Shown here piece after piece: positions 1-59,053 of a DNA stretch of 59,053 nucleotides. The translations under genes and the position numbers were made by a program. The notes beneath the pieces were generated by a model. That model worked only from the letters and a program-made list of their open reading frames with translations. It was not told the DNA's origin and made no database searches. Source of the DNA: an uncultured virus (IMG/VR IMGVR_UViG_3300025154_000055) (lineage: Duplodnaviria; Heunggongvirae; Uroviricota; Caudoviricetes); IMG/VR virus record IMGVR_UViG_3300025154_000055; one strand, written 5' to 3'. How positions within the stretch are numbered: position 1 is the stretch's first letter; every line of letters begins with the position of its first letter.

Positions 1-34
1 CCATTGCGGTGTCTATTATTAAAGGGAATCGTCC

Positions 35-223
35 ATGATTGAACAACGCACCGATTGTGTAGACTGCCTATTACACCTCGCGTCCAACTTCTATGTCATT
101 AAAGAAGCGTGTGCCAGTGTTGGGATAGAGCACGGTCTGTCTACTGACGAGGAACTGGCTATATACGTGTCCTGGTATCACGCGAACGGACACCAATCTG
201 GTATGAAAAAGACCCTACCGTAA
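35..223 (+). CDS. small hypothetical protein
   Basis: 62-aa ORF with AAGGGA upstream, ending in the hairpin at 209-235. Confidence 0.4.
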   Translation: MIEQRTDCVDCLLHLASNFYVIKEACASVGIEHGLSTDEELAIYVSWYHANGHQSGMKKTLP

Positions 224-235
224 TGATAGGGTCTT
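206..235 (-). terminator. intrinsic terminator closing the minus-strand tRNA/HNH operon (possibly bidirectional)
   Basis: AAGACCCTA...TAGGGTCTT inverted repeat with A5 on the + strand (U tract on -), between convergent ORFs. Confidence 0.6.
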
Positions 236-431
236 ACCACGTTCTCCAGTTTACCTCGCCCTCAACTCCCAGTTGTCCACGATACGGATTGCCCACCACG
301 CGCCCCTGTTTCCACGCCCTGCGCCGTGCTTTAGAGAGACGACGCTTCCAGTATCGCCCCGTACCCACTCCGGGCCACACTTCTGAGAAGGACGGGACGT
401 GACCGTGACGAAAACGAATGGTGTCGGACAT
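234..431 (-). CDS. small basic hypothetical protein
   Basis: 65-aa Arg/Lys/Trp-rich ORF with a GGAGG RBS. Confidence 0.6.
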   Translation of the reverse strand: MSDTIRFRHGHVPSFSEVWPGVGTGRYWKRRLSKARRRAWKQGRVVGNPYRGQLGVEGEVNWRTW

Positions 432-433
432 GA

Positions 434-460
434 ACCTCCCGTGCGGTTACTTTACATAAC
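434..460. repeat. 27-bp dispersed motif copy
   Basis: ACCTCCCGTGCGGTTACTTTACATAAC. Confidence 0.7.
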
Positions 461-981
461 TAGATTTCTATATACTTCTTCCAAGATTCCGGCCAATCTC
501 CGCTGACGATAATGTAACTCGTGCGTGGCGTTTTGGCGATAAAATCTGGAAAGTAGAATCTCATTCCGCTGTCTTCGAGACTTCGATTGGATTTGCGCCG
601 ATTGCACTTAGGGCAGGCCGCGCAAGTATTAGACCACTGAGAGGCGCGAATACCACGACGGATACATTCTTCGCGCGAGATAATGTGGTCAATCGTCCCG
701 GTAGTTCTATCCAAATCACAGCCACAATACTGGCACTTCCAGTGGTCTCGTGTGAATACAGCGCGTCGGCTCCAGACCGCCTTTTTACGGGGCACATTTA
801 CGAACCTGCGTAGCCTTAGCACACTGGGAAAATCTAAGGTCAACGAGGGAGACCGGAGTTTCCTGTCCGGCACGCTTTCTAGCATATCCACTTTATCGCC
901 AAATATCAGGGATAGCGCACGCTGTAAACTGATAGCGCGAAGTGCTTCACCGTTGGCGTTCAACAAAAGTACGGCAGTCAC
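460..981 (-). CDS. HNH endonuclease (McrA/HNH_5-like)
   Basis: RRAVFTRD-CQYCG-TIDHII-CPKCNRRK motif; N-terminal VLLLNA. Confidence 0.9.
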   Translation of the reverse strand: MTAVLLLNANGEALRAISLQRALSLIFGDKVDMLESVPDRKLRSPSLTLDFPSVLRLRRFVNVPRKKAVWSRRAVFTRDHWKCQYCGCDLDRTTGTIDHIISREECIRRGIRASQWSNTCAACPKCNRRKSNRSLEDSGMRFYFPDFIAKTPRTSYIIVSGDWPESWKKYIEI

Positions 982-1007
982 GATATATTCCTTTCAAACA
1001 GTGTGAG

Positions 1008-1079
1008 TACCCGACGAGAATATTGAGTTCTCAACCTCGAATTTAGGAAATTCGCGCTCTATCTTTGAGCTAGTCGGGC
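1008..1079 (-). tRNA. tRNA-Arg(CCT)
   Basis: cloverleaf; acceptor GCCCGAC/GTCGGGT; loop TT-CCT-AA; T-loop CTCAATA. Confidence 0.85.
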
Positions 1080-1085
1080 ATATAG

Positions 1086-1157
1086 AGACGCCTGTCGGAA
1101 TTGAGCCGACGTATACAGGGTTGCGGCCTGTCACCTAATCCACTCGGTCAAGGCGTC
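1086..1157 (-). tRNA. tRNA-Cys(GCA)
   Basis: GACGCCT/AGGCGTC, U73; loop CC-GCA-AC; T-loop CTCAATT. Confidence 0.85.
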
Positions 1158-1295
1158 ATTTCTATGAGACGTTTTGCGCTTCTGTGGTCGTCTACGTCCG
1201 TCCACTTTCTCGCTATTACCGATCACTTTATGCGCCTTACACATCTGGCATCGGGCGCTGAATCGTCGGCAGACCTTCTTGTCGTAGTTAGCCAT
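1131..1295 (-). CDS. small basic CxxC peptide within the tRNA array
   Basis: MANYDKKVCRRFSARCQMCKAHK with AGGA RBS; 3' end overlaps tRNA-Cys. Confidence 0.45.
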   Translation of the reverse strand: MANYDKKVCRRFSARCQMCKAHKVIGNSEKVDGRRRPQKRKTSHRNDALTEWIR

Positions 1296-1300
1296 GACGA

Positions 1301-1405
1301 CTATCCTACAGACAGAGCGAATACGAACGTCCCGCACGCTACGATGGCGAGTATTCCAACAAAACACGCCAAAAATAATTCGTTCATTGGGTTTCTGTTT
1401 TCCAT
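1301..1405 (-). CDS. small membrane peptide
   Basis: MENRNPMNELFLACFVGILAIVACGTFVFALSVG, a single hydrophobic helix filling an inter-tRNA gap. Confidence 0.4.
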   Translation of the reverse strand: MENRNPMNELFLACFVGILAIVACGTFVFALSVG

Positions 1406-1407
1406 AG

Positions 1408-1480
1408 CACTCCGGTCACGATTTGAACGTGAGTAAACGGTTTCAGAGACCGTTGCACTGGGCCACTGTGCTACCAGAGT
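1408..1480 (-). tRNA. tRNA-Gln(CTG)
   Basis: ACTCTGG/CCGGAGT; loop CT-CTG-AA; TTCAAAT. Confidence 0.9.
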
Positions 1481-1483
1481 ATG

Positions 1484-1558
1484 TCGCCCAGCTCCGAGTC
1501 GAACGGAGGTGCAACCGTATCCCTGCGCCACTTATAAGATGGTTGGGCATACTGGGCG
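1484..1558 (-). tRNA. D-armless tRNA-like RNA, anticodon TAT (Ile)
   Basis: perfect acceptor CGCCCAG/CTGGGCG and T-arm; CCAT-CTTATAA-GTGG arm; no D-stem; long variable region. Confidence 0.5.
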
Positions 1559-1648
1559 TCTTGATGCCAATCTTCGTCATGTGCCACGCGGGGGATTGAC
1601 CCTCGCCACGCTACTGAGACGTGTTAAGTCCCCTGTAAGGGAATCGTG

Positions 1649-1720
1649 TGCCGCCCGTGGCGCTTGAATCCACGTCTACCGATTTTCACCCGGTCGCTAA
1701 ACCATCTCAGCTAGGGCGGC
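1649..1720 (-). tRNA. tRNA-Phe(GAA)
   Basis: GCCGCCC/GGGCGGC; loop GT-GAA-AA. Confidence 0.85.
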
Positions 1721-1723
1721 GTT

Positions 1724-1796
1724 TAGGCGATGGCTGAGTTGAACAGCCTTCTGAGAGGTGTAGGCTCCCCGTGATAGACCCTTCTACTAATCGCCT
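1724..1796 (-). tRNA. tRNA-Val(TAC)
   Basis: AGGCGAT/ATCGCCT; loop CC-TAC-AC; TTCAACT. Confidence 0.8.
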
Positions 1797-1939
1797 GTTT
1801 GCTATGTATCGCGGATTCCGCCACGACACTAACGGGATAGCGTCCCGCACCATTTGTCTTCCGAAGACGCATCACGGAGTCGAACCGATTCCCGTCTTAC
1901 CAAACCTCGGTGAGCGAGACAGAATCGAACTGTCTTTCG

Positions 1940-2012
1940 TGGAACTACGGGAACTCGAATCCCGATTCCGATCTTGAGGGGATCGTTACCTGTCCAATTA
2001 GTAGATAGTTCC
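1940..2012 (-). tRNA. tRNA-Glu(CTC)
   Basis: GGAACTA/TAGTTCC; loop CC-CTC-AA; TTCGAGT. Confidence 0.9.
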
Positions 2013-2123
2013 ATTTACCCCTCTACGCTTCCAGTGACGAGATTGATCCCGGCACTGTTCTATGAAAGGGCGACAGTCTCCCGCATCTACCTGAAATCGC
2101 AGACTCATATGCGAATGCGATTG

Positions 2124-2204
2124 TGGGCCTGACTGGAGTTGAACCAGCACGGGTTTCCCCAAAAGTTCCTAAGACTTTCGCGGCTGCGATTACGCCACAG
2201 GCCC
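2124..2204 (-). tRNA. tRNA-Leu(TAG)
   Basis: GGGCCTG/CAGGCCC; loop CT-TAG-GA; long variable arm. Confidence 0.9.
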
Positions 2205-2208
2205 GTAG

Positions 2209-2281
2209 CTGCTCCCCCGCGACTTAAACGCGGATCGTCCGATTTAACAGATCGGCGCACGATCAATTGTGCTAGAGAGCA
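2209..2281 (-). tRNA. tRNA-Asn(GTT)
   Basis: TGCTCTC/GGGAGCA, G73; loop CT-GTT-AA; T-loop TTTAAGT. Confidence 0.88.
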
Positions 2282-2349
2282 ATATTGTCGTCCGGTACTC
2301 TCCCCGACCGGACACGGAGGGTCGTCTTGATGATGAACGACCAAGATAG

Positions 2350-2423
2350 TACCCCATGAGTGAGTTGAGCACTCTACCTCCGCATCCGAAGTGCGGCGCT
2401 CTAGTCGGGTGAGCTAATGGGGC
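2350..2423 (-). tRNA. tRNA-Arg(TCG)
   Basis: GCCCCAT/ATGGGGT; loop CT-TCG-GA; T-loop CTCAACT. Confidence 0.88.
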
Positions 2424-2429
2424 GCTACA

Positions 2430-2513
2430 GTCATTCGTTGTTCCCCAGTCTATGCTCGCCCCACCCCGGAAGTGAGTTTGAATACGAGTGCCGCCTCGAA
2501 CGGCCCGAATGAC
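2430..2513 (-). ncRNA. stem-closed structured RNA, unknown
   Basis: 8-bp terminal inverted repeat GTCATTCG/CGAATGAC filling the gap between two tRNA genes. Confidence 0.4.
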
Positions 2514-2517
2514 CTTG

Positions 2518-2663
2518 TGCCGATGGCGAGATTCGGACTCGCAACTATTGTCAACAACTCCTCGACTAGCAGCGTTGTCGTTGACGCCTCCCTTACACTT
2601 TCGTCTGGGGGAGTGACCTCCGTCTTAGTCGGACGGCGCTCTTCCAATTTGAGCTACATCGGC
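2518..2663 (-). tRNA. tRNA-like RNA with a ~70-nt structured insertion in the variable region (loop CG-ACT-AA)
   Basis: perfect acceptor GCCGATG/CATCGGC, D-, anticodon- and T-stems; insert folds into two hairpins. Confidence 0.7.
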
Positions 2664-2742
2664 GTATCTAGGCGGTGTACACTTCCATACTCTTTCAGGC
2701 TGTTGCCAGATTGACGGGCGTTAATCCGTCACTTCCGCCACG

Positions 2743-2815
2743 GGCAGGATATGGGACTCGAACCCATGAGCATCTGATTGGCAACCAGACCCGATAGCCA
2801 CTACGGGAATCCTGC
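2743..2815 (-). tRNA. tRNA-Gly(GCC)
   Basis: GCAGGAT/ATCCTGC; loop TT-GCC-AA; TTCGAGT. Confidence 0.9.
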
Positions 2816-2907
2816 GTTCTGCGGTTCTCCGTCTGCCGTCCACTCCCACCGCAAGTCTTGCACATCGGCAGATAGTATTGACCAGACCAACACCCTTAAA
2901 GAGACAG

Positions 2908-2983
2908 TGCAAGGTGGCGGAGGCGAGCCGTGTCCTTCTTCCCCTTATCAGAGGGATGTTTCGTACCCCGAAACTGACCCTGC
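2908..2983 (-). tRNA. tRNA-Ile(GAT), degenerate T-arm
   Basis: GCAGGGT/ACCTTGC; TCCCT-CT-GAT-AA-GGGGA; weak T-arm CGG-CTCGCCT-CCG. Confidence 0.6.
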
Positions 2984-3053
2984 AAATGCGCGGTGTCTCC
3001 CATGCGAAGTTGATCAGTCAACACAAGTTCAACCATACTGCCGCGCCAGTAAG

Positions 3054-3125
3054 CAGACCCTCCCGATTTCGAGTCGGGACATGCGTCATCCAAAGTGACG
3101 TGCGCTACCTTTGCGCTAAGGGTCT
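3054..3125 (-). tRNA. tRNA-Gln(TTG)
   Basis: AGACCCT/AGGGTCT; loop CT-TTG-GA; T-loop CTCGAAA. Confidence 0.88.
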
Positions 3126-3131
3126 ATAAAG

Positions 3132-3222
3132 TGACTGCTATCTGATATTCCAATCGGGCTATCTTTCTCAGCACGCCATCTTCGCGTATTCGGACGATTT
3201 TGCCTCAGACCTGAAGCAGTCA
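3132..3222 (-). ncRNA. stem-closed structured RNA, unknown
   Basis: TGACTGCT/AGCAGTCA terminal stem plus inner TCTGA/TCAGA stem, between tRNA-Pro and tRNA-Gln. Confidence 0.45.
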
Positions 3223-3229
3223 GCGTAAG

Positions 3230-3304
3230 TCAGCGAAGAGGGATTTGAACCCCCGATCCCAAAGTCCCAAACTTTGTGCGTTGGCCGGTCTACGCTATTC
3301 GCTG
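3230..3304 (-). tRNA. tRNA-Pro(TGG)
   Basis: CAGCGAA/TTCGCTG; loop TT-TGG-GA; TTCAAAT. Confidence 0.92.
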
Positions 3305-3386
3305 TTTTGGTGGACGTTTTATGACGGAATGCGCCCTCCTCCGACATACTTCACGAATGTTTTCACTCAGAAGATATGTGAGCCAG

Positions 3387-3459
3387 TACCCCCACTCGGA
3401 CTTAAACCGAGATGTACAGATTAAAAGTCTGTCCCGTTATCAATTACGGACATGGAGGC
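3387..3459 (-). tRNA. tRNA-Lys(TTT)
   Basis: GCCTCCA/TGGGGGT; loop CT-TTT-AA; T-loop TTTAAGT. Confidence 0.87.
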
Positions 3460-3462
3460 GTG

Positions 3463-3537
3463 TGCATCCACCCCGATTTGAACGGGGACTAACTCGGTAA
3501 GGGCGAGCCATGCTGTGCCGTTGAACATTATGGATGC
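3463..3537 (-). tRNA. tRNA-Lys(CTT)
   Basis: GCATCCA/TGGATGC; loop CC-CTT-AC; TTCAAAT. Confidence 0.85.
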
Positions 3538-3657
3538 GTTTCTCGGTCGCTCAGGTCACTAGATTTGCATAGTCACTAAGTTCAGGTGTGCGTTTAGTAT
3601 CGGTGTGCCGATATTTCTTAGCGCATAACTTTCATCGCCCTCAATGACGACTGATTG

Positions 3658-3742
3658 CTGTGATGTGCAGAGTTGAACTGCAAGGCCATGACGACCACGT
3701 ACTTTCGAGATACGTCGGATGTGCCGATAATCCAACATCACA
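3658..3742 (-). tRNA. tRNA-Ser(CGA)
   Basis: TGTGATG/CATCACA, G73; loop CT-CGA-AA; long variable arm. Confidence 0.82.
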
Positions 3743-3748
3743 AAAGAG

Positions 3749-3834
3749 CGGTGAATAGAGTAGTCGAAACTCTGACCCTGTAACGGGCGCGGTATTTCCA
3801 ATACCGTTGGCTAAACCGACAAGCCGTATTCACC
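3749..3834 (-). tRNA. tRNA-Ser(GGA)
   Basis: GGTGAAT/ATTCACC, G73; loop TT-GGA-AA; long variable arm. Confidence 0.87.
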
Positions 3835-3840
3835 AAGTTA

Positions 3841-3955
3841 TTAGGGATTGCGACCGCGAGTTCCTGGCCCTATCGCGTCCTGTTTGATTCATCGTTGGCG
3901 GCACATATAGCCTTATCAGCACCGTTACCTTCTTCTCCACCAGAGCAATCCCTAA
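3841..3955 (-). ncRNA. stem-closed structured RNA, unknown
   Basis: perfect 11-bp terminal inverted repeat TTAGGGATTGC/GCAATCCCTAA filling the gap between two tRNA-Ser genes. Confidence 0.6.
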
Positions 3956-3958
3956 AGG

Positions 3959-4044
3959 CGGAAGCGGTGCGAGTTAAACGCACAGTCCCTTGCGGAACGC
4001 ACGGTTTCAAATCGTGCTAGAACTCTCGATATTCCAACGCTTCC
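3959..4044 (-). tRNA. tRNA-Ser(TGA)
   Basis: GGAAGCG/CGCTTCC, G73; loop TT-TGA-AA; long variable arm. Confidence 0.88.
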
Positions 4045-4145
4045 ATAGCATCTCGTTATCGCACGCCAGACGCCTAGCGCTTGCTTAAGGCGCGAAGAGC
4101 GACGGACTTTACCGTTGGATAGTTCTGCGGCGAACGTCCAGTGTA

Positions 4146-4218
4146 CACTCTCAGTCGGACTCGAACCGGCGTGAAATCGCTGAAAACGATCCATCCTAAG
4201 CCGCTAGATGATGAGAGT
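4146..4218 (-). tRNA. tRNA-Glu(TTC)
   Basis: ACTCTCA/TGAGAGT; loop TT-TTC-AG; TTCGAGT. Confidence 0.9.
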
Positions 4219-4271
4219 ATGGAGCAGGGCTGGCGTGGTCTTCGCCACGGAAGTTCCAGACACCTGCGTAT

Positions 4272-4348
4272 TGGGGTAGATGGAGGGACGTGCGCCCTCT
4301 ATAAACGGTTCCACAGACCGTCGCGGCACTATATTCGCCTCATCCACC
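4272..4348 (-). tRNA. tRNA-His(GTG)
   Basis: encoded G-1:C73 and CCA; loop CT-GTG-GA; T-loop CGCACGT. Confidence 0.88.
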
Positions 4349-4355
4349 ATGTTCT

Positions 4356-4530
4356 GCTAAATATCTGTAATCGAGAGTGGAACGGTCAAGGTTATCAGTT
4401 ATTCACGCTCTGGGAGAACTCCACGGGACACCTTTCGGTGTTTCTGCTTTCGCTTCGTCAGCCGAACCAGATGAGCGTCCAGATGTTTCCTGTCTCCGTT
4501 CCCGGCAACCCACGGTCACAGATATTTAAC
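4356..4530 (-). ncRNA. 175-nt rod with a central bubble, 6S RNA-like
   Basis: long closing stem (TAAATATCTGT..), GGAACGG/CCGTTCC stem, ~17/19-nt central bubble containing ACCTTGA, apical ACGCT/AGCGT stem. Confidence 0.5.
4405..4478 (-). ncRNA. type I hammerhead ribozyme core
   Basis: CGG-CUGACGA-A-GC-GAAA-GC-A-GAAAC-ACC-GAAA-GGU-GUC-CCG; predicted cleavage after GUC, between 4427 and 4426. Confidence 0.75.
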
Positions 4531-4533
4531 TTG

Positions 4534-4617
4534 CGGAGATGAGAATGCTCGAACTTCTAGTCCCTTTCGGAACGCCGCGTTAGCAGTGCGGTCGGAACAT
4601 CAATTTCCAACATCTCC
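4534..4617 (-). tRNA. tRNA-Ser(GCT)
   Basis: GGAGATG/CATCTCC, G73; loop CT-GCT-AA; long variable arm. Confidence 0.9.
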
Positions 4618-4841
4618 AGTTCGACTGATTGAGCGCGGGAATCATAGTACCTCTACCCTCTTTTAATGGTCTGCCGACCACTATCAGTCCATTCCCAAAT
4701 TATGTCATCCCCTTAAAGGAATCCTAATCATCACGTCCTGGGCAATCCGGCACGAGTCTGAGTCTGCGGTATCTAAGGTGTTACGTGCGTAGTCCCGCTG
4801 TATTCAGCGGCATACTTCTTGGGTTACAGATTGTACCCATG

Positions 4842-4915
4842 TGCGCCTCCCAGAACTCGAATCTGGACTCCTCCGTCCCGCGAACGGATGTGTTATCCAA
4901 TTACACCAGAGACGC
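4842..4915 (-). tRNA. tRNA-Arg(GCG)
   Basis: GCGTCTC/GAGGCGC; loop TC-GCG-GG; TTCGAGT. Confidence 0.85.
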
Positions 4916-5023
4916 ATTTGCAACCTTTGGTTGCCGTCGCCCATTGCATCACGCGATTTCATGAATTATGGTCTCGCGTTTTCAGTCATCTATCGATGGG
5001 GCGATAACCCCGATGACCTTGCA

Positions 5024-5096
5024 TGTCGGGTCTGGGAGTCGAACCCAGTTGAACGGAGCGTATGAGACTCCTGCCTTGCCGTTTGGCCTACCCGAT
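5024..5096 (-). tRNA. tRNA-Met(CAT), 1:72 mismatch (initiator-like)
   Basis: ATCGGGT/ACCCGAC; loop CT-CAT-AC; TTCGACT. Confidence 0.82.
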
Positions 5097-5101
5097 ACTG
5101 A

Positions 5102-5128
5102 ATCTCTATAGCGATTACTTGACATAAT
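5102..5128. repeat. 27-bp dispersed motif copy
   Basis: ATCTCTATAGCGATTACTTGACATAAT. Confidence 0.8.
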
Positions 5129-5132
5129 ACAA

Positions 5133-5277
5133 AATGTGTTGGGGCTGTGACTTCGACACGTCAAAACCTGCTGATCACTTGCCTCTTTTGCACTCTAGTC
5201 CGCTTTTACGTTGCGGCCCGCTAGTTCGTTTCCGATGAATAGCTGTATCCCTAGTCGCTCATGCAAGGCAACACATT
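5133..5277 (-). ncRNA. stem-closed multibranch RNA, unknown
   Basis: AATGTGTTG/CAACACATT terminal stem; nested GCCT/AGGC, TGCA/TGCA, CTAG/CTAG and CCGC/GCGG stems. Confidence 0.55.
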
Positions 5278-5290
5278 CTATTTCTGATAA

Positions 5291-5401
5291 AGATAGTGTC
5301 GGCGGAAGGCTTAGTATCACGCTGCTCCGCTTCCTGACCCGTGACGGTCTCCGAACTGTCCGCTATAAGGGTGCGACCCATATTCCAGACACGCACTATC
5401 T
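5291..5401 (-). ncRNA. 111-nt SRP(4.5S)-like RNA
   Basis: AGATAGTG/CACTATCT ends; rod ending in GUCACG-GG-UCAGG-aagcgg-AGCAG-CGUGAU, resembling the SRP helix 8 symmetric loop. Confidence 0.4.
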
Positions 5402-5403
5402 AG

Positions 5404-5476
5404 CAAGAGCGGTGGGACTTGCGCCCACTAAAACTGATTTTGGAGATCAGCCCCTATCTTCTTTGGGTTCGCCCTT
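5404..5476 (-). tRNA. tRNA-Trp(CCA)
   Basis: AAGGGCG/CGCTCTT, G73; loop CT-CCA-AA; T-loop CGCAAGT. Confidence 0.87.
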
Positions 5477-5484
5477 ATAGTTCT

Positions 5485-5528
5485 ATCTTACCCCAAGATG
5501 TTGAGTTAAGCAATGTTACTTAGGTACT
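5485..5528 (-). promoter_or_regulatory. internal sigma70-type promoter with upstream 15-bp box
   Basis: AGTACCTAAGTAACA-TTGCTT-17bp-TAAGAT just upstream of tRNA-Trp. Confidence 0.55.
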
Positions 5529-5530
5529 TG

Positions 5531-5604
5531 TGGAACAGATGGGATTTGCGCCCATAGAACCCTAATTTTGAATTAGAGATGTCTGCTAGTTGCATCACTG
5601 TTCC
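5531..5604 (-). tRNA. tRNA-Leu(CAA), short variable loop
   Basis: GGAACAG/CTGTTCC; loop TT-CAA-AA; 5-nt variable loop; T-loop CGCAAAT. Confidence 0.82.
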
Positions 5605-5607
5605 GTG

Positions 5608-5679
5608 TGGATCGTGGGGGAGTCGCGCCCCTCAAGACAAGAATATTGCAAGTATTCTCCGCTACCTCTATCCCGACCC
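5608..5679 (-). tRNA. tRNA-Ala(TGC), reduced D-arm
   Basis: G3:U70 pair and A73; loop CT-TGC-AA; no clear D-stem; T-loop CGCGACT. Confidence 0.7.
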
Positions 5680-5801
5680 GTATTGCTGGGAGCGACACGC
5701 CTGCCGCCCCCGTTGCTCTTGCAAGGTTCGCTTTCGCGTCCCAAGACCTCGCTACCACGCATGGTGGTTGAGACTTAAAACCTCAAGATAGACGACAATT
5801 T

Positions 5802-6137
5802 CTAGTTCAGCCGCTCAATCGTCTTACCGTTGTCGTTCAGTAAGTACACGCTCAAGTTAGACCCGATAATTACGCTTTTATCACCACGACTTGCGGTAAT
5901 AATAGCGCTTGTCGGGAATCCAACATTTCGCGCCACATTCAAGAATGTCTCATCGTATTGATCTAGCGGGATATTCGGATAACCGCTCACGGTATGATAC
6001 TCAACATTTTCGAGTCCATCCACGAATCGCCATCCCCCCTTCCATACTTCTTTAGTGTAGTTTCCGTCTCCATTCCCGTCCGATTCTGCGAGTTCGGGTA
6101 ACTGCCTGCCGTTCTCTGTTTCCATCTTGATAATCAT
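5802..6137 (-). CDS. hypothetical phage protein
   Basis: likely start MIIKMETENG with AGGAG RBS; the upstream extension in the ORF track overlaps tRNAs. Confidence 0.7.
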   Translation of the reverse strand: MIIKMETENGRQLPELAESDGNGDGNYTKEVWKGGWRFVDGLENVEYHTVSGYPNIPLDQYDETFLNVARNVGFPTSAIITASRGDKSVIIGSNLSVYLLNDNGKTIERLN

Positions 6138-6185
6138 CTGTCTTTCTCCTGTTCTGTCTCGCTGTCTGTCTATCTTGAGATTCAG

Positions 6186-6268
6186 TGGGCAATCAGTGAG
6201 TCGAACACTGCGTACTAAGTACACGGGTCTACAATCCGCTCCAACGATCCGATAGTTGGCTATTGCCC
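6186..6268 (-). tRNA. tRNA-Tyr(GTA)
   Basis: GGGCAAT/ATTGCCC; loop TT-GTA-GA; variable arm GTAC-TTA-GTAC. Confidence 0.9.
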
Positions 6269-6271
6269 AAG

Positions 6272-6346
6272 AGCTGATGGTCGAAGTCGAATCGACAATT
6301 ATGTTCCCGTACAGGGGGAGCGCCATACCAATTAGGCGACATCAGC
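6272..6346 (-). tRNA. tRNA-Thr(TGT)
   Basis: GCTGATG/CATCAGC; loop CC-TGT-AC; TTCGACT. Confidence 0.87.
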
Positions 6347-7002
6347 TAGAAACTCTTACCAGCTCTGTACCTTTCTTTTCTCGCCACTCTTCCATTTCCT
6401 CTGTTTTTACCTTTATATGTGTCAGTTTGCGCGTCACAATTTGGGCATATCAATCTAAGGTTACTTAGTCTATTATCGTATGGGTTTCCATCAATGTGAT
6501 CTACTATCAAGGGAATTTCTAAACCATTCCAAACCGATCCGTCGCATATTTCGCAAACATGCTTTCTTGTGGCGAGAATGGTTCTCCTGACGGACGGAGG
6601 TTCTATTTTTTCTCCGCCATTCATTTTTGATATATTTTCCAATATCCTGTTTTCAGATATGCACTTCATAGAACAGAACCTTTTGTAGTACGGGTTTTTT
6701 GTTGGAAGACCACACTGTTCACATATCGTATCTGGTTTTTTGTTTCTCGTCCTTCGTTTGTTATTGTAAGACGCAAAGCACGACGATCCGCAAAACACAT
6801 TTTTACCGAACGCGATCCCGCCACAGTTTTTGCATGGTTTATCGTGACGCTTGTGCCAATTTATATGATTAGTCATCGACACTCTAGCAATTGGCTTTCC
6901 GCACGAATCGCATTTTATCTTATCGGTTTTTCCACAATAAGATAAATGTCCCGCTACACTTCTCTTGGAATTAAATTCCCTGCCGCATTTTGGACAGTTC
7001 AT
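6346..7002 (-). CDS. HNH homing endonuclease with N-terminal zinc fingers
   Basis: multiple CxxC pairs; C-terminal VDHIDGNPYDNRLSNLRLICPNC. Confidence 0.9.
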   Translation of the reverse strand: MNCPKCGREFNSKRSVAGHLSYCGKTDKIKCDSCGKPIARVSMTNHINWHKRHDKPCKNCGGIAFGKNVFCGSSCFASYNNKRRTRNKKPDTICEQCGLPTKNPYYKRFCSMKCISENRILENISKMNGGEKIEPPSVRRTILATRKHVCEICDGSVWNGLEIPLIVDHIDGNPYDNRLSNLRLICPNCDAQTDTYKGKNRGNGRVARKERYRAGKSF

Positions 7003-7026
7003 ATCTCGACTCCAGTTTTGAATATA

Positions 7027-7055
7027 ATTGTACCACTGATTTCGGATATTGACAA
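7027..7055 (-). promoter_or_regulatory. sigma70-type promoter for the HNH gene
   Basis: TTGTCA-17bp-TACAAT with extended -10 TG. Confidence 0.6.
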
Positions 7056-7078
7056 CACTAAGTAGCGGAATCGGGATA

Positions 7079-7152
7079 AGAGACCGGTGGGATTTGAACC
7101 CATCATATCTAACTTGGAAGGATAGCGCCCTACCGGATTGGACGACGGTCTC
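7079..7152 (-). tRNA. tRNA-Gly(TCC)
   Basis: GAGACCG/CGGTCTC, U73; loop CT-TCC-AA. Confidence 0.9.
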
Positions 7153-7156
7153 GTTG

Positions 7157-7228
7157 ATCCAGAGACCCGAATTGAACGGGCGCTATTACTGTACGAAAGT
7201 AACGTCCTGCCGACTAGACGACTCTGGA
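7157..7228 (-). tRNA. tRNA-Thr(CGT)
   Basis: TCCAGAG/CTCTGGA; loop TT-CGT-AC. Confidence 0.87.
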
Positions 7229-7317
7229 ATGTTTTCAATTGTTAAGGAATGGCTGTTTCGCTATGCCAGTACAGCCATCGAAACTTCTGTAGGTCACGAG
7301 ATATAATCAGGCGACAG

Positions 7318-7392
7318 TGCCGACAGCAGAACTCGAATCTGCAAGCCCACGGGTTTAGGCCGTAGAGGTATGCCACTTCCCATCATGTCGGC
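7318..7392 (-). tRNA. tRNA-Leu(TAA), short variable loop
   Basis: GCCGACA/TGTCGGC; loop CC-TAA-AC; 5-nt variable loop. Confidence 0.82.
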
Positions 7393-7400
7393 GTTTCTGA

Positions 7401-7544
7401 ATAACTGTCACCGAGCGGAGAACTATACGGTCGTTCTCACACCCGCTGGTCAGGCGCTTTCTTATTGCTACCCTACATCGCAACCAACGATGATACTCTC
7501 GCAATGTGCTACGGGTTACACGTAGCCCGATCGGTGACAGTTAT
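7401..7544 (-). ncRNA. stem-closed multibranch RNA, unknown
   Basis: perfect 14-bp terminal stem ATAACTGTCACCGA/TCGGTGACAGTTAT plus three internal hairpins. Confidence 0.65.
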
Positions 7545-7554
7545 CCAAAATCAG

Positions 7555-7627
7555 AGCCAACAGGGGCGCTCGAATCCCCAACCTTATCTTTACCAAAGAT
7601 ACGTTCATCCATTTGAACTTTGTCGGC
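7555..7627 (-). tRNA. tRNA-Thr(GGT)
   Basis: GCCGACA/TGTTGGC; loop TT-GGT-AA. Confidence 0.9.
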
Positions 7628-7632
7628 AAAGG

Positions 7633-7704
7633 CGCGGATGATGGGTACTGGCCCCACTACTTATTCCTCGACAGGGAATCGCCTCGCTTTCCGGCTCCAC
7701 CCGC
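7633..7704 (-). tRNA. tRNA-Asp(GTC)
   Basis: GCGGGTG/CATCCGC, G73; loop CT-GTC-GA; T-loop GCCAGTA. Confidence 0.8.
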
Positions 7705-7713
7705 AGATACTAA

Positions 7714-7865
7714 AAACGCTTGTCGTTCCTTGCGGTTCGCCCAAGCGCCAATCCAATCCTTCAAGAGCGAAACCGCTACATCTTGTCCCCTGCGTCATGG
7801 CGCGTGACGAGATTCCCCAATTCGGGGGTATTCGCCAAAAACCAATTCTGATACGATAAGCGTTT
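7714..7865 (-). ncRNA. stem-closed multibranch RNA, unknown
   Basis: 13-bp terminal stem AAACGCTTATCGT/ACGACAAGCGTTT (one mismatch); starts just after the promoter at 7876-7904. Confidence 0.6.
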
Positions 7866-7875
7866 CATGTGAACA

Positions 7876-7904
7876 ATCATAAAGGATATTGCGACCGTTG
7901 TCAA
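7876..7904 (-). promoter_or_regulatory. strong sigma70-type promoter
   Basis: TTGACA-17bp-TATGAT. Confidence 0.75.
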
Positions 7905-7919
7905 TAGTCAATTTCAGTA

Positions 7920-8061
7920 AGATTGCGCGACTCCCGCGTTACCTCAGATTAGCCACATCGGGACGGTATCAGCGAGTGATTCTGAGAACTCCATCCACCG
8001 TTCGTCACGCCAAGTATCCAGTCCGCTTTTCGCAGTGGGAGGACATGCCGCCGCGCAATCT
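7920..8061 (-). ncRNA. stem-closed structured RNA, unknown
   Basis: 10-bp terminal stem AGATTGCGCG/CGCGCAATCT immediately 3' of tmRNA. Confidence 0.55.
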
Positions 8062-8063
8062 AG

Positions 8064-8374
8064 TGGAAATGTGGGGAGTCGAACCCCAGTCTCTCAGATT
8101 CCGGTTACATCATTCTTACGAGCGTGTCAGACTTTGAGAAAGTCTACGAAACAGGGATACCCTGACTTCGGTATCACTCCACCATCCGTCTTACTACTAG
8201 GCGACGGAAGCCTGTACTGCATTGCCGAATAACGCCTCGGCTAACGACGCCTGCGCGAAGGCAGGGTGTGTCAACTTGCTAGAGTTAGCATTTGATATTT
8301 GCGTTCATTAGGATTCAGAACGCCTACCGCTCGTGACGTTTTCCTTCCACTGAAATCGATTCCGGTTCATTCCC
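8064..8374 (-). ncRNA. ssrA: tmRNA
   Basis: acceptor GGGAATG/CATTTCC with G3:U70 and A73; GAC-T-arm; internal tag ORF 8289-8197 ANSSKLTHPAFAQASLAEALFGNAVQASVA followed by three stops. Confidence 0.93.
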
Positions 8375-8449
8375 ATGTACGCCGTTCTACGCTCTCGATT
8401 CGACTATGAACGGAAAACAGCCCCTATGTTTCGCTGGCATTAAGCCTTG

Positions 8450-8523
8450 TACCCCACGGAGAACTCGAATCTCCAACCTGCAAATTAGAAATTTGTCGCT
8501 CTGTCCAGTTGAGCTAGTGAGGC
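8450..8523 (-). tRNA. tRNA-Arg(TCT)
   Basis: GCCTCAC/GTGGGGT; loop TT-TCT-AA; TTCGAGT. Confidence 0.93.
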
Positions 8524-8545
8524 ATTTTACCACTATTTATTCTAA

Positions 8546-8719
8546 TTGACGGGACGGGAATCGAACCCATCTTTCCTGCGTAGTCTGGTACGACTTCGGT
8601 GAGTAGTCTACCCAGATTGCAGACCGAACCCGACACCCTTCTGTTTATCGTTAGCAAGACGACAGTGGGCGTCGCTCCCGACAACCGTTCGGATCAGTAC
8701 CGTACTGATGAACCGTCAA
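8546..8719 (-). ncRNA. 174-nt tRNA-like RNA with a multibranch body
   Basis: TTGACGG/CCGTCAA acceptor-like stem, canonical TTCGATT T-arm, 6-bp D-like stem, ~100 nt of extra hairpins. Confidence 0.6.
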
Positions 8720-8825
8720 CCATTGCGTCTTAGAGTAACGCACGACCGCCGAAGGACTCATTTTTGATTAGGTCTGTTATTCCGGCATTTACGAAACTAA
8801 CCACGCTTCGTGTTCTCTGACTGTC

Positions 8826-8868
8826 ATTATAATCATTCTCGGAAATCTTGCAATGGTACTTCTGTCTC
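8826..8868 (-). promoter_or_regulatory. main promoter of the RNA operon
   Basis: 15-bp box, TTGCAA-16bp-TATAAT. Confidence 0.6.
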
Positions 8869-9334
8869 ACTCGCAATTAACCCCAATTACCGTTAAACCG
8901 CCGACACTGTGCCGATAGTCTACCGACACCCTGTACCCCGCAGCCTTCCAGTGCCTAATGTCCCCCAGACTGCCGACAAACTGGCATCTCGGATACGCCA
9001 TATTGGGATATACCATCACTACGTCCATGACGACTTGCGCCACGTCTTCCCGAAACCTGAATGAGTGCGCACCGATTGCCCATCGCCACTGCGTCAGGTT
9101 CTCGCATCCGAGTCTCCGAACGTCATACATCACTTGGGACGCCAGAAAACGCCATGCAATCTCGTCCATGTCGCCAACTTCGTGCTGAGTAATGCGCCCG
9201 ATAGTGGTGAGGCATTCTGGCGTTGTCCATTTAGGAAAGTCTGGAATGGGGTCTAGTGGTGACGCAGACGCGATTCTCGTTACGCAGAATGTAACGAAAA
9301 TACACGCCAGTAATAAGCGCCTCACAGATACCAC
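8867..9334 (-). CDS. exported hypothetical protein
   Basis: N-terminal signal peptide (RRLLLACIFVTFC..ASA); stop/start overlap with upstream ORF. Confidence 0.65.
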   Translation of the reverse strand: MVSVRRLLLACIFVTFCVTRIASASPLDPIPDFPKWTTPECLTTIGRITQHEVGDMDEIAWRFLASQVMYDVRRLGCENLTQWRWAIGAHSFRFREDVAQVVMDVVMVYPNMAYPRCQFVGSLGDIRHWKAAGYRVSVDYRHSVGGLTVIGVNCE

Positions 9335-9765
9335 GACTGTAGTTCGTTTATCTTAGACTCCGTGTAGTATCGCCTGTCTCGGACAATAACGTTGACGATA
9401 GACGTGTCTTTGGGAAGACTTTTAAGAACGTCTTCTAAGACTGATGTAAGTAAGTATCCCTCCACAATCAACAGGGCGTTACCTGCCAATTCCTCTTTAA
9501 TAAGCGCCAAGACATATTTCTTCCACTGAGACCTCCCCAGTCTGTGAACGCTTAACACTGTCTTATAGTGCTGAGACACCACGCACGCTATATCGGATAG
9601 GTACAGAGACGGATGCCTGTCTCTGATGAAATCCACATAGGCGCTATCGAGATGAACTATTCCGCATATTCTGTTTTCAGACAACCTGTCCGCTAGATAG
9701 GTCTTCCCTTGTCCCGGTTCGCCAGTAATGAGTACGACTTGCGCCATATCACTTATCCTTTTCAT
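9322..9765 (-). CDS. P-loop kinase/NTPase
   Basis: Walker A GEPGQGKT; LIVEG. Confidence 0.8.
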   Translation of the reverse strand: MKRISDMAQVVLITGEPGQGKTYLADRLSENRICGIVHLDSAYVDFIRDRHPSLYLSDIACVVSQHYKTVLSVHRLGRSQWKKYVLALIKEELAGNALLIVEGYLLTSVLEDVLKSLPKDTSIVNVIVRDRRYYTESKINELQSWYL

Positions 9766-9979
9766 CTGGAAATTCTGTCAAGTGCCACTCGTGAAACCAT
9801 TTCAGGAACTCCCGTACCTCTTGCTCGTTGTACTGGTCGCCGTATAGTTTGCTACGCAAGTATTTCAACCGGCAAACGAAACAGGCAATGTCACCTCCCG
9901 GTGTAGGTGTAAATTGCAGTTCCAAGTAATCCCGCCTCTTTGTTCCACACAAATGCCTCTGCTTGACGTTGATTACCAA
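9749..9979 (-). CDS. small hypothetical protein
   Basis: fills gap in the operon; true start uncertain. Confidence 0.4.
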   Translation of the reverse strand: MVINVKQRHLCGTKRRDYLELQFTPTPGGDIACFVCRLKYLRSKLYGDQYNEQEVREFLKWFHEWHLTEFPDEKDK

Positions 9980-11210
9980 CGAACAGATTCTCGGAATGCC
10001 ACGTATCCGTACCGCTCAGAGATGGCAGAATCCTGACGCGAATACCGAACTTCTCCTCAACTTTTGTCTGGTGCTTATCGCCCGTGTGAATCTCTCGGTA
10101 AAGGGTTTGCCCCCAATCTTCGGGCCGCTCTGACGCCATGAGGGACGGGTAGTCCATGCGACGGCCTTTGTCCCCATGCGAGAATAGCAAGAGAACCTTT
10201 CCCCATCGTTCGTACTTCCGCGCAGACGGATCGTTATTGATCGTCACGTCCTTGTACTTATGGAACCAGCACTCCAAAGAGTCGCCCAAGTGCCACGCCG
10301 TCATTCGGTCGTGATTCCCCGGAACAACCAGCACCTTAACCGGAGCGATCTGCCGTAGCGTGTCAATCGCGTTTACCATGACTTCTCGGACAATCTTGAA
10401 CGTCCTGTGGTAGCGCGTGTCGCCGTCTACCTGAGTGCCAGAATAGGTGGTGTTCCCTGAGTTGTCGGTGTGAAACACGTCGTTCCCGACCACAAACAAT
10501 ACCTCGCCAAACTTGTAGGGTTCTACGCGAGACAGAAGAGTGGGGACTGCTTCCTCGAAGATTCGTCGGGCAATAGACACGTCATAGTCCTCGTATCCCG
10601 TCTGCAAGTGCCATCCAACTTTTCCAAAGTGCATATCGGGGAGGCACATTTCCAGCATATTATCAGACATCTTATTGGGGTATTTTATGGGCTTTACGGC
10701 AGGGGATACCAGTTTGGCCGCGATCTTGAGCGCGTCTATTTCTTTTCGCGCGTCCTCAATTTCCCTGCGCTTCTTGAGAGTTGCCCTGATGCTATTCAGA
10801 GGGGTAACGGTATAATCTCCGTCTCCATCTCGCAACCACATCTTCGAGTCGCCAGTCGCTTGCGTACCGTGAACGACCTCGTAGCGACTAATACGAAGTT
10901 CGGTAATCTCCCACAGTCCCATGTCTATCTGATACGCCTTGACTAACTCATCTTGGGTGCTAATAGGAGTTCTATCTAGTGAGATTGACCACGTATCCCC
11001 TTTGACGCTCTGCACATCGCGTGGGCTAGAGTTTGTTTGTGGTTTAACCACATTGGCCCGCATCCGAATACCACGCACCGCCTTGTCGGTAGTTTTGAAT
11101 CCCATTTTGCTCAATTGAGAAACAAGTTCCTTGTCCGTCCTCTCTCCGCCAATCTCAATAACGATTTCTCGTGCCGTTTTGCCGTTTTTTAAGGGGGAAT
11201 CCCAATTCAC
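9891..11210 (-). CDS. calcineurin-like metallophosphoesterase/nuclease
   Basis: DMHFG, GNDVFH, PGNHD, HGD and HTGDKH motifs. Confidence 0.88.
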   Translation of the reverse strand: MNWDSPLKNGKTAREIVIEIGGERTDKELVSQLSKMGFKTTDKAVRGIRMRANVVKPQTNSSPRDVQSVKGDTWSISLDRTPISTQDELVKAYQIDMGLWEITELRISRYEVVHGTQATGDSKMWLRDGDGDYTVTPLNSIRATLKKRREIEDARKEIDALKIAAKLVSPAVKPIKYPNKMSDNMLEMCLPDMHFGKVGWHLQTGYEDYDVSIARRIFEEAVPTLLSRVEPYKFGEVLFVVGNDVFHTDNSGNTTYSGTQVDGDTRYHRTFKIVREVMVNAIDTLRQIAPVKVLVVPGNHDRMTAWHLGDSLECWFHKYKDVTINNDPSARKYERWGKVLLLFSHGDKGRRMDYPSLMASERPEDWGQTLYREIHTGDKHQTKVEEKFGIRVRILPSLSGTDTWHSENLFVGNQRQAEAFVWNKEAGLLGTAIYTYTGR

Positions 11211-11240
11211 AGTAGTCTCCTAGTGCGGTTCATATCTTAA

Positions 11241-11315
11241 ATTATAGCGTTTTTTGAGCATATTGCAACAGTACCATGATACTTAATTGACACACCGTAC
11301 ATTTGCGCGTACAAT
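11241..11315. promoter_or_regulatory. divergent sigma70 promoters
   Basis: minus TTGCAA-16-TATAAT (11268-11241); plus TTGACA-17-TACAAT (11287-11315); GTAC box between them. Confidence 0.7.
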
Positions 11316-11316
11316 A

Positions 11317-11343
11317 ATTATGTCAACTAATCGCGTGAGAGAA
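11317..11343. repeat. 27-bp dispersed motif copy (inverted)
   Basis: reverse complement TTCTCTCACGCGATTAGTTGACATAAT. Confidence 0.8.
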
Positions 11344-11351
11344 AGGAACGC

Positions 11352-12038
11352 ATGAGTAAAAGCACAGAACTGAAGGATTATTGGAGCGACCCGGAACCGG
11401 AAGACCCGAAAACCACTCGGAAAGTAGCCTATGTCGCCAAAGATATAGACGACCGTAGCGGCGAGCAAAAGATTAACGAGAGAATAAAGAGTTACGAGAA
11501 CGACCTTGATGCCTCTAGTCTTACTGAGTCCGACCGGAGCCAGATTAAGAACTTGGCAAGATTAGAGGTCGGCATAGAGGCGTTTACAGAGAAGCTGAGT
11601 AACATTGGGGAATCTGACTCTAAGACCGCCAAATCACTCAGCGACACGCTATCGACCCTCATGGCCCAACACCGTCAGATTGCCTCTGCGCTGGGCATTG
11701 ACCGAAAGTCCCGATCCTCTCGCGGGGAGTCGGAATACGAGGAATACCTGCCACGCCTTCACAAGCAAGCATATAATTTTATGGCAGAGAAATCCATCGT
11801 TATCATGTGTCCCGTTTGTATTAACAACAAGGCACACACGAAGATTAACGAGGGGTTTATCGTTTTTCACTTCAGGGAAGATGTGGATTGGGAATGGCGC
11901 TCGGCGTGTCCGTCGTGCAAGCAGCAATTTGTGATTAACTACGGAAACTGGCAGAACTTCACCAGAGCGGCAATAAATAAGATTGGAAAACTAGATGGCA
12001 AGACCGAAGACGACTCAACCGAAGAATTCGACGCTTGA
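11352..12038 (+). CDS. probable terminase small subunit
   Basis: helical region ending ALGIDRKSR, C-terminal CxxC pairs, overlaps the start of TerL. Confidence 0.6.
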   Translation: MSKSTELKDYWSDPEPEDPKTTRKVAYVAKDIDDRSGEQKINERIKSYENDLDASSLTESDRSQIKNLARLEVGIEAFTEKLSNIGESDSKTAKSLSDTLSTLMAQHRQIASALGIDRKSRSSRGESEYEEYLPRLHKQAYNFMAEKSIVIMCPVCINNKAHTKINEGFIVFHFREDVDWEWRSACPSCKQQFVINYGNWQNFTRAAINKIGKLDGKTEDDSTEEFDA

Positions 12039-13785
12039 TACCACTATAGAAGAAATAGAAGACGTATCCTCGTCCAAAAACCCGATTGGGCGCTCCATGC
12101 TAGAGAAGGACGGCGAGTTCTCTCTTGGAATGATTCTGTGCGACCAGATTCTCTTTTCGCTATTCTACCAACAGCGTGATCTTTCTCTTGGGCTTAGTTT
12201 TGAACAGAAATTAATGTTCGCAGATGAGTCTAAGCGCGTCCTTTTATGTACTTCACGTAGCGTTGCCAAGACAGTCGGTATCGTTGGACGCATTTCCCGC
12301 GATGCCGTGACGTATCTTCCAGACCCAAGATCGAGAGACGACGAAATTCTAACCGTAACTCCGACTTCTGGGCATATGAGCCAATTAGCAGACCGCGTGT
12401 TCTCTAAGTTGAAAGAGAATATCTTGTTCAGTTCTCTTATCAAAACATGGCACAGAAGTTCAGAGTCTCAAAAAATCGCAACAAACAACGGGTTGACCAT
12501 TCATTTCAGAATCGAAGGGTCTATCGATGATCGGAATATGACTGGCCCGCACCCTCATAAAATCTATTGCGACGAGATGGCCTTCGGGAATTTTGCGTGT
12601 CACCGTTCTCGTGCGGGTGGGGCAAAACCAACCTGCCAATGGTTGTATGCGGGAGTTCCGAATGGCGTCCGAGATACACCATTCTATCAATTAGACCAGA
12701 CTCACGACGGAGACTCATGGAGTCGTCATCGGGCGTCAATGATCACCGCGAATCCATTATATACGAGTTCTCCCGGATACGCGAAGGAGATGGAAGACCT
12801 CTTCGGAGGAGTATTCTCGCAAGACTATCATACTCAGGTTCAAGGAGAATGGGGCAGTGAGGCGATTTCGTCCTTTAATGCGGGGACTATCTCGTTCAAC
12901 AAGACAGTGGGACAACCCAATGGGTACAAATACTACATTGCGAGAGCAGCATCAGGAGATGTTGAGAAAGCGATCAACACGAGCAAGTTGTACGAACTTC
13001 TCAGAATCCCTAGCGTCAATCCACTTAGGGCTGTAATTGGGTGGGACTACGGTGAGTCTCCTGACCCCACCACGTTCCTACTTGCCGTCCAATACGCAGA
13101 TAAGACACCGTGGCAGACTTACGCGAGAATATCCCTTTACGGCGTTCCATCTCCTCGCCAATTAGAAGTCCTTCAACACCTTTGGGAAAACACCCTTAAT
13201 CGAAAGTGCGTCATGCTGTCTATGGACAATAAGGTTCAGTATCACTACATGATGGAGGATAAATACAAGGCGCTATTTGAGGGCAAAATTAAGATGACCC
13301 AGTTCAATAGCACGGTCGAGATTGATATGGTCACGGGCAAAATGGTCACGGAAACCAATAAAGACGACCAGATCGTGCTAGAACACCGAAAAGATGGCAA
13401 GATCATTAAGGACTGGCGCAAGTATCTTCTCACCGAACAACTCAAGCGGTACATGCTGAGTCATATATACGGGGATACGGAACACACTAGACTTGAGTTG
13501 GGGTACGACCCTGATATGGAGAACGAACTATTGGGAACCGTAGAGCGCCGAACCATGTCCCACGTGGTTTACGATACGCCGAAAGTAAAGTCGAACAAAA
13601 ACTCACCAAAACCAGATCAAATTGTGGACGCTTTACGCGCATTAACGGATGCAATACTCGTAGTAGATTCTGAAAAACCAGATGAGGTTCCACAAGATAT
13701 TTCGGCCATGCTCGCCAGTTTTGGTTGGACGGGCAGCAACACGTCACTCAGTAAGGGATGGCGTCAACCGTGGCAGAACAGGTAG
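11995..13785 (+). CDS. terL: terminase large subunit
   Basis: Q-motif SFEQ, Walker A TSRSVAKT, Walker B IYCDEMA, GVPNG, nuclease IGWDYG and DQIVDALR. Confidence 0.88.
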   Translation: MARPKTTQPKNSTLDTTIEEIEDVSSSKNPIGRSMLEKDGEFSLGMILCDQILFSLFYQQRDLSLGLSFEQKLMFADESKRVLLCTSRSVAKTVGIVGRISRDAVTYLPDPRSRDDEILTVTPTSGHMSQLADRVFSKLKENILFSSLIKTWHRSSESQKIATNNGLTIHFRIEGSIDDRNMTGPHPHKIYCDEMAFGNFACHRSRAGGAKPTCQWLYAGVPNGVRDTPFYQLDQTHDGDSWSRHRASMITANPLYTSSPGYAKEMEDLFGGVFSQDYHTQVQGEWGSEAISSFNAGTISFNKTVGQPNGYKYYIARAASGDVEKAINTSKLYELLRIPSVNPLRAVIGWDYGESPDPTTFLLAVQYADKTPWQTYARISLYGVPSPRQLEVLQHLWENTLNRKCVMLSMDNKVQYHYMMEDKYKALFEGKIKMTQFNSTVEIDMVTGKMVTETNKDDQIVLEHRKDGKIIKDWRKYLLTEQLKRYMLSHIYGDTEHTRLELGYDPDMENELLGTVERRTMSHVVYDTPKVKSNKNSPKPDQIVDALRALTDAILVVDSEKPDEVPQDISAMLASFGWTGSNTSLSKGWRQPWQNR

Positions 13786-13801
13786 TGCGTGGTATAATAG
13801 C

Positions 13802-13910
13802 ACCCAACGGCCTCGGCGTCAGCCGATTGCCGACTTAGAGTTTTGACTGTCATCAGCCTGAGCGCCCGACCCCGCGCTACTTGGCAATTCGGCTGCACGC
13901 CGTGTTGGGC
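13802..13910 (-). repeat. attC site 5
   Basis: GCCCAAC-ACGGC-GTGCAGCCG...CGGCTGAC-GCCGAGGCC-GTTGGGT. Confidence 0.85.
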
Positions 13911-14052
13911 GGCTGCTTGCAATAAAAGAGGAACAACGGCCCTGACACATCTGACACGGCCCGATGCGTTTTACGAAGCCGCCCGATGCTGCGAACCTGA
14001 AATGCTGAGACTTCCTGTGACCACAATTCTGACAGACCGAATTACCGTGCAT
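13819..14052 (-). CDS. cassette ORF, small Cys/His-rich protein
   Basis: CQNCGH..H..CQMC..C; stop lies inside attC5. Confidence 0.65.
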   Translation of the reverse strand: MHGNSVCQNCGHRKSQHFRFAASGGFVKRIGPCQMCQGRCSSFIASSRPTRRAAELPSSAGSGAQADDSQNSKSAIG

Positions 14053-14061
14053 AGAGTTGCC

Positions 14062-14171
14062 GTCTAACGGCCCCGGCGTCAGCCGCCGCGCACCGTGCTA
14101 GATTTTCGGCTGGTCGATTTGGCGCTCTTGCGCTTGGCTACTGGCGCGGTCGGCTGCACGCCGTGTTGGGC
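14062..14171 (-). repeat. attC site 4
   Basis: GCCCAAC-ACGGC-GTGCAGCCG...CGGCTGAC-GCCGGGGCC-GTTAGAC. Confidence 0.87.
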
Positions 14172-14330
14172 GGCGTCCAATTTCTCAGCGTCGCGCATGG
14201 CACGATCCCAGTCAAACCAGTTAATCCCGCCACGCTTAACGATGTACTGCGCACATTCAAAGCGAGTCGTCTTTCCGCCATTGATAACACGGATAGTCCA
14301 ACCGCCCAACCCTTCATCTGTTTTGATCAT
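14079..14330 (-). CDS. cassette ORF, hypothetical
   Basis: GGAGG RBS, MIKTDEG; reads into attC4. Confidence 0.65.
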   Translation of the reverse strand: MIKTDEGLGGWTIRVINGGKTTRFECAQYIVKRGGINWFDWDRAMRDAEKLDAAQHGVQPTAPVAKRKSAKSTSRKSSTVRGG

Positions 14331-14348
14331 TTGTCCTCCAAGAAAGCC

Positions 14349-14452
14349 GCCCAACGGCCCCGGCGTCAGCCGCCGCGACCTGCTACATTTTCAATGTCGG
14401 TTGAATCGCTGGCCGACGCATGATCGGCGGTCGGCTGCACGCCGTGTTGGGC
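14349..14452 (-). repeat. attC site 3
   Basis: GCCCAAC-ACGGC-GTGCAGCCG...CGGCTGAC-GCCGGGGCC-GTTGGGC. Confidence 0.87.
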
Positions 14453-14635
14453 GGCGGCCTGTTCAACAACGACTTTCAGCGTTGCGTCATATAGCGCTGG
14501 CGCGCACGCTGCGCACGCGAAAATCCAGCCAACCATATTGCCATTTGCGCGATGTGGTATCAGGCATATGTTTTCTGTCTTAGCGCACGATATGCAATGA
14601 GCGATGAATGGCCGTTCAATTTTTCTGATCTTCAT
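14366..14635 (-). CDS. cassette ORF, zinc-ribbon hypothetical
   Basis: GGAGG RBS, MKIRKIE, CISC/CAAC; reads into attC3. Confidence 0.65.
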   Translation of the reverse strand: MKIRKIERPFIAHCISCAKTENICLIPHRANGNMVGWIFACAACAPALYDATLKVVVEQAAAQHGVQPTADHASASDSTDIENVAGRGG

Positions 14636-14659
14636 GATTTCCTCCGGGCGAAAGATGCC

Positions 14660-14749
14660 GCCCAACGATTCGCGTAAGCGGCGGGCGCTCACGCACTGGT
14701 GGATTTACGCGCCCTCGGTGCGCCCGTCCGCTTGACGCGAGGGTTGGGC
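14660..14749 (-). repeat. attC site 2
   Basis: GCCCAAC-CCTCG-CGTCAAGCGG...CCGCTTACG-CGAATC-GTTGGGC. Confidence 0.88.
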
Positions 14750-15051
14750 CGCGCTGGTGGAAAAGGAAGTTCCCAGTTTTGCTCAATAATGGCCCAGTCA
14801 ATTTCTTCTGGTTTTAGTTCGCTGTTTCCGGCCTGCAAAACTAAAACAAACTGGTCGCGCATTGGCTTGAAGCCCAAAACTTGTTTCAGTCCATGCTCTT
14901 TGACTCCAATTTGAAACGGGGGAAATTCCATAAAAAACTGGGTAACGACGCAATTAGCGCAAAGCCCTTCGCTTGCACGTCTAAACGGACGTGCTTCGCT
15001 ATTTTCTGATTTTCCAGGCCTTGCTGGCCTGTGGCAACGCTGGCATTCCAT
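14689..15051 (-). CDS. cassette ORF, zinc-ribbon hypothetical
   Basis: AGGAG RBS, CQRC/CANC; reads into attC2. Confidence 0.7.
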   Translation of the reverse strand: MECQRCHRPARPGKSENSEARPFRRASEGLCANCVVTQFFMEFPPFQIGVKEHGLKQVLGFKPMRDQFVLVLQAGNSELKPEEIDWAIIEQNWELPFPPARPNPRVKRTGAPRARKSTSA

Positions 15052-15075
15052 AGAGACTCCTATTTACGAGAAGCG

Positions 15076-15181
15076 GCCCAACGACCTCGGCTTCACCCGC
15101 CGCCACCGACCCAACTGCCGATGGTCAACCGTAACGCTCAACTCCGGCATGATCGGCGGTCGGGTGCAATCCGTGTTGGGC
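15076..15181 (-). repeat. attC site 1
   Basis: GCCCAAC-ACGGA-TTGCACCCG...CGGGTGAA-GCCGAGGTC-GTTGGGC. Confidence 0.85.
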
Positions 15182-15193
15182 GCTGGAGAGTCT

Positions 15194-15228
15194 GGGGTGA
15201 CTGGTGGAGAGAGATCACCAGTCACCCC
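15194..15228 (-). terminator. 13-bp perfect hairpin after ssb
   Basis: GGGGTGACTGGTG/CACCAGTCACCCC; no U tract. Confidence 0.5.
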
Positions 15229-15239
15229 GATAGTTTCAC

Positions 15240-15605
15240 CTAGAACTCTGGTTCTGAATCCTCGGACTCTTCTTGCTTCTTTTCGCCCTTATTGTCTCCG
15301 GTGAACTCAAAATCCGTCACGACAATCTCGATAGATACGCCAGTACCACCATCGCGTTTCTCGTAAGTCACGACTTTCTGGCGACCAGATAGAGCGAACG
15401 TCGTTCCGCCCTTAATGAACTTGGACAGCGATTCGGCCTGTTTTCCGAAGAGTACCGCCTGAAAGTTGTTGAACTCCGGTTTCTCTTTTGTGCCTACATT
15501 CTTCGAGAACCGTAACTTCAGAACAGCCGTACCGCTTGGAGCATAGACCATACTAACGTGTTCGTCGTCCTTGATTTTCCCTGTTACGTGAGCGATAACT
15601 GACAT
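15240..15605 (-). CDS. ssb: single-stranded DNA-binding protein
   Basis: OB-fold pattern (FGKQAESL..KG..SGR..YEKRDG) and acidic C-terminus ending EPEF. Confidence 0.9.
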   Translation of the reverse strand: MSVIAHVTGKIKDDEHVSMVYAPSGTAVLKLRFSKNVGTKEKPEFNNFQAVLFGKQAESLSKFIKGGTTFALSGRQKVVTYEKRDGGTGVSIEIVVTDFEFTGDNKGEKKQEESEDSEPEF

Positions 15606-15622
15606 GCTATTCTCCTGTGAGA

Positions 15623-17785
15623 TTAGATTTTCTTTTCAACGTCGTCTTTGAACAAAAACGTCACAACCGCGCTACTTTGAGTCTTGAAACCCGTCACGGG
15701 AACGATATATTCCGCCTCTGCCGTGTTGTGATATTTCTTCCAGTGTCCACCGAGCGCAATGGCGTATCGTCTCGCGTTAATGTCTGCATCGATATGGCGC
15801 TTCTTGTCTTTAAGGATGGTGATCCGGTCGTTCAACCACTGAATTGCCGCGCCCGTTGACTTGGGCATTGCGTCCATATCCGATTGACCCAACATCATCA
15901 TATCGCCCGTGAAGTTCATCTTCTTGTTACCCTTGACCATCTCAGCGAAGTCCTTCATAGTTACGGGACTCGTCTTGGAAACCTTAATCTCGAAGGTGCG
16001 AATCTTCATCACGTCTGTAGCGTCTTCCTCAACCATCGGAGGCGAATACGAACCGTCAGACTTGATGCCACACTCTGATAGGAACGCCTCCTGTTCGGGA
16101 GTCATCGTCACAGGGCGCTTGAACTCTTTATTTGGGTCGAGTTCGTCCAACTTCGCCCTGAGAACCTTTAAGGTGTTGCCGACGATGGCAGACTCAACGG
16201 ACTTCTTCGCCAGATCGTCCCAATTACATGCCGTCTTGCCGCGAACACGATTACAGGCAGGGACGGCGGATAAGTCTAAGACATGAATAACAGAACCGTC
16301 GTCCTTTTTGATGGATTCTGCGATAGCACCGATTCTGTCCAACTCCCGGAAAGTGGCGTACCCAACGCTTACGGGTAGTCTGGTTACATTCGGCAGGGCG
16401 TTCGCAATCACGTTGTACGTTCGGAAGATACTGGAGTTGAACACCTTCGGAAGCCCGACCGATTCTCGCGTGACTCCGTTCTCCTCATCGGGCAATTCAA
16501 CCGTACCCGGAATGTTGACACCCACACTAATATTGAGTTCTTTCGAGTTCCCGACAAGACCAGAAGAGATAGGAACAGACACATTCTCGTCTGCCTTGAA
16601 CTCTGGATACCCGTCCTTGACTTTACTGACACGACCGATACGCTTGTACTTGAACTCCTTGTGACGCGGGTATAGACGCGCTTCGGGGTCGTTCTGCAAT
16701 AGCGTCAGTAGGTCAATCAAGTCGAAGGCATCCTCTTTTGGCGCACATCCCTTCTTCTGACCTTTCAAGAACCTTTTCGTAATATCCGTAGCGGCATCCT
16801 GAATCATGGACTCCACTTCACCGAACTCTTTGTTCGTGATAGCAGAACCCAACTTCTCGACAATCGCCACGTCCCCTACATCACCTAGAATGGACAAAGC
16901 GCCATCTACGTCCCCACTTTGCAGAGACAGCAGTGCAGTTGCGTAGACGGGTTGATAGGGGTCAACCATCTTGGACGCGACCATAGACGCAACGGGTTTC
17001 CCGTCTGATTTGCTCGTCACGAAATAGACGCTCGTGCCAGTCGGGGCAGTCACCACACCGTTTTCCACGGAGTAGATGACCACGCGCCCGTTTTCGATAG
17101 CGAAGGCGGCGTCAGAACCCGCAGGGAGCGTAATCGTTGTGCGCTTCTTGCCCTGCTTGACGACAATCTTGCCCAATGCCTTGCCAAAGTCCCGAATCTC
17201 GTCAGCGTGTTGCAATGTAGCACCCAACGCTTGCGCCATCTCGGTCATAAGCTGACGGTTATATCCATCCGAATATCCCACTAAGAGACCCGATGAAATC
17301 TGTCCCTTAATGTCCTTAATGGCGTTAAAGATTGCCTTCTTCTCGCGGTCGTAGGACGGCACAACAGGGTATCCATCTGTCAGGAAAACCAATTCAACGG
17401 TATCCACAAGGGGCGCAACATCCGCAATGACCGTGGGGACGTTCGCCAGAATCTCGCTAAAGCACGTTGTATTTCGGGAACGCGCATTGCTCTGGATAAT
17501 CTTGGCAACGGCATCATAATCCCTTTGGTCAACTACACGAGTGCCCTTGACGAACCACCGATAATCCCCAACACCGCTGAAATACCCCACCGTCATGAAG
17601 TCGCCCGATGGGACTTCTTTCAGGTGCGTACACATATCGTCTGCTACTTGCTGAGTATAGTAGCCCATACTGCCGCTCTGGTCAACGACCCAAATGTGAT
17701 GCTTTCGTTGCGAGACCTGAGTCTTCTCGCTCTCTGCGGGATGAATCACCCCTACGAATTTGTTCCCAATCGGCCAATAACTCAT
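15623..17785 (-). CDS. von Willebrand factor A domain protein
   Basis: MIDAS DQSGSM and FLTDG. Confidence 0.82.
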   Translation of the reverse strand: MSYWPIGNKFVGVIHPAESEKTQVSQRKHHIWVVDQSGSMGYYTQQVADDMCTHLKEVPSGDFMTVGYFSGVGDYRWFVKGTRVVDQRDYDAVAKIIQSNARSRNTTCFSEILANVPTVIADVAPLVDTVELVFLTDGYPVVPSYDREKKAIFNAIKDIKGQISSGLLVGYSDGYNRQLMTEMAQALGATLQHADEIRDFGKALGKIVVKQGKKRTTITLPAGSDAAFAIENGRVVIYSVENGVVTAPTGTSVYFVTSKSDGKPVASMVASKMVDPYQPVYATALLSLQSGDVDGALSILGDVGDVAIVEKLGSAITNKEFGEVESMIQDAATDITKRFLKGQKKGCAPKEDAFDLIDLLTLLQNDPEARLYPRHKEFKYKRIGRVSKVKDGYPEFKADENVSVPISSGLVGNSKELNISVGVNIPGTVELPDEENGVTRESVGLPKVFNSSIFRTYNVIANALPNVTRLPVSVGYATFRELDRIGAIAESIKKDDGSVIHVLDLSAVPACNRVRGKTACNWDDLAKKSVESAIVGNTLKVLRAKLDELDPNKEFKRPVTMTPEQEAFLSECGIKSDGSYSPPMVEEDATDVMKIRTFEIKVSKTSPVTMKDFAEMVKGNKKMNFTGDMMMLGQSDMDAMPKSTGAAIQWLNDRITILKDKKRHIDADINARRYAIALGGHWKKYHNTAEAEYIVPVTGFKTQSSAVVTFLFKDDVEKKI

Positions 17786-17993
17786 TCCTTGTCCTCCGTG
17801 TTCTTCGCCATGATAACCGCCAACAACAGACTACTCATCTACTCCGACTCGATTATCAACCCCGCCAAAACCATACCAATGGACGGACTCTCGTCATGGT
17901 CGTGGTTCTTGTATGCCATCTTTAATGTCTCAGTTAGTTTCTGAGATTGGCGAAAGGCGTAGGATAGATAGTCGGAGTCGTGAAATGCCATGT

Positions 17994-18257
17994 CTACTTC
18001 TTTGAGACGCTACTCGACTTAACGAAGTATGCGCCAATAAATCCCAGTGTTCCGCACAGTAGGGGAAGTTGCGCCAGAGTCACCTCTAGGCGAAGAAGCG
18101 CAAGACCGGCTACCACCCAATTACCCGCAAAGACTAACACATTGGAGAGAATCCATCCCGTAAACGCGCCCATCAGGAAATAGAACACTGGGAGAATCAG
18201 GACTAACGCGCCAATGCCCAATAACGCCAATACGCCAACTGCAATATCGCCCCTCAT
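17994..18257 (-). CDS. small membrane protein
   Basis: 2-3 hydrophobic segments, AGGAG RBS. Confidence 0.7.
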   Translation of the reverse strand: MRGDIAVGVLALLGIGALVLILPVFYFLMGAFTGWILSNVLVFAGNWVVAGLALLRLEVTLAQLPLLCGTLGFIGAYFVKSSSVSKK

Positions 18258-18331
18258 TTCAGACTCCTTTGATTTGATGACTCATTTTACAACATCTAGC
18301 ACACAGTCGTCCATAGTACGAAGGTAACTGT

Positions 18332-18577
18332 CTATGGTGTCATCTCGTTAATATATACCCATACTCCATTCCCGAATACCGCCGTCATCGCCGCCTCGTA
18401 AATGTATTGTCTGCCGTCTGAGTCGGCATCTCCATTGGTTATATCGTCTAACCGAGATAAGCACATCTTGTAAAGAGGCAACCAATTAGGTTCTTCTAGT
18501 GGCTTGGGTTGATCGTCTTTTTCTCTACGCGCTAATTCTTCTTCGAGTTGTTCTTTTGTGAAGTCTCTAATGTTCAT
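18332..18577 (-). CDS. hypothetical protein
   Basis: GAGG RBS, operon context. Confidence 0.7.
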   Translation of the reverse strand: MNIRDFTKEQLEEELARREKDDQPKPLEEPNWLPLYKMCLSRLDDITNGDADSDGRQYIYEAAMTAVFGNGVWVYINEMTP

Positions 18578-18581
18578 GAAA

Positions 18582-18608
18582 ACCTCTCACGCGATTACTT
18601 TACATAAC
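18582..18608. repeat. 27-bp dispersed motif copy
   Basis: ACCTCTCACGCGATTACTTTACATAAC. Confidence 0.8.
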
Positions 18609-19054
18609 GAGAACTCTGGCTCGTTTAGTCGCCACTTATCCTGGACTTCCTGAGTCGTCATGTGCGCCAAATCAAACCAATACTGCCCCACGGCGTCCAA
18701 CTTGTTCTGTTCCCCGTCCGAGTCCATTTTTGTCTTAAGCGTCTTGAGTTTCGCCGCTCGTTCTGCCCAGTATCTTAGGGTGTACGGACTCTGGTAAGGA
18801 GTTACAACATGGGGTACACTGTGCCAATTCTCGTTACCCGTAAACAGGGCATCCAAGTGTTCCGTGTTGACTTCTGGCGCGTCAGGAGCTTTTGCTCCAC
18901 CCTTATTGAGATACAATCGCACTTGGCGAACGTGCCAACAGTTCTCTTTACCGCATGAGCACGTCCTGTCCTTGCAGACGGTATTGACCTTCCCCTGCGC
19001 GTCTGTAACGGAATAGGCATATCCAGAAACGGTAACAGTGGTGGATTCAGTCAT
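18587..19054 (-). CDS. SWIM zinc-finger-like protein
   Basis: CSC....C.H motif. Confidence 0.65.
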   Translation of the reverse strand: MTESTTVTVSGYAYSVTDAQGKVNTVCKDRTCSCGKENCWHVRQVRLYLNKGGAKAPDAPEVNTEHLDALFTGNENWHSVPHVVTPYQSPYTLRYWAERAAKLKTLKTKMDSDGEQNKLDAVGQYWFDLAHMTTQEVQDKWRLNEPEFSLCKVIA

Positions 19055-19242
19055 ACACCGAACTCTGGCATAGGAAGTTGATAGGTTGTATTTTCCTCAT
19101 CTTCTTTCTGTAGTACGGTAACATCTCCGCAGTACATCTCGTAAATACCCCGATAAACACTTGATTCGGGTGCGGAACCAATAAACTCAAAGTTCAATGG
19201 AAGAACATCGCCGAACTGATTCACAGATACAATCTCAATCAT
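19051..19242 (-). CDS. small hypothetical protein
   Basis: AGGAG RBS, ATGA overlap. Confidence 0.6.
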   Translation of the reverse strand: MIEIVSVNQFGDVLPLNFEFIGSAPESSVYRGIYEMYCGDVTVLQKEDEENTTYQLPMPEFGV

Positions 19243-19254
19243 CTCAATCTCCTT

Positions 19255-20358
19255 TTACTTCGGTTGCATAAAGACAACCATGCCCGTCCATCCGTCCTGT
19301 AAAGCGGATTGAACGATTGCGCGGTCGTCACCCACACGCATCAGGTAGTTCGCGGTAGCGTTACTCAGCGTGTCCAGCATGTACTTGACGTTGAACATCA
19401 ACTTGAAGTCGATGTCCATGCCCTCTACGGTCAGCGATACTTCTGCGCCGCCATCGCCCAGTTCTGTGCTTCGAGACGAGATAGACGCGCTACCTTTTGC
19501 TGGACTCACTTGCATAACCGCCACATTGAAGTCATCCTTGCCGAACACCTGAGACACCTTGAGCGCCTGTACCATCTCAGTCGTCTCTCCGAGGATGGAG
19601 AACTTGAAGTCTTTCGGGATGAGCCGATTATACTCAGGATACTTGTCTTGAGTATACTGCGAGATAACCGTTTCTACGCCTGTAGAGAACATCACTTGAT
19701 TCTCTTTAAGGGAAATCGTCACCAATCCGTTCAGAGCAGACAGAAAACTGGTGCTTGCCAGTGGCAGAATCACTTCAAACGCTGAAGACGGTTTCACGCC
19801 AGTTTCCAGCATCGCCATGACGCCTACGCCGTCCAGCGACACCAAGTTAAGTCCGTCTCCCATGCCATCGAGATACACACTGTTTACCTTTGGAAGATTA
19901 GAGTCTGGATTCGCAGCGTGACTCACTCGCCCCACGCCCTTAATGAGTAAGGCACTCTGAATCATGCACACTTCCGAGAACCCGCCATAGTCAATCAGCG
20001 GATAGTCCTCAATAGACAGACACCTAATCTTAGAAGTCGTCTTGCCATTCTTGACGGTTAGTGTGTCTCCATTCAATGTCAGTTCGACTTCATCACTAGC
20101 ACTAACTCCTACGACCGTCTTGAACTTGTCATACGGAACGCATGTTGCCCACGTATACATGGATGCGCCATTCTCCGACTGAATACTTTGTTTGAGGGTC
20201 GTAGTCAAATCTGTTGCCTGGATGGTAATATCACCATTCAAATCCAGCTTCACGCACGACAATACGGGTAGCGTCGTCCGAGTCTTAACCACCTTGCCCA
20301 CGAACCCCAATGCCGCATCTAGTTCCTTACGACTTACTTTTGCCACGATTGCCTCCAA
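19255..20358 (-). CDS. dnaN: DNA polymerase III beta sliding clamp
   Basis: 367 aa; TTLPVLS, ATDL, DYP, YPEYNRLIP, FNVKYMLDTL. Confidence 0.93.
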   Translation of the reverse strand: MEAIVAKVSRKELDAALGFVGKVVKTRTTLPVLSCVKLDLNGDITIQATDLTTTLKQSIQSENGASMYTWATCVPYDKFKTVVGVSASDEVELTLNGDTLTVKNGKTTSKIRCLSIEDYPLIDYGGFSEVCMIQSALLIKGVGRVSHAANPDSNLPKVNSVYLDGMGDGLNLVSLDGVGVMAMLETGVKPSSAFEVILPLASTSFLSALNGLVTISLKENQVMFSTGVETVISQYTQDKYPEYNRLIPKDFKFSILGETTEMVQALKVSQVFGKDDFNVAVMQVSPAKGSASISSRSTELGDGGAEVSLTVEGMDIDFKLMFNVKYMLDTLSNATANYLMRVGDDRAIVQSALQDGWTGMVVFMQPK

Positions 20359-20371
20359 TCAGAATATGACG

Positions 20372-20602
20372 TTAGTCGGGTAGAATGTACTGATCAGGAA
20401 CGTCCATGTTAAACGTCAGAGTAAGACGCTTAGGGGAGTCTGCCTGACACTCGTAGACCACACCCTCGCCATAATACGTCCCGAACTCTTCATCTACAAT
20501 GTCGTGCTCTTTAAGATACTTGGCGGCGCTTTTAAGCAGCTTATACACACTGTCTTCTTCAAAAGTAACCGACTTCATGGTTGAAACGTCGATAATGCTC
20601 AT
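20372..20602 (-). CDS. hypothetical protein
   Basis: AGGAG RBS; first gene after promoter 20634-20677. Confidence 0.7.
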   Translation of the reverse strand: MSIIDVSTMKSVTFEEDSVYKLLKSAAKYLKEHDIVDEEFGTYYGEGVVYECQADSPKRLTLTFNMDVPDQYILPD

Positions 20603-20633
20603 TGGACTCCTTTGTTTTCTGTGAGATGACGCT

Positions 20634-20677
20634 ATTGTAGTCTATTTCTGAACGAATGTCAGTAGTTATTTAGTACC
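20634..20677 (-). promoter_or_regulatory. promoter with upstream 15-bp box
   Basis: GGTACTAAATAACTA-CTGACA-17bp-TACAAT. Confidence 0.6.
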
Positions 20678-21001
20678 AAGTTCCTTAATCGCTGCCCAAA
20701 AATCCCTAGCGCGTTGCCCTTTCGGTTGTTCGTCAAAGTGTAGCATGGGCAGGTTGATAAAGTAGTCACTCTTGAGTTTCTTGGTCATCTTGAGACAGCA
20801 CAACCACGAACAGAACTCGTACCGCTTCGTGTCGTGGTCTTTATTAAACACGTCCACTGTAAGAGTATCGCCTGTGACGACTTTCTTGCAGTAGTCGCAC
20901 CCGTATTCCTCTTCTCGAATAAGAGTCTTGTGCCGTCCACATTCTGTGCAGTCTTCCCATTCTCGATCATGCAATAACACTGTCTGCCTCCTGTCTTGCA
21001 A
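20666..21001 (-). CDS. zinc-binding hypothetical protein
   Basis: CTEC, CDYC, FCSWLC motifs. Confidence 0.65.
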   Translation of the reverse strand: MQDRRQTVLLHDREWEDCTECGRHKTLIREEEYGCDYCKKVVTGDTLTVDVFNKDHDTKRYEFCSWLCCLKMTKKLKSDYFINLPMLHFDEQPKGQRARDFWAAIKELGTK

Positions 21002-21422
21002 TTAAATCGCAACGCTCGTTAAATTCGTGTCCGTTATGGCCCTTCACGTGATGAAAAGTCACGATATGTTTACCGCTCGCAATGGCGTCGTCAATCTTCC
21101 GAGCGATCTTGGCGCACTCAAAGTCCTTTCGCTTGAACTTCTTAGAAGGATCGGGGACGTTCTTCTCGGTGTCCCATCCATGTATCCATCCAATCACCAG
21201 TTTGGAATCTGTGGTTATAAGCACGTCGCACGGAACACGAAGCGCCTTAATCCCTTCAAGTACGGCAGTCAACTCAGCGATATTATTGGTGGTGTTCTGT
21301 AACGCTCCCGACACCACTCTCTCACGATCCCCGCTCACCAGAATCGCACAGTATCCCCCTCTGCCGTGTCCCTTAGAGTTTTCAGGGGAACTTCCGTCTG
21401 TGAACATATCGACATGCACCAT
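20967..21422 (-). CDS. rnhA: ribonuclease HI
   Basis: FTDGS, TTNNIAEL, TDS, HVKGHNG..NERCD. Confidence 0.95.
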   Translation of the reverse strand: MVHVDMFTDGSSPENSKGHGRGGYCAILVSGDRERVVSGALQNTTNNIAELTAVLEGIKALRVPCDVLITTDSKLVIGWIHGWDTEKNVPDPSKKFKRKDFECAKIARKIDDAIASGKHIVTFHHVKGHNGHEFNERCDLIARQEADSVIA

Positions 21423-21631
21423 TACAGTGACAATCTCTTCAGTTTCACCAGTTCTTCCGACATAGCGTTCATTTTCTTCAAGGAGTACTCCATGCCCATG
21501 TTGGAACTCTTGAGTAACTTCTTCGTCATCTGGTGTTCAGCGCGTTCCCGCCCCAATTCTAGTCGGAGCATGGTGATTTCGCCCACCAGTTCTTCACGGG
21601 ATGCGGTCTTTAGGTCGAGTTCGGTGTCCAT
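21422..21631 (-). CDS. small coiled-coil protein
   Basis: AAGGA RBS, TAATG overlap with rnhA. Confidence 0.65.
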   Translation of the reverse strand: MDTELDLKTASREELVGEITMLRLELGRERAEHQMTKKLLKSSNMGMEYSLKKMNAMSEELVKLKRLSL

Positions 21632-21662
21632 GTGAGAGTCCTTAATGACTGTTCTTGCCCTG

Positions 21663-21706
21663 ATTATATCTCGTTCCCGTCATGCCTTCAATGGGTATTC
21701 CGTACT
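21663..21706 (-). promoter_or_regulatory. promoter with upstream 15-bp box
   Basis: AGTACGGAATACCCA-TTGAAG-17bp-TATAAT. Confidence 0.65.
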
Positions 21707-21759
21707 ACCCCTCGTGGGACATTTGGTCATACGAGCCACATTCTCGACTGCAATATTTA

Positions 21760-22140
21760 TTAGTTCTCGTCTGGACTGAATGCTACAGATTCTTTCTTAA
21801 GAACCTCACTCATCCGGTACGCGCCAAGAGCCGTGAATAGTCCCCGTTTCTCTTGATACTCAAATAATACCTGCTCTGGCGTGAGTGTCCCCAAATTCTC
21901 AGATGTGGCTTTAATTTTCGCTACGTCCTCACGGGTTGGCTTTTCTTTGCTGTACACGCCAACGCTAAAGCGGGTTTCCTTGATAGCGACTGGAACAATC
22001 TCGTACTTCTCGTTAATCCTGTATATTTGCACAGGAAACCCGCTCGGAAACATTCCACGCAGTCTACTGGCGTAGTAGTCGTTGATGATTCCTAAATAGG
22101 AGTCGTATTTCTCTTTGTTAGTCTTCATTCTGTTCTCCAT
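21760..22140 (-). CDS. hypothetical protein (possibly truncated)
   Basis: 126-aa ORF with an out-of-frame Cys-containing tail downstream. Confidence 0.6.
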   Translation of the reverse strand: MENRMKTNKEKYDSYLGIINDYYASRLRGMFPSGFPVQIYRINEKYEIVPVAIKETRFSVGVYSKEKPTREDVAKIKATSENLGTLTPEQVLFEYQEKRGLFTALGAYRMSEVLKKESVAFSPDEN

Positions 22141-22258
22141 GTGTATTTCTGCCCACTACTTAAATGGGACGTTCCACCAATTGCGCTGTTACCCTTTCAG
22201 AGATATGATGAGCGTATGTACAACGAACTGTTCACCCTACTCACTCTGGCGATAGTCC

Positions 22259-22483
22259 TTATCGGGGGATGGGCGCTGAGTCAGGATTAAATTTCTTCAC
22301 GAACCATATCGGTAGCGTGATGTAGTTTTGTCCGTCCACAAAGGACATCCCCGGATCGAACGCCGCAAGAGTCATGCCGAACATCCTCTCAATGGGTTCT
22401 GCTAACGAGTGCCATGCTTGGTAGTATTCGTCAAAGTCGGTGGTGTCTTGCCCTGTTACGGGCAGGGTGTAGTGTTCAGTCAT
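22259..22483 (-). CDS. hypothetical protein
   Basis: GGAGG RBS, ATGA overlap. Confidence 0.7.
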   Translation of the reverse strand: MTEHYTLPVTGQDTTDFDEYYQAWHSLAEPIERMFGMTLAAFDPGMSFVDGQNYITLPIWFVKKFNPDSAPIPR

Positions 22484-22845
22484 GTTTCCTCCAGAACGTC
22501 CTGCGCCTCAAGTATCGCCTCTACCATCTGGTCAAATTCCTTGAATGTGATCTGAGCCGCCCCACTCTGAGAAATGTGGACATTGATGCCCTTTGTTTTA
22601 TCAGGAGTATAAAACTTGTACTTATACCCACCACCGAGAGAAACCACAATCACCATCGCCTCTCTGCGAATCTCGATTTGTGGATGACCAGACTTAAATC
22701 CGACCTTACGCGCCTTCCACTTTTTAGAGTCTTCTCTTGACATATTCGGAGTATAGACACCGGCAGGAGCCGAGTCAGCAGAGATAGAACTCCACTCGTC
22801 TTTAGTCATCACTTGTGCTGGTTTATCCCATGATAAAATTCCCAT
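22480..22845 (-). CDS. hypothetical protein
   Basis: AGGAG RBS; first gene after promoter 22866-22909. Confidence 0.72.
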   Translation of the reverse strand: MGILSWDKPAQVMTKDEWSSISADSAPAGVYTPNMSREDSKKWKARKVGFKSGHPQIEIRREAMVIVVSLGGGYKYKFYTPDKTKGINVHISQSGAAQITFKEFDQMVEAILEAQDVLEET

Positions 22846-22865
22846 GTTTGTTCTCCTATGCGCCC

Positions 22866-22909
22866 ATTATAACCGTTCTCACTAATGCTGTGTATAGGTA
22901 TTCTGTACC
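22866..22909 (-). promoter_or_regulatory. promoter with upstream 15-bp box
   Basis: GGTACAGAATACCTA-TACACA-17bp-TATAAT. Confidence 0.55.
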
Positions 22910-23482
22910 ATATCCCCGCTAGTGACCTAAGCTTTAATAGCGCGTTTCCTTATTAAAGTATCCGCGCCAGTCTGTTCGCATAACGACCGTAGCGTATTCC
23001 TCATTAAAGACGCTGTACTCTCTGCCCTAATAGAATCTGTGGTAGACAAGACAGTTACGCCTACGGCGTGCGCTCACAAAAGCGTTCGCGCTGTTTTACG
23101 TTCTCATTGTGAACGTCTTTGTACCCCAATATCTTACCGTAAAAGAGAACGATTGTGAAAGATGGGGAGAACATGCCGAAGTGACGAAGGAACGAGGCAA
23201 CACAGTCCTATACCATGCTCGGAAAAAGCATGATTTAGGATTGCCAATGGTAACACATATACTGACGCGCCGCCCGGTCACTATGTCCGGCGAGGTGTTC
23301 CTACCAGCAGTATATCGTCCTTCCCCCGGAATTTCACCTTAAAGTGGGGATTCGTGACGGTTAATTTGTGCCGAGAATCGTCCAGCCTCTCCTGGAAACT
23401 TTTGGTCGCCCTAAGCATCTCGGTTACGGGTGTGTTCCACTTCCTGTCCTAGCAGGAGTTGGGATGGCAGACATTACTATGA

Positions 23483-23989
23483 CTAGGACATTTTGAGTTC
23501 TGGGTGTTCTTTAAGATACTGACTAGAGGCGCGATTGATTGGAATTATCTCGTTTCGCTTCACCTTGAATGCAATCCATCCTTCTCGCGCTACGTTGATG
23601 TTTTGCCTGTATTTCTTGATTCTTTCCCTTAATAAATACGGTAGTATTGCGAACTGCTTCCCATTGACGTTGTTTCTTAATTTCTGATACAGCCCATCAA
23701 ATTCTTGAATGACAAAAATGCGAACACCCTCTTTTCGAGCAATGCTTCGCTTTAGTTCGTCTCTTTTTCTTTGCGCTAAATAGTCTGAAACGGAGTGTTG
23801 CCACTTGGGGACAAATAGATAGTGCTGTTGGCCTTGAACCTCGAATCCAACATGGTATTTAGGTATATATAGGTCTATCTCCATTCCGTGAAGCCAGTCT
23901 GGACGATAGTTCTCGATTATCACATCGTCCTTGAACCAAAACCTGAATGATTCCGATATTAGAGATTGAAATCCAGAATAATATGGCAT
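23483..23989 (-). CDS. Vsr/DUF559-like PD-(D/E)XK endonuclease
   Basis: EIDLYIP..GFEVQGQQHY..QRKRDELKR. Confidence 0.8.
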   Translation of the reverse strand: MPYYSGFQSLISESFRFWFKDDVIIENYRPDWLHGMEIDLYIPKYHVGFEVQGQQHYLFVPKWQHSVSDYLAQRKRDELKRSIARKEGVRIFVIQEFDGLYQKLRNNVNGKQFAILPYLLRERIKKYRQNINVAREGWIAFKVKRNEIIPINRASSQYLKEHPELKMS

Positions 23990-24151
23990 AAAAGAAACCG
24001 CCGTCCTGTTTCTCGTTTTCACTGTTCTTGTCACGGAAGCAGGATTCTTGAGACAGGTGCGGCGGTTATTACACTTGTATAAACTAAAAATCCTGACCAT
24101 TCCGTGACGAAAATATTGTAGCACATCACAGAGAAAAACGCAAGGGGCAAA

Positions 24152-24403
24152 TTACTCGTTGCATTCTTTCTTTGCTCGGATATAAACGCCCCGTATAGAC
24201 ACGAGAATTGAGAATAGGAATCCCAAAACTATAAGTCCAGCGATAATATATATTACCGCCTTTTCCCCAAACAAAATATATAGCGCCCCAAAAACTGAGA
24301 AAAGTATCAGGAAGAAGACTAGAATCGGCAGGTCTTCCGTCATATCTTTTTTGAAACTCTGCCACGAAATAGCAATCATCTCATATAGAATACACTTGTT
24401 CAT
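24152..24403 (-). CDS. small membrane protein
   Basis: two hydrophobic helices. Confidence 0.6.
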   Translation of the reverse strand: MNKCILYEMIAISWQSFKKDMTEDLPILVFFLILFSVFGALYILFGEKAVIYIIAGLIVLGFLFSILVSIRGVYIRAKKECNE

Positions 24404-24404
24404 T

Positions 24405-24617
24405 TTAGTTCCCCCAATAACAGTAGTCTTTAATGCGCTCTGCCGTCATCACTTCCACCTTGCCCGTCTTTCCCTGCCGTCTCAGTTGCGCCCTGCGGGT
24501 TGACGCGATGTTTGACTTACGGCGACATTCTTGACACATGGCGTTACCCTTGTGAGATATGGACGTTTCTATTTGTGTGCCACACCCCGCCGTACAGGGG
24601 ACTGTGATTCTGTTCAA
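24405..24617 (-). CDS. small zinc-ribbon protein
   Basis: CTAGC/CQEC, GGAGG RBS. Confidence 0.65.
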   Translation of the reverse strand: MNRITVPCTAGCGTQIETSISHKGNAMCQECRRKSNIASTRRAQLRRQGKTGKVEVMTAERIKDYCYWGN

Positions 24618-24642
24618 GTAACACCTCCGAGAGTATTATGCG

Positions 24643-25179
24643 TTAGTGGGCGGTAATTGTACATGGTACTATAGTCGCGCCCCACCCGTACTGACGAAAC
24701 TCTTTCAGGAACTTATCGGGGTTCTCGCCAAGATAGATAATCGCTTGCCCTTGAAGGGGTGCGCCAGTGGGTTTGAGACTCATATCTAAGAACCTGACAC
24801 GCGATGACGGGAACACCACCGCTGATGCCACGCGAGCCAAGACTTTGAACCACTCTGTTTCTGTGGCGTTGTTCACGAGAACGATTGCCTCTGAAATATT
24901 GCCAAGAGAAAACTCTAGCGCCATCTTTTCTGTAAATTGAGATACCAATTTGCTAGAATATGGAGGGTTCATCCATGCCCTACCCGACCAGTTCTTATCC
25001 AGTCCGTTCGTCTCTTCTGTGTAGAACGTGGTAGCGCGAACGATAGTATTGGCGACTTCGCTAGACGCGGGGTCTAGGTCGATACTACCCATGACGCGCC
25101 TTGCAGACTCTATGATATAGGACGGGGTGTACCACTCGTTATTTCCAGAATTGTGGGTGACGTGCGGTTTATCTGTCAT
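24643..25179 (-). CDS. phage DNA N6-adenine methyltransferase
   Basis: EWYTP, DLDPAS and NPPY motifs. Confidence 0.9.
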   Translation of the reverse strand: MTDKPHVTHNSGNNEWYTPSYIIESARRVMGSIDLDPASSEVANTIVRATTFYTEETNGLDKNWSGRAWMNPPYSSKLVSQFTEKMALEFSLGNISEAIVLVNNATETEWFKVLARVASAVVFPSSRVRFLDMSLKPTGAPLQGQAIIYLGENPDKFLKEFRQYGWGATIVPCTITAH

Positions 25180-25361
25180 TACTCGTCCTCGTCATATCGG
25201 GAGTCCAGTTCTGCTATCTTCTTGTCAATCCAGGCGCTTATCCTATTTCTGACCATACTGGAGATATACCAAAGAACCCCAAAGATGGTAAACATTGCTA
25301 GAAACATTGTGAACAGAATTGTCATTAGCCCGATAGTCGCCAAGTCGTTTACGGTAATCAT
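25179..25361 (-). CDS. small membrane protein
   Basis: one TM helix, GAGG RBS. Confidence 0.6.
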   Translation of the reverse strand: MITVNDLATIGLMTILFTMFLAMFTIFGVLWYISSMVRNRISAWIDKKIAELDSRYDEDE

Positions 25362-25366
25362 GCAGA

Positions 25367-25393
25367 ACCTCTCTAAAGATTACTTGACATAAT
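25367..25393. repeat. 27-bp dispersed motif copy
   Basis: ACCTCTCTAAAGATTACTTGACATAAT. Confidence 0.8.
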
Positions 25394-25394
25394 G

Positions 25395-25631
25395 TCATTT
25401 AGGAAACAAGTATCCACCTAAGAGTGCTAATCCAGCCGCTATAGCCCAAAACAGGGGATAGCTGAGCAAGAGTTGCGTCTCCGTCATTTCGGGGTGGGAG
25501 AACCGAAAGACGATAGCAATTGCCACGGAAGACGCCCATGCCAGTACGGACAGGATTTGTGGGGCGTAGCGTTTTAGGGACTTCACGTTAAGTCCACAAT
25601 ATCGGACAGGTCGTAGCAACGCAGAACCCAT
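25395..25631 (-). CDS. small membrane protein
   Basis: two TM helices; start uncertain. Confidence 0.55.
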   Translation of the reverse strand: MGSALLRPVRYCGLNVKSLKRYAPQILSVLAWASSVAIAIVFRFSHPEMTETQLLLSYPLFWAIAAGLALLGGYLFPK

Positions 25632-25867
25632 CCCATTTTAGAATCGCCGTCTACAAAAGAGTTACTGAGAGCAGTCCAGAACTCATCGATTGTTTTCGGA
25701 CTTCCGAGTGAGCGTAGAACGCTTTCGTATTTATTGGGCGTATCTAACTGGTACAGAATGTGTTCTGTCAGTTTGTTTTCGCCCTCTATTCCGTAGTCGG
25801 CGTAGAACGGGAAGATGGTTTCAGTTCCCTCATCGTATGCTCCCGCCAGTAGGTATAGTTTCTTCAT
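25583..25867 (-). CDS. hypothetical protein
   Basis: ATGA overlap, operon context. Confidence 0.65.
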   Translation of the reverse strand: MKKLYLLAGAYDEGTETIFPFYADYGIEGENKLTEHILYQLDTPNKYESVLRSLGSPKTIDEFWTALSNSFVDGDSKMGWVLRCYDLSDIVDLT

Positions 25868-26325
25868 TGGCGTTTATCCTTATAGAAGTCTTTCCACGAG
25901 AAGTCCGTATCATTATTAACGTGCTGCGTCATCATAAGTGAGTGCTCGTAAGACGGAAGAGACACCTTAATGTCTGGATACAGCGCCTTAAGGTCGAAAT
26001 CGTGTACGGTGTAGACTACAGGATGCTCGCGCTTGAATGACGCCGGAATCCATCGGAGATAGTAGTCATCCACGGCGTACCACTTCTCTTTCAGCGCTTC
26101 TTTCCAGTCTCTTGGATACTTGACTGTGAAGGTCTTAACACTCTCTCCCCACAAATACCCGTTGACTCTAACTCCGAATCCCACTAAGAGATAGTCGGTG
26201 AACAGTTCTGCGTTAGCGTCCAGAAACTTCTCTTGGAATGTTTGTAACATCCCGAATCGAATCTTTTCGAGACGAATTGTCCTGTATGACGGACTAAAGT
26301 CTAGCGTATCGTCTTGTTGCGTCAT
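25864..26325 (-). CDS. hypothetical protein
   Basis: likely start MTQQDD overlapping the upstream stop. Confidence 0.65.
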   Translation of the reverse strand: MTQQDDTLDFSPSYRTIRLEKIRFGMLQTFQEKFLDANAELFTDYLLVGFGVRVNGYLWGESVKTFTVKYPRDWKEALKEKWYAVDDYYLRWIPASFKREHPVVYTVHDFDLKALYPDIKVSLPSYEHSLMMTQHVNNDTDFSWKDFYKDKRQ

Positions 26326-26915
26326 GAGTGGGGTTCTCGCGCTGACTCTGCCGCCCACGCCATTGCCTTCTGGAGAACGGTATTGTTACTGCCGTTAATG
26401 AGACGCGACACACCTGACTCTGTGATGCTTAGAATCTCGCCTGTCTCTTTCAGGGATTTTCCTTCTACCGTGTGCAATCGGTGTGCGTCCAGGGCGCGTT
26501 GATACCGCATCTCCATCTCTGCGGCAGACTTCTTGCGGCGTCCAATCGTGGACTTATCCCCGTACTTGGCGTAATTGAGTACCTGGTTATGCGCCCCAAT
26601 CTCAGCGGGTGTGCCGTAGAACAAGTTATCTGCGGTACAGTCTGCCTTATTCCCATTCTTGTAGGATGCCATAGCGCGTTCTGGGCGTTCTCCAATGAAC
26701 GCTTGCGCCACAAGCTGTGCCAGACTGACGTTCTTCTGCTTGCCGTTGATACACAGCATGACACGGGTGTATCCTTTGGGCGTAACTAGGAGTCCGTGAA
26801 TCTTGGGTTCCTTCAGAACGTGTCCGAAGATACCGCGAGTGGTGGTTCGGACGCGCCCCAGACTGGAGACTTCGTAATTGTCGTATTGTGTTGCTTTCCA
26901 AACTTCTTCTGTCAT
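26322..26915 (-). CDS. NUMOD4/HNH-derived protein with C-terminal HTH (HNH degenerate)
   Basis: EVWK..YEVSSLGRVR NUMOD4; LVAQAFIG..SYKNGNKADCTADNL; GKSLKETGEILSITESGVSRLING HTH. Confidence 0.85.
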   Translation of the reverse strand: MTEEVWKATQYDNYEVSSLGRVRTTTRGIFGHVLKEPKIHGLLVTPKGYTRVMLCINGKQKNVSLAQLVAQAFIGERPERAMASYKNGNKADCTADNLFYGTPAEIGAHNQVLNYAKYGDKSTIGRRKKSAAEMEMRYQRALDAHRLHTVEGKSLKETGEILSITESGVSRLINGSNNTVLQKAMAWAAESAREPHS

Positions 26916-26926
26916 TGTATATCCTT

Positions 26927-27217
26927 TTAATGAGCGTTCTTACTGCGCTCTTCTAGGCGCTTCTTTTCTTCTGCCCAAAGTGTTTTCCGCGCCTCGTCTA
27001 CGTTTCCGTCCATTGCGTCTTTAATAGCAGAATGCACGGGTCTAAACGCCTCTGCGGACAACACCATCTTTCCAACTTGTCCAGTGGGGTTCACCCATGA
27101 TATGTTAGCAGGGGAGTCGCCCACGTCCCACGCCACTTCGAGCATGTGATCCTGGCGTCCAATCACTACGCCACGAGAGATACGCCCGTTGGTTGCGTAG
27201 AAGGTGACGGTTATCAT
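26927..27217 (-). CDS. hypothetical protein
   Basis: ATGA overlap, operon context. Confidence 0.6.
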   Translation of the reverse strand: MITVTFYATNGRISRGVVIGRQDHMLEVAWDVGDSPANISWVNPTGQVGKMVLSAEAFRPVHSAIKDAMDGNVDEARKTLWAEEKKRLEERSKNAH

Positions 27218-27612
27218 TTTCTCACGAAGTACACGGGATCGCCCACGTTAATAGTTCCAGAAGCGACATATCCGAGATGCTTAGGGCGTTTGTTGTACGC
27301 TTTCAGGGCGCGGCCCAGAGAAATGGCGCGAGCTAACGGGAGGTTTTCGATGTCGCCCTCTTTCTTAAAGGCAATCCCTGTTGCTACGACTTCCCACTTG
27401 GTAACAGTAGACGGCAGTTTGTTGTTGTGCGCCCCATCTGCTTTCACGAGAACGCACACGGTAGACTCAAGAAGTCCCTGGTCTACCCCAACAACCCAGT
27501 ACGGAGCAAGTCCTTCTGGAACATCGGGCAGGGTGTACTTCTTTTCATGCTTGCCCTTCGTGACGTTAGACTTCGGTGCGGCATACGACGTTTTATCAAT
27601 GTGCGTAAACAT
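27214..27612 (-). CDS. hypothetical protein
   Basis: AGGAG RBS, TAATG overlap. Confidence 0.65.
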   Translation of the reverse strand: MFTHIDKTSYAAPKSNVTKGKHEKKYTLPDVPEGLAPYWVVGVDQGLLESTVCVLVKADGAHNNKLPSTVTKWEVVATGIAFKKEGDIENLPLARAISLGRALKAYNKRPKHLGYVASGTINVGDPVYFVRK

Positions 27613-27950
27613 TATTCTCCTTGTAGTGATTCTAGTGTGAATGGTGGATATTTATACAGACTTAGCATTTCGGACACGTACTCGTCTACCGTTTTCTGCC
27701 CTTCACGGGCGCACAACAGACGATACGCTTCTTGCCTTGATGGAATCCCATTATGGGAGGCGTGAGTATCGTGATTCTCCCAAAGCAGATTGCATGGGTG
27801 GTGAATCTTGGCGCGTACCTTGACGGGCATACCCATTACGTCACGCTTGGTGAACAGGCAATGGTGCAGATCAAAAACTCCAGATACGGGAGGATGACAC
27901 TTCATCATCTCTAGGTAGACGCTCTTAGGCATTGCGTTATCGTTAGCCAT
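27612..27950 (-). CDS. His-rich hypothetical protein (possible HNH-like fold)
   Basis: DLHHCL..HHPCNLL..H..H. Confidence 0.6.
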   Translation of the reverse strand: MANDNAMPKSVYLEMMKCHPPVSGVFDLHHCLFTKRDVMGMPVKVRAKIHHPCNLLWENHDTHASHNGIPSRQEAYRLLCAREGQKTVDEYVSEMLSLYKYPPFTLESLQGE

Positions 27951-28132
27951 TATTCCGCCAACTCATAGATTTGGAGCGTTTCTTCTTCAAGAGCGATCCA
28001 TTCCTTAAGGGTCTGTCTCGTCTCCCGTGATACGGGTACGGCACGGAGTCCCGCCCGTAGTAGCGCGATGACTTCTCCGAGATGGTGAATCGGGACGATA
28101 AGTGCTTCGGTGTGAACGAGTTCGTCTTTCAT
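27950..28132 (-). CDS. small hypothetical protein (leaderless-like start)
   Basis: ATG lies ~8 nt downstream of a TATACT -10 box. Confidence 0.55.
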   Translation of the reverse strand: MKDELVHTEALIVPIHHLGEVIALLRAGLRAVPVSRETRQTLKEWIALEEETLQIYELAE

Positions 28133-28191
28133 GCGCTAATAGTATACCAAATTGTCTGTTTTTGATAGATTACTTTAGTCCTATATTATGT

Positions 28192-28218
28192 ACCTCTCAA
28201 CGTGGTAGTTGACATAGT
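28192..28218. repeat. 27-bp dispersed motif copy
   Basis: ACCTCTCAACGTGGTAGTTGACATAGT. Confidence 0.65.
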
Positions 28219-28237
28219 GTGCGTAATCGTTTATGCT
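28209..28237 (+). promoter_or_regulatory. promoter of the portal/late module
   Basis: TTGACA-17bp-TATGCT. Confidence 0.7.
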
Positions 28238-28280
28238 AGTGTATATTGGCGCAGTAACTCTCCAATATCGAAGGACTCTC

Positions 28281-30116
28281 ATGAAAAAGACCGCAAAAGA
28301 CAACTACCCATTGTACGCGAAGGGTGTACAGGCAGGGTGGAACCCTAAAAGCAAACGATGGACGGACATTAACGGGCGTATCACGACGCAATCTAAGGCG
28401 TTGGCGACTACGTTAGAGAAAAACCCTGACGCCTTTGGGGGGAAAGTAAAATATCACTTCCCGACCCCAATCAGCACAAACTTCGAGATTCTGGAAGCGA
28501 ATATGTCCACCTTGAGTGACAATTCCCCCATGTCAGGATTCGCCAATATCCTCAAGGCAACTCTTGGACACGCCGAATCGTACCAGAACACCATGCAGGC
28601 GTCCTATAATAAGGCACTGACTGACTATGAAGTGATGCCCCAAGAACGCAAGAACCAGATGTGGGCAGTACGGGGGTTTGATAAATCGCCTGAGTCGAAA
28701 CCGATGGCGAATTACATGCCCATGCAGATTCAGACGCGCATGAACCTTGCAGAACACTTCTGGCAAACAGATGGGGACGCCATGAACGTCTGCGAAGCCC
28801 CCATTGAAGTTCTCGCACGGGATGTTGACGTAATCTGCCCAGACAAGGCGTTACGGAGAGACATTGAGGACTTCCGAGACGAGATTGGACTCTCTGCCAT
28901 TATAGCGGAAATCTGGTCAGTCATGCGGGAGTACGGTCAGTCCTACCCCTTTGAGGTGTGGGGCGAAGACAACAAGAACGTCCAGATTATCATGTTACCC
29001 CCCAAGCATACGCACATAGGATACAATTGGGCGTATGGACTGTCCTCTATGATGGTGGGACAATCCGAGTGGTCTAAGGCGCTATTAGAGGCGGTGTTTC
29101 CGCCCGCGATGTTCCGTGTCCTGATGCGTCATTGGGACGACTCCCCGATTGCTACGCCGGGGCAAGGCGCGTTCCTGCCTGGGGATAATCTACGCCCTAT
29201 CTTTGATAAGGGGAGAGACTGGTCGCGGTACTCCATGCCGATGCTGTCACGGGGATTCCGAGAACTGGTGTCTCGTCAGGTGTACGAAGATAGCGTTCGT
29301 GCGCTCGTAGAGGGCATTCGTTACCAGTTGTGGGTGATTAAGGTCGGTGATGCCGAACACCCGCCGATGCCGCAGGAAATCGCCGCAGTGAAGTCCATGC
29401 TGAATGGCATTAGTGGCGAACCTACGGGCATGTTTGTGTGGCGGGACAGTCCTCTGACGGTGGAGGTTCATATCCCTGCTGGGTTGGATCAGATGATTGG
29501 CAACGACTATGGCGGAACGCTGACGAAGAACTTCTTCCGCAAGATGGGGATTTCGTCTGAGATCATTTCAGGGGAGATGCCGGGTATGTTGGGATCGTCT
29601 GGTGGACGTGGCGCAGGCGGTGGGTCGAAGGGGGATATTGACGTACAGCTCTACATCGAGCGGGCGCGATACCAGGCGGCACAGGTGACCTCTTGGGCGG
29701 AGTATTTAGTGAGAAAGTGGGCGCGTAACAACAACAAACGAGTGAAGGACTTGAACAAGATTAGACTGCCGTTCATGCCGACCGTGATTGAAATGGAGAA
29801 CCGTATTAAGAACGTGTTTGGGCCAATGTACCGAGATGGGGCACTGTCTCACAGAACATACGTGGGTGGCGCTGGATTGGACGGAGATAATGAACTGACA
29901 CAGAAGAGGTCGGAACTAAAGGATCGTGATATTTTACTTCCGCCAGTTACGTTCGCGCAGGCAGTGGTCGGGTCGGACGGCGAGACAAAAACAGCAGTAC
30001 AAACAGAGCCTCAAGGGAGTCCAGACTCCGCGTCAGAGCAAAACAACGCTATTAGGCGCAAGTCTGGAATTCCCATTAAAGATAAACCAGTAAAGGAAGA
30101 GGAGCTGAAAGAGTAA
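28281..30116 (+). CDS. probable portal protein
   Basis: ~610 aa; portal-like layout (REYGQSYPF, PMLSR, VIKVGDAEHPP); first gene of the virion module. Confidence 0.7.
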   Translation: MKKTAKDNYPLYAKGVQAGWNPKSKRWTDINGRITTQSKALATTLEKNPDAFGGKVKYHFPTPISTNFEILEANMSTLSDNSPMSGFANILKATLGHAESYQNTMQASYNKALTDYEVMPQERKNQMWAVRGFDKSPESKPMANYMPMQIQTRMNLAEHFWQTDGDAMNVCEAPIEVLARDVDVICPDKALRRDIEDFRDEIGLSAIIAEIWSVMREYGQSYPFEVWGEDNKNVQIIMLPPKHTHIGYNWAYGLSSMMVGQSEWSKALLEAVFPPAMFRVLMRHWDDSPIATPGQGAFLPGDNLRPIFDKGRDWSRYSMPMLSRGFRELVSRQVYEDSVRALVEGIRYQLWVIKVGDAEHPPMPQEIAAVKSMLNGISGEPTGMFVWRDSPLTVEVHIPAGLDQMIGNDYGGTLTKNFFRKMGISSEIISGEMPGMLGSSGGRGAGGGSKGDIDVQLYIERARYQAAQVTSWAEYLVRKWARNNNKRVKDLNKIRLPFMPTVIEMENRIKNVFGPMYRDGALSHRTYVGGAGLDGDNELTQKRSELKDRDILLPPVTFAQAVVGSDGETKTAVQTEPQGSPDSASEQNNAIRRKSGIPIKDKPVKEEELKE

Positions 30117-30137
30117 AACAGTACAAAAGTACCATAT

Positions 30138-30181
30138 AAGGGTCTACATAATGTGATATACTAAAACGTGTAGACCCTTTT
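30138..30181 (+). terminator. hairpin after portal, overlapping a promoter-like element
   Basis: AAGGGTCTACA/TGTAGACCCTT followed by Ts; loop contains TGaTATACT. Confidence 0.5.
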
Positions 30182-30204
30182 CGTTATGTCATTAAGGAGC
30201 CCAA

Positions 30205-30396
30205 ATGAAACTTGAAGAAATTGTCTCCAAAAAAACCACTCTTGAATCGTCTATCGTCAAATTGATTCTGGAATTTGAAGACTCGACTGGAATGTTCTGT
30301 GTTGGACTTGGCTTAAATACTGAGTTCCAATCTAGTGGAAGTGTGCCGTATAGGGAACAGAAGGTCGCTGTTTCTGTGGACAACAAGGTGCGGTGA
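30205..30396 (+). CDS. small hypothetical protein
   Basis: AAGGAG RBS; resembles 32249-32425. Confidence 0.65.
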   Translation: MKLEEIVSKKTTLESSIVKLILEFEDSTGMFCVGLGLNTEFQSSGSVPYREQKVAVSVDNKVR

Positions 30397-30402
30397 TATT
30401 CT

Positions 30403-31452
30403 GTGAATATCTCGTGGTTCTCCGCAGACTTAAAAGGCGAACTCAACACAAGTATTCATAGAATATTTGTGCCCTCAACGATGATGAGTCGTGCGGGGTA
30501 TCCATGCTATGTTACCCACATTGCAGAAATACTCTCTGGTAAACCTTCCCCCGAAACACAAAATGCACTACATGAGTCATCGGTTATCGTCTTAGAGCGA
30601 CTGCTGATGAAAGAGTCGCACGAGTTCATCAAAGACATGCGGTTTAAGGGCAAGAAGGTCTTTGTCACGTTTGACGACAATTACGGTCTGATGCCAGCGG
30701 GTGCAGGGAAGTCTTACGAGACATGGCGGGGCGGGAAGAGCGCAGTTGGGGGTCGTGGCGCTATTCTAAACGAATTCCGAGGGGGACTGTCTCTGTGCGA
30801 CGGGTTTATGGTTCCGTCTAAGGTTCTCGCAGAGGACTTCCGTGCTTATAACCCAAATCCCCAATTTGTCCCAAACTACCTTTTGGGTGATTTTTGGGAT
30901 AAACTACCCGGAAAAGACCCCGACAACTTCGTGATTGGGTGGGGCGGAAGTTCGGGTCATTACGAGTCTTGGGGCGGTTCTTCCCTCATTAGCGCTCTTG
31001 AATCATTATGTGCCAAATACCCGCGCCTATATCTTCATTTACAGACAAGAGACCCACGCATCCTAAAAATTCTAGATAGCGCCAAAGTCCGCTATCGCGC
31101 CTATGATTGGGTGAGGTTTGAGGAGTGGCCGAAAATTGTGGCGTCGTTCAACCTATACGCAATGCCCCTATCTGGGGCGTATGATTTACGTCGTTCTGCG
31201 TTAAAGACGACCGAAAGTGCGATGGCGGGCGTTCCGTGGATAGCAACCAAAGCGCCCCCCTACCTTGAAAGCAAGGGCGGGATTTTAGTGGATGACACGA
31301 AGAAGAAGCACTCAGAGAACTGGTTCCGCGCCATAGATTCACTCATTAAGGACAAGGCGCTGTATCAACGTCTCTCAGAAGAGGGACGGGCGTGGGCGAA
31401 AGAGTTTAACGCGGGTGCAGTTCGGACATACGAAAAGGCGTTCGGATTATGA
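30403..31452 (+). CDS. GT-B (GT4-like) glycosyltransferase
   Basis: FDDNY, IGWGGSSGH, RSALKTTESAMAGVPWIAT. Confidence 0.85.
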   Translation: MNISWFSADLKGELNTSIHRIFVPSTMMSRAGYPCYVTHIAEILSGKPSPETQNALHESSVIVLERLLMKESHEFIKDMRFKGKKVFVTFDDNYGLMPAGAGKSYETWRGGKSAVGGRGAILNEFRGGLSLCDGFMVPSKVLAEDFRAYNPNPQFVPNYLLGDFWDKLPGKDPDNFVIGWGGSSGHYESWGGSSLISALESLCAKYPRLYLHLQTRDPRILKILDSAKVRYRAYDWVRFEEWPKIVASFNLYAMPLSGAYDLRRSALKTTESAMAGVPWIATKAPPYLESKGGILVDDTKKKHSENWFRAIDSLIKDKALYQRLSEEGRAWAKEFNAGAVRTYEKAFGL

Positions 31453-31697
31453 AAGAAAAGATTGAATGGCCGCGCCATCTGATTACGACAAAATACTGCG
31501 ACAAATGTGGGTCGCACTTAACTTTTGGGTATTCTTTTAGTGGATATTCGTTGTCGAGTGGCACGCCTGAATATTGGGTTTCGTGCAAATGCCCTAACGC
31601 GAGCTGGTATTCTTGGGGGCACTACAATCAGACCTATGTCGTCAAGTGCGACTCAAAGCAAGTTGCTCAGTCCTACGTGGACGAGGGAAATCAATGA
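31449..31697 (+). CDS. small zinc-ribbon protein
   Basis: CDKC, CKCP; ATGA overlaps. Confidence 0.6.
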   Translation: MKEKIEWPRHLITTKYCDKCGSHLTFGYSFSGYSLSSGTPEYWVSCKCPNASWYSWGHYNQTYVVKCDSKQVAQSYVDEGNQ

Positions 31698-32005
31698 ATA
31701 GGCGCAATTTCCTTAAAGCATTAACAGGTGGATCGATTGGCGTTGCTATCGCTAGTGTTCTTCCTGATTCTATTATCGCCAAACAGATGTCTAAGCGCCA
31801 CGCAGAAGTTTTTGTAGATACGGAACATCATTGCTACATCACGATAGGCGACTCCGACAGAATAGAGGTGGACAGTCTAAATATCAGGATTCAGCACAAT
31901 CTTCCGAAAATATCGGAGTTTGCGCCAGAATATCAGCACATGGATAGAACGCCAACGACAACAATAAGCGTAGAGCATTTTGATAACTCTCTAGCGATTA
32001 CTTGA
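31694..32005 (+). CDS. protein with twin-arginine (Tat) signal
   Basis: MNRRNFLKALTGGSIGVAIA. Confidence 0.7.
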   Translation: MNRRNFLKALTGGSIGVAIASVLPDSIIAKQMSKRHAEVFVDTEHHCYITIGDSDRIEVDSLNIRIQHNLPKISEFAPEYQHMDRTPTTTISVEHFDNSLAIT

Positions 32006-32011
32006 CATAAC
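31985..32011. repeat. 27-bp dispersed motif copy
   Basis: AACTCTCTAGCGATTACTTGACATAAC. Confidence 0.8.
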
Positions 32012-32019
32012 GAAGGAGA

Positions 32020-32256
32020 ATGATGGAAGAAAAAGGCGAGTACAAGGGTGTTCTTGATGGGCTGAATACGCTTCCCAATGGCGTTACTGGTGAGACTGTC
32101 GATTTTTCTGATATTCAGAGTCAAATTGACGCCTTAAAGAAAGAGGTAGAACGTCTATCTGATCCTGAAATTATGGCGCGTTCCGTTCTGCCTGTTTTAT
32201 ACAAGATGTTGATTGAGTCCGCAAAGAAATCTGGACTGGAGACGCCTAATGTCTGA
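32020..32256 (+). CDS. hypothetical protein
   Basis: AAGGAG RBS. Confidence 0.65.
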   Translation: MMEEKGEYKGVLDGLNTLPNGVTGETVDFSDIQSQIDALKKEVERLSDPEIMARSVLPVLYKMLIESAKKSGLETPNV

Positions 32257-32425
32257 AGACGCCATGACCGTTCTCGAAGCATGCGACCTTAAAATGCTCT
32301 TAGAGCAACGCATTGCAGAGATGGTAGACGAGTACGAGCGCAAGACGGGATTGGTCGTTCTGGGGGTAGATTTATCGCGGGACGATAACGAGAAGACGGT
32401 CGCGGAAGCGATGGTGGTGTTATGA
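32249..32425 (+). CDS. small hypothetical protein
   Basis: GGAG RBS; resembles 30205-30396. Confidence 0.6.
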   Translation: MSEDAMTVLEACDLKMLLEQRIAEMVDEYERKTGLVVLGVDLSRDDNEKTVAEAMVVL

Positions 32426-33210
32426 CGAAATCTTTGGTGGATGTGGTTATCCCAGCAAAGAACCAGAGTCAACTCGTTTTGAGATGTATTCAGTCACTCC
32501 GCGCCCAAAAGAGGATTGGGGATATTATTCTCATTGACGATGGCAGTCAAGATAGTGATCGTGATATTTTTAAGACTATCCCCAATGTCAATTTGTATAG
32601 GAATAGCGGTTCTGAGGGGTTTATTAAAAGCACATCTCGCGGAGTGAACAAAAGCAATGCCCCTTATGTTTTGCTTTTGAATAGTGACACAGAAGCGTAT
32701 CATACCGATTGTCTGAAGGTAATGGCGGAGAATTTGGATGATGGCGCGAAGATTTGTGGGGCGCTATTGCTCTATCCTAAAAACGATCTGTATCGCCCAG
32801 AGCGCATACAACACGCCGCGATCTATTATGGGAGTGATGGTTTCCCGAATCATATCTTTGGAGGATGGCACGCGGCGACCCCTGCGGCAAACGTCAAGCG
32901 GATTGTTCCTGCTGTTACTGGGGCGTGCTTTATGATTAAGCGTGATTGGTGGGAAAAACTGAACGGGTGGGACAATAAACTTGGGCGTGGTGTTTTTGAG
33001 GATGTTGAGGCTTGTATTAGAACGATTAAGATGGGCGGAGAGATTGTCTACGAGCCAAAATCAGTTTTCACCCACTACGAACACGCCAGTCAGGAACCGG
33101 GCAGTAATTGGTTCACGCGAGAAAATATACAAAAGAACTTTCAATATCTGACCTTAAAACACGGAATACAACCGCCGTCAGATTCTTATTGGTTCAAGGG
33201 GATAGCATGA
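32422..33210 (+). CDS. GT2 glycosyltransferase
   Basis: VVIPAKN, IDDGSQD, LLNSDT, VTGAC, FEDVE. Confidence 0.92.
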   Translation: MTKSLVDVVIPAKNQSQLVLRCIQSLRAQKRIGDIILIDDGSQDSDRDIFKTIPNVNLYRNSGSEGFIKSTSRGVNKSNAPYVLLLNSDTEAYHTDCLKVMAENLDDGAKICGALLLYPKNDLYRPERIQHAAIYYGSDGFPNHIFGGWHAATPAANVKRIVPAVTGACFMIKRDWWEKLNGWDNKLGRGVFEDVEACIRTIKMGGEIVYEPKSVFTHYEHASQEPGSNWFTRENIQKNFQYLTLKHGIQPPSDSYWFKGIA

Positions 33211-34958
33211 AGATAGGTGCGTTTTCGAGTCATGCCTACGGTGTGGGGGGCGGTTTTCAGGCATTGAAGTGGATCGCGTTGGCTTGTCAAAAGTTAGGAC
33301 ATGAGATAACCATCCATGTTAGAAACTCTCCGTCAGAGGCGGTGCTTGCACAGTGGCCCTCAGGGATTCCGATGCGATCATATTCCATCGGTTGCGAGAG
33401 TGAATATGATGTTGCGATTTGCGTTGATCATTTTGCGTGGTCTCCGCCTCTTGCTAAGAGAAATGTAGCGTTTGTATTTTTCCCGCAAGATAAGTTGCCG
33501 CCTCCGCCAGATGGGGTAAAATTGTACGCGGTGAGTGATTATACCGCTCGACACATTAAGAACCGTTGGGATGTCGAAGCCGAGACGCTATATCTTCCTA
33601 TTAGTAAGGGATTCTACGCCGGAGATAAAGAGAAGATTATTCTTCACGTGTCTCGCTTTACAGAACCATCCGAATATTCTGATAAAGCACATGAGCAGAT
33701 GATTCTTGCCTTTAAGAGCATTTCTCGTAAAATTCCGGGGTGGCGGTTAGCACTAGCTGGAAGTATTGACCCCCATCAGGGATTCTATTATGATAAATTG
33801 CAGCGTCTTGCGGCGGGGTTTCCTATTGATTTTGCTCCAAATTGGGGACAAAAAGAACTGGCGGATTTGTATGCGCGTTCTGCCATTTACTACCACGCGA
33901 CAGGCGTCAGTCTCTCGACGGTTCCGGGGGCGCAAGAACATTTGGGACTGGCCCCAATTGAAGCGCAAGCATCCGGGTGCGTTCCGATTGTTTACAATAG
34001 CGGTGGAATGCCCGAAGTGGTTCTTGACCACAAAACTGGATTGTTGTTCGATAATATCATGGAATTGCCCAAGCTAACGCTAGAATTGATTAGCAATATG
34101 CAAGCATGGGCGTCCATGTCCCAAGCGGGTCAGCTGTGGGCGCAACAATGGGCGGACTTTGATGCTTTCACGAGGCGCATTGACGATATGTTGAACGACC
34201 GTCCAATTATGCGGTCGAGTGTATTCGGTATTGCGCTAAAGGCATCTCAGTCAGACGTAACGATTGTGATTCCAACGATGAATTCTCCGTTATTAAATAA
34301 ATGTCTAGTTTCGTTAAACAAGACAGTGCCCAATTCAAAAATCCTTATTATGAATAACGGCGGTTCGCTATCTTTATCGGATGAGATAGACGTATCGAAT
34401 ATTCGGGTTGTTGATTTGGTGAATAATTTGGGTTTTGCAGGGGCGCTTAGAAGAGCTAAATCGTTAGTAGATACTTCGCTCACGATGATCCTGAATGATG
34501 ACACAGAAATGCGGCATCAAGGATGGATGGAGCAATTGTTACTCGTGATGAACAACGGGGCAGTAGGAGTTGTTGGGCCTAAATTGGTGTTTGGAGATGG
34601 GCGGATTCAGTTCGCGGGTGGAATAATTGACGCCAATAGGGACGACATTGGGTCTCATCGGGCGTATGGACGACCTGACGGCATAGAGGTTTCTGCGCCA
34701 ATGGAAACAGACTTTATTACTGGCGCGGCGCTGTTATGTAGAACAGAGTTGTTTGATATGCCAGAAGAATTATCAGACACGCTAAATTACGAGGATGTTT
34801 GGCTATGTTTTTCGGCAAAAGAGAAGGGGTATAAGGTTGTCTATCAGCCCGCCAGCGTCATTACCCATTTTGAGGGTGAAACAAAAAAGAGGACGCCGGA
34901 TATTCAGGGCAAGGTGGATGCGGCAAGGAACATCTTTAGGGATAGGTGGATGAAATGA
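33207..34958 (+). CDS. GT4+GT2 fusion glycosyltransferase
   Basis: EHLGLAPIEAQASG (GT4) followed by IVIPT, LNDD, TGAALL, YEDV (GT2). Confidence 0.92.
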   Translation: MKIGAFSSHAYGVGGGFQALKWIALACQKLGHEITIHVRNSPSEAVLAQWPSGIPMRSYSIGCESEYDVAICVDHFAWSPPLAKRNVAFVFFPQDKLPPPPDGVKLYAVSDYTARHIKNRWDVEAETLYLPISKGFYAGDKEKIILHVSRFTEPSEYSDKAHEQMILAFKSISRKIPGWRLALAGSIDPHQGFYYDKLQRLAAGFPIDFAPNWGQKELADLYARSAIYYHATGVSLSTVPGAQEHLGLAPIEAQASGCVPIVYNSGGMPEVVLDHKTGLLFDNIMELPKLTLELISNMQAWASMSQAGQLWAQQWADFDAFTRRIDDMLNDRPIMRSSVFGIALKASQSDVTIVIPTMNSPLLNKCLVSLNKTVPNSKILIMNNGGSLSLSDEIDVSNIRVVDLVNNLGFAGALRRAKSLVDTSLTMILNDDTEMRHQGWMEQLLLVMNNGAVGVVGPKLVFGDGRIQFAGGIIDANRDDIGSHRAYGRPDGIEVSAPMETDFITGAALLCRTELFDMPEELSDTLNYEDVWLCFSAKEKGYKVVYQPASVITHFEGETKKRTPDIQGKVDAARNIFRDRWMK

Positions 34959-35812
34959 CAAACAGTCTTGAATTAACTGGTATTCACGTCTGGAGAAATA
35001 CAGTTCGCTTGGGATACCCTGTATTAGAGTCTTTTCTTAGCACGATTGATATGGTAGACGAGGTAGTATTGTGCGTTGACCCTACATCAGATGGAGAGAC
35101 GATTAGACTTGCGCGTGCCATTCAAGACAAGTTTGACAAAGTGAATTTAGTGTGGTTTGAATGGCCGATTGGGACAAGTGGAGACGGGCGCGTGATTGGT
35201 GTCGCCTCGTCTTTCGCTCTACAGCAGGCTAGAACCTCTCATGTGATAAACATTCAAGGTGATGAAATATATGGATCAGAGTTATCCAGTCATATTAAAG
35301 AAAACTGGCGGGGATGGGCCAGGGACGGGATAGAGTGCATTAGATTTAAGGTGCTGAACCTCGAAAGCAATATGCAAGAATATCAGGGAGGGGGAAACTG
35401 GGATTGGCAAACAGGCTCTGGATACAATCACAGTTATAAATTGTGTAAAAAATGCCTAAATACTCGCTACATACATGATGCTTGGAGTTTTGATTGGAAT
35501 GGGTTTGTACACGCAGACGCGATATTTAGCGAGAAATTCCCAATAGTTCACGCTCACAATAACTTCAGAGATAGCCTAATCGATTTAAGACAGGCGGCGG
35601 CAAATGAGATTTGGACGGATGACAAATATGGGCCTATGTACAAGAAATTTGCCGATGATTTAGAGGAATCTCAAAAACAATGGTATGATGATCCAAAGTG
35701 GACGCGAACGGATTCTCCCTTCGGGTATTTGATTCCAGATTTTGCTAAGGGCATTCTTGGTCAAACGCGATATGCCCCGAATTATGACCTCCTGGAGAGA
35801 TGGCCTTTATGA
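34955..35812 (+). CDS. GT-A (GT2-like) glycosyltransferase
   Basis: RNTVRLGYPVLES, VDEVV, IQGDE. Confidence 0.8.
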   Translation: MTNSLELTGIHVWRNTVRLGYPVLESFLSTIDMVDEVVLCVDPTSDGETIRLARAIQDKFDKVNLVWFEWPIGTSGDGRVIGVASSFALQQARTSHVINIQGDEIYGSELSSHIKENWRGWARDGIECIRFKVLNLESNMQEYQGGGNWDWQTGSGYNHSYKLCKKCLNTRYIHDAWSFDWNGFVHADAIFSEKFPIVHAHNNFRDSLIDLRQAAANEIWTDDKYGPMYKKFADDLEESQKQWYDDPKWTRTDSPFGYLIPDFAKGILGQTRYAPNYDLLERWPL

Positions 35813-36570
35813 ACATATGGTCATATACACCCGTTAGCTGTGATGACACAGATGTGCTTCCTAGTTGCCTAAACTCGCTATCTAAAATCCCTGTAGATAG
35901 AATGATTGTGGCGGACGGTGGTCTGGGGCGTGTTCTAGTGGCGCGAATGCGGAATTGGACGCCCGTAAGTGAATGGCTAAAGACTCGCCCTGAGTATAAA
36001 GATGGGCTATGGAATGGTGTCCCGCTAGAACTAATCCATAACCCACAGATACATCCCGCCCAACAGCGCAATGATGTTCTGAGATGGATTGATGGGCAGC
36101 CAATCCCCCCTGATTGGATTATTGCATTAGATTCCGACGAGATTGCGTCTGATGAAATGATAGTGCAATGCCGCCCTCTGTTATCTCAAGCGCCCGACCG
36201 AGTAACGAATTACGTACAGCCCCTGCTGAATATTGCACAAGATGAGGCGCATTGTGCGGGGGGTGTGCATAGTGGATGGTTGTCTCATGCGCGAGTTCAT
36301 AGACGTGGAGTGGTGCGGTATCGAGGGGAGTGGCATGAGCACCAAGACTATTCTGGCGTAAGGGAACGATGGCCCGCGAGAATTGTTCACACCCGAATGT
36401 TGTTTAGAAAGAGACTTCTTTATCAACGGGACGCGCCTACCATAACAGGGTCGTGGCCCGATGCGGTGATTGGGGATATTCCAGAAGGCGTTCACTGGAC
36501 GCTAGAATGGCCTACCGATGAAAAGGCAATACCGTTTTATTCAGATGCGAGGGAATACTTTGGCGAATAA
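35800..36570 (+). CDS. GT-A (GT2-like) glycosyltransferase
   Basis: IVADGG, QRN, LDSDE, WHE. Confidence 0.8.
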   Translation: MAFMNIWSYTPVSCDDTDVLPSCLNSLSKIPVDRMIVADGGLGRVLVARMRNWTPVSEWLKTRPEYKDGLWNGVPLELIHNPQIHPAQQRNDVLRWIDGQPIPPDWIIALDSDEIASDEMIVQCRPLLSQAPDRVTNYVQPLLNIAQDEAHCAGGVHSGWLSHARVHRRGVVRYRGEWHEHQDYSGVRERWPARIVHTRMLFRKRLLYQRDAPTITGSWPDAVIGDIPEGVHWTLEWPTDEKAIPFYSDAREYFGE

Positions 36571-36796
36571 TATTGATACACTCAAAGAGTTGCTGTATAA
36601 TGTAATGGGAGTACCCGTTGACGAAACAACTTCTAGCGATACGTGCGAGGCATGGGACTCTCTGCGTCATCTTAATTTGGTGCTTGCGCTAGAGGACAAA
36701 TTCGATATTTCCTTCACGGAGGATGAATCGGTTAATTTATTCTCTTATGCCGATATTAAACGGACTCTGGATAAGCATGGAGTAGACTTCTCGTGA
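36560..36796 (+). CDS. acyl carrier protein
   Basis: WDSLRHLNLVLALEDKFDI phosphopantetheine site; acidic. Confidence 0.9.
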   Translation: MANNIDTLKELLYNVMGVPVDETTSSDTCEAWDSLRHLNLVLALEDKFDISFTEDESVNLFSYADIKRTLDKHGVDFS

Positions 36797-37386
36797 TATT
36801 CAAGGGGAATCTCGTTACGCTACGTCCGCTAGAGGTTGAGGATGCGCCTATTACGCTGAAATGGCGGTTAAGTGATAGGGCGAGGATGCTCCAACGCGGA
36901 TCGCAAACCATTGGACAACAGCTGGATTGGATTTACGCCAGTAACACGAATGGTGACTTGAACTTCATCGCTGAATACGCTGGACGCCCTGTCGGAATGC
37001 AGTCGATTTGTAGCATTAGTGGGATTCACAAAACAGCGTCTACGGGAAGAATGTTAGTAGGAGAAGAGGTTGATGGACTTCCGGTGATGCTAGAAGCAGA
37101 TTTAATTTTATGCGACTACGCTTTTGGGGAGTTGGGACTGGACACTATCTATGGGGACGTGATGGTGGACAATAAATCGATGATTCAGGCGCGTCTCTAT
37201 CTGGGGTATCACCAAGACGGCGTTCTCAGAAGTCACTACCTGTACGATGGCGTCCGAAAAGACACCGTGGCGCTATCTATCCTAAAAGACGAATGGCCGA
37301 TGTGCCGGTCGAAACAAGTGGAGATTTTGTCTCTAATGAGCGGGATAGACGAGGCAGAATGGGCAACTCCGATATTCGCCTCATAG
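36793..37386 (+). CDS. GNAT N-acyltransferase (PseH/RimL-like)
   Basis: VTLRPL, YAFGELGL, DN..LGYHQDGVLR. Confidence 0.85.
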   Translation: MIFKGNLVTLRPLEVEDAPITLKWRLSDRARMLQRGSQTIGQQLDWIYASNTNGDLNFIAEYAGRPVGMQSICSISGIHKTASTGRMLVGEEVDGLPVMLEADLILCDYAFGELGLDTIYGDVMVDNKSMIQARLYLGYHQDGVLRSHYLYDGVRKDTVALSILKDEWPMCRSKQVEILSLMSGIDEAEWATPIFAS

Positions 37387-37778
37387 AATTTCCTGTGATT
37401 CATGATATTCGGGGCAACCTGACGTTCATTGAGAATGACAGGCAGATTCCCTTTGAGGTTAAGCGGGTTTACTATCTCTATCGAGTCCCTGCGGGAGAAT
37501 CCAGAGCGGGACATGCTCATAAGTCGCTTGAACAGGTGATGATTGCGATTTCGGGCAGTTTTCTGGTGACATTGGATACGGGAACTGATCGTTTTGAATA
37601 CCGACTCTCGTCTCCGCGTATCGGGCTTCATATCTTTCCCGGAACATGGCGTGAGATTAGCGAGTTTTCAGAAGGCGCGGTTTGTCTCGTCTTGGCATCT
37701 GATTATTACAATGAGTCCGACTACTACAGAAACTACGATCAGTTTATCGCGTCAGTAAAGGAGAAGAATGGATTATAA
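37359..37778 (+). CDS. fdtA: dTDP-6-deoxy-3,4-keto-hexulose isomerase (FdtA/WxcM cupin)
   Basis: DIRGNL, PFEVKRVYY, RAGHAHK, WRE, YNESDYYRNY. Confidence 0.9.
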   Translation: MGNSDIRLIEFPVIHDIRGNLTFIENDRQIPFEVKRVYYLYRVPAGESRAGHAHKSLEQVMIAISGSFLVTLDTGTDRFEYRLSSPRIGLHIFPGTWREISEFSEGAVCLVLASDYYNESDYYRNYDQFIASVKEKNGL

Positions 37779-38067
37779 TCAGGCAATGGATGTGCTTCAA
37801 AAGTCTATGGACGACATGATGAATATGGGAGACATGATTGGAGAACCCGTTAAGGTAACGGAAGATACGCAGTTCATTGGTGATGCTTCGCCACTGGATT
37901 CTATCGCGTTCGTTTCGTTTATCGTGGCGCTGGAACAACGCACCAATAAACGTATTGTCGTGAGTAAAATTCATCAATTCAATATTGATGACGCCGGACA
38001 TAAATTCGACCCCTATCACCCCGTGCTGTATGCGGACACTTTGGCGAGATACCTGATGACCCTATGA
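37768..38067 (+). CDS. second acyl carrier protein
   Basis: SPLDSIAFVSFIVALE. Confidence 0.8.
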   Translation: MDYNQAMDVLQKSMDDMMNMGDMIGEPVKVTEDTQFIGDASPLDSIAFVSFIVALEQRTNKRIVVSKIHQFNIDDAGHKFDPYHPVLYADTLARYLMTL

Positions 38068-38771
38068 GTGAAAATCCTGTTGCCGTTATCACGGGCGCGA
38101 GCAAGGGAATCGGGTTGAATATGGCCGAACACTTTCTGTCTTTGGGGTACGAAGTGTTTGGATGTAGCAGAGGAGAAACACCCCTCCAGGACGCCCATTA
38201 TTATCATCTTGTCTTAGATGTTGGAGACGAAGATGACGTGTCCCTGTGGGTGCGGTCTATTAAAAAGATGGTGGGGCGCATTGACGTTCTTGTTTGCAAT
38301 GCCGCCTACGCCCCCGCTAATGCGCTGTTCCTGTCCACGCCAGACGAGATGCTGAACGAGGTCATGGATACGAACGTCAGGGGGACGTATCTCGTATGCC
38401 GAGAAGTTGCCAAAGTTATGATGCTACAGAAGTCCGGCAGAATCATTACGGTGTCTTCAATGGCGGTAGGTCTTCACGCTGAGGGAACATCTGCATACGC
38501 CGCCAGCAAGAGCGCGATTGTTGAGATGTCCAAGATTCTTGCTAAAGAAGTGGCTAGATTTGGGATTACTTGCAATGTGATTGCTCCGTCTATTGTTCAG
38601 ACAGACTCGGTTAAAGCATTAGGAGATAAAGTGATTGAACGCGCCCTGTCTCAATTGACGATCAAGCGGGAGGTAACGATGGGTGAGATTAACAACGTCG
38701 TGGACTTCTTTGTTTCGCCTGAGAGTCGGATCATTACTGGGCAGGTTATCCATATGGGATTGGTTGTGTAA
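38064..38771 (+). CDS. FabG-like short-chain ketoreductase
   Basis: TGASKGIG, CNA, YAASK. Confidence 0.92.
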   Translation: MSENPVAVITGASKGIGLNMAEHFLSLGYEVFGCSRGETPLQDAHYYHLVLDVGDEDDVSLWVRSIKKMVGRIDVLVCNAAYAPANALFLSTPDEMLNEVMDTNVRGTYLVCREVAKVMMLQKSGRIITVSSMAVGLHAEGTSAYAASKSAIVEMSKILAKEVARFGITCNVIAPSIVQTDSVKALGDKVIERALSQLTIKREVTMGEINNVVDFFVSPESRIITGQVIHMGLVV

Positions 38772-39685
38772 TGGGCATTGGTGTGTTGGGGGTTGGAAAA
38801 TATGTGCCAGAGAGCGTCCTGTTTAATTCTCCAGAGTTCGCGGACAAAACGGGCATCCGTGAAAGGCGGATTGTCTCGCAGGGAGAGTTGTCTTCTGACC
38901 TTGCCGCGAAAGCGTGCCTACGATCTCTTGAGAGTGCGGGGGTTTCGGCAGAGCAAATCGGATTGATTATCTGCGCGACCTACACGGGGGATTATCAATC
39001 TCCGGCCACGTCGTGCAAGATTCAATCTCTCATTGGAGCGGAGAATGCCGGGGCATTCGATATTCTAGCGAATTGCACCGGGTTTCAGATTGGCCTTAGT
39101 GCTGCGTCCGACCGATTGACGCTCGATGCTAGTTTGGATTATGCTCTAGTGGTGGGTGTAACTACCCAATCCCGATACATCCAAAATATCCAAGAAGAAG
39201 GATTCTACGGAGATGGCGCTGGGGCAGTTGTTTTAGGGCGAGTTCCAGACGGATACGGTGTTTTGGCGACCGAAGTATTCTCCAACACGGACGTGTATGA
39301 GTCCGTGAGATTATTGCGACCCGATCCAGCGCCCCGCTTCTTAGAGATGAATGGGCTAGATGTTTGGAAGCAAGTGATCCAGAATCAACCAAAGTGCGTT
39401 AGCCGAGTTTTGGATAAAATTGGAGCAACGACGCGAGATGTGGACTTCTTTGTGTTTCATCAGGCGAACGTTAAGCTGGTTGAGTATCTGGTGGGTAAGA
39501 TGAAGATGTCGCTTTCCAAAACGCATATCACAGCGGATAGATATGGGAACACAGCAGAAGCAAGCTTGCCGATAACTTTGTGTGAGGCAGTAGAGAGCGG
39601 TAAAATCAACCGAAACGATCTTGTGGTAATTAGCGGAGTCGGTGCGGGGTTTATATTCGGGGCAACGGTGCTACGATGGTACTAG
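38771..39685 (+). CDS. FabH-like ketoacyl-ACP synthase III
   Basis: catalytic triad ANCTGF, FHQAN, YGNT; GDGAGA. Confidence 0.93.
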   Translation: MGIGVLGVGKYVPESVLFNSPEFADKTGIRERRIVSQGELSSDLAAKACLRSLESAGVSAEQIGLIICATYTGDYQSPATSCKIQSLIGAENAGAFDILANCTGFQIGLSAASDRLTLDASLDYALVVGVTTQSRYIQNIQEEGFYGDGAGAVVLGRVPDGYGVLATEVFSNTDVYESVRLLRPDPAPRFLEMNGLDVWKQVIQNQPKCVSRVLDKIGATTRDVDFFVFHQANVKLVEYLVGKMKMSLSKTHITADRYGNTAEASLPITLCEAVESGKINRNDLVVISGVGAGFIFGATVLRWY

Positions 39686-40047
39686 ACCAGATTAGATTAG
39701 GAGAACCAGTTTCGATTTACAAGACAGTGCATCGCCATGATGTCATGGAGTTCTGTAGCTTAACTGGAGATTATAACCCGATTCATGTAGACAGTGGCGT
39801 GGTTCACGGATTGCTCTTGGCGTCCTACGTCTCTCGCGTGATTGGAATGAAGATGCCCGGAAATGGGGCAATCATTGCCACGATGAATTTAGAGTTTCAC
39901 CAACCCGCGCACGTTGGGGATGATTTAGAAATCATCGTCACGCCCGTAGAGAAGTCGGTCGCCGCGCACTCCGTAGTGATTGATATTCTTATTAAAAAGG
40001 ATGGGGTGTCTTTGGTGACGGGGGAATCTGTGGTGAAATGCCCATGA
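39676..40047 (+). CDS. MaoC-like (hot-dog) dehydratase
   Basis: LTGDYNPIHVD..VHG. Confidence 0.9.
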   Translation: MVLDQIRLGEPVSIYKTVHRHDVMEFCSLTGDYNPIHVDSGVVHGLLLASYVSRVIGMKMPGNGAIIATMNLEFHQPAHVGDDLEIIVTPVEKSVAAHSVVIDILIKKDGVSLVTGESVVKCP

Positions 40048-40904
40048 TTGAGGAACTTGTTGCGGCAATTGAGTTTCTAAGCAGTAGACAGGGTAGAAAT
40101 ATCCGACTGTTTATGGCAAAACAAAACGCCGATTATTTACAATTTGCTGAGGATATTTCAGAGAGAGCGGTATCTCTTGCTGGCGGCATTGAGTTGGCGG
40201 CAGAAGCATACAATCAGGTCTGCGCGGACATTCTGAGAGAACAGATACGCTACAGTCGGACAGGAACCTACTTTCTCCAAACGGCACAACAGGCGAATGA
40301 CTCTATATACAGTCAACCGTCTATGAGGGAGTATGCTATTGGGTTGCTTCTCTCGTATATATTCTGGCCTAACCATTACAAAATGTGGAAGTTCTACGAA
40401 AAGCACATTCGGGATATTCCTGTAACCCGTGTTCTGGAAATTGGGGCAGGGCATGGATTATTTTCGGCACATATGGTTAATAAATCTCCCGAATCGCAAC
40501 TTGACATAATCGACATTAGCAAGTTGTCCGTCATACTGTCTTGTGATATGATGCGAGCGCATGGCGCTTTAAGTGATAATGTTAAATTTGTTGTTGGAGA
40601 CTTTTTGTCGGTAGATTTGTCTCATCAGTACGACTTCCTAATTATGGGTGAGGTTTTAGAGCATGTGGACAAAGCGCCTGAGTTTTTGAGAAGGGCGTAT
40701 GATGCTTTAAGGAGTGGCGGGAAAGCGTATCTTTCTACTTGCTCGAATTGCCCAGCACTCGATCATGTGTGGCACTTTCATTCAGTAAATGAGATTCGGA
40801 GAATGATTGACGATGCGGGGTTTATGGTGTACGCAGACTTGATACTACCCGTATCGTCGTTCCCGGACACTACAAACTATTGTGCTATCTTGGAGAAACC
40901 ATGA
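40038..40904 (+). CDS. class I SAM-dependent methyltransferase
   Basis: VLEIGAGHG, EVLEHV. Confidence 0.9.
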   Translation: MPMIEELVAAIEFLSSRQGRNIRLFMAKQNADYLQFAEDISERAVSLAGGIELAAEAYNQVCADILREQIRYSRTGTYFLQTAQQANDSIYSQPSMREYAIGLLLSYIFWPNHYKMWKFYEKHIRDIPVTRVLEIGAGHGLFSAHMVNKSPESQLDIIDISKLSVILSCDMMRAHGALSDNVKFVVGDFLSVDLSHQYDFLIMGEVLEHVDKAPEFLRRAYDALRSGGKAYLSTCSNCPALDHVWHFHSVNEIRRMIDDAGFMVYADLILPVSSFPDTTNYCAILEKP

Positions 40905-42532
40905 CTTACTCTGATTATCTCAAGGGATCAAACACGGACGGGATGCCGGAATATCGAGTCGCCGTTCTGAGAAACCTCACCATTGAACCTCTTCTGCCCG
41001 TCATTCAGGCGGAGGTAGAGAAAATGGGCATCAAGGCCGTGTTCTATGTAGGCGGATACGACACAATAGGGATTGATATTCGTGGCGATAGTCTCTACGA
41101 GTTTGCCCCGCAGTGTATCTTGATTCTCCAATGGGGGGATCGGTCAATTATTCCGTCTGTAGATGTCCTCAAAGCGATTCGAGAAAGAACTTTTGCGCCA
41201 ATCATTGTCAACAACCTGCCCATATTCCCCTACCCCGTTATGGGAATTTATGATATTCATGGAGATTTTGAGAGTCGAAACACACTTAACGGGAATGACG
41301 CGATTCGCCATAATGCTCTACAGTTTAGATCAGTTTATGTATTAGACTTCATGAGGTTGTTCGGGCGTATCGGATGGGATAGGGCAACGGATTATCGTCA
41401 CTGGGCGTCTGAGAGGATGCCGTTTACCCCACCTGCTTTATCCTTAGTTGGGATCGAGTGCGCCAAGTTTATTCGGGCGTTCACGGGGCATACTAAGAAA
41501 TGCCTTGTGCTAGACTGCGACAATACGCTTTGGAAGGGAGTTGTTGGGGAGGACGGAATTTCGGGTATTGCGCCGTATCAGGAATTTCAGCGAGCCTTAC
41601 TTGCCTTGAAGAACAAAGGAGTTCTATTATCTCTCTGTAGCAAAAACAACGAGGAAGACGTTTGGGCGGCACTCGGTCATTCTGATAGTCTTCTTAAGAA
41701 AGAGGATTTTGTCGCGTGGCGGATTAACTGGAAAGACAAGGCGTCTAACATCTCCACAATTTCGGCGGAACTCAATATCGGGATAGATAGTCTGGTTTTC
41801 GTGGACGACAGCCAATTTGAATGCGATTTTATCCAGAAAAACTACCCTGAAGTCAGCGTCATGCGCTTCGATGTGGATCAGTACACGTTCTCAAATAGAC
41901 TTCTGGATAGCGGATTGTTTGACTCCCTTTCCGTATCTGACGAGGACGAGCACAAGACGGAGATGTACCAATCCGATAGCCAGCGCAGGCAGTTACGCGA
42001 ATCATCCAGTACGTTAGAGGATTATCTTCGCGTACTGGAAATAAGCGTAGAGATAACCCATGCTACAGAGTCCACTTTGCCAAGACTCGCCCAACTCTCG
42101 CAGAAAACGAACCAGTTTAATCTTGATACCTATCGGTATACGGAAGAAGAACTGAGAGTATTATCTAATAGCGGAGTAGCGTCCGAGGTATATTCGATTC
42201 GAGTTAAAGACAAGATTTCCGACTTAGGCATTGTCGGTATGTCCGTAGCATGGAAGCATGACGACTATTACCTGATCCGTTCGTTTATGCTGAGTTGTCG
42301 GACGCTGGGCAGGGGTATTGAGGTTGCTCTACTGGCGCATTTGGTCAATCGGGCTAGGGTGTTAGGATATACTCGCGTTCATGGTAAGTACGTTGCGTCT
42401 CCCAAGAACTCCCAAGTATCCACCTTCTACGCCAGTCATGGATTCTCCGACTTAGGGAATGGAACGTGGGAATGGAAAGAACCAGAACCCATTGTGTCAC
42501 CAGACTGGATACAAGTGATTACCCGTGACTAA
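40901..42532 (+). CDS. FkbH-like HAD-IIIC glyceryl-ACP transferase/phosphatase
   Basis: LDCDNTLW, CSKNN, FVDD, KTNQFNL, MLSCR. Confidence 0.92.
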   Translation: MTYSDYLKGSNTDGMPEYRVAVLRNLTIEPLLPVIQAEVEKMGIKAVFYVGGYDTIGIDIRGDSLYEFAPQCILILQWGDRSIIPSVDVLKAIRERTFAPIIVNNLPIFPYPVMGIYDIHGDFESRNTLNGNDAIRHNALQFRSVYVLDFMRLFGRIGWDRATDYRHWASERMPFTPPALSLVGIECAKFIRAFTGHTKKCLVLDCDNTLWKGVVGEDGISGIAPYQEFQRALLALKNKGVLLSLCSKNNEEDVWAALGHSDSLLKKEDFVAWRINWKDKASNISTISAELNIGIDSLVFVDDSQFECDFIQKNYPEVSVMRFDVDQYTFSNRLLDSGLFDSLSVSDEDEHKTEMYQSDSQRRQLRESSSTLEDYLRVLEISVEITHATESTLPRLAQLSQKTNQFNLDTYRYTEEELRVLSNSGVASEVYSIRVKDKISDLGIVGMSVAWKHDDYYLIRSFMLSCRTLGRGIEVALLAHLVNRARVLGYTRVHGKYVASPKNSQVSTFYASHGFSDLGNGTWEWKEPEPIVSPDWIQVITRD

Positions 42533-43109
42533 CGTTCATGTCGTGACTCCCTTTTTTCGGGAGAAAAATAAACAATCCCTAATTGTCGCTCTAGCGCGAG
42601 AACAGGTCTATTGGCATCCCATTACGGATTATCCAATTGATTTCGGAGAACAATGGATTCAGCCTATGGTGACGCAAGTCCTTGTCGGATGGCATCAAGG
42701 ATCGTGGAAAACCCAGTGGTATATCGACCACGCGGACATTATTGATGAGGATTATTATCACGTTCTGTGCGATGATGATCTGTTTGAAGAAGGGTTTTAT
42801 GATAAGATTCGGCACTGTCCAGAAGACGTTATTGTGGTTTCACTAAAGCGGGGAAATCGTCCGTCTAACTCTACTGGTATCCTGCATGGTTGCACAACGC
42901 TGGTTGCATCTCCACAAAATATGAAACGGGGACACGTCAGTAGCCAGCAGTATATCATGAAGGGTAAAATCTTCAAGACGCTAAAAATAGACCCGTCTGG
43001 GTGGGCCGATGGGCTATTGGGAGAGTTTTTGTACGCCAACTACCCCATCCGATACGAGCCAGATTGGTGCGCCTATTTCAATTACTTTGACACGGAGCGG
43101 TGGTCGTGA
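42525..43109 (+). CDS. putative GT-A glycosyltransferase
   Basis: VVTPFFR, LCDDD, ADG, YFNY. Confidence 0.65.
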   Translation: MTNVHVVTPFFREKNKQSLIVALAREQVYWHPITDYPIDFGEQWIQPMVTQVLVGWHQGSWKTQWYIDHADIIDEDYYHVLCDDDLFEEGFYDKIRHCPEDVIVVSLKRGNRPSNSTGILHGCTTLVASPQNMKRGHVSSQQYIMKGKIFKTLKIDPSGWADGLLGEFLYANYPIRYEPDWCAYFNYFDTERWS

Positions 43110-43789
43110 ACTTTGCATTACTCCTTACGGGACAAGAACGCACATTCGAGAAATGTTTTCCGTCTATCCAGAAACATATTCTAGCGCCCTACTCGCCCGA
43201 CGTGTTTATCTGCGTGGACGCCAATCAGGAGTTAAGATTTAGAGAATTACACAAACCGGTGTCAATGCACTTCGTCTTGGATAAAGAGAATCGGGACGCT
43301 ATCGGGAACTCTAGTCAAAAATATACCAACAAGGCAAAAGAGGCTGATGTCGAGGCGAATGTCTCGTTATTCTGGAAGTGGCGCGTCTGTTGGGATTTAT
43401 TAGAGAGGTCTGGACGCCAGTATGACGTGGTATTTATGGCGCGTCCAGACATTTGGATTAACTCGTTTGATTGTCCGTCTAATATTGACGAGAATATCAT
43501 CTACCTACCATCAACGGACGCGCTGGGAACAAGGTGGACGAGTGAACACGAATATTACGGTGGATGGGGCGGACAACTCGTATTCGGGAGTATGAGGGTT
43601 GCAGAAGTGGCATCTAAGATGTATGACCATCTGGACGAGATTTATAAGACTTATGAGAAGTATCCCCACTCATTTGGGGCATGGCACACTGAGCGAAACT
43701 TCAAGAGATGGATGTGCGTTATGAACCATATCGATATGAGTCTGTTCGATATAGACTTTCACATTGTTAGACCGGAGGAGTCATGCTAG
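43106..43789 (+). CDS. putative glycosyltransferase
   Basis: ALLLTGQERT, DVFI, YDVVFMARPD. Confidence 0.65.
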   Translation: MNFALLLTGQERTFEKCFPSIQKHILAPYSPDVFICVDANQELRFRELHKPVSMHFVLDKENRDAIGNSSQKYTNKAKEADVEANVSLFWKWRVCWDLLERSGRQYDVVFMARPDIWINSFDCPSNIDENIIYLPSTDALGTRWTSEHEYYGGWGGQLVFGSMRVAEVASKMYDHLDEIYKTYEKYPHSFGAWHTERNFKRWMCVMNHIDMSLFDIDFHIVRPEESC

Positions 43790-44004
43790 AAAAGGTCTCT
43801 CAGGCACTTTGGAGTTGGTGGGAGAGGGTTATAGACGTGTTTAATCTAGACTTCTTAGATAACATGGGTGGAGATATGCCGGAGTCTGATTCACCGAAAT
43901 GCCCCGTGTGTCAACATGATGCCGCTCCATTCGCGTCGTCATCGCTTGGCCCAGTTATGCGTTGTACGTGGTGCAAATTCACCTTTACGCTAAGGAAATT
44001 TTAG
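43783..44004 (+). CDS. small zinc-ribbon protein
   Basis: GGAGG RBS, CPVC/CTWC. Confidence 0.6.
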   Translation: MLEKVSQALWSWWERVIDVFNLDFLDNMGGDMPESDSPKCPVCQHDAAPFASSSLGPVMRCTWCKFTFTLRKF

Positions 44005-44456
44005 TGCCTGATATTACGCTGCTCCCCTACCCTCACACTTGCTACGAGGCTGAACTGCGATACGACCCCGACATGAATTGGTGGGAGTGTTCTGTTTGTG
44101 GGAAAAGATACCACGCACCGCAGATTAAGATTCCTGTCGTTCCGGTGTGGATGCCGTGGAAGATTCCCGTGGAAAAATTGTGTATTCCGGCTGGTCGGTA
44201 TTGGATTCCGTGGAGAGATTATCGGTTATGGAAGGTGCGAAGTGAATTTAGAGTTTGGGCGTGACGAAAGCGGGAATATATTAGGGCCGGACGTAAAGCT
44301 AGTCATGACCTTGTTTGACGGGGATGTGGTCGTGAAATATATGCCTGCTATGTTGGCGACCCTTACGTTGCTCTATGGGGACGAAAACGGAATTGTATTT
44401 AGGTCTGGGCACATCGAACACCGTGGTCTAATGGATGTTTGGGGGACGAGCGCGTA

Positions 44457-44483
44457 AATTCTCTACAGATTAGTTGACATAAC
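44457..44483. repeat. 27-bp dispersed motif copy
   Basis: AATTCTCTACAGATTAGTTGACATAAC. Confidence 0.78.
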
Positions 44484-44502
44484 TGTATTTCGGTGCTATC
44501 GT
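44474..44502 (+). promoter_or_regulatory. sigma70-type promoter
   Basis: TTGACA-17bp-TATCGT. Confidence 0.55.
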
Positions 44503-44605
44503 ATAGATAACACCGCGAGGTGAGCGGCCATTGGCCGGATGGGGCGGTAAAATTATCCTTCATGGTCATGCGCCGCCCCTGTGGAATTATCCTGAAACAA
44601 TACTC

Positions 44606-44633
44606 TTGACAACGGGTAATCACGCGATATGAT
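44606..44633 (+). promoter_or_regulatory. sigma70-type promoter upstream of ferritin/head genes
   Basis: TTGACA-16bp-TATGAT. Confidence 0.6.
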
Positions 44634-44653
44634 AATAACGATGATTTATTGTC

Positions 44654-44680
44654 GTTATGTCAACTACTCAAGTGAGAGAT
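44654..44680. repeat. 27-bp dispersed motif copy (inverted)
   Basis: reverse complement ATCTCTCACTTGAGTAGTTGACATAAC. Confidence 0.75.
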
Positions 44681-44690
44681 TTTGTATCAA

Positions 44691-44724
44691 AGGCGTGGCG
44701 CGGATGGCGTTACGCCTGTTTTTT
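44691..44724 (+). terminator. intrinsic terminator/attenuator in the ferritin leader
   Basis: AGGCGTGGCG/CGTTACGCCT stem followed by GTTTTTT. Confidence 0.65.
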
Positions 44725-44735
44725 GTGAGTATGCT

Positions 44736-45212
44736 ATGATTCCGATAAGCGAAAAACTGTCCGAAATGGTAAATTCCCAGATAGCCCGCGAGTTGGGCAA
44801 TTCGTTGCTTTACTCCCATTTTAGCTCATGGGCGCATATTCGCGGGTTGAAAAACATTGCCAAATTCTTCAAGGGTGAGTCTGATGGAGAAAAGGGACAT
44901 GCGGAGATTCTGACGAAAGTATTAAACGATTCAAATATTCAGATTGCGCTTCCCGCCATTCCAGAGAAACCGTCTAATTTTGCGGACTGCATGGCGATTG
45001 CTGATGAGTACGAACGCGCAGAAGTGGAAACTACGGACTTTCTGGACGCATTATATATGGCGGCAGAAGACGAGAAGTGCATCGGACTAAGTAATGTTCT
45101 TCAGGGAATGCTAGAAGAGCAATTAGAGGAACAGGGGACAACCGAGCGCGTAAAGTCCCTATTTGAGCAAGCTGGCGGAAATTACTTGTTGCTGGATTTG
45201 ATGTTCGATTAG
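44736..45212 (+). CDS. ferritin
   Basis: ferroxidase ligands E..Y (ARELGNSLLY), EKGH, AEVETT, EQLEE. Confidence 0.9.
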   Translation: MIPISEKLSEMVNSQIARELGNSLLYSHFSSWAHIRGLKNIAKFFKGESDGEKGHAEILTKVLNDSNIQIALPAIPEKPSNFADCMAIADEYERAEVETTDFLDALYMAAEDEKCIGLSNVLQGMLEEQLEEQGTTERVKSLFEQAGGNYLLLDLMFD

Positions 45213-45213
45213 C

Positions 45214-46536
45214 ATGAACAAACTTGACGCCAAGTGGAAGGTATATAACGAGAAGGGCCGCTATCAGTTGCATAAACTGAACGACGACGGCACTCAGGGT
45301 GAGGCAGTTGGCCCCGCTTACGAGAAGCGTGAAGATGCCCTGAAGTACCAACGCACACTTTACCGGAATTCGCAAGATATGAAGGCGGACACCATTGAAG
45401 AGACAGAATCTATGAATTCAACTAATCTCATGTCGGGGCGCGTACAATTCCAAGCGGATGAGTTTAATCCGCGTCTCTTGCATTTCAAAGATTACGTTTT
45501 AGCGCGACCAGAAAGTAACAAGAATAAGGATCGAGTTGACGAGCAGGGTATTCGAGAACTTGCCGCCACAATCGCTGGAATGCCCGTGGACTATAACCAC
45601 AACCCTAAACAAAACGTTGGAGTCTTCACCGCTGGAAGAGTCGGCGCAGAAGGGGAGTTGCGGACGGATGGACTGATTTGGCTAGATCGCTGTGAAGAGA
45701 ATGGCGTGAGCGCACAAGAGGTTTTGGATGGTCAGTTTGGTATGAGTGTCCACGGAGATGGGGACACCGCTGAGTGTTCCGTTTGTCACGGTATCTTTGC
45801 CAATGAGAGTCAGTATTGTGAGCACATCCGCGTTCAGGGCAAAGATCAGGGTATTCGCGCCAAGATAAAGCACGGGGCGGAGCGCATTATGCGCGGACTT
45901 CGCGCAATGGGCGGGGCATTCACTCACAATCCCGCAGGCAGTGGCACGGGCGCAGACGCTCTGTCTGGAATGAGATTCGCGGCGAGCCACACGGAGTTGA
46001 GCATGAACGACGAAACGAGCGAAGTAGAATCTGTCGAAAAGCAAGAAGATATGTCTCCCGCTGATGATCTTCGTGCAGAATCTATGAACAAAGAGGAAGC
46101 AATGGACAAGAAACCAGAAGAGGAAACCCCCGAAGAGGACAAGAAAGAAACTCCGAAGGATGAAAAGAAAGAAGAAGAGGCCGCCAAGATGAAGGCAGAA
46201 TATGAGGCCACGCAGAAAGAGATGGCCTGCCTCACCGCTAAACTCGAAGAAGTGACCGCCGAGAAAGCCGATGTGGAGTCTAAGTTGCAGTCCGCTAACG
46301 CGCAACTGGCTGAGGCTCAGAACACGCTCAAGGCACATCGCGTGGCGGAATTGCGGACTAAGTTTGAGGCGATGGCCGCTGAGGACTTTGAGGCGAATGT
46401 GGATTGGTATCTGTCGCTGAACGAGAAGCAATTAGCGCAGATTATCCCCGTGAAAGCGGGTAACGAAGACAAACCGGGACGTGTACGGATTGCGGCATCT
46501 GAGCAGCAAGACGTGATTGTTCCGTCGTTATTTTAA
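45214..46536 (+). CDS. prohead protease/scaffold fusion
   Basis: NKNKD, VDYNH, GMSV, CSVCH..CEH, NPA, then acidic coiled coil; upstream of capsid genes. Confidence 0.72.
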   Translation: MNKLDAKWKVYNEKGRYQLHKLNDDGTQGEAVGPAYEKREDALKYQRTLYRNSQDMKADTIEETESMNSTNLMSGRVQFQADEFNPRLLHFKDYVLARPESNKNKDRVDEQGIRELAATIAGMPVDYNHNPKQNVGVFTAGRVGAEGELRTDGLIWLDRCEENGVSAQEVLDGQFGMSVHGDGDTAECSVCHGIFANESQYCEHIRVQGKDQGIRAKIKHGAERIMRGLRAMGGAFTHNPAGSGTGADALSGMRFAASHTELSMNDETSEVESVEKQEDMSPADDLRAESMNKEEAMDKKPEEETPEEDKKETPKDEKKEEEAAKMKAEYEATQKEMACLTAKLEEVTAEKADVESKLQSANAQLAEAQNTLKAHRVAELRTKFEAMAAEDFEANVDWYLSLNEKQLAQIIPVKAGNEDKPGRVRIAASEQQDVIVPSLF

Positions 46537-46547
46537 GGAGCTATGAG

Positions 46548-47018
46548 ATGGCTAATAAAGTTTTTCAGATTCTCGATAGTTCCGGTGCGACTTTTGATGG
46601 TACGACCTATACGACCAGCGTGGCAACGATTGAACCGGGCCTGTTGGTGGTGAAAGATGCGGGCGCGAGCACAGTAGGGCTTGCGGCGGCGTCTGGCTCT
46701 GCCCCATCAGGATTTGCGTTCGGGACTCGTGACTCCGAGTACATGCCAACCACGCGCACGTATGACACGGGCGAGCATCTAGTGGTTGTGTCTGGACACG
46801 GAATTGCTTTGGTAAGTGCCGACTTCTTCACTAGCGGTAGCGTGCCTACGGACAATGCTGGTTCAAACGTCCTGTATGCTGCGGCCAGCGGGTTGATGGA
46901 TACTACGGGCACTAACAAAGTTGCGCGACTTTTGGAGATTACTTCGGTCTACGATCCCACGAACGGTACGGGAACGTCGAACAGTCTCGCAAAAATCGAA
47001 TTCAACATCGTGCCATAA
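46548..47018 (+). CDS. capsid decoration/cement protein
   Basis: 156-aa Gly/Thr/Ala-rich beta protein between scaffold and major capsid. Confidence 0.65.
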   Translation: MANKVFQILDSSGATFDGTTYTTSVATIEPGLLVVKDAGASTVGLAAASGSAPSGFAFGTRDSEYMPTTRTYDTGEHLVVVSGHGIALVSADFFTSGSVPTDNAGSNVLYAAASGLMDTTGTNKVARLLEITSVYDPTNGTGTSNSLAKIEFNIVP

Positions 47019-47030
47019 GGGGTGAATAAC

Positions 47031-48014
47031 ATGACAGAAATCAAAGTTCCATTCACTAAGTGCATTAAAGTTCATCCTCGTGTGGGCGCGAATGTGTTGA
47101 ACGCTGCGGATATGTCGCTGGATATGTATCTGGATAACACCCCAGACTATCGGGCGCAAGTCGATCAAATGTTAGCGTCCCTCGCAGGAAGCGGCCCCGA
47201 TGTTCTGGATAGCCGCAATCGTTTGGCGGCAGCGTTAGCCGAACCTATCCTCCAGATGGTTCCCTACGCCACGCTGTACGACAAGTTCTTCATGCCGTTG
47301 CAGATTGAAGAGCGCGAAGACCCCTCACTGCCCGTTGAAGATCAGCTCGTGGGCGTAGGGTGGGAAAGCCACATGCAGACGGGCGTTCAGTACGTGCGTC
47401 CGGGATACCTGTGGTATCGACCGTCGTTCAAGTATTGGACTTCGGGCATCGAGATTCCGTGGAATCTGATGAACAAGGCGGGATGGAATGTCCTGTCTCG
47501 TCAGATGAACTACACGGTCTGGGACATGGCGAAGAAACAGGATGCCGTGGCGAAAGCCGTTATCGATGCCGCGATTCCGAACTCTCACAAGTCCACCGTT
47601 GCAACGACTCTGACCAAAGCGGCAGTTGATGCCGTGCTGATTGCCTCTAGCCAGATCGGGTTCCCGGTCAAGCAAGCCTTGATCAATCCGGGTATCCTGA
47701 TGAGTATGCAGGGCTGGACGTGGGGCGGAACCGGGTTCTTCATCCCGCCAGAGCGCGCACAAGAACTGCTGGACAACCTGTTCATTAGCACTTACGGCAA
47801 CATCAAGTGGTACGCTTCTCCGTATGTTCCTACGGACTACGTGTACTTCGCGGGCGATCCTCAGCAAGTGGGCTGGCACGAAACCCGTGGTACTCCTCGC
47901 AATGACAGCGCCGTAAATATCACTGAAGGCATCGATCAGTACACGATTCGATCCGCTGAACACTCGTTTTACGCACAAAGCGGACTTTCACTTTGGCGCA
48001 TACAAATTACTTGA
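47031..48014 (+). CDS. major capsid protein (HK97 fold)
   Basis: ~330 aa, position, highly expressed codon bias, followed by a strong hairpin. Confidence 0.78.
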   Translation: MTEIKVPFTKCIKVHPRVGANVLNAADMSLDMYLDNTPDYRAQVDQMLASLAGSGPDVLDSRNRLAAALAEPILQMVPYATLYDKFFMPLQIEEREDPSLPVEDQLVGVGWESHMQTGVQYVRPGYLWYRPSFKYWTSGIEIPWNLMNKAGWNVLSRQMNYTVWDMAKKQDAVAKAVIDAAIPNSHKSTVATTLTKAAVDAVLIASSQIGFPVKQALINPGILMSMQGWTWGGTGFFIPPERAQELLDNLFISTYGNIKWYASPYVPTDYVYFAGDPQQVGWHETRGTPRNDSAVNITEGIDQYTIRSAEHSFYAQSGLSLWRIQIT

Positions 48015-48045
48015 TATATTAAGCAATTTGTGGTAATAAACATGG

Positions 48046-48082
48046 GATGGGGATTGCACCCAATGTGAATGCAATCCCCATC
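48046..48082 (+). terminator. 13-bp hairpin after capsid gene
   Basis: GATGGGGATTGCA/TGCAATCCCCATC. Confidence 0.6.
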
Positions 48083-48109
48083 TAAATAAAAAAGGAATAG
48101 GCAAACAGG

Positions 48110-48718
48110 ATGGCAACTAAGGTTAAGAAGGTTTCAGATACGCGCCCTACTCTCGAAGAGGTTAAGGCGCAACCGGGGCAATATCTATTCGTGACGTATG
48201 AGGGGACTCAGTTCGGGATGATGGGTATTCCCGCATTACGGCAGAGATGGGTAGGGGATGTTCAGGCAGACTTAGAGATTGAATTATTCAAGCCAAAGAT
48301 GATTGACGTAGAATGGTTGGATAATCCGATTTTCAGAGAGCATTATTTGAAGCATACTGGCATTAAGGTGTGGAAAAGTGATACTCTCCCCAAACCGCCT
48401 GACTATACCCTGCCAGACGACCTAGAGCGAACCATTAGCGAGGCACGAAAGCAGTTCGCCAGAACACTTGCCACATCGGACTATGACGAGAAGTTTAAGG
48501 ACATAGTTCAGATGACCGCCCGCGACCTCCCAGAAACAGAAGCAATGAAGTGGGAGAATCAGCAGCTCTACCCGTTTCTTGAAGTCCTTCGGATTTACGA
48601 GGAACGATTGTTAAACCGCAAAGAGATTCTACGCGACATTGACAAGCGACTGAAAGAAATCGAGAGCCGTGTTGATGGCGCAAATCGCCGCAGTCGCTAC
48701 AAGGCATATCAGAGATAA
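48110..48718 (+). CDS. hypothetical protein
   Basis: 202-aa ORF in the structural operon. Confidence 0.7.
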   Translation: MATKVKKVSDTRPTLEEVKAQPGQYLFVTYEGTQFGMMGIPALRQRWVGDVQADLEIELFKPKMIDVEWLDNPIFREHYLKHTGIKVWKSDTLPKPPDYTLPDDLERTISEARKQFARTLATSDYDEKFKDIVQMTARDLPETEAMKWENQQLYPFLEVLRIYEERLLNRKEILRDIDKRLKEIESRVDGANRRSRYKAYQR

Positions 48719-48721
48719 CAC

Positions 48722-49546
48722 ATGAGCTATAACCTCTGGACGGATGGTCTCGCAGACGTTGACCGAATTGCACGCCTTTTCAATAAGACGGTCATCGGAC
48801 GCGATCCGTTATCGGGTGTGGTCGATGGGGTGAACCAGTATTTCTATACTCAGTACACCCCTATTCTCGCCTCTCCCGCGCCAAGCGTGTACACCAGCGG
48901 GAGTACACCATTGGCGACGACCGATTATACGCTAGACTACGACGCTGGATTGGTGACGTTCAACACACCGCCTAGCGTTCAACCCGTCGCATCGTATACT
49001 ACGGCCAAATACTCGGACATGACTGTTCGCTCCATCCTCGTGGCAGGATTTGACGAGATGGAAGGGTTATGGTTTAGAGGGTTCGCGTTGAGCGAGTCTG
49101 TAGGCAGTGAGGTGATCCCGATTACCGAGAGTTCGGGGTCGGCCTACATTACGCTCAGTACGGGGAGCGACCCTCAAATCGGAAGTATCTATTTTGGGCA
49201 ATCCAGAAACCAAATCAACCTCTACGCTAAGTGCGTGCAATTGGCGTTTTACAGAACCTTAATGGGCGAACACGCGCTCTCAGACTTCATTTGGACAGAA
49301 GCGCAAGGATTGCGTGTGGATAAGTCCATGACCGTCAAGAATCTGAAACTAGCGTATGACGCGCTGTGGGACACCCTACAGATGATTCTCCAGAAAGCGC
49401 AATATGAGTGGTACGGCGATGCCCTCTTTGGTGGAGCGATACTTTCACCGCACACGAAAGACTACATCGCGCACAATTTCTGGCAGAAGGCATCCATCTC
49501 GGAAGATTGGCGCGGGAACACTCAGTATACGGGCAATAGGTGGTAA
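48722..49546 (+). CDS. putative head-tail adaptor
   Basis: DGVNQYF..DYTLDYDAGLVTFNTPP virion domain plus helical C-terminus; position. Confidence 0.6.
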   Translation: MSYNLWTDGLADVDRIARLFNKTVIGRDPLSGVVDGVNQYFYTQYTPILASPAPSVYTSGSTPLATTDYTLDYDAGLVTFNTPPSVQPVASYTTAKYSDMTVRSILVAGFDEMEGLWFRGFALSESVGSEVIPITESSGSAYITLSTGSDPQIGSIYFGQSRNQINLYAKCVQLAFYRTLMGEHALSDFIWTEAQGLRVDKSMTVKNLKLAYDALWDTLQMILQKAQYEWYGDALFGGAILSPHTKDYIAHNFWQKASISEDWRGNTQYTGNRW

Positions 49547-50005
49547 ATGCTTACGCCACACGATATGCTCACGATTCGCAAGGACGCATGGGACGCCCGA
49601 TTACCGTATCGAGAAGTTCTTATGGTATTCCCCAATATCACGAGCGGAAGCAATTACGACCCGTTTAGCGATAGTTCCTACGACATAACAGGCGCTCAAC
49701 CGACTGTCACCTATACGGACTATCGGACTAAGGCGCGGACGAAGATTATCCAAGACACGACCCTCGCGTTGTTCAATCAAGCGGTGGTTGGTCTGGAAGT
49801 GGGCGACTATCTACTGTACTTCTCTGACAGAGATAAAGCGATGGTCGATAAGATGGTGAACGCGCAGAACCAGTTTGCATATCTTGTAGTGGATGGCGTA
49901 ACGCTACGACCGTGGAACGATACCTTAAATGGAGTTGGCAAAACCTTTGACGTGTACGTACACGCGAAGAAATACTCGCCAAAATATCGCAGAACAGGGA
50001 CTTAG
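49547..50005 (+). CDS. putative head closure/stopper protein
   Basis: YDPF, beta-rich, position. Confidence 0.55.
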   Translation: MLTPHDMLTIRKDAWDARLPYREVLMVFPNITSGSNYDPFSDSSYDITGAQPTVTYTDYRTKARTKIIQDTTLALFNQAVVGLEVGDYLLYFSDRDKAMVDKMVNAQNQFAYLVVDGVTLRPWNDTLNGVGKTFDVYVHAKKYSPKYRRTGT

Positions 50006-50008
50006 GAC

Positions 50009-50347
50009 ATGGCACAGGACGAGGGATTAGAGGAAAGGGTTGTTGAATTAGAGAGATTGCTGGCGGAAAAGGACGCAACGATAGAGGCTTTAGGCAAGAT
50101 GCTGACAACCGCTCACGATGTGCTGAATCGGTCATCTGGCGCAGTCATGGAGAGTTCGCTCAAGGTATATGCGACCATGAAGCGACTCTTTGCAGCGAAC
50201 GACGTGAAGTTCGACTCCATCATGCGGATGCAGATTGCAGAGCACATGAATGATTTGGGGAGAAACGTCATCGACTTCTTCCATAACACGGGACTTGTAA
50301 CCTACACATCACGGGAAGCATGGCCTCCCAAGTTTAAGCGAGACTGA
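50009..50347 (+). CDS. hypothetical coiled-coil protein
   Basis: AGGA RBS. Confidence 0.6.
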   Translation: MAQDEGLEERVVELERLLAEKDATIEALGKMLTTAHDVLNRSSGAVMESSLKVYATMKRLFAANDVKFDSIMRMQIAEHMNDLGRNVIDFFHNTGLVTYTSREAWPPKFKRD

Positions 50348-50358
50348 GGTTTCACTGA

Positions 50359-50943
50359 ATGCCTGTAACGTCCAACTTGTCGGGTCTGAATAGATTCATT
50401 GATGACATTAAACTTCGATTTGATGATCCGGGTCTGATAAGAGTTCTTGGACAGGAGTTGTCGAAAGACCTGACGAGCGCGTTCTCTGAATCCGGTTTGC
50501 AATCTAAAAGTGGTGCAACTATTCAGGCGTTGTCTACCATTGGGGAACCGGAGAAAGTCGGTCGCGGATGGCGCATCACAGTTGGCGACAAGTCTGCACT
50601 AGGAAGTCCAGACGACCCCGCCCCGCGTGGAACGCTTAGAAAGTTCTATGATTATCTTGAGGGAACGGGGCGCGTCCATGCTTTTACCAAGTGGTCTGGA
50701 ATGTCTAGGTCTAACAAAGAACTTCTACAGGAAATGCGCCGTGCAGGACTGATGGGGGGGCGTGGCCCACGATATGCGAATTATATGTGGGTTCAGAACT
50801 ACGGTAGCGCTGCCGCCGAAATATCAGGGCGTCATTTCATAGAAAGAGGACAAGAACGATTCCGGTCTAGGGCAAGTAGTATTATCAATGATTGGTGGAA
50901 ATCGTCTGGTCATATTGGAACGTTGAAAGTTGGACTGGGATAA
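50359..50943 (+). CDS. putative neck/tail-completion protein (HK97 gp10-like)
   Basis: basic; YANY..QNYG..GRHFIERG. Confidence 0.6.
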   Translation: MPVTSNLSGLNRFIDDIKLRFDDPGLIRVLGQELSKDLTSAFSESGLQSKSGATIQALSTIGEPEKVGRGWRITVGDKSALGSPDDPAPRGTLRKFYDYLEGTGRVHAFTKWSGMSRSNKELLQEMRRAGLMGGRGPRYANYMWVQNYGSAAAEISGRHFIERGQERFRSRASSIINDWWKSSGHIGTLKVGLG

Positions 50944-50970
50944 ACCTCTCTGGTGATAAGTTAACATAAT
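50944..50970. repeat. 27-bp dispersed motif copy
   Basis: ACCTCTCTGGTGATAAGTTAACATAAT. Confidence 0.72.
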
Positions 50971-51517
50971 GCTAAAACACAGGGCGATACGCCTTTCCAT
51001 TCGAGACAGAATACGCGATATGTTCCTGTCCCCTGATGCGGGAAGTGGCCTTGCGTCCTTTAATGTGTACACTGAGGCACAACTACGGGCGGCATCGGCG
51101 GGAAACTTTACGCCCGTGTTTCCGTATGTGTATCTCTTAGACGCCTACATGTTGCCGGTGGCACAGCGGGTCAACGTCATGCAACCACAGTGCGTCATCG
51201 AAATTCAAGAATATCGCAAGCGACCCTTTGAGATGGGTAATCGTGAGGGGCGGTGGATTACGGTGTGGGTTCATGTGTTTGGACTAGATCGAGGACAGCG
51301 GGACGATCTGGGGTCATTCATTGTGGACTACCTCGGAAGTTCACTACCCATTAAGTCGTACAGCGCGAGTGACACAGCGGGCACTATCGTTGAGACGGCG
51401 CTCATTGACCCTGACCGGGTAGTTAGCGACCAGTTCACGAGCCGTTTAGATCAGGCTTTAGACGGCGTAACACTTGGGTGGAGCTTGGTAGAATTTAAGT
51501 TGCTGCCTAAGTTGTAA
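50969..51517 (+). CDS. putative tail terminator
   Basis: FPYV, VHVFG..QRDDL; directly before the tail tube. Confidence 0.62.
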   Translation: MLKHRAIRLSIRDRIRDMFLSPDAGSGLASFNVYTEAQLRAASAGNFTPVFPYVYLLDAYMLPVAQRVNVMQPQCVIEIQEYRKRPFEMGNREGRWITVWVHVFGLDRGQRDDLGSFIVDYLGSSLPIKSYSASDTAGTIVETALIDPDRVVSDQFTSRLDQALDGVTLGWSLVEFKLLPKL

Positions 51518-51529
51518 TGGAGTAAGAAT

Positions 51530-52555
51530 ATGTCAAGTGACCCCTCAATCATTGGCTCTTTCGGGTACGATTTGGGCGTGTGGTATTCCAACGCCACGCT
51601 ATCCACTTCTGGGAGCACAAACGACATCTGGGGAGATCGTGTTCAGTCGGCAGAGCCTACCGCCACTCACAATACAACTAAGTATTATGAACTAGGGCGC
51701 AAAGACCCCGTAGGCGCGACGACCGATCCGAGTCAGATGCGGTTTGTCAGTGAAGAAAATCTCCACAACTCGGAGATTGATATGTACTTAGCCGGTGTGA
51801 ACCCCACCACCGGAAGCGGCTATTACGCCGCAAATATGTTGGGGCAGAACAACACGGCTTACGTCGTGCAGAGAAACGCCGCAGGTAGTGTTGTGGGTGA
51901 AATTGGTGTTGGTAATCTTCGCGTCAGTGAAGTCCAATATAAGTTCGTCGTCAATGGTACTTGTACCGCGCAATACACGCTAGAGGGAACGTCTGGTAGT
52001 TACTGGACGGGCGCAGGAACGTATGTCCACTCATTGTGGGGGACTCCTGATAACACTTCTCCGGGCGGTATTCACGGCAAGGACGCTCGTATCTCGTTTG
52101 GTACGGCGGGTGCGGGAACAAAAGCGTATCGCCTACAGTCATTCACTATTCGCGTGGCATATCCGGTTCAGCACGTGAAGGAACTCGGTCGCAGGCAGGA
52201 AGTGGGTGTTCTGAACGATGTGCCGGACGTGACCGTGGACTTTGACCTGTTGCAAGCGGATTACCAGCCGCATGATGTGTTCTTCGGAACCAGTACGGAT
52301 GGCGGATCGTTGCACTACAACTTGGCCGATCCGCAGACGGCAGACGTGTTTATTAATGTCTATGACCCCGATCTCGCTGAATACGCGAGCGTTGTGAAGT
52401 CGTTCCGTATCGACAACTGCAAGCCGACGAGCAACACGCCGACACAGGCGCGGGTTCGTCAATTGGCAACCGCACGATGGACGCTGATGAGCATTAGTGC
52501 CGACACAGCCGACACGGGCGGATTGACCGTAAGCAAGACAGAAATAGTCGCGTAA
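51530..52555 (+). CDS. major tail tube protein
   Basis: duplicated QS..ELGR motif (two tube domains); position. Confidence 0.72.
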   Translation: MSSDPSIIGSFGYDLGVWYSNATLSTSGSTNDIWGDRVQSAEPTATHNTTKYYELGRKDPVGATTDPSQMRFVSEENLHNSEIDMYLAGVNPTTGSGYYAANMLGQNNTAYVVQRNAAGSVVGEIGVGNLRVSEVQYKFVVNGTCTAQYTLEGTSGSYWTGAGTYVHSLWGTPDNTSPGGIHGKDARISFGTAGAGTKAYRLQSFTIRVAYPVQHVKELGRRQEVGVLNDVPDVTVDFDLLQADYQPHDVFFGTSTDGGSLHYNLADPQTADVFINVYDPDLAEYASVVKSFRIDNCKPTSNTPTQARVRQLATARWTLMSISADTADTGGLTVSKTEIVA

Positions 52556-52681
52556 CACCGTATCACAAATGGGGCGGGCTACAGGGCAAGGATGCCCGCC
52601 TCATTCTTCTCCACAAGGTAGCGGCGCACATTGGGCGTCGTAGGGTGTCCCCATATTTCAGGCAAATAGGAGTGTTTTGGC

Positions 52682-53365
52682 ATGTTTCAGTTAGATGAAT
52701 TTTTAAGAGCAAGTCGAGAAGTTGAACTGCCCAACGGCATTACTATCACCATGCGCGTTCTATCCGATTTGGAAATGAACGCGAGACGGGACTACGCCAT
52801 GAGTGAGGCAATGCGTGTTTCAGATGAGTTAAAAAACTCTGATACAGAAGCGTACAAGACCAAGATTCTCCCCTTCAAGGATTCTTCACGAGAGTCTATT
52901 CTCAATCTTCTTTCCGAGGGGCGTGTAGCGGAACTTAGGCGAGAAGTCGAGACGCTGTATCCGATTAACTTTGTTCCATCCCCAGATGATGCTACACTCT
53001 CGGACGAGATTGATACCGAGAAGCGTCAGAGTGAACACGAGGCGCAAGTCTATAAAGATCGTCTTGAGTATATCGTTAAGGGGATAGACGCCTTCCGAAA
53101 GAAAATGGACGAACTTTCTCCCGACGTTCTCTTTGGAGAAGTTAAGGCACGCGCCATTCAGGTCTATCCGTATGTCGCCTCTCAGGACGCAGAGTTTTAC
53201 TACACTATTTGGTGTTCCGTCGAAAAAGACGGCAAAAAATATTGGAAGAATGTTGATTCCGTCCGAAAACTTCCCAAGATCGTCATTGATAAACTAGGTG
53301 ATCTGTATAAGGAGTTGGACTCCCAGAACCCGTGGGAGTTGACCAAAAGCGTCTCTGAGGGGTAG
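52682..53365 (+). CDS. tail assembly chaperone
   Basis: acidic protein between tube and tape measure. Confidence 0.68.
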   Translation: MFQLDEFLRASREVELPNGITITMRVLSDLEMNARRDYAMSEAMRVSDELKNSDTEAYKTKILPFKDSSRESILNLLSEGRVAELRREVETLYPINFVPSPDDATLSDEIDTEKRQSEHEAQVYKDRLEYIVKGIDAFRKKMDELSPDVLFGEVKARAIQVYPYVASQDAEFYYTIWCSVEKDGKKYWKNVDSVRKLPKIVIDKLGDLYKELDSQNPWELTKSVSEG

Positions 53366-53648
53366 ATTAGTCGGCTGGATCAAAACAATCCAGTACGGCA
53401 ATACAGCACTCCCCATGAGCGCAGAACGGTGTCCGTGGTATTGGACATATGCTCTATTTTTAGAGAGACGATGGGATCAGATTCAAGAGATAAGTTCCAT
53501 GTACGGTGATGAAGACGCGCCAGAAGGGAATTACTACCGAGAGATTCCTAGAGAGTTCTGGCACGATCAGAAGAGGATAGATAAGTGGATAGAGCAGGCA
53601 AAAGAAAGGCGAAACAGGAATCAGGAAGAGAAATCTCGACAGAGATAA
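53343..53648 (+). CDS. chaperone C-terminal extension (probable frameshift product) or small ORF from ATG 53415
   Basis: +1 frame open from 53343, overlapping the end of the chaperone gene. Confidence 0.55.
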   Translation, partial: PKASLRGRLVGWIKTIQYGNTALPMSAERCPWYWTYALFLERRWDQIQEISSMYGDEDAPEGNYYREIPREFWHDQKRIDKWIEQAKERRNRNQEEKSRQR

Positions 53649-53674
53649 TTATGTAAAGTTCGAGTGATGGAGTT
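53648..53674. repeat. 27-bp dispersed motif copy (inverted, degenerate)
   Basis: reverse complement AACTCCATCACTCGAACTTTACATAAT. Confidence 0.5.
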
Positions 53675-53680
53675 TGGAAT

Positions 53681-56600
53681 ATGACCGACGAAACCTTTAA
53701 GATAGATGTAGATACCTCATCGGCAGAGAATAAACTTAACCAATTACAGGCTAAGTATAACGCTCTTGTTTCCCTGATAGAGCAGGCAAATGCAAAAATA
53801 GCATCTGCCCCGACGACTTCTTATAGTATTGGTGGGGCGACCGTAAAGCAACCGGACTACGGCGGATTCCAGCCAAGCGTCATTATGCCGCAGGCGATGG
53901 GGCAAAAACAAGATTACGAGACTGCAATAAGAGCGTTACAATCCGGTCGGGATATTCCCAAGCTATTACAGGGAATTGGGGAAGGCGAAGATTTTATCTC
54001 CCAAAAACTTACGGCATTTATTAGTGGTGCTTCTCAGGCCGCGTCTGTAACGTCTATCGAGTCTGCCGCACATCAAGGGAATGCGGCGGCAATACAACAA
54101 GAAGCGTCCGCCACAGATCGACTCATTCAAGAAAAACGCAAGGCGTATTCTTCTCCACGCGCAACTGATATTACTCAACAAAATGTTGGACAGTTCCCAT
54201 TTGAAACACAGAAGGATTTTTATAAAGCGCAAGATGCTCTTCTGGCAAAAGGTAAAGCCAATATTCCGCAAGTATCTTCTGTCGCTGACGCATCAATGGT
54301 TAGTCAAGCGGCGAGAGCAAAAGAGGCTACTAGCGCTGTAGAGGGACTGTCGTCTGCTTATTCTGGATACTATAACACCCTAAAACAAGCAGGAACAGCA
54401 GAACAAGATATTCGCCAAGCATTTGTAAAGGGAGGGCTTGGGGCAGAAGAATACGAGAAAATCTCTCCTGCCACAAACAGGGCGGGGGCGTCATTATCAG
54501 AATTACGCTCAAATCTAAATGATGCCAAAAACTCATTTGACGGTAGCGAAGCATCCACCAAGAGGTTGGTCGCCGCCAACAAAGAATATAACACGGTCTT
54601 GGGTCAAGCAAACGAGGCAATGGGCAAGACGGGTTCTGCCTATAATAGCCTCGGCTCTATCATCGAGCGACAGCTCACCAGGATTGCTATTGGCGTGGCG
54701 GTTTGGACGACACTTCGCACGGCGCAGCAGGAAATTCAAGAAACCATTAAGGCGATGCAGCAATATAGCATCGAGGTTGCCCGGTTTGCCGCCGTTACAG
54801 ATCAGTCGATTGGTAGCGCAATTTTGCAGTATAACGCTCTGAGAGACGCGGCGGCGCAACGCGGATTCACCCCGACTGAGGCCGCGCCCGCCATGCTTGA
54901 AGTTGGTCGTGTTTCTAAGTCTGACACGGGACAACAACAGCTCATGGTAGCGGGTACGGGCCTTGCCGAATTTCTGGGAACAGACGTTAAGAAGTCGGTA
55001 GATGGATTGAACGAAGCCATGCTTGCTCTTGGCGCAAATGAGAACGATGTCGCCAAGATTGCCGATATGATTGGCGCGGCTTATAAGAGGGTGGGCGGAG
55101 ACGCGAACCAGTTCTTATCCGCTATGACCAATGCGGCCCTGATTGGAGACAAGCTAGGCATTTCATTCGATAAGACCTTCGCCATGATTACATCGGGCGC
55201 TCAGGTTAGCGGTCGTAGTATGGACGTGGTGTACAGCACCCTGAACCGATTCTCAGAATCTTTAGGGAATCTGAGTGTTGATAAAACCATTGAGGTAGCG
55301 AGAGGATTCAAAGAACTCGGTATAAACGCGCTAGACGCCCAGGGCAAGATTCGACCAGTCGGAGATTTGATTACTGAGATTGGCACGAAATGGTCAACCA
55401 TGTCGTCTGGAAATCAAGAGAAGGCTATTGCTCTTTTGTCCGGGAACGAAAAACTAAAAGGGCAGGCATACGCCGCCGCTAAAGGAATTATGGAATCGTA
55501 TGCTACGGGGTGGTCGGACGGATTTAAGGATGTAGAGGGGACTATTCAAGAGGGTCTTGCTAAGATAGATAGTTCGTTCGGGCAATCCATCAAGCGACGT
55601 GACGCCATTATTCAAAGCATGGAACAGCAAGGACAAATGATGCCCGCGCTAGTCTCTAAGGTTCTGGGCGGAATTATGCCCTATACCAGCGGTGCGTCAG
55701 GCGGACTGGAAGGCGAAATGATCGCCAAGTCCTATCAAGTCGGAACGTTCCAGGCAATCCAAATGTCACGCGATGATGTCATGAAGCGCGTAGTGGGCAT
55801 GACCCCAGAAGACGCGGAAAAGGCCGTGACCGAGTTCAATACTGCCGTTGTTAATCTTATGAAGGCGTTTCCGATTTCGACAATTGGTGCAGATCAATTC
55901 CTAGTCGGGAGAGATGAATTTAATTCTGCCATGAAGAATGCGGGCGCAAATGCGGGAAAGGCATTTGTGGGCGGATTCTTAGGGATGATGAATATTGGAG
56001 ACGTTATTCAAAACGCCATTAAGGGGGTTTCGGAATCCGGTAAGTCAGGAGTGAATACTGTCTCAGAAAAGCCCAGATTTGATTTGGGAACACCGCAAGG
56101 CGAATTGGGATACAAACTATCTCAGTACGCCCAGAATCCACAAGGGAGTGCATTCCCGCTTACCACGCAAGAAACCGACTTGACTAAACTTTCTCAGGAT
56201 GAAATCAATCAAGCCAAGCAACTCTCTGTACAAATCTCTAATATGGAATTGGAGGCTATGCGTCAGCAGCTTATGTTGTTAGGATTATCTAAGTCTGAAA
56301 TAGACGCGATTATCTTAGCGCAAGAGAAAGAGTTGGACGCCACGGTGAAGTTACTACAGACTCGCCAGGGCGTAAATTACGAAATGGGCAAGACGGTTGC
56401 CAATCTTGATAAGGCGCTGTCTCAGATGAACAACGAGAAGCAGTCTTCGCAATCCAATTTCCAATTTCAGCGTCTCAAGAACGTCGATCCGTCTCAGTTC
56501 GGACAGCTTGAGGGTCTTGCCCAGATGTACAATAAGTTTCTGACGAACATCGGATCGCCAGAGAAATCCCAAAACATCAACCTGTTACTAGGCGAACAGA

Positions 56601-57337
56601 ACGTCTTTAAGACTATGAATGTTCGCATGACGGCCTTGCAGCTCGCCCTTGAGGACTTGACCAAAATCGAAAAGGCGCAGTTATCCGGCACGTGGAATCT
56701 ACCAGCAGGAGCAACCGCGCTAGTCCCTATTTCGTCACTGGACATTCAACGATGGAACGGGTCGGGAGCAGGTGGGGGTTTATCCGAGGAGGCGCTCAGG
56801 GCGCTAATGGGAGTAGAGGGGGCAACCAATCAGTCTGGGGATAAAGTCAAGACGGCAGTTGACAACTCAGCTCAGTCGATTGTGGCGGCCATCAACAAAG
56901 GATTCTTCCCGGATCAACAGGAAGAGATGACTCGCGCAAATTCCGAGGCGGAGCAAAAGAAGTCCAGTTTGGACGCCATAAATAACATGCCCGACTTCCT
57001 AGAGGAGTTGGCTAGAGCAAATTCGGCTTCCAATCAGCAAGCAGTTCCACCTCAACCAAGCGTCAGTCGAGATATGGAATACTACCGTTCTCTATTAAAA
57101 GAGTCAGACAGGTATCCCGGCGAATTCAAGTCGTCTATACCATCTTTCAGGCAGATGGAAACGGTCAACGTTAATGTGAGCGCGTTGCCCTTGAAGGCTA
57201 CGTTTAATGCAAACTTGTCTGTTGTTCTCAATGGTCAGATTGTAGCAAAGGCGATTATGCCAATTCTATACCAGATGATGATTAAGATGTCTAACTCTAC
57301 CCCAACTACGGGTGGAGGACTGGGGGCACTGCGATGA
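53681..57337 (+). CDS. tape measure protein
   Basis: 1218 aa, Ala/Gln/Ser-rich helical, TP901-like core (FKELGINALDAQGKIRPVGDLI). Confidence 0.9.
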   Translation: MTDETFKIDVDTSSAENKLNQLQAKYNALVSLIEQANAKIASAPTTSYSIGGATVKQPDYGGFQPSVIMPQAMGQKQDYETAIRALQSGRDIPKLLQGIGEGEDFISQKLTAFISGASQAASVTSIESAAHQGNAAAIQQEASATDRLIQEKRKAYSSPRATDITQQNVGQFPFETQKDFYKAQDALLAKGKANIPQVSSVADASMVSQAARAKEATSAVEGLSSAYSGYYNTLKQAGTAEQDIRQAFVKGGLGAEEYEKISPATNRAGASLSELRSNLNDAKNSFDGSEASTKRLVAANKEYNTVLGQANEAMGKTGSAYNSLGSIIERQLTRIAIGVAVWTTLRTAQQEIQETIKAMQQYSIEVARFAAVTDQSIGSAILQYNALRDAAAQRGFTPTEAAPAMLEVGRVSKSDTGQQQLMVAGTGLAEFLGTDVKKSVDGLNEAMLALGANENDVAKIADMIGAAYKRVGGDANQFLSAMTNAALIGDKLGISFDKTFAMITSGAQVSGRSMDVVYSTLNRFSESLGNLSVDKTIEVARGFKELGINALDAQGKIRPVGDLITEIGTKWSTMSSGNQEKAIALLSGNEKLKGQAYAAAKGIMESYATGWSDGFKDVEGTIQEGLAKIDSSFGQSIKRRDAIIQSMEQQGQMMPALVSKVLGGIMPYTSGASGGLEGEMIAKSYQVGTFQAIQMSRDDVMKRVVGMTPEDAEKAVTEFNTAVVNLMKAFPISTIGADQFLVGRDEFNSAMKNAGANAGKAFVGGFLGMMNIGDVIQNAIKGVSESGKSGVNTVSEKPRFDLGTPQGELGYKLSQYAQNPQGSAFPLTTQETDLTKLSQDEINQAKQLSVQISNMELEAMRQQLMLLGLSKSEIDAIILAQEKELDATVKLLQTRQGVNYEMGKTVANLDKALSQMNNEKQSSQSNFQFQRLKNVDPSQFGQLEGLAQMYNKFLTNIGSPEKSQNINLLLGEQNVFKTMNVRMTALQLALEDLTKIEKAQLSGTWNLPAGATALVPISSLDIQRWNGSGAGGGLSEEALRALMGVEGATNQSGDKVKTAVDNSAQSIVAAINKGFFPDQQEEMTRANSEAEQKKSSLDAINNMPDFLEELARANSASNQQAVPPQPSVSRDMEYYRSLLKESDRYPGEFKSSIPSFRQMETVNVNVSALPLKATFNANLSVVLNGQIVAKAIMPILYQMMIKMSNSTPTTGGGLGALR

Positions 57338-57708
57338 CCGCTAAATGGATATGGAACACTGTTAATATCTACGTTTCTGATGAGGAAACCGCCCGCGAGA
57401 TTAAACGTGCAGAGATTTTCAAATTGGACAACACCGAAAGTTCGTATCACTTCTTCGGGGCAGGGTCTCGTAAAATATCCCTGAAGGGAATGGTTATCGG
57501 AGACACAGACCGTAATTCGCTCTTTACGGACGCCATTAACGATACCGCTAGAACTTTCACGACGCCCTATGGCTCACTTGCTAATTGCAAGATTAACGGG
57601 ACGCCTAAATTCTCGTACATTAGTTACACTAGCGGAACGATAGACGGTACGACCTACTCGGTTGATACGACGCCGATCTACAATTGCGACTTGGAGATTA
57701 TCCTGTGA
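57334..57708 (+). CDS. putative distal tail protein
   Basis: follows TMP; FGAGSRKISLKG. Confidence 0.6.
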   Translation: MTAKWIWNTVNIYVSDEETAREIKRAEIFKLDNTESSYHFFGAGSRKISLKGMVIGDTDRNSLFTDAINDTARTFTTPYGSLANCKINGTPKFSYISYTSGTIDGTTYSVDTTPIYNCDLEIIL

Positions 57709-58673
57709 GTTTCCAGAATGTCTATATGACTGTTACTGGAATATCCAGTAGCATCATTAGCCTAAATATCGATGCGTCCTATTCTCAGATTTCCAGCGTA
57801 GCGACTATAGAATGTGATTCTCATACGCTCTCTTTGGGGGATTTGATTACTATCGATTTAGGATATGTCTCAAGTCATGGCGTTGTGTTTCGGGGGTACG
57901 TCAAGAAGATAGAGTTCTCTAAGCCCGATCAGACCTATCGCATCACGGCATACGACACACTTGTGAGGGCTGTAGATTACTTTATAGCATCGAATAATCC
58001 AAACGATCCGCTTACCTATCATAATATCGGAACACTCGATCTTATTAAGGAACTACTGAGTCAATGCGGGATAACCAATGTTACGGGAACAGACCCCGGA
58101 TTCACATGGGGAACAAACGATGATGGGGCGAGATTCAACTTGCAGTCCGTTGCAGATGCCATTCAATTTGTTTCCACCATTGTTGGTTATACGATATACG
58201 ATGACGGCACAGGACAAATCAATTTTGTTCAACGGTATCCTTACGTCGATGGCGACACGCCTACCGTCACGATCACAGACGGAGCTTCTGGGAATATCAT
58301 CAGTTGCCAATATAGTCGCGGGACGGATAAGACCCGTAATCGTGTAGTGGTTTATGGTCGAGGCGAACTGACCGCAAGCGCGTCTGCTCCAAACGCATTT
58401 TTGGTAGTCGATCAGACGGCGGTTGTGGCACACGAACTTTTAGATAACGATTCTCTGGTTAATGGGACAGCGCAAGTAAACCTAGCAATTCTTAATCGAC
58501 TAACAGAGAGTTACGAAGTTGAGATAGAGGGCGATTGGGCTATTCAGCCCAGAATGATTGGAGCATTAACGGAGTCTTTTTCTGGAGCAAGCGCACGTCC
58601 CGTGTTTATCTACAGAGTGTCGCATATTTGTTCGGATTCTGGATTTATAACCAGTCTCACTTGTACGCCGTGA
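57705..58673 (+). CDS. putative baseplate hub protein
   Basis: LGY..VFRGYV, ITAYD, YDDGTGQINF, RNRVVVYG. Confidence 0.7.
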   Translation: MSFQNVYMTVTGISSSIISLNIDASYSQISSVATIECDSHTLSLGDLITIDLGYVSSHGVVFRGYVKKIEFSKPDQTYRITAYDTLVRAVDYFIASNNPNDPLTYHNIGTLDLIKELLSQCGITNVTGTDPGFTWGTNDDGARFNLQSVADAIQFVSTIVGYTIYDDGTGQINFVQRYPYVDGDTPTVTITDGASGNIISCQYSRGTDKTRNRVVVYGRGELTASASAPNAFLVVDQTAVVAHELLDNDSLVNGTAQVNLAILNRLTESYEVEIEGDWAIQPRMIGALTESFSGASARPVFIYRVSHICSDSGFITSLTCTP

Positions 58674-58679
58674 GGGTTT

Positions 58680-59053
58680 ATGACTAATCGTTTTTTGGAT
58701 AGTTTCGATCATTACAACAATCTTGACTACAAGTGGGACGAGTCCCAAAACGCCACAATTAGTAGCACGACTGGTCGATATGGCACAGCGGGCGCGGACT
58801 TAAGCTTTGCTGGAACGGTCTACATCCAGAAGAATTTTACGGACTATCCGACTGGTCTTGCCATTGGAGTTGCTGTATATCGAACCGGAGTGCCGGATGG
58901 CGGCGATCTTATTACGGTATTGGACACTATCGGTGGAACGTATCGTCAGGTCGGTTTGTTTCTGGACTATAACGGGAATTTAGGTGTATCGAGTAGCGGA
59001 TCAACCCTCTTTACTACCACCAAGATTATTCAACCTAATTCTTGGTACTATGT
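58680..59053 (+). CDS. tail/receptor-binding protein, partial (runs off the window)
   Basis: MTNRFLDSFDHY..TTGRYG..WYY open to the end; GAGG RBS. Confidence 0.65.
   Translation, partial: MTNRFLDSFDHYNNLDYKWDESQNATISSTTGRYGTAGADLSFAGTVYIQKNFTDYPTGLAIGVAVYRTGVPDGGDLITVLDTIGGTYRQVGLFLDYNGNLGVSSSGSTLFTTTKIIQPNSWYY

Follow-up and report, generated by a model that had tools for sequence, protein, structure and literature searches.

A gene-cassette array headed by an attC site in a groundwater phage, and an apparent second allele without its cassettes

Arrays of attC sites without an adjacent integrase gene (CALINs) have been described in phages as well as in bacteria. Among 10,705 phage genomes, Qi et al. 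(2023) counted 17 CALINs as well as 3 complete integrons, and 5 of 6 phage attC sites were found to recombine with IntI1 (PMC9892861). Since integrase-less attC arrays in phages are thus already published, the basic finding of the present study is of a known kind. Indeed, the array described here is similar to these phage CALINs, for example the one in the virulent Tetrasphaera phage TJE1 (3 attC sites and 4 ORFs), in its co-oriented attC sites, its single ORFs, the absence of an adjacent intI and the presence of a terminator-like hairpin nearby. However, the main text of the paper reports no pair of strains with and without cassettes and no resident self-complementary attC. Moreover, the published sites were assayed with IntI1, whereas those of the present array are known from their sequence only. 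In its supplement, ‘Chloroflex’ and ‘groundwater’ have no match, and no Chloroflexota-type case is reported.

The present array has its attC architecture and sequence family in common with CALINs of bacteria and with integrons on their chromosomes (Cury et al., bioRxiv 10.1101/030866), the arrays of Chloroflexota among them. The Chloroflexota host arrays, however, possess a divergent intI and an attI, whereas the present array is phage-borne and has neither attI nor Pc at its head; in addition, its cassettes are about half the size of those in the host arrays and its ORFs translate through the attC. Insertion of cassettes into genomic attG sites (bioRxiv 10.1101/2022.09.11.507474) and into attC targets (PMC8191803) is comparable in that IntI acts away from attI and in trans. 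Insertion at attG gives n sites per n cassettes and a start that is not an attC, as in four other viral contigs considered below (G010-G013), whereas the present array has n+1 sites. Insertion into attC required an overexpressed integrase in the laboratory, whereas the present array would be an instance that arose naturally in a phage. Lastly, Vibrio and Shewanella prophages (PMC9892861) and another viral contig (G014) carry complete integrons, whereas neither intI nor attI was found here. In a literature coverage that mostly excluded subscription journals, neither attC arrays in Chloroflexota phages nor phage strains that differ in whole cassettes at a resident attC were described.

The window, by which we mean the whole stretch of DNA that was analysed, comprises 59,053 of the 121,053 bases of a viral contig. 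It carries genes of a tailed phage, namely for a protein with a TerL fold, a major head protein (phrog_2522), a tail protein (phrog_1887) and a tape measure protein (PF10145), and it also holds 22 tRNAs, a tmRNA and a sliding-clamp gene. The array occupies the gap between the convergent genes terL and ssb. terL (11995..13785, plus strand) encodes a large terminase of 596 aa that had no match in sequence searches of Pfam, PHROG, NCBIfam and PDB and was recognised with Foldseek; its predicted structure (pLDDT 83) matches the large terminases of D6E, T4 and HK97 with a best E-value of 7e-16. ssb (15240..15605, minus strand) encodes a single-strand binding protein (PF00436, E 1e-7; phrog_44, E 4e-12) and is the last ordinary gene ahead of the array, the cassettes of which share the direction of the ssb operon. 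A 13-bp hairpin (15194..15228; z -6.7) with no U tract is located just past the ssb stop codon and was not called in a terminator scan. It is probably the ancestral terminator between the convergent genes, and it may block read-through from ssb into the cassettes. A sigma-70-like promoter motif with an extended -10 element (13770..13798, plus strand; 10 of 12 consensus matches) is directed into the array, antisense to the cassettes. It contains the single occurrence of TGnTATAAT in the window, in which the promoter scan gave 4 sites as compared to 1.3 +/- 1.2 in shuffled sequences.

As stated in the first-pass annotation, no IntI was found in the window, and the same is true for XerC-like proteins (best tblastn E-value of 0.14; 13.8 kb to the left and 43.9 kb to the right of the array), a search that covers 59 kb of the 121-kb contig. 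With five attC sites, where the definition asks for at least two, and no intI in 59 kb, the array is a CALIN. It is not a complete integron, as no intI is adjacent to it and its head is an attC rather than an attI with Pc.

The attC sites, which we number from the terL side to the ssb side, are S1 (13802..13910, 109 nt), S2 (14062..14171, 110 nt), S3 (14349..14452, 104 nt), S4 (14660..14749, 90 nt) and, at the array head, S5 (15076..15181, 106 nt). All five are minus-strand sites. They had been noticed as five attC-type palindromes of 90-110 bp, a view that both a covariance model and folding bear out. The model was built from 21 attC sites, all from outside the window, and is not that of IntegronFinder; 3 of the 21 sites belong to the sequence family found in the window, and all loci were located with patterns derived from the window. 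These patterns had yielded a pool of attC-like sites consisting of 20 genome loci and 11 viral loci on 10 contigs. In the alignment of the 21 sites, the structure is 91% paired and 14 of 21 pairs show a compensatory change. Across all 59,053 bases, the home-built model matched exactly the five sites, each on the minus strand (S1, 53.9; S2, 49.1; S3, 56.9; S4, 64.9; S5, 46.6 bits; E-values from 2e-13 to 4e-9), the only further signal being a weak echo of S4 on the opposite strand. Therefore, the minus strand is the top strand of the array and the plus strand is the recombinogenic bottom strand. As a separate observation, the GC skew faintly points to the bottom strand as the template of leading-strand synthesis; coding bias accounts for most of this skew.

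The folding z-scores of S1 to S5 are -5.2, -3.5, -3.6, -4.7 and -3.1, with 0, 0, 0, 0 and 1 of 200 shuffled sequences folding as well. Rfam gave no match at the array. All five sites end in R'' (RYYYAAC) and R' (GTTRRRY) boxes at lengths of 90-110 nt, the range given for attC sites being 57-142 nt (PMC2727003). All five have an L''/L' stem and a central spacer that is unpaired. In the model alignment each site has two unpaired bases on the R''-L'' arm, and the unpaired L'' base of the top strand is a G in S1-S3 and S5 and a C in S4. The R''-L'' spacer of 5 nt that had been annotated throughout is true of S4 only, where it has the canonical length; S1, S2, S3 and S5 have a spacer of 4 nt, which appears as a one-base gap in the model alignment and is a variant also present in host genomes. 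S5 is the lowest-scoring site and has one extra mismatch in the L'' stem that is absent from the host copies.

With the crossover placed at G|TT, the array contains four cassettes of 260, 287, 311 and 416 bp, each with a single minus-strand ORF, so that the description of single co-oriented ORFs between ssb and terL holds, the neighbouring genes being identified by PF00436 and by the terminase fold. The annotated complementarity between the start of each cassette and its own R'' was recovered at 10 of 10 positions in cassettes 2-4 and at 8 of 10 positions plus two wobbles in cassette 1. S1, S2 and S3 have similar boxes, so that this comparison is discriminating only for cassette 4 and for the outer pair described below. 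All four ORFs lie on the top strand and enter or cross their own attC, three stopping at a TGA in L' and one in the attC loop. We do not claim that this read-through has been selected, because 14 of the 31 foreign attC sites share a frame that is open to the TGA in L'.

Cassette 1 (13808..14067, 260 bp) contains an ORF of 77 aa (14052-13819) that reads through S1. It has no ribosome-binding motif within the cassette and is absent from both the protein collection and the Atlas, and therefore it represents the least certain gene. Cassette 2 (14068..14354, 287 bp) encodes a protein of 83 aa (14330-14079), the last 30 aa of which are encoded by S2; one protein (P0065) is homologous to the body but lacks the attC tail, and another (P0066) has the same tail on an unrelated body. 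A 21-nt leader is common to cassette 2 and one cassette of the phage contig G014, which shares the attC family as well and has cassettes of 205-800 bp. Cassette 3 (14355..14665, 311 bp) encodes a protein of 89 aa (14635-14366) that belongs to a four-cysteine small-protein family and ends in an attC-encoded tail. This family yielded 76 matches at E-values of at most 0.001, and in 36 aligned members C14, C17, H28, C41 and C44 are invariant. The tail is shared by only 2 matches, both with unrelated bodies; a third, pattern-flagged match with an apparent tail looks spurious. No attC was found near the gene in the 3 viral loci with this family. Cassette 4 (14666..15081, 416 bp) encodes a protein of 120 aa (15051-14689) with no homolog beyond its own cluster.

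The proteins of cassettes 1, 3 and 4 each have four cysteines arranged as two CxxC pairs, which suggests that they may bind zinc. No family in Pfam, PHROG or NCBIfam and no defence system in PADLOC matched any cassette protein, and their matches in the Atlas are unnamed clusters only. Our best guess is that the products are small accessory proteins for host interaction or regulation, the genes of which would be expressed as the last ones of the ssb operon. It should be noted that the homologs without a tail may still be encoded by cassettes, namely such as stop at R''.

Five sites for four cassettes imply that a resident attC (S5), and not an attI, stands at the head of the array, a point that the first-pass annotation had missed. 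Indeed, neither a cassette start nor an attI-like G|TT was found between ssb and S5, and the nearest start complementary to the R'' of S5, at 17228, lies within a conserved 720-aa gene. At the opposite end of the array, the letters of R' past the crossover (13799..13807, minus strand), which would be the phage-side half of the resident site, are complementary to the R'' of S5. These outer boxes are each other's best partners, matching at 9 of 10 positions, including 3 of 3 beyond the heptamer, as compared to 6-8 of 10 with the remaining boxes; the left-hand box reaches 6-7 of 10 with the R'' of the other four sites. The stem of the outer pair is 10 bp, as in true cassettes, for which a pairing of 9-11 nt between start and R'' is the rule (PMC2727003). 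Removal of the cassettes at G|TT would therefore leave a single self-complementary attC, which is the state of a circular cassette. An outer match of 9 of 10 was reached by chance in 167 of 2500 foreign pairs (6.7%), and in 4 of 50 and 5 of 50 pairs for these two boxes. Taken by itself the match is modest, because R boxes resemble one another within this attC family, and we regard the pairing as suggestive only. In the other arrays examined, 7 of 7 had an outer pair matching at 4-7 of 10 positions, some of these arrays being incomplete or cut at contig ends.

The stretch occurs in 11 runs, 10 of which are groundwater metagenomes, and it was compared with the contigs of four of them (X1, X3, X5 and X7). 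Coverage of the array is lacking in X5 and X7, where the depth is 2-6, and we give this no weight. In X1, one 18-kb contig runs across the whole stretch at a flat depth of 10.1 and without differences. In X3, the stretch is tiled at 12-22x, and in X5, which belongs to a second study, a 694-nt contig carries cassette 4 and S5 together with the ssb end, also without differences. In addition, X3 holds a contig at a depth of 6.7, known by its joint rather than by its letters, with a joint from 13810 to 15085 that skips 1274 bases. This number equals 416+311+287+260, that is all four cassettes, and the skip is in the register of G|TT crossovers, which supports the annotated view that these are cassettes with an IntI-type crossover. 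The joint was reported 3 bases inside the predicted crossover, beside a 7-nt microhomology. It is likely to be a direct join, given that its two sides are in register and overlap by 7 nt; the same overlap means that a homologous deletion fits too.

A modelled X3 arm consisting only of 13566-13631, 13758-13810 and 15085-15158 reproduced the three raised depth bins (20.31, 14.85 and 26.73, as compared to the observed 20.3, 14.9 and 26.7), and this arm thus carries none of the four cassettes. No arm was required for the remaining seven depth bins tested. The arm rejoins the common sequence at both sides; its joints are given without the intervening letters, and the one from 13631 to 13758 must contain replaced letters. 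Its terL end agrees with protein P0053, and the same letters are present in X5 and X7. P0053 is identical to the TerL of the window up to residue 536 and has 16 differing residues from 537 on. The cassette-free allele thus has a diverged terL end, which argues that the resident site predates the split of the alleles. Altogether, the diverged allele appears to keep the left flank and the body of S5 and to be without all four cassettes. As regards the view that the phage acquires and shuffles genes, only the joint presence or absence of the four cassettes was observed, and no reordering: zero and four were the only cassette states, with no intermediates, single-cassette changes or circles. The X3 contigs break at a 30-nt repeat common to S2 and S3, a break that is not seen in X1. 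Such breaks could reflect recombinants or the behaviour of the assembler, between which the depth does not decide.

Searches of viral and metagenome contigs, GenBank phages and 401 Anaerolineae-class genomes gave no close relative with this locus. Distant relatives numbered 4 among viral contigs and 25 among metagenome contigs, the best of the latter at 50%. In two distant relatives with a TerL identity of about 50%, convergent terL and ssb genes are separated by a gap that holds a single short hairpin; it measures 31 nt in L002, where tblastn identified ssb (E 2e-10), and 48 nt in L001, where ssb was identified by eye. In three others (L003, L009 and L027) ssb lies 0.7-2.2 kb from terL with small genes between them. 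The covariance model found no attC in the 26 loci of TerL relatives (29 less three duplicates) and none in 4 whole viral records. Since these relatives lack attC, the order of events was most simply from no attC through one attC to cassettes, and we infer that the cassettes were gained rather than lost. One relative (G006) encodes a XerC-like recombinase, which was ruled out as an IntI with 30 bits against a cut-off of 265.

S5 is 93% identical to the host attC in two Anaerolineae-class genomes and 88% identical in a third. It has matches in 9 of the 401 genomes of this class, which concern attC parts only; the cassette bodies have no match in these genomes, and the profile of cassette 3 was found in 0 of 401. 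We regard the host of the phage as only probably an Anaerolineae bacterium, because the 20 genome matches, apart from 9 in Chloroflexota, are spread over Actinomycetota (5), Acidobacteriota (3), Planctomycetota (2) and Gemmatimonadales (1). IntI was above the cut-off in 4 of 5 tested Chloroflexota genomes with this attC family, and in host loci it is divergent from an attI ending in ATAAT..G|TT. In one host locus (L040), the sites are separated by 637-998 bp, as compared to cassettes of 260-416 bp here.

The same attC family occurs on five other viral contigs, with covariance-model matches numbering 6 in G012, 7 in G014, 2 in G010 (filters off) and 1 each in G011 and G013. Among the 10 viral contigs found by pattern, five had strong model matches and one had a weak match (17 bits), and a simple scan of four loci (L053-L056) showed no attC at the pattern match. 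Further attC-pattern searches of viral contigs, with exact or degenerate patterns, returned either nothing or 2 contigs that were already known. In G010-G013 and G014, the arrays or cassettes start at a non-attC G|TT that matches the first R''; they have cassettes of 205-814 bp, which include DNA methyltransferases. Only G014 among the five encodes IntI (436 bits), together with an attI-like site and cassettes among terminase, portal and head genes. As IntI is thus present in host genomes and in this phage contig, the enzyme acting on the present array could be encoded by the host, by another phage or in the other ~62 kb of the contig. The integrase may be that of the host, as the first-pass annotation had supposed, yet G014 shows that a phage can encode its own. 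As for the cassettes, we propose that they are drawn from a pool of very small phage-type genes common to Chloroflexota-associated phages.

On balance, and with limited confidence, we favour the view that cassettes land on a resident attC and that IntI acts on it in trans. A single host-derived attC, consisting of the S5 body and the left flank, would be located between the convergent terL and ssb genes. IntI, provided by the host, by a co-infecting phage or by the remaining half of the phage genome, would join circular cassettes to this site by attC x attC recombination at G|TT between folded bottom (plus) strands. Each insertion would add one gene and one attC, so that four cassettes end up with five sites. 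The cassette genes would come from the pool of small phage-type genes, and read-through from the ssb operon, the direction of which they share, would provide for their expression. Insertion into attC is experimentally possible in V. cholerae, but it was detected only upon overexpression of the integrase, the insertion by the endogenous enzyme being below detection (PMC8191803). That S5 is the weakest site and has a mismatch not found in the host copies argues against strong upkeep of the resident site. It also counts against this reading that it leaves the origin of a self-complementary single attC unexplained.

The strongest competing explanation, which we nevertheless consider unlikely, is that a piece of an existing array, taken from a host integron or from another phage, entered the gap between terL and ssb in one illegitimate or homologous event that truncated the end cassettes. 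Excision, either by IntI (S5 x S1) or through the 7-nt microhomology beside the joint, would then have produced the cassette-free allele. This is the route put forward for the published phage CALINs (PMC9892861), and it is in line with the 93% identity of S5 to host attC and with an outer match that lies at a chance level of 7-10%. However, it requires that both breakpoints fell ~10-25 nt from an R box and that the match of 9 of 10 arose by chance. In addition, the cassette-free allele is diverged across the locus and hence no recent derivative, and a host origin of the block sits poorly with cassette bodies that are absent from the 401 Anaerolineae-class genomes and with cassettes smaller than the spacing in the host locus L040.

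It is more doubtful that the initial cassette, with S5 as its attC, was placed by IntI at an attG G|TT that happened to lie beside terL, after which the gene and the start of this cassette were deleted and more cassettes were added behind it. Many genomic attG sites do receive cassettes through IntI (bioRxiv 10.1101/2022.09.11.507474), single cassettes are found at a non-attC G|TT in G011 and G013, and the left flank fits GTTRRRY. Yet no start complementary to the R'' of S5 is present between ssb and S5, and such a history offers no reason for the pairing of the outer boxes.

A very improbable alternative is that the 121-kb phage itself is a giant cassette, with the resident attC as its attP. 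The host IntI would integrate the genome at attI, and co-excision would have collected the cassettes. The outward promoter motif at 13770-13798 would then face the divergent intI of the host and could switch it on, cassettes would be swapped during integration and excision, and small phage genes would become cassettes. A Vibrio prophage flanked by two attC sites is known (PMC9892861). An attC that is complementary to itself is also the site expected in a cassette that has circularised, and integration between convergent genes would disrupt no gene. Against this, a TerL relative was found in 0 of the 401 Anaerolineae-class genomes, in a search run with no positive control. Many tRNAs, a tmRNA and a sliding clamp in a phage suggest a lytic lifestyle, and all three features are present here. 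Furthermore, the cassettes are small and phage-like rather than host-like, the distant relatives have no attC and one has its own XerC-like recombinase, and S5 has a stem mismatch.

An assembly artefact, in which a host array was spliced into the phage contig, is scarcely credible: the attC repeats do break the X3 contigs and X1 and X3 are possibly the source of the window itself, but the 18-kb X1 contig, the tiling in X3 and the independent join of cassette 4, S5 and ssb in X5 speak against misassembled host DNA, as does the occurrence of the cassette proteins on 10-11 contigs, comparable to the flanking proteins (6-13).

What is new here is the attC-headed array, the pairing of its outer boxes, the apparent allele without the four cassettes and the attC-free state of the distant relatives. 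The zero-versus-four alleles, the attC-headed layout and the phage-like pool are apparent features that rest on one contig with unseen letters and on a modest pairing statistic.

The published phage attC arrays are static snapshots and have been thought of as captured fragments of host DNA. If two alleles indeed differ by four whole cassettes, the array would be a working slot for accessory genes that has no attI or nearby integrase. This suggests that phages could gain or lose genes via the bacterial gene-swapping system, the enzyme of which is not encoded nearby. The cassette genes look phage-like, as the family of cassette 3 occurs free of attC in three viral contigs and the tails are fused to unrelated genes elsewhere. 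If this holds true, Chloroflexota phages would supply matched copies of the same genes inside and outside cassettes, and thereby a handle on the genesis of cassettes. In groundwater, they would also provide a path along which genes pass in both directions between phages and the integrons of chromosomes.

A complete integron is carried by G014, one of the other viral contigs that share the attC family of the window phage. Terminase, portal and head genes are present on this contig (L097, L059, L091), and its complete intI is located amid the head genes (L097:11623-12600 and following), co-oriented with the cassettes of the contig and with an attI-like site immediately 3' of the intI stop codon. 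The start of the same contig holds a second array with four sites. A near-identical attI-like motif opens the array of the viral contig G010 (L092:5210), and no intI was detected in the 40-kb fragment of G010. The array of a third viral contig, G012, includes two methyltransferase cassettes (L083:243-2087), and the same cassette start was found after its first and last attC. This suggests either that a cassette has been duplicated or reordered, or that the contig ends in a cassette circle.

In the attI sites of Chloroflexota (L061-L067), a TATAAT-like -10 box is located 5-6 bases upstream of the crossover and, therefore, the cassette promoter overlaps attI. G006, a complete 124-kb distant relative of the window phage, encodes an XerC-like, non-IntI tyrosine recombinase (L072:1102-2067), and no attC was found in this genome.

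Elsewhere in the window, 22 tRNA genes and a tmRNA form a cluster interspersed with HNH genes (1008-8523); the tag peptide of the tmRNA, as called by ARAGORN, is unusually long with 31 residues. The putative portal and capsid genes are separated by a long block (30403-43789) in which glycosyltransferase, acyl-carrier and sugar-modifying genes, together with genes resembling those of fatty-acid synthesis, were recognised by eye in the ORF list. Directly upstream of ssb is the gene for a 720-aa protein of PHROG 2426 (15623-17785; function unknown), with an N-terminal motif that by eye appears vWA-like and with diverged copies in the same samples.

At the cassette locus itself, the attC sites S2 and S3 share an exact 30-nt repeat (14146-14175 and 14427-14456), at which the contig breaks in the groundwater metagenome run X3 and remains unbroken in run X1. 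A promoter motif with an extended -10 element occurs only once in the window (13770-13798); it abuts the resident site and, on the strand antisense to the cassettes, points into them. In the cassette-free allele, this predicted promoter could give rise to a short RNA ending at the hairpin at 15194-15228. The two terL alleles are identical over the first 536 residues, while 16 of the last 60 residues differ (13596-13785). This pattern is a mosaic swap of the 3' end of terL, linked to the cassette locus.
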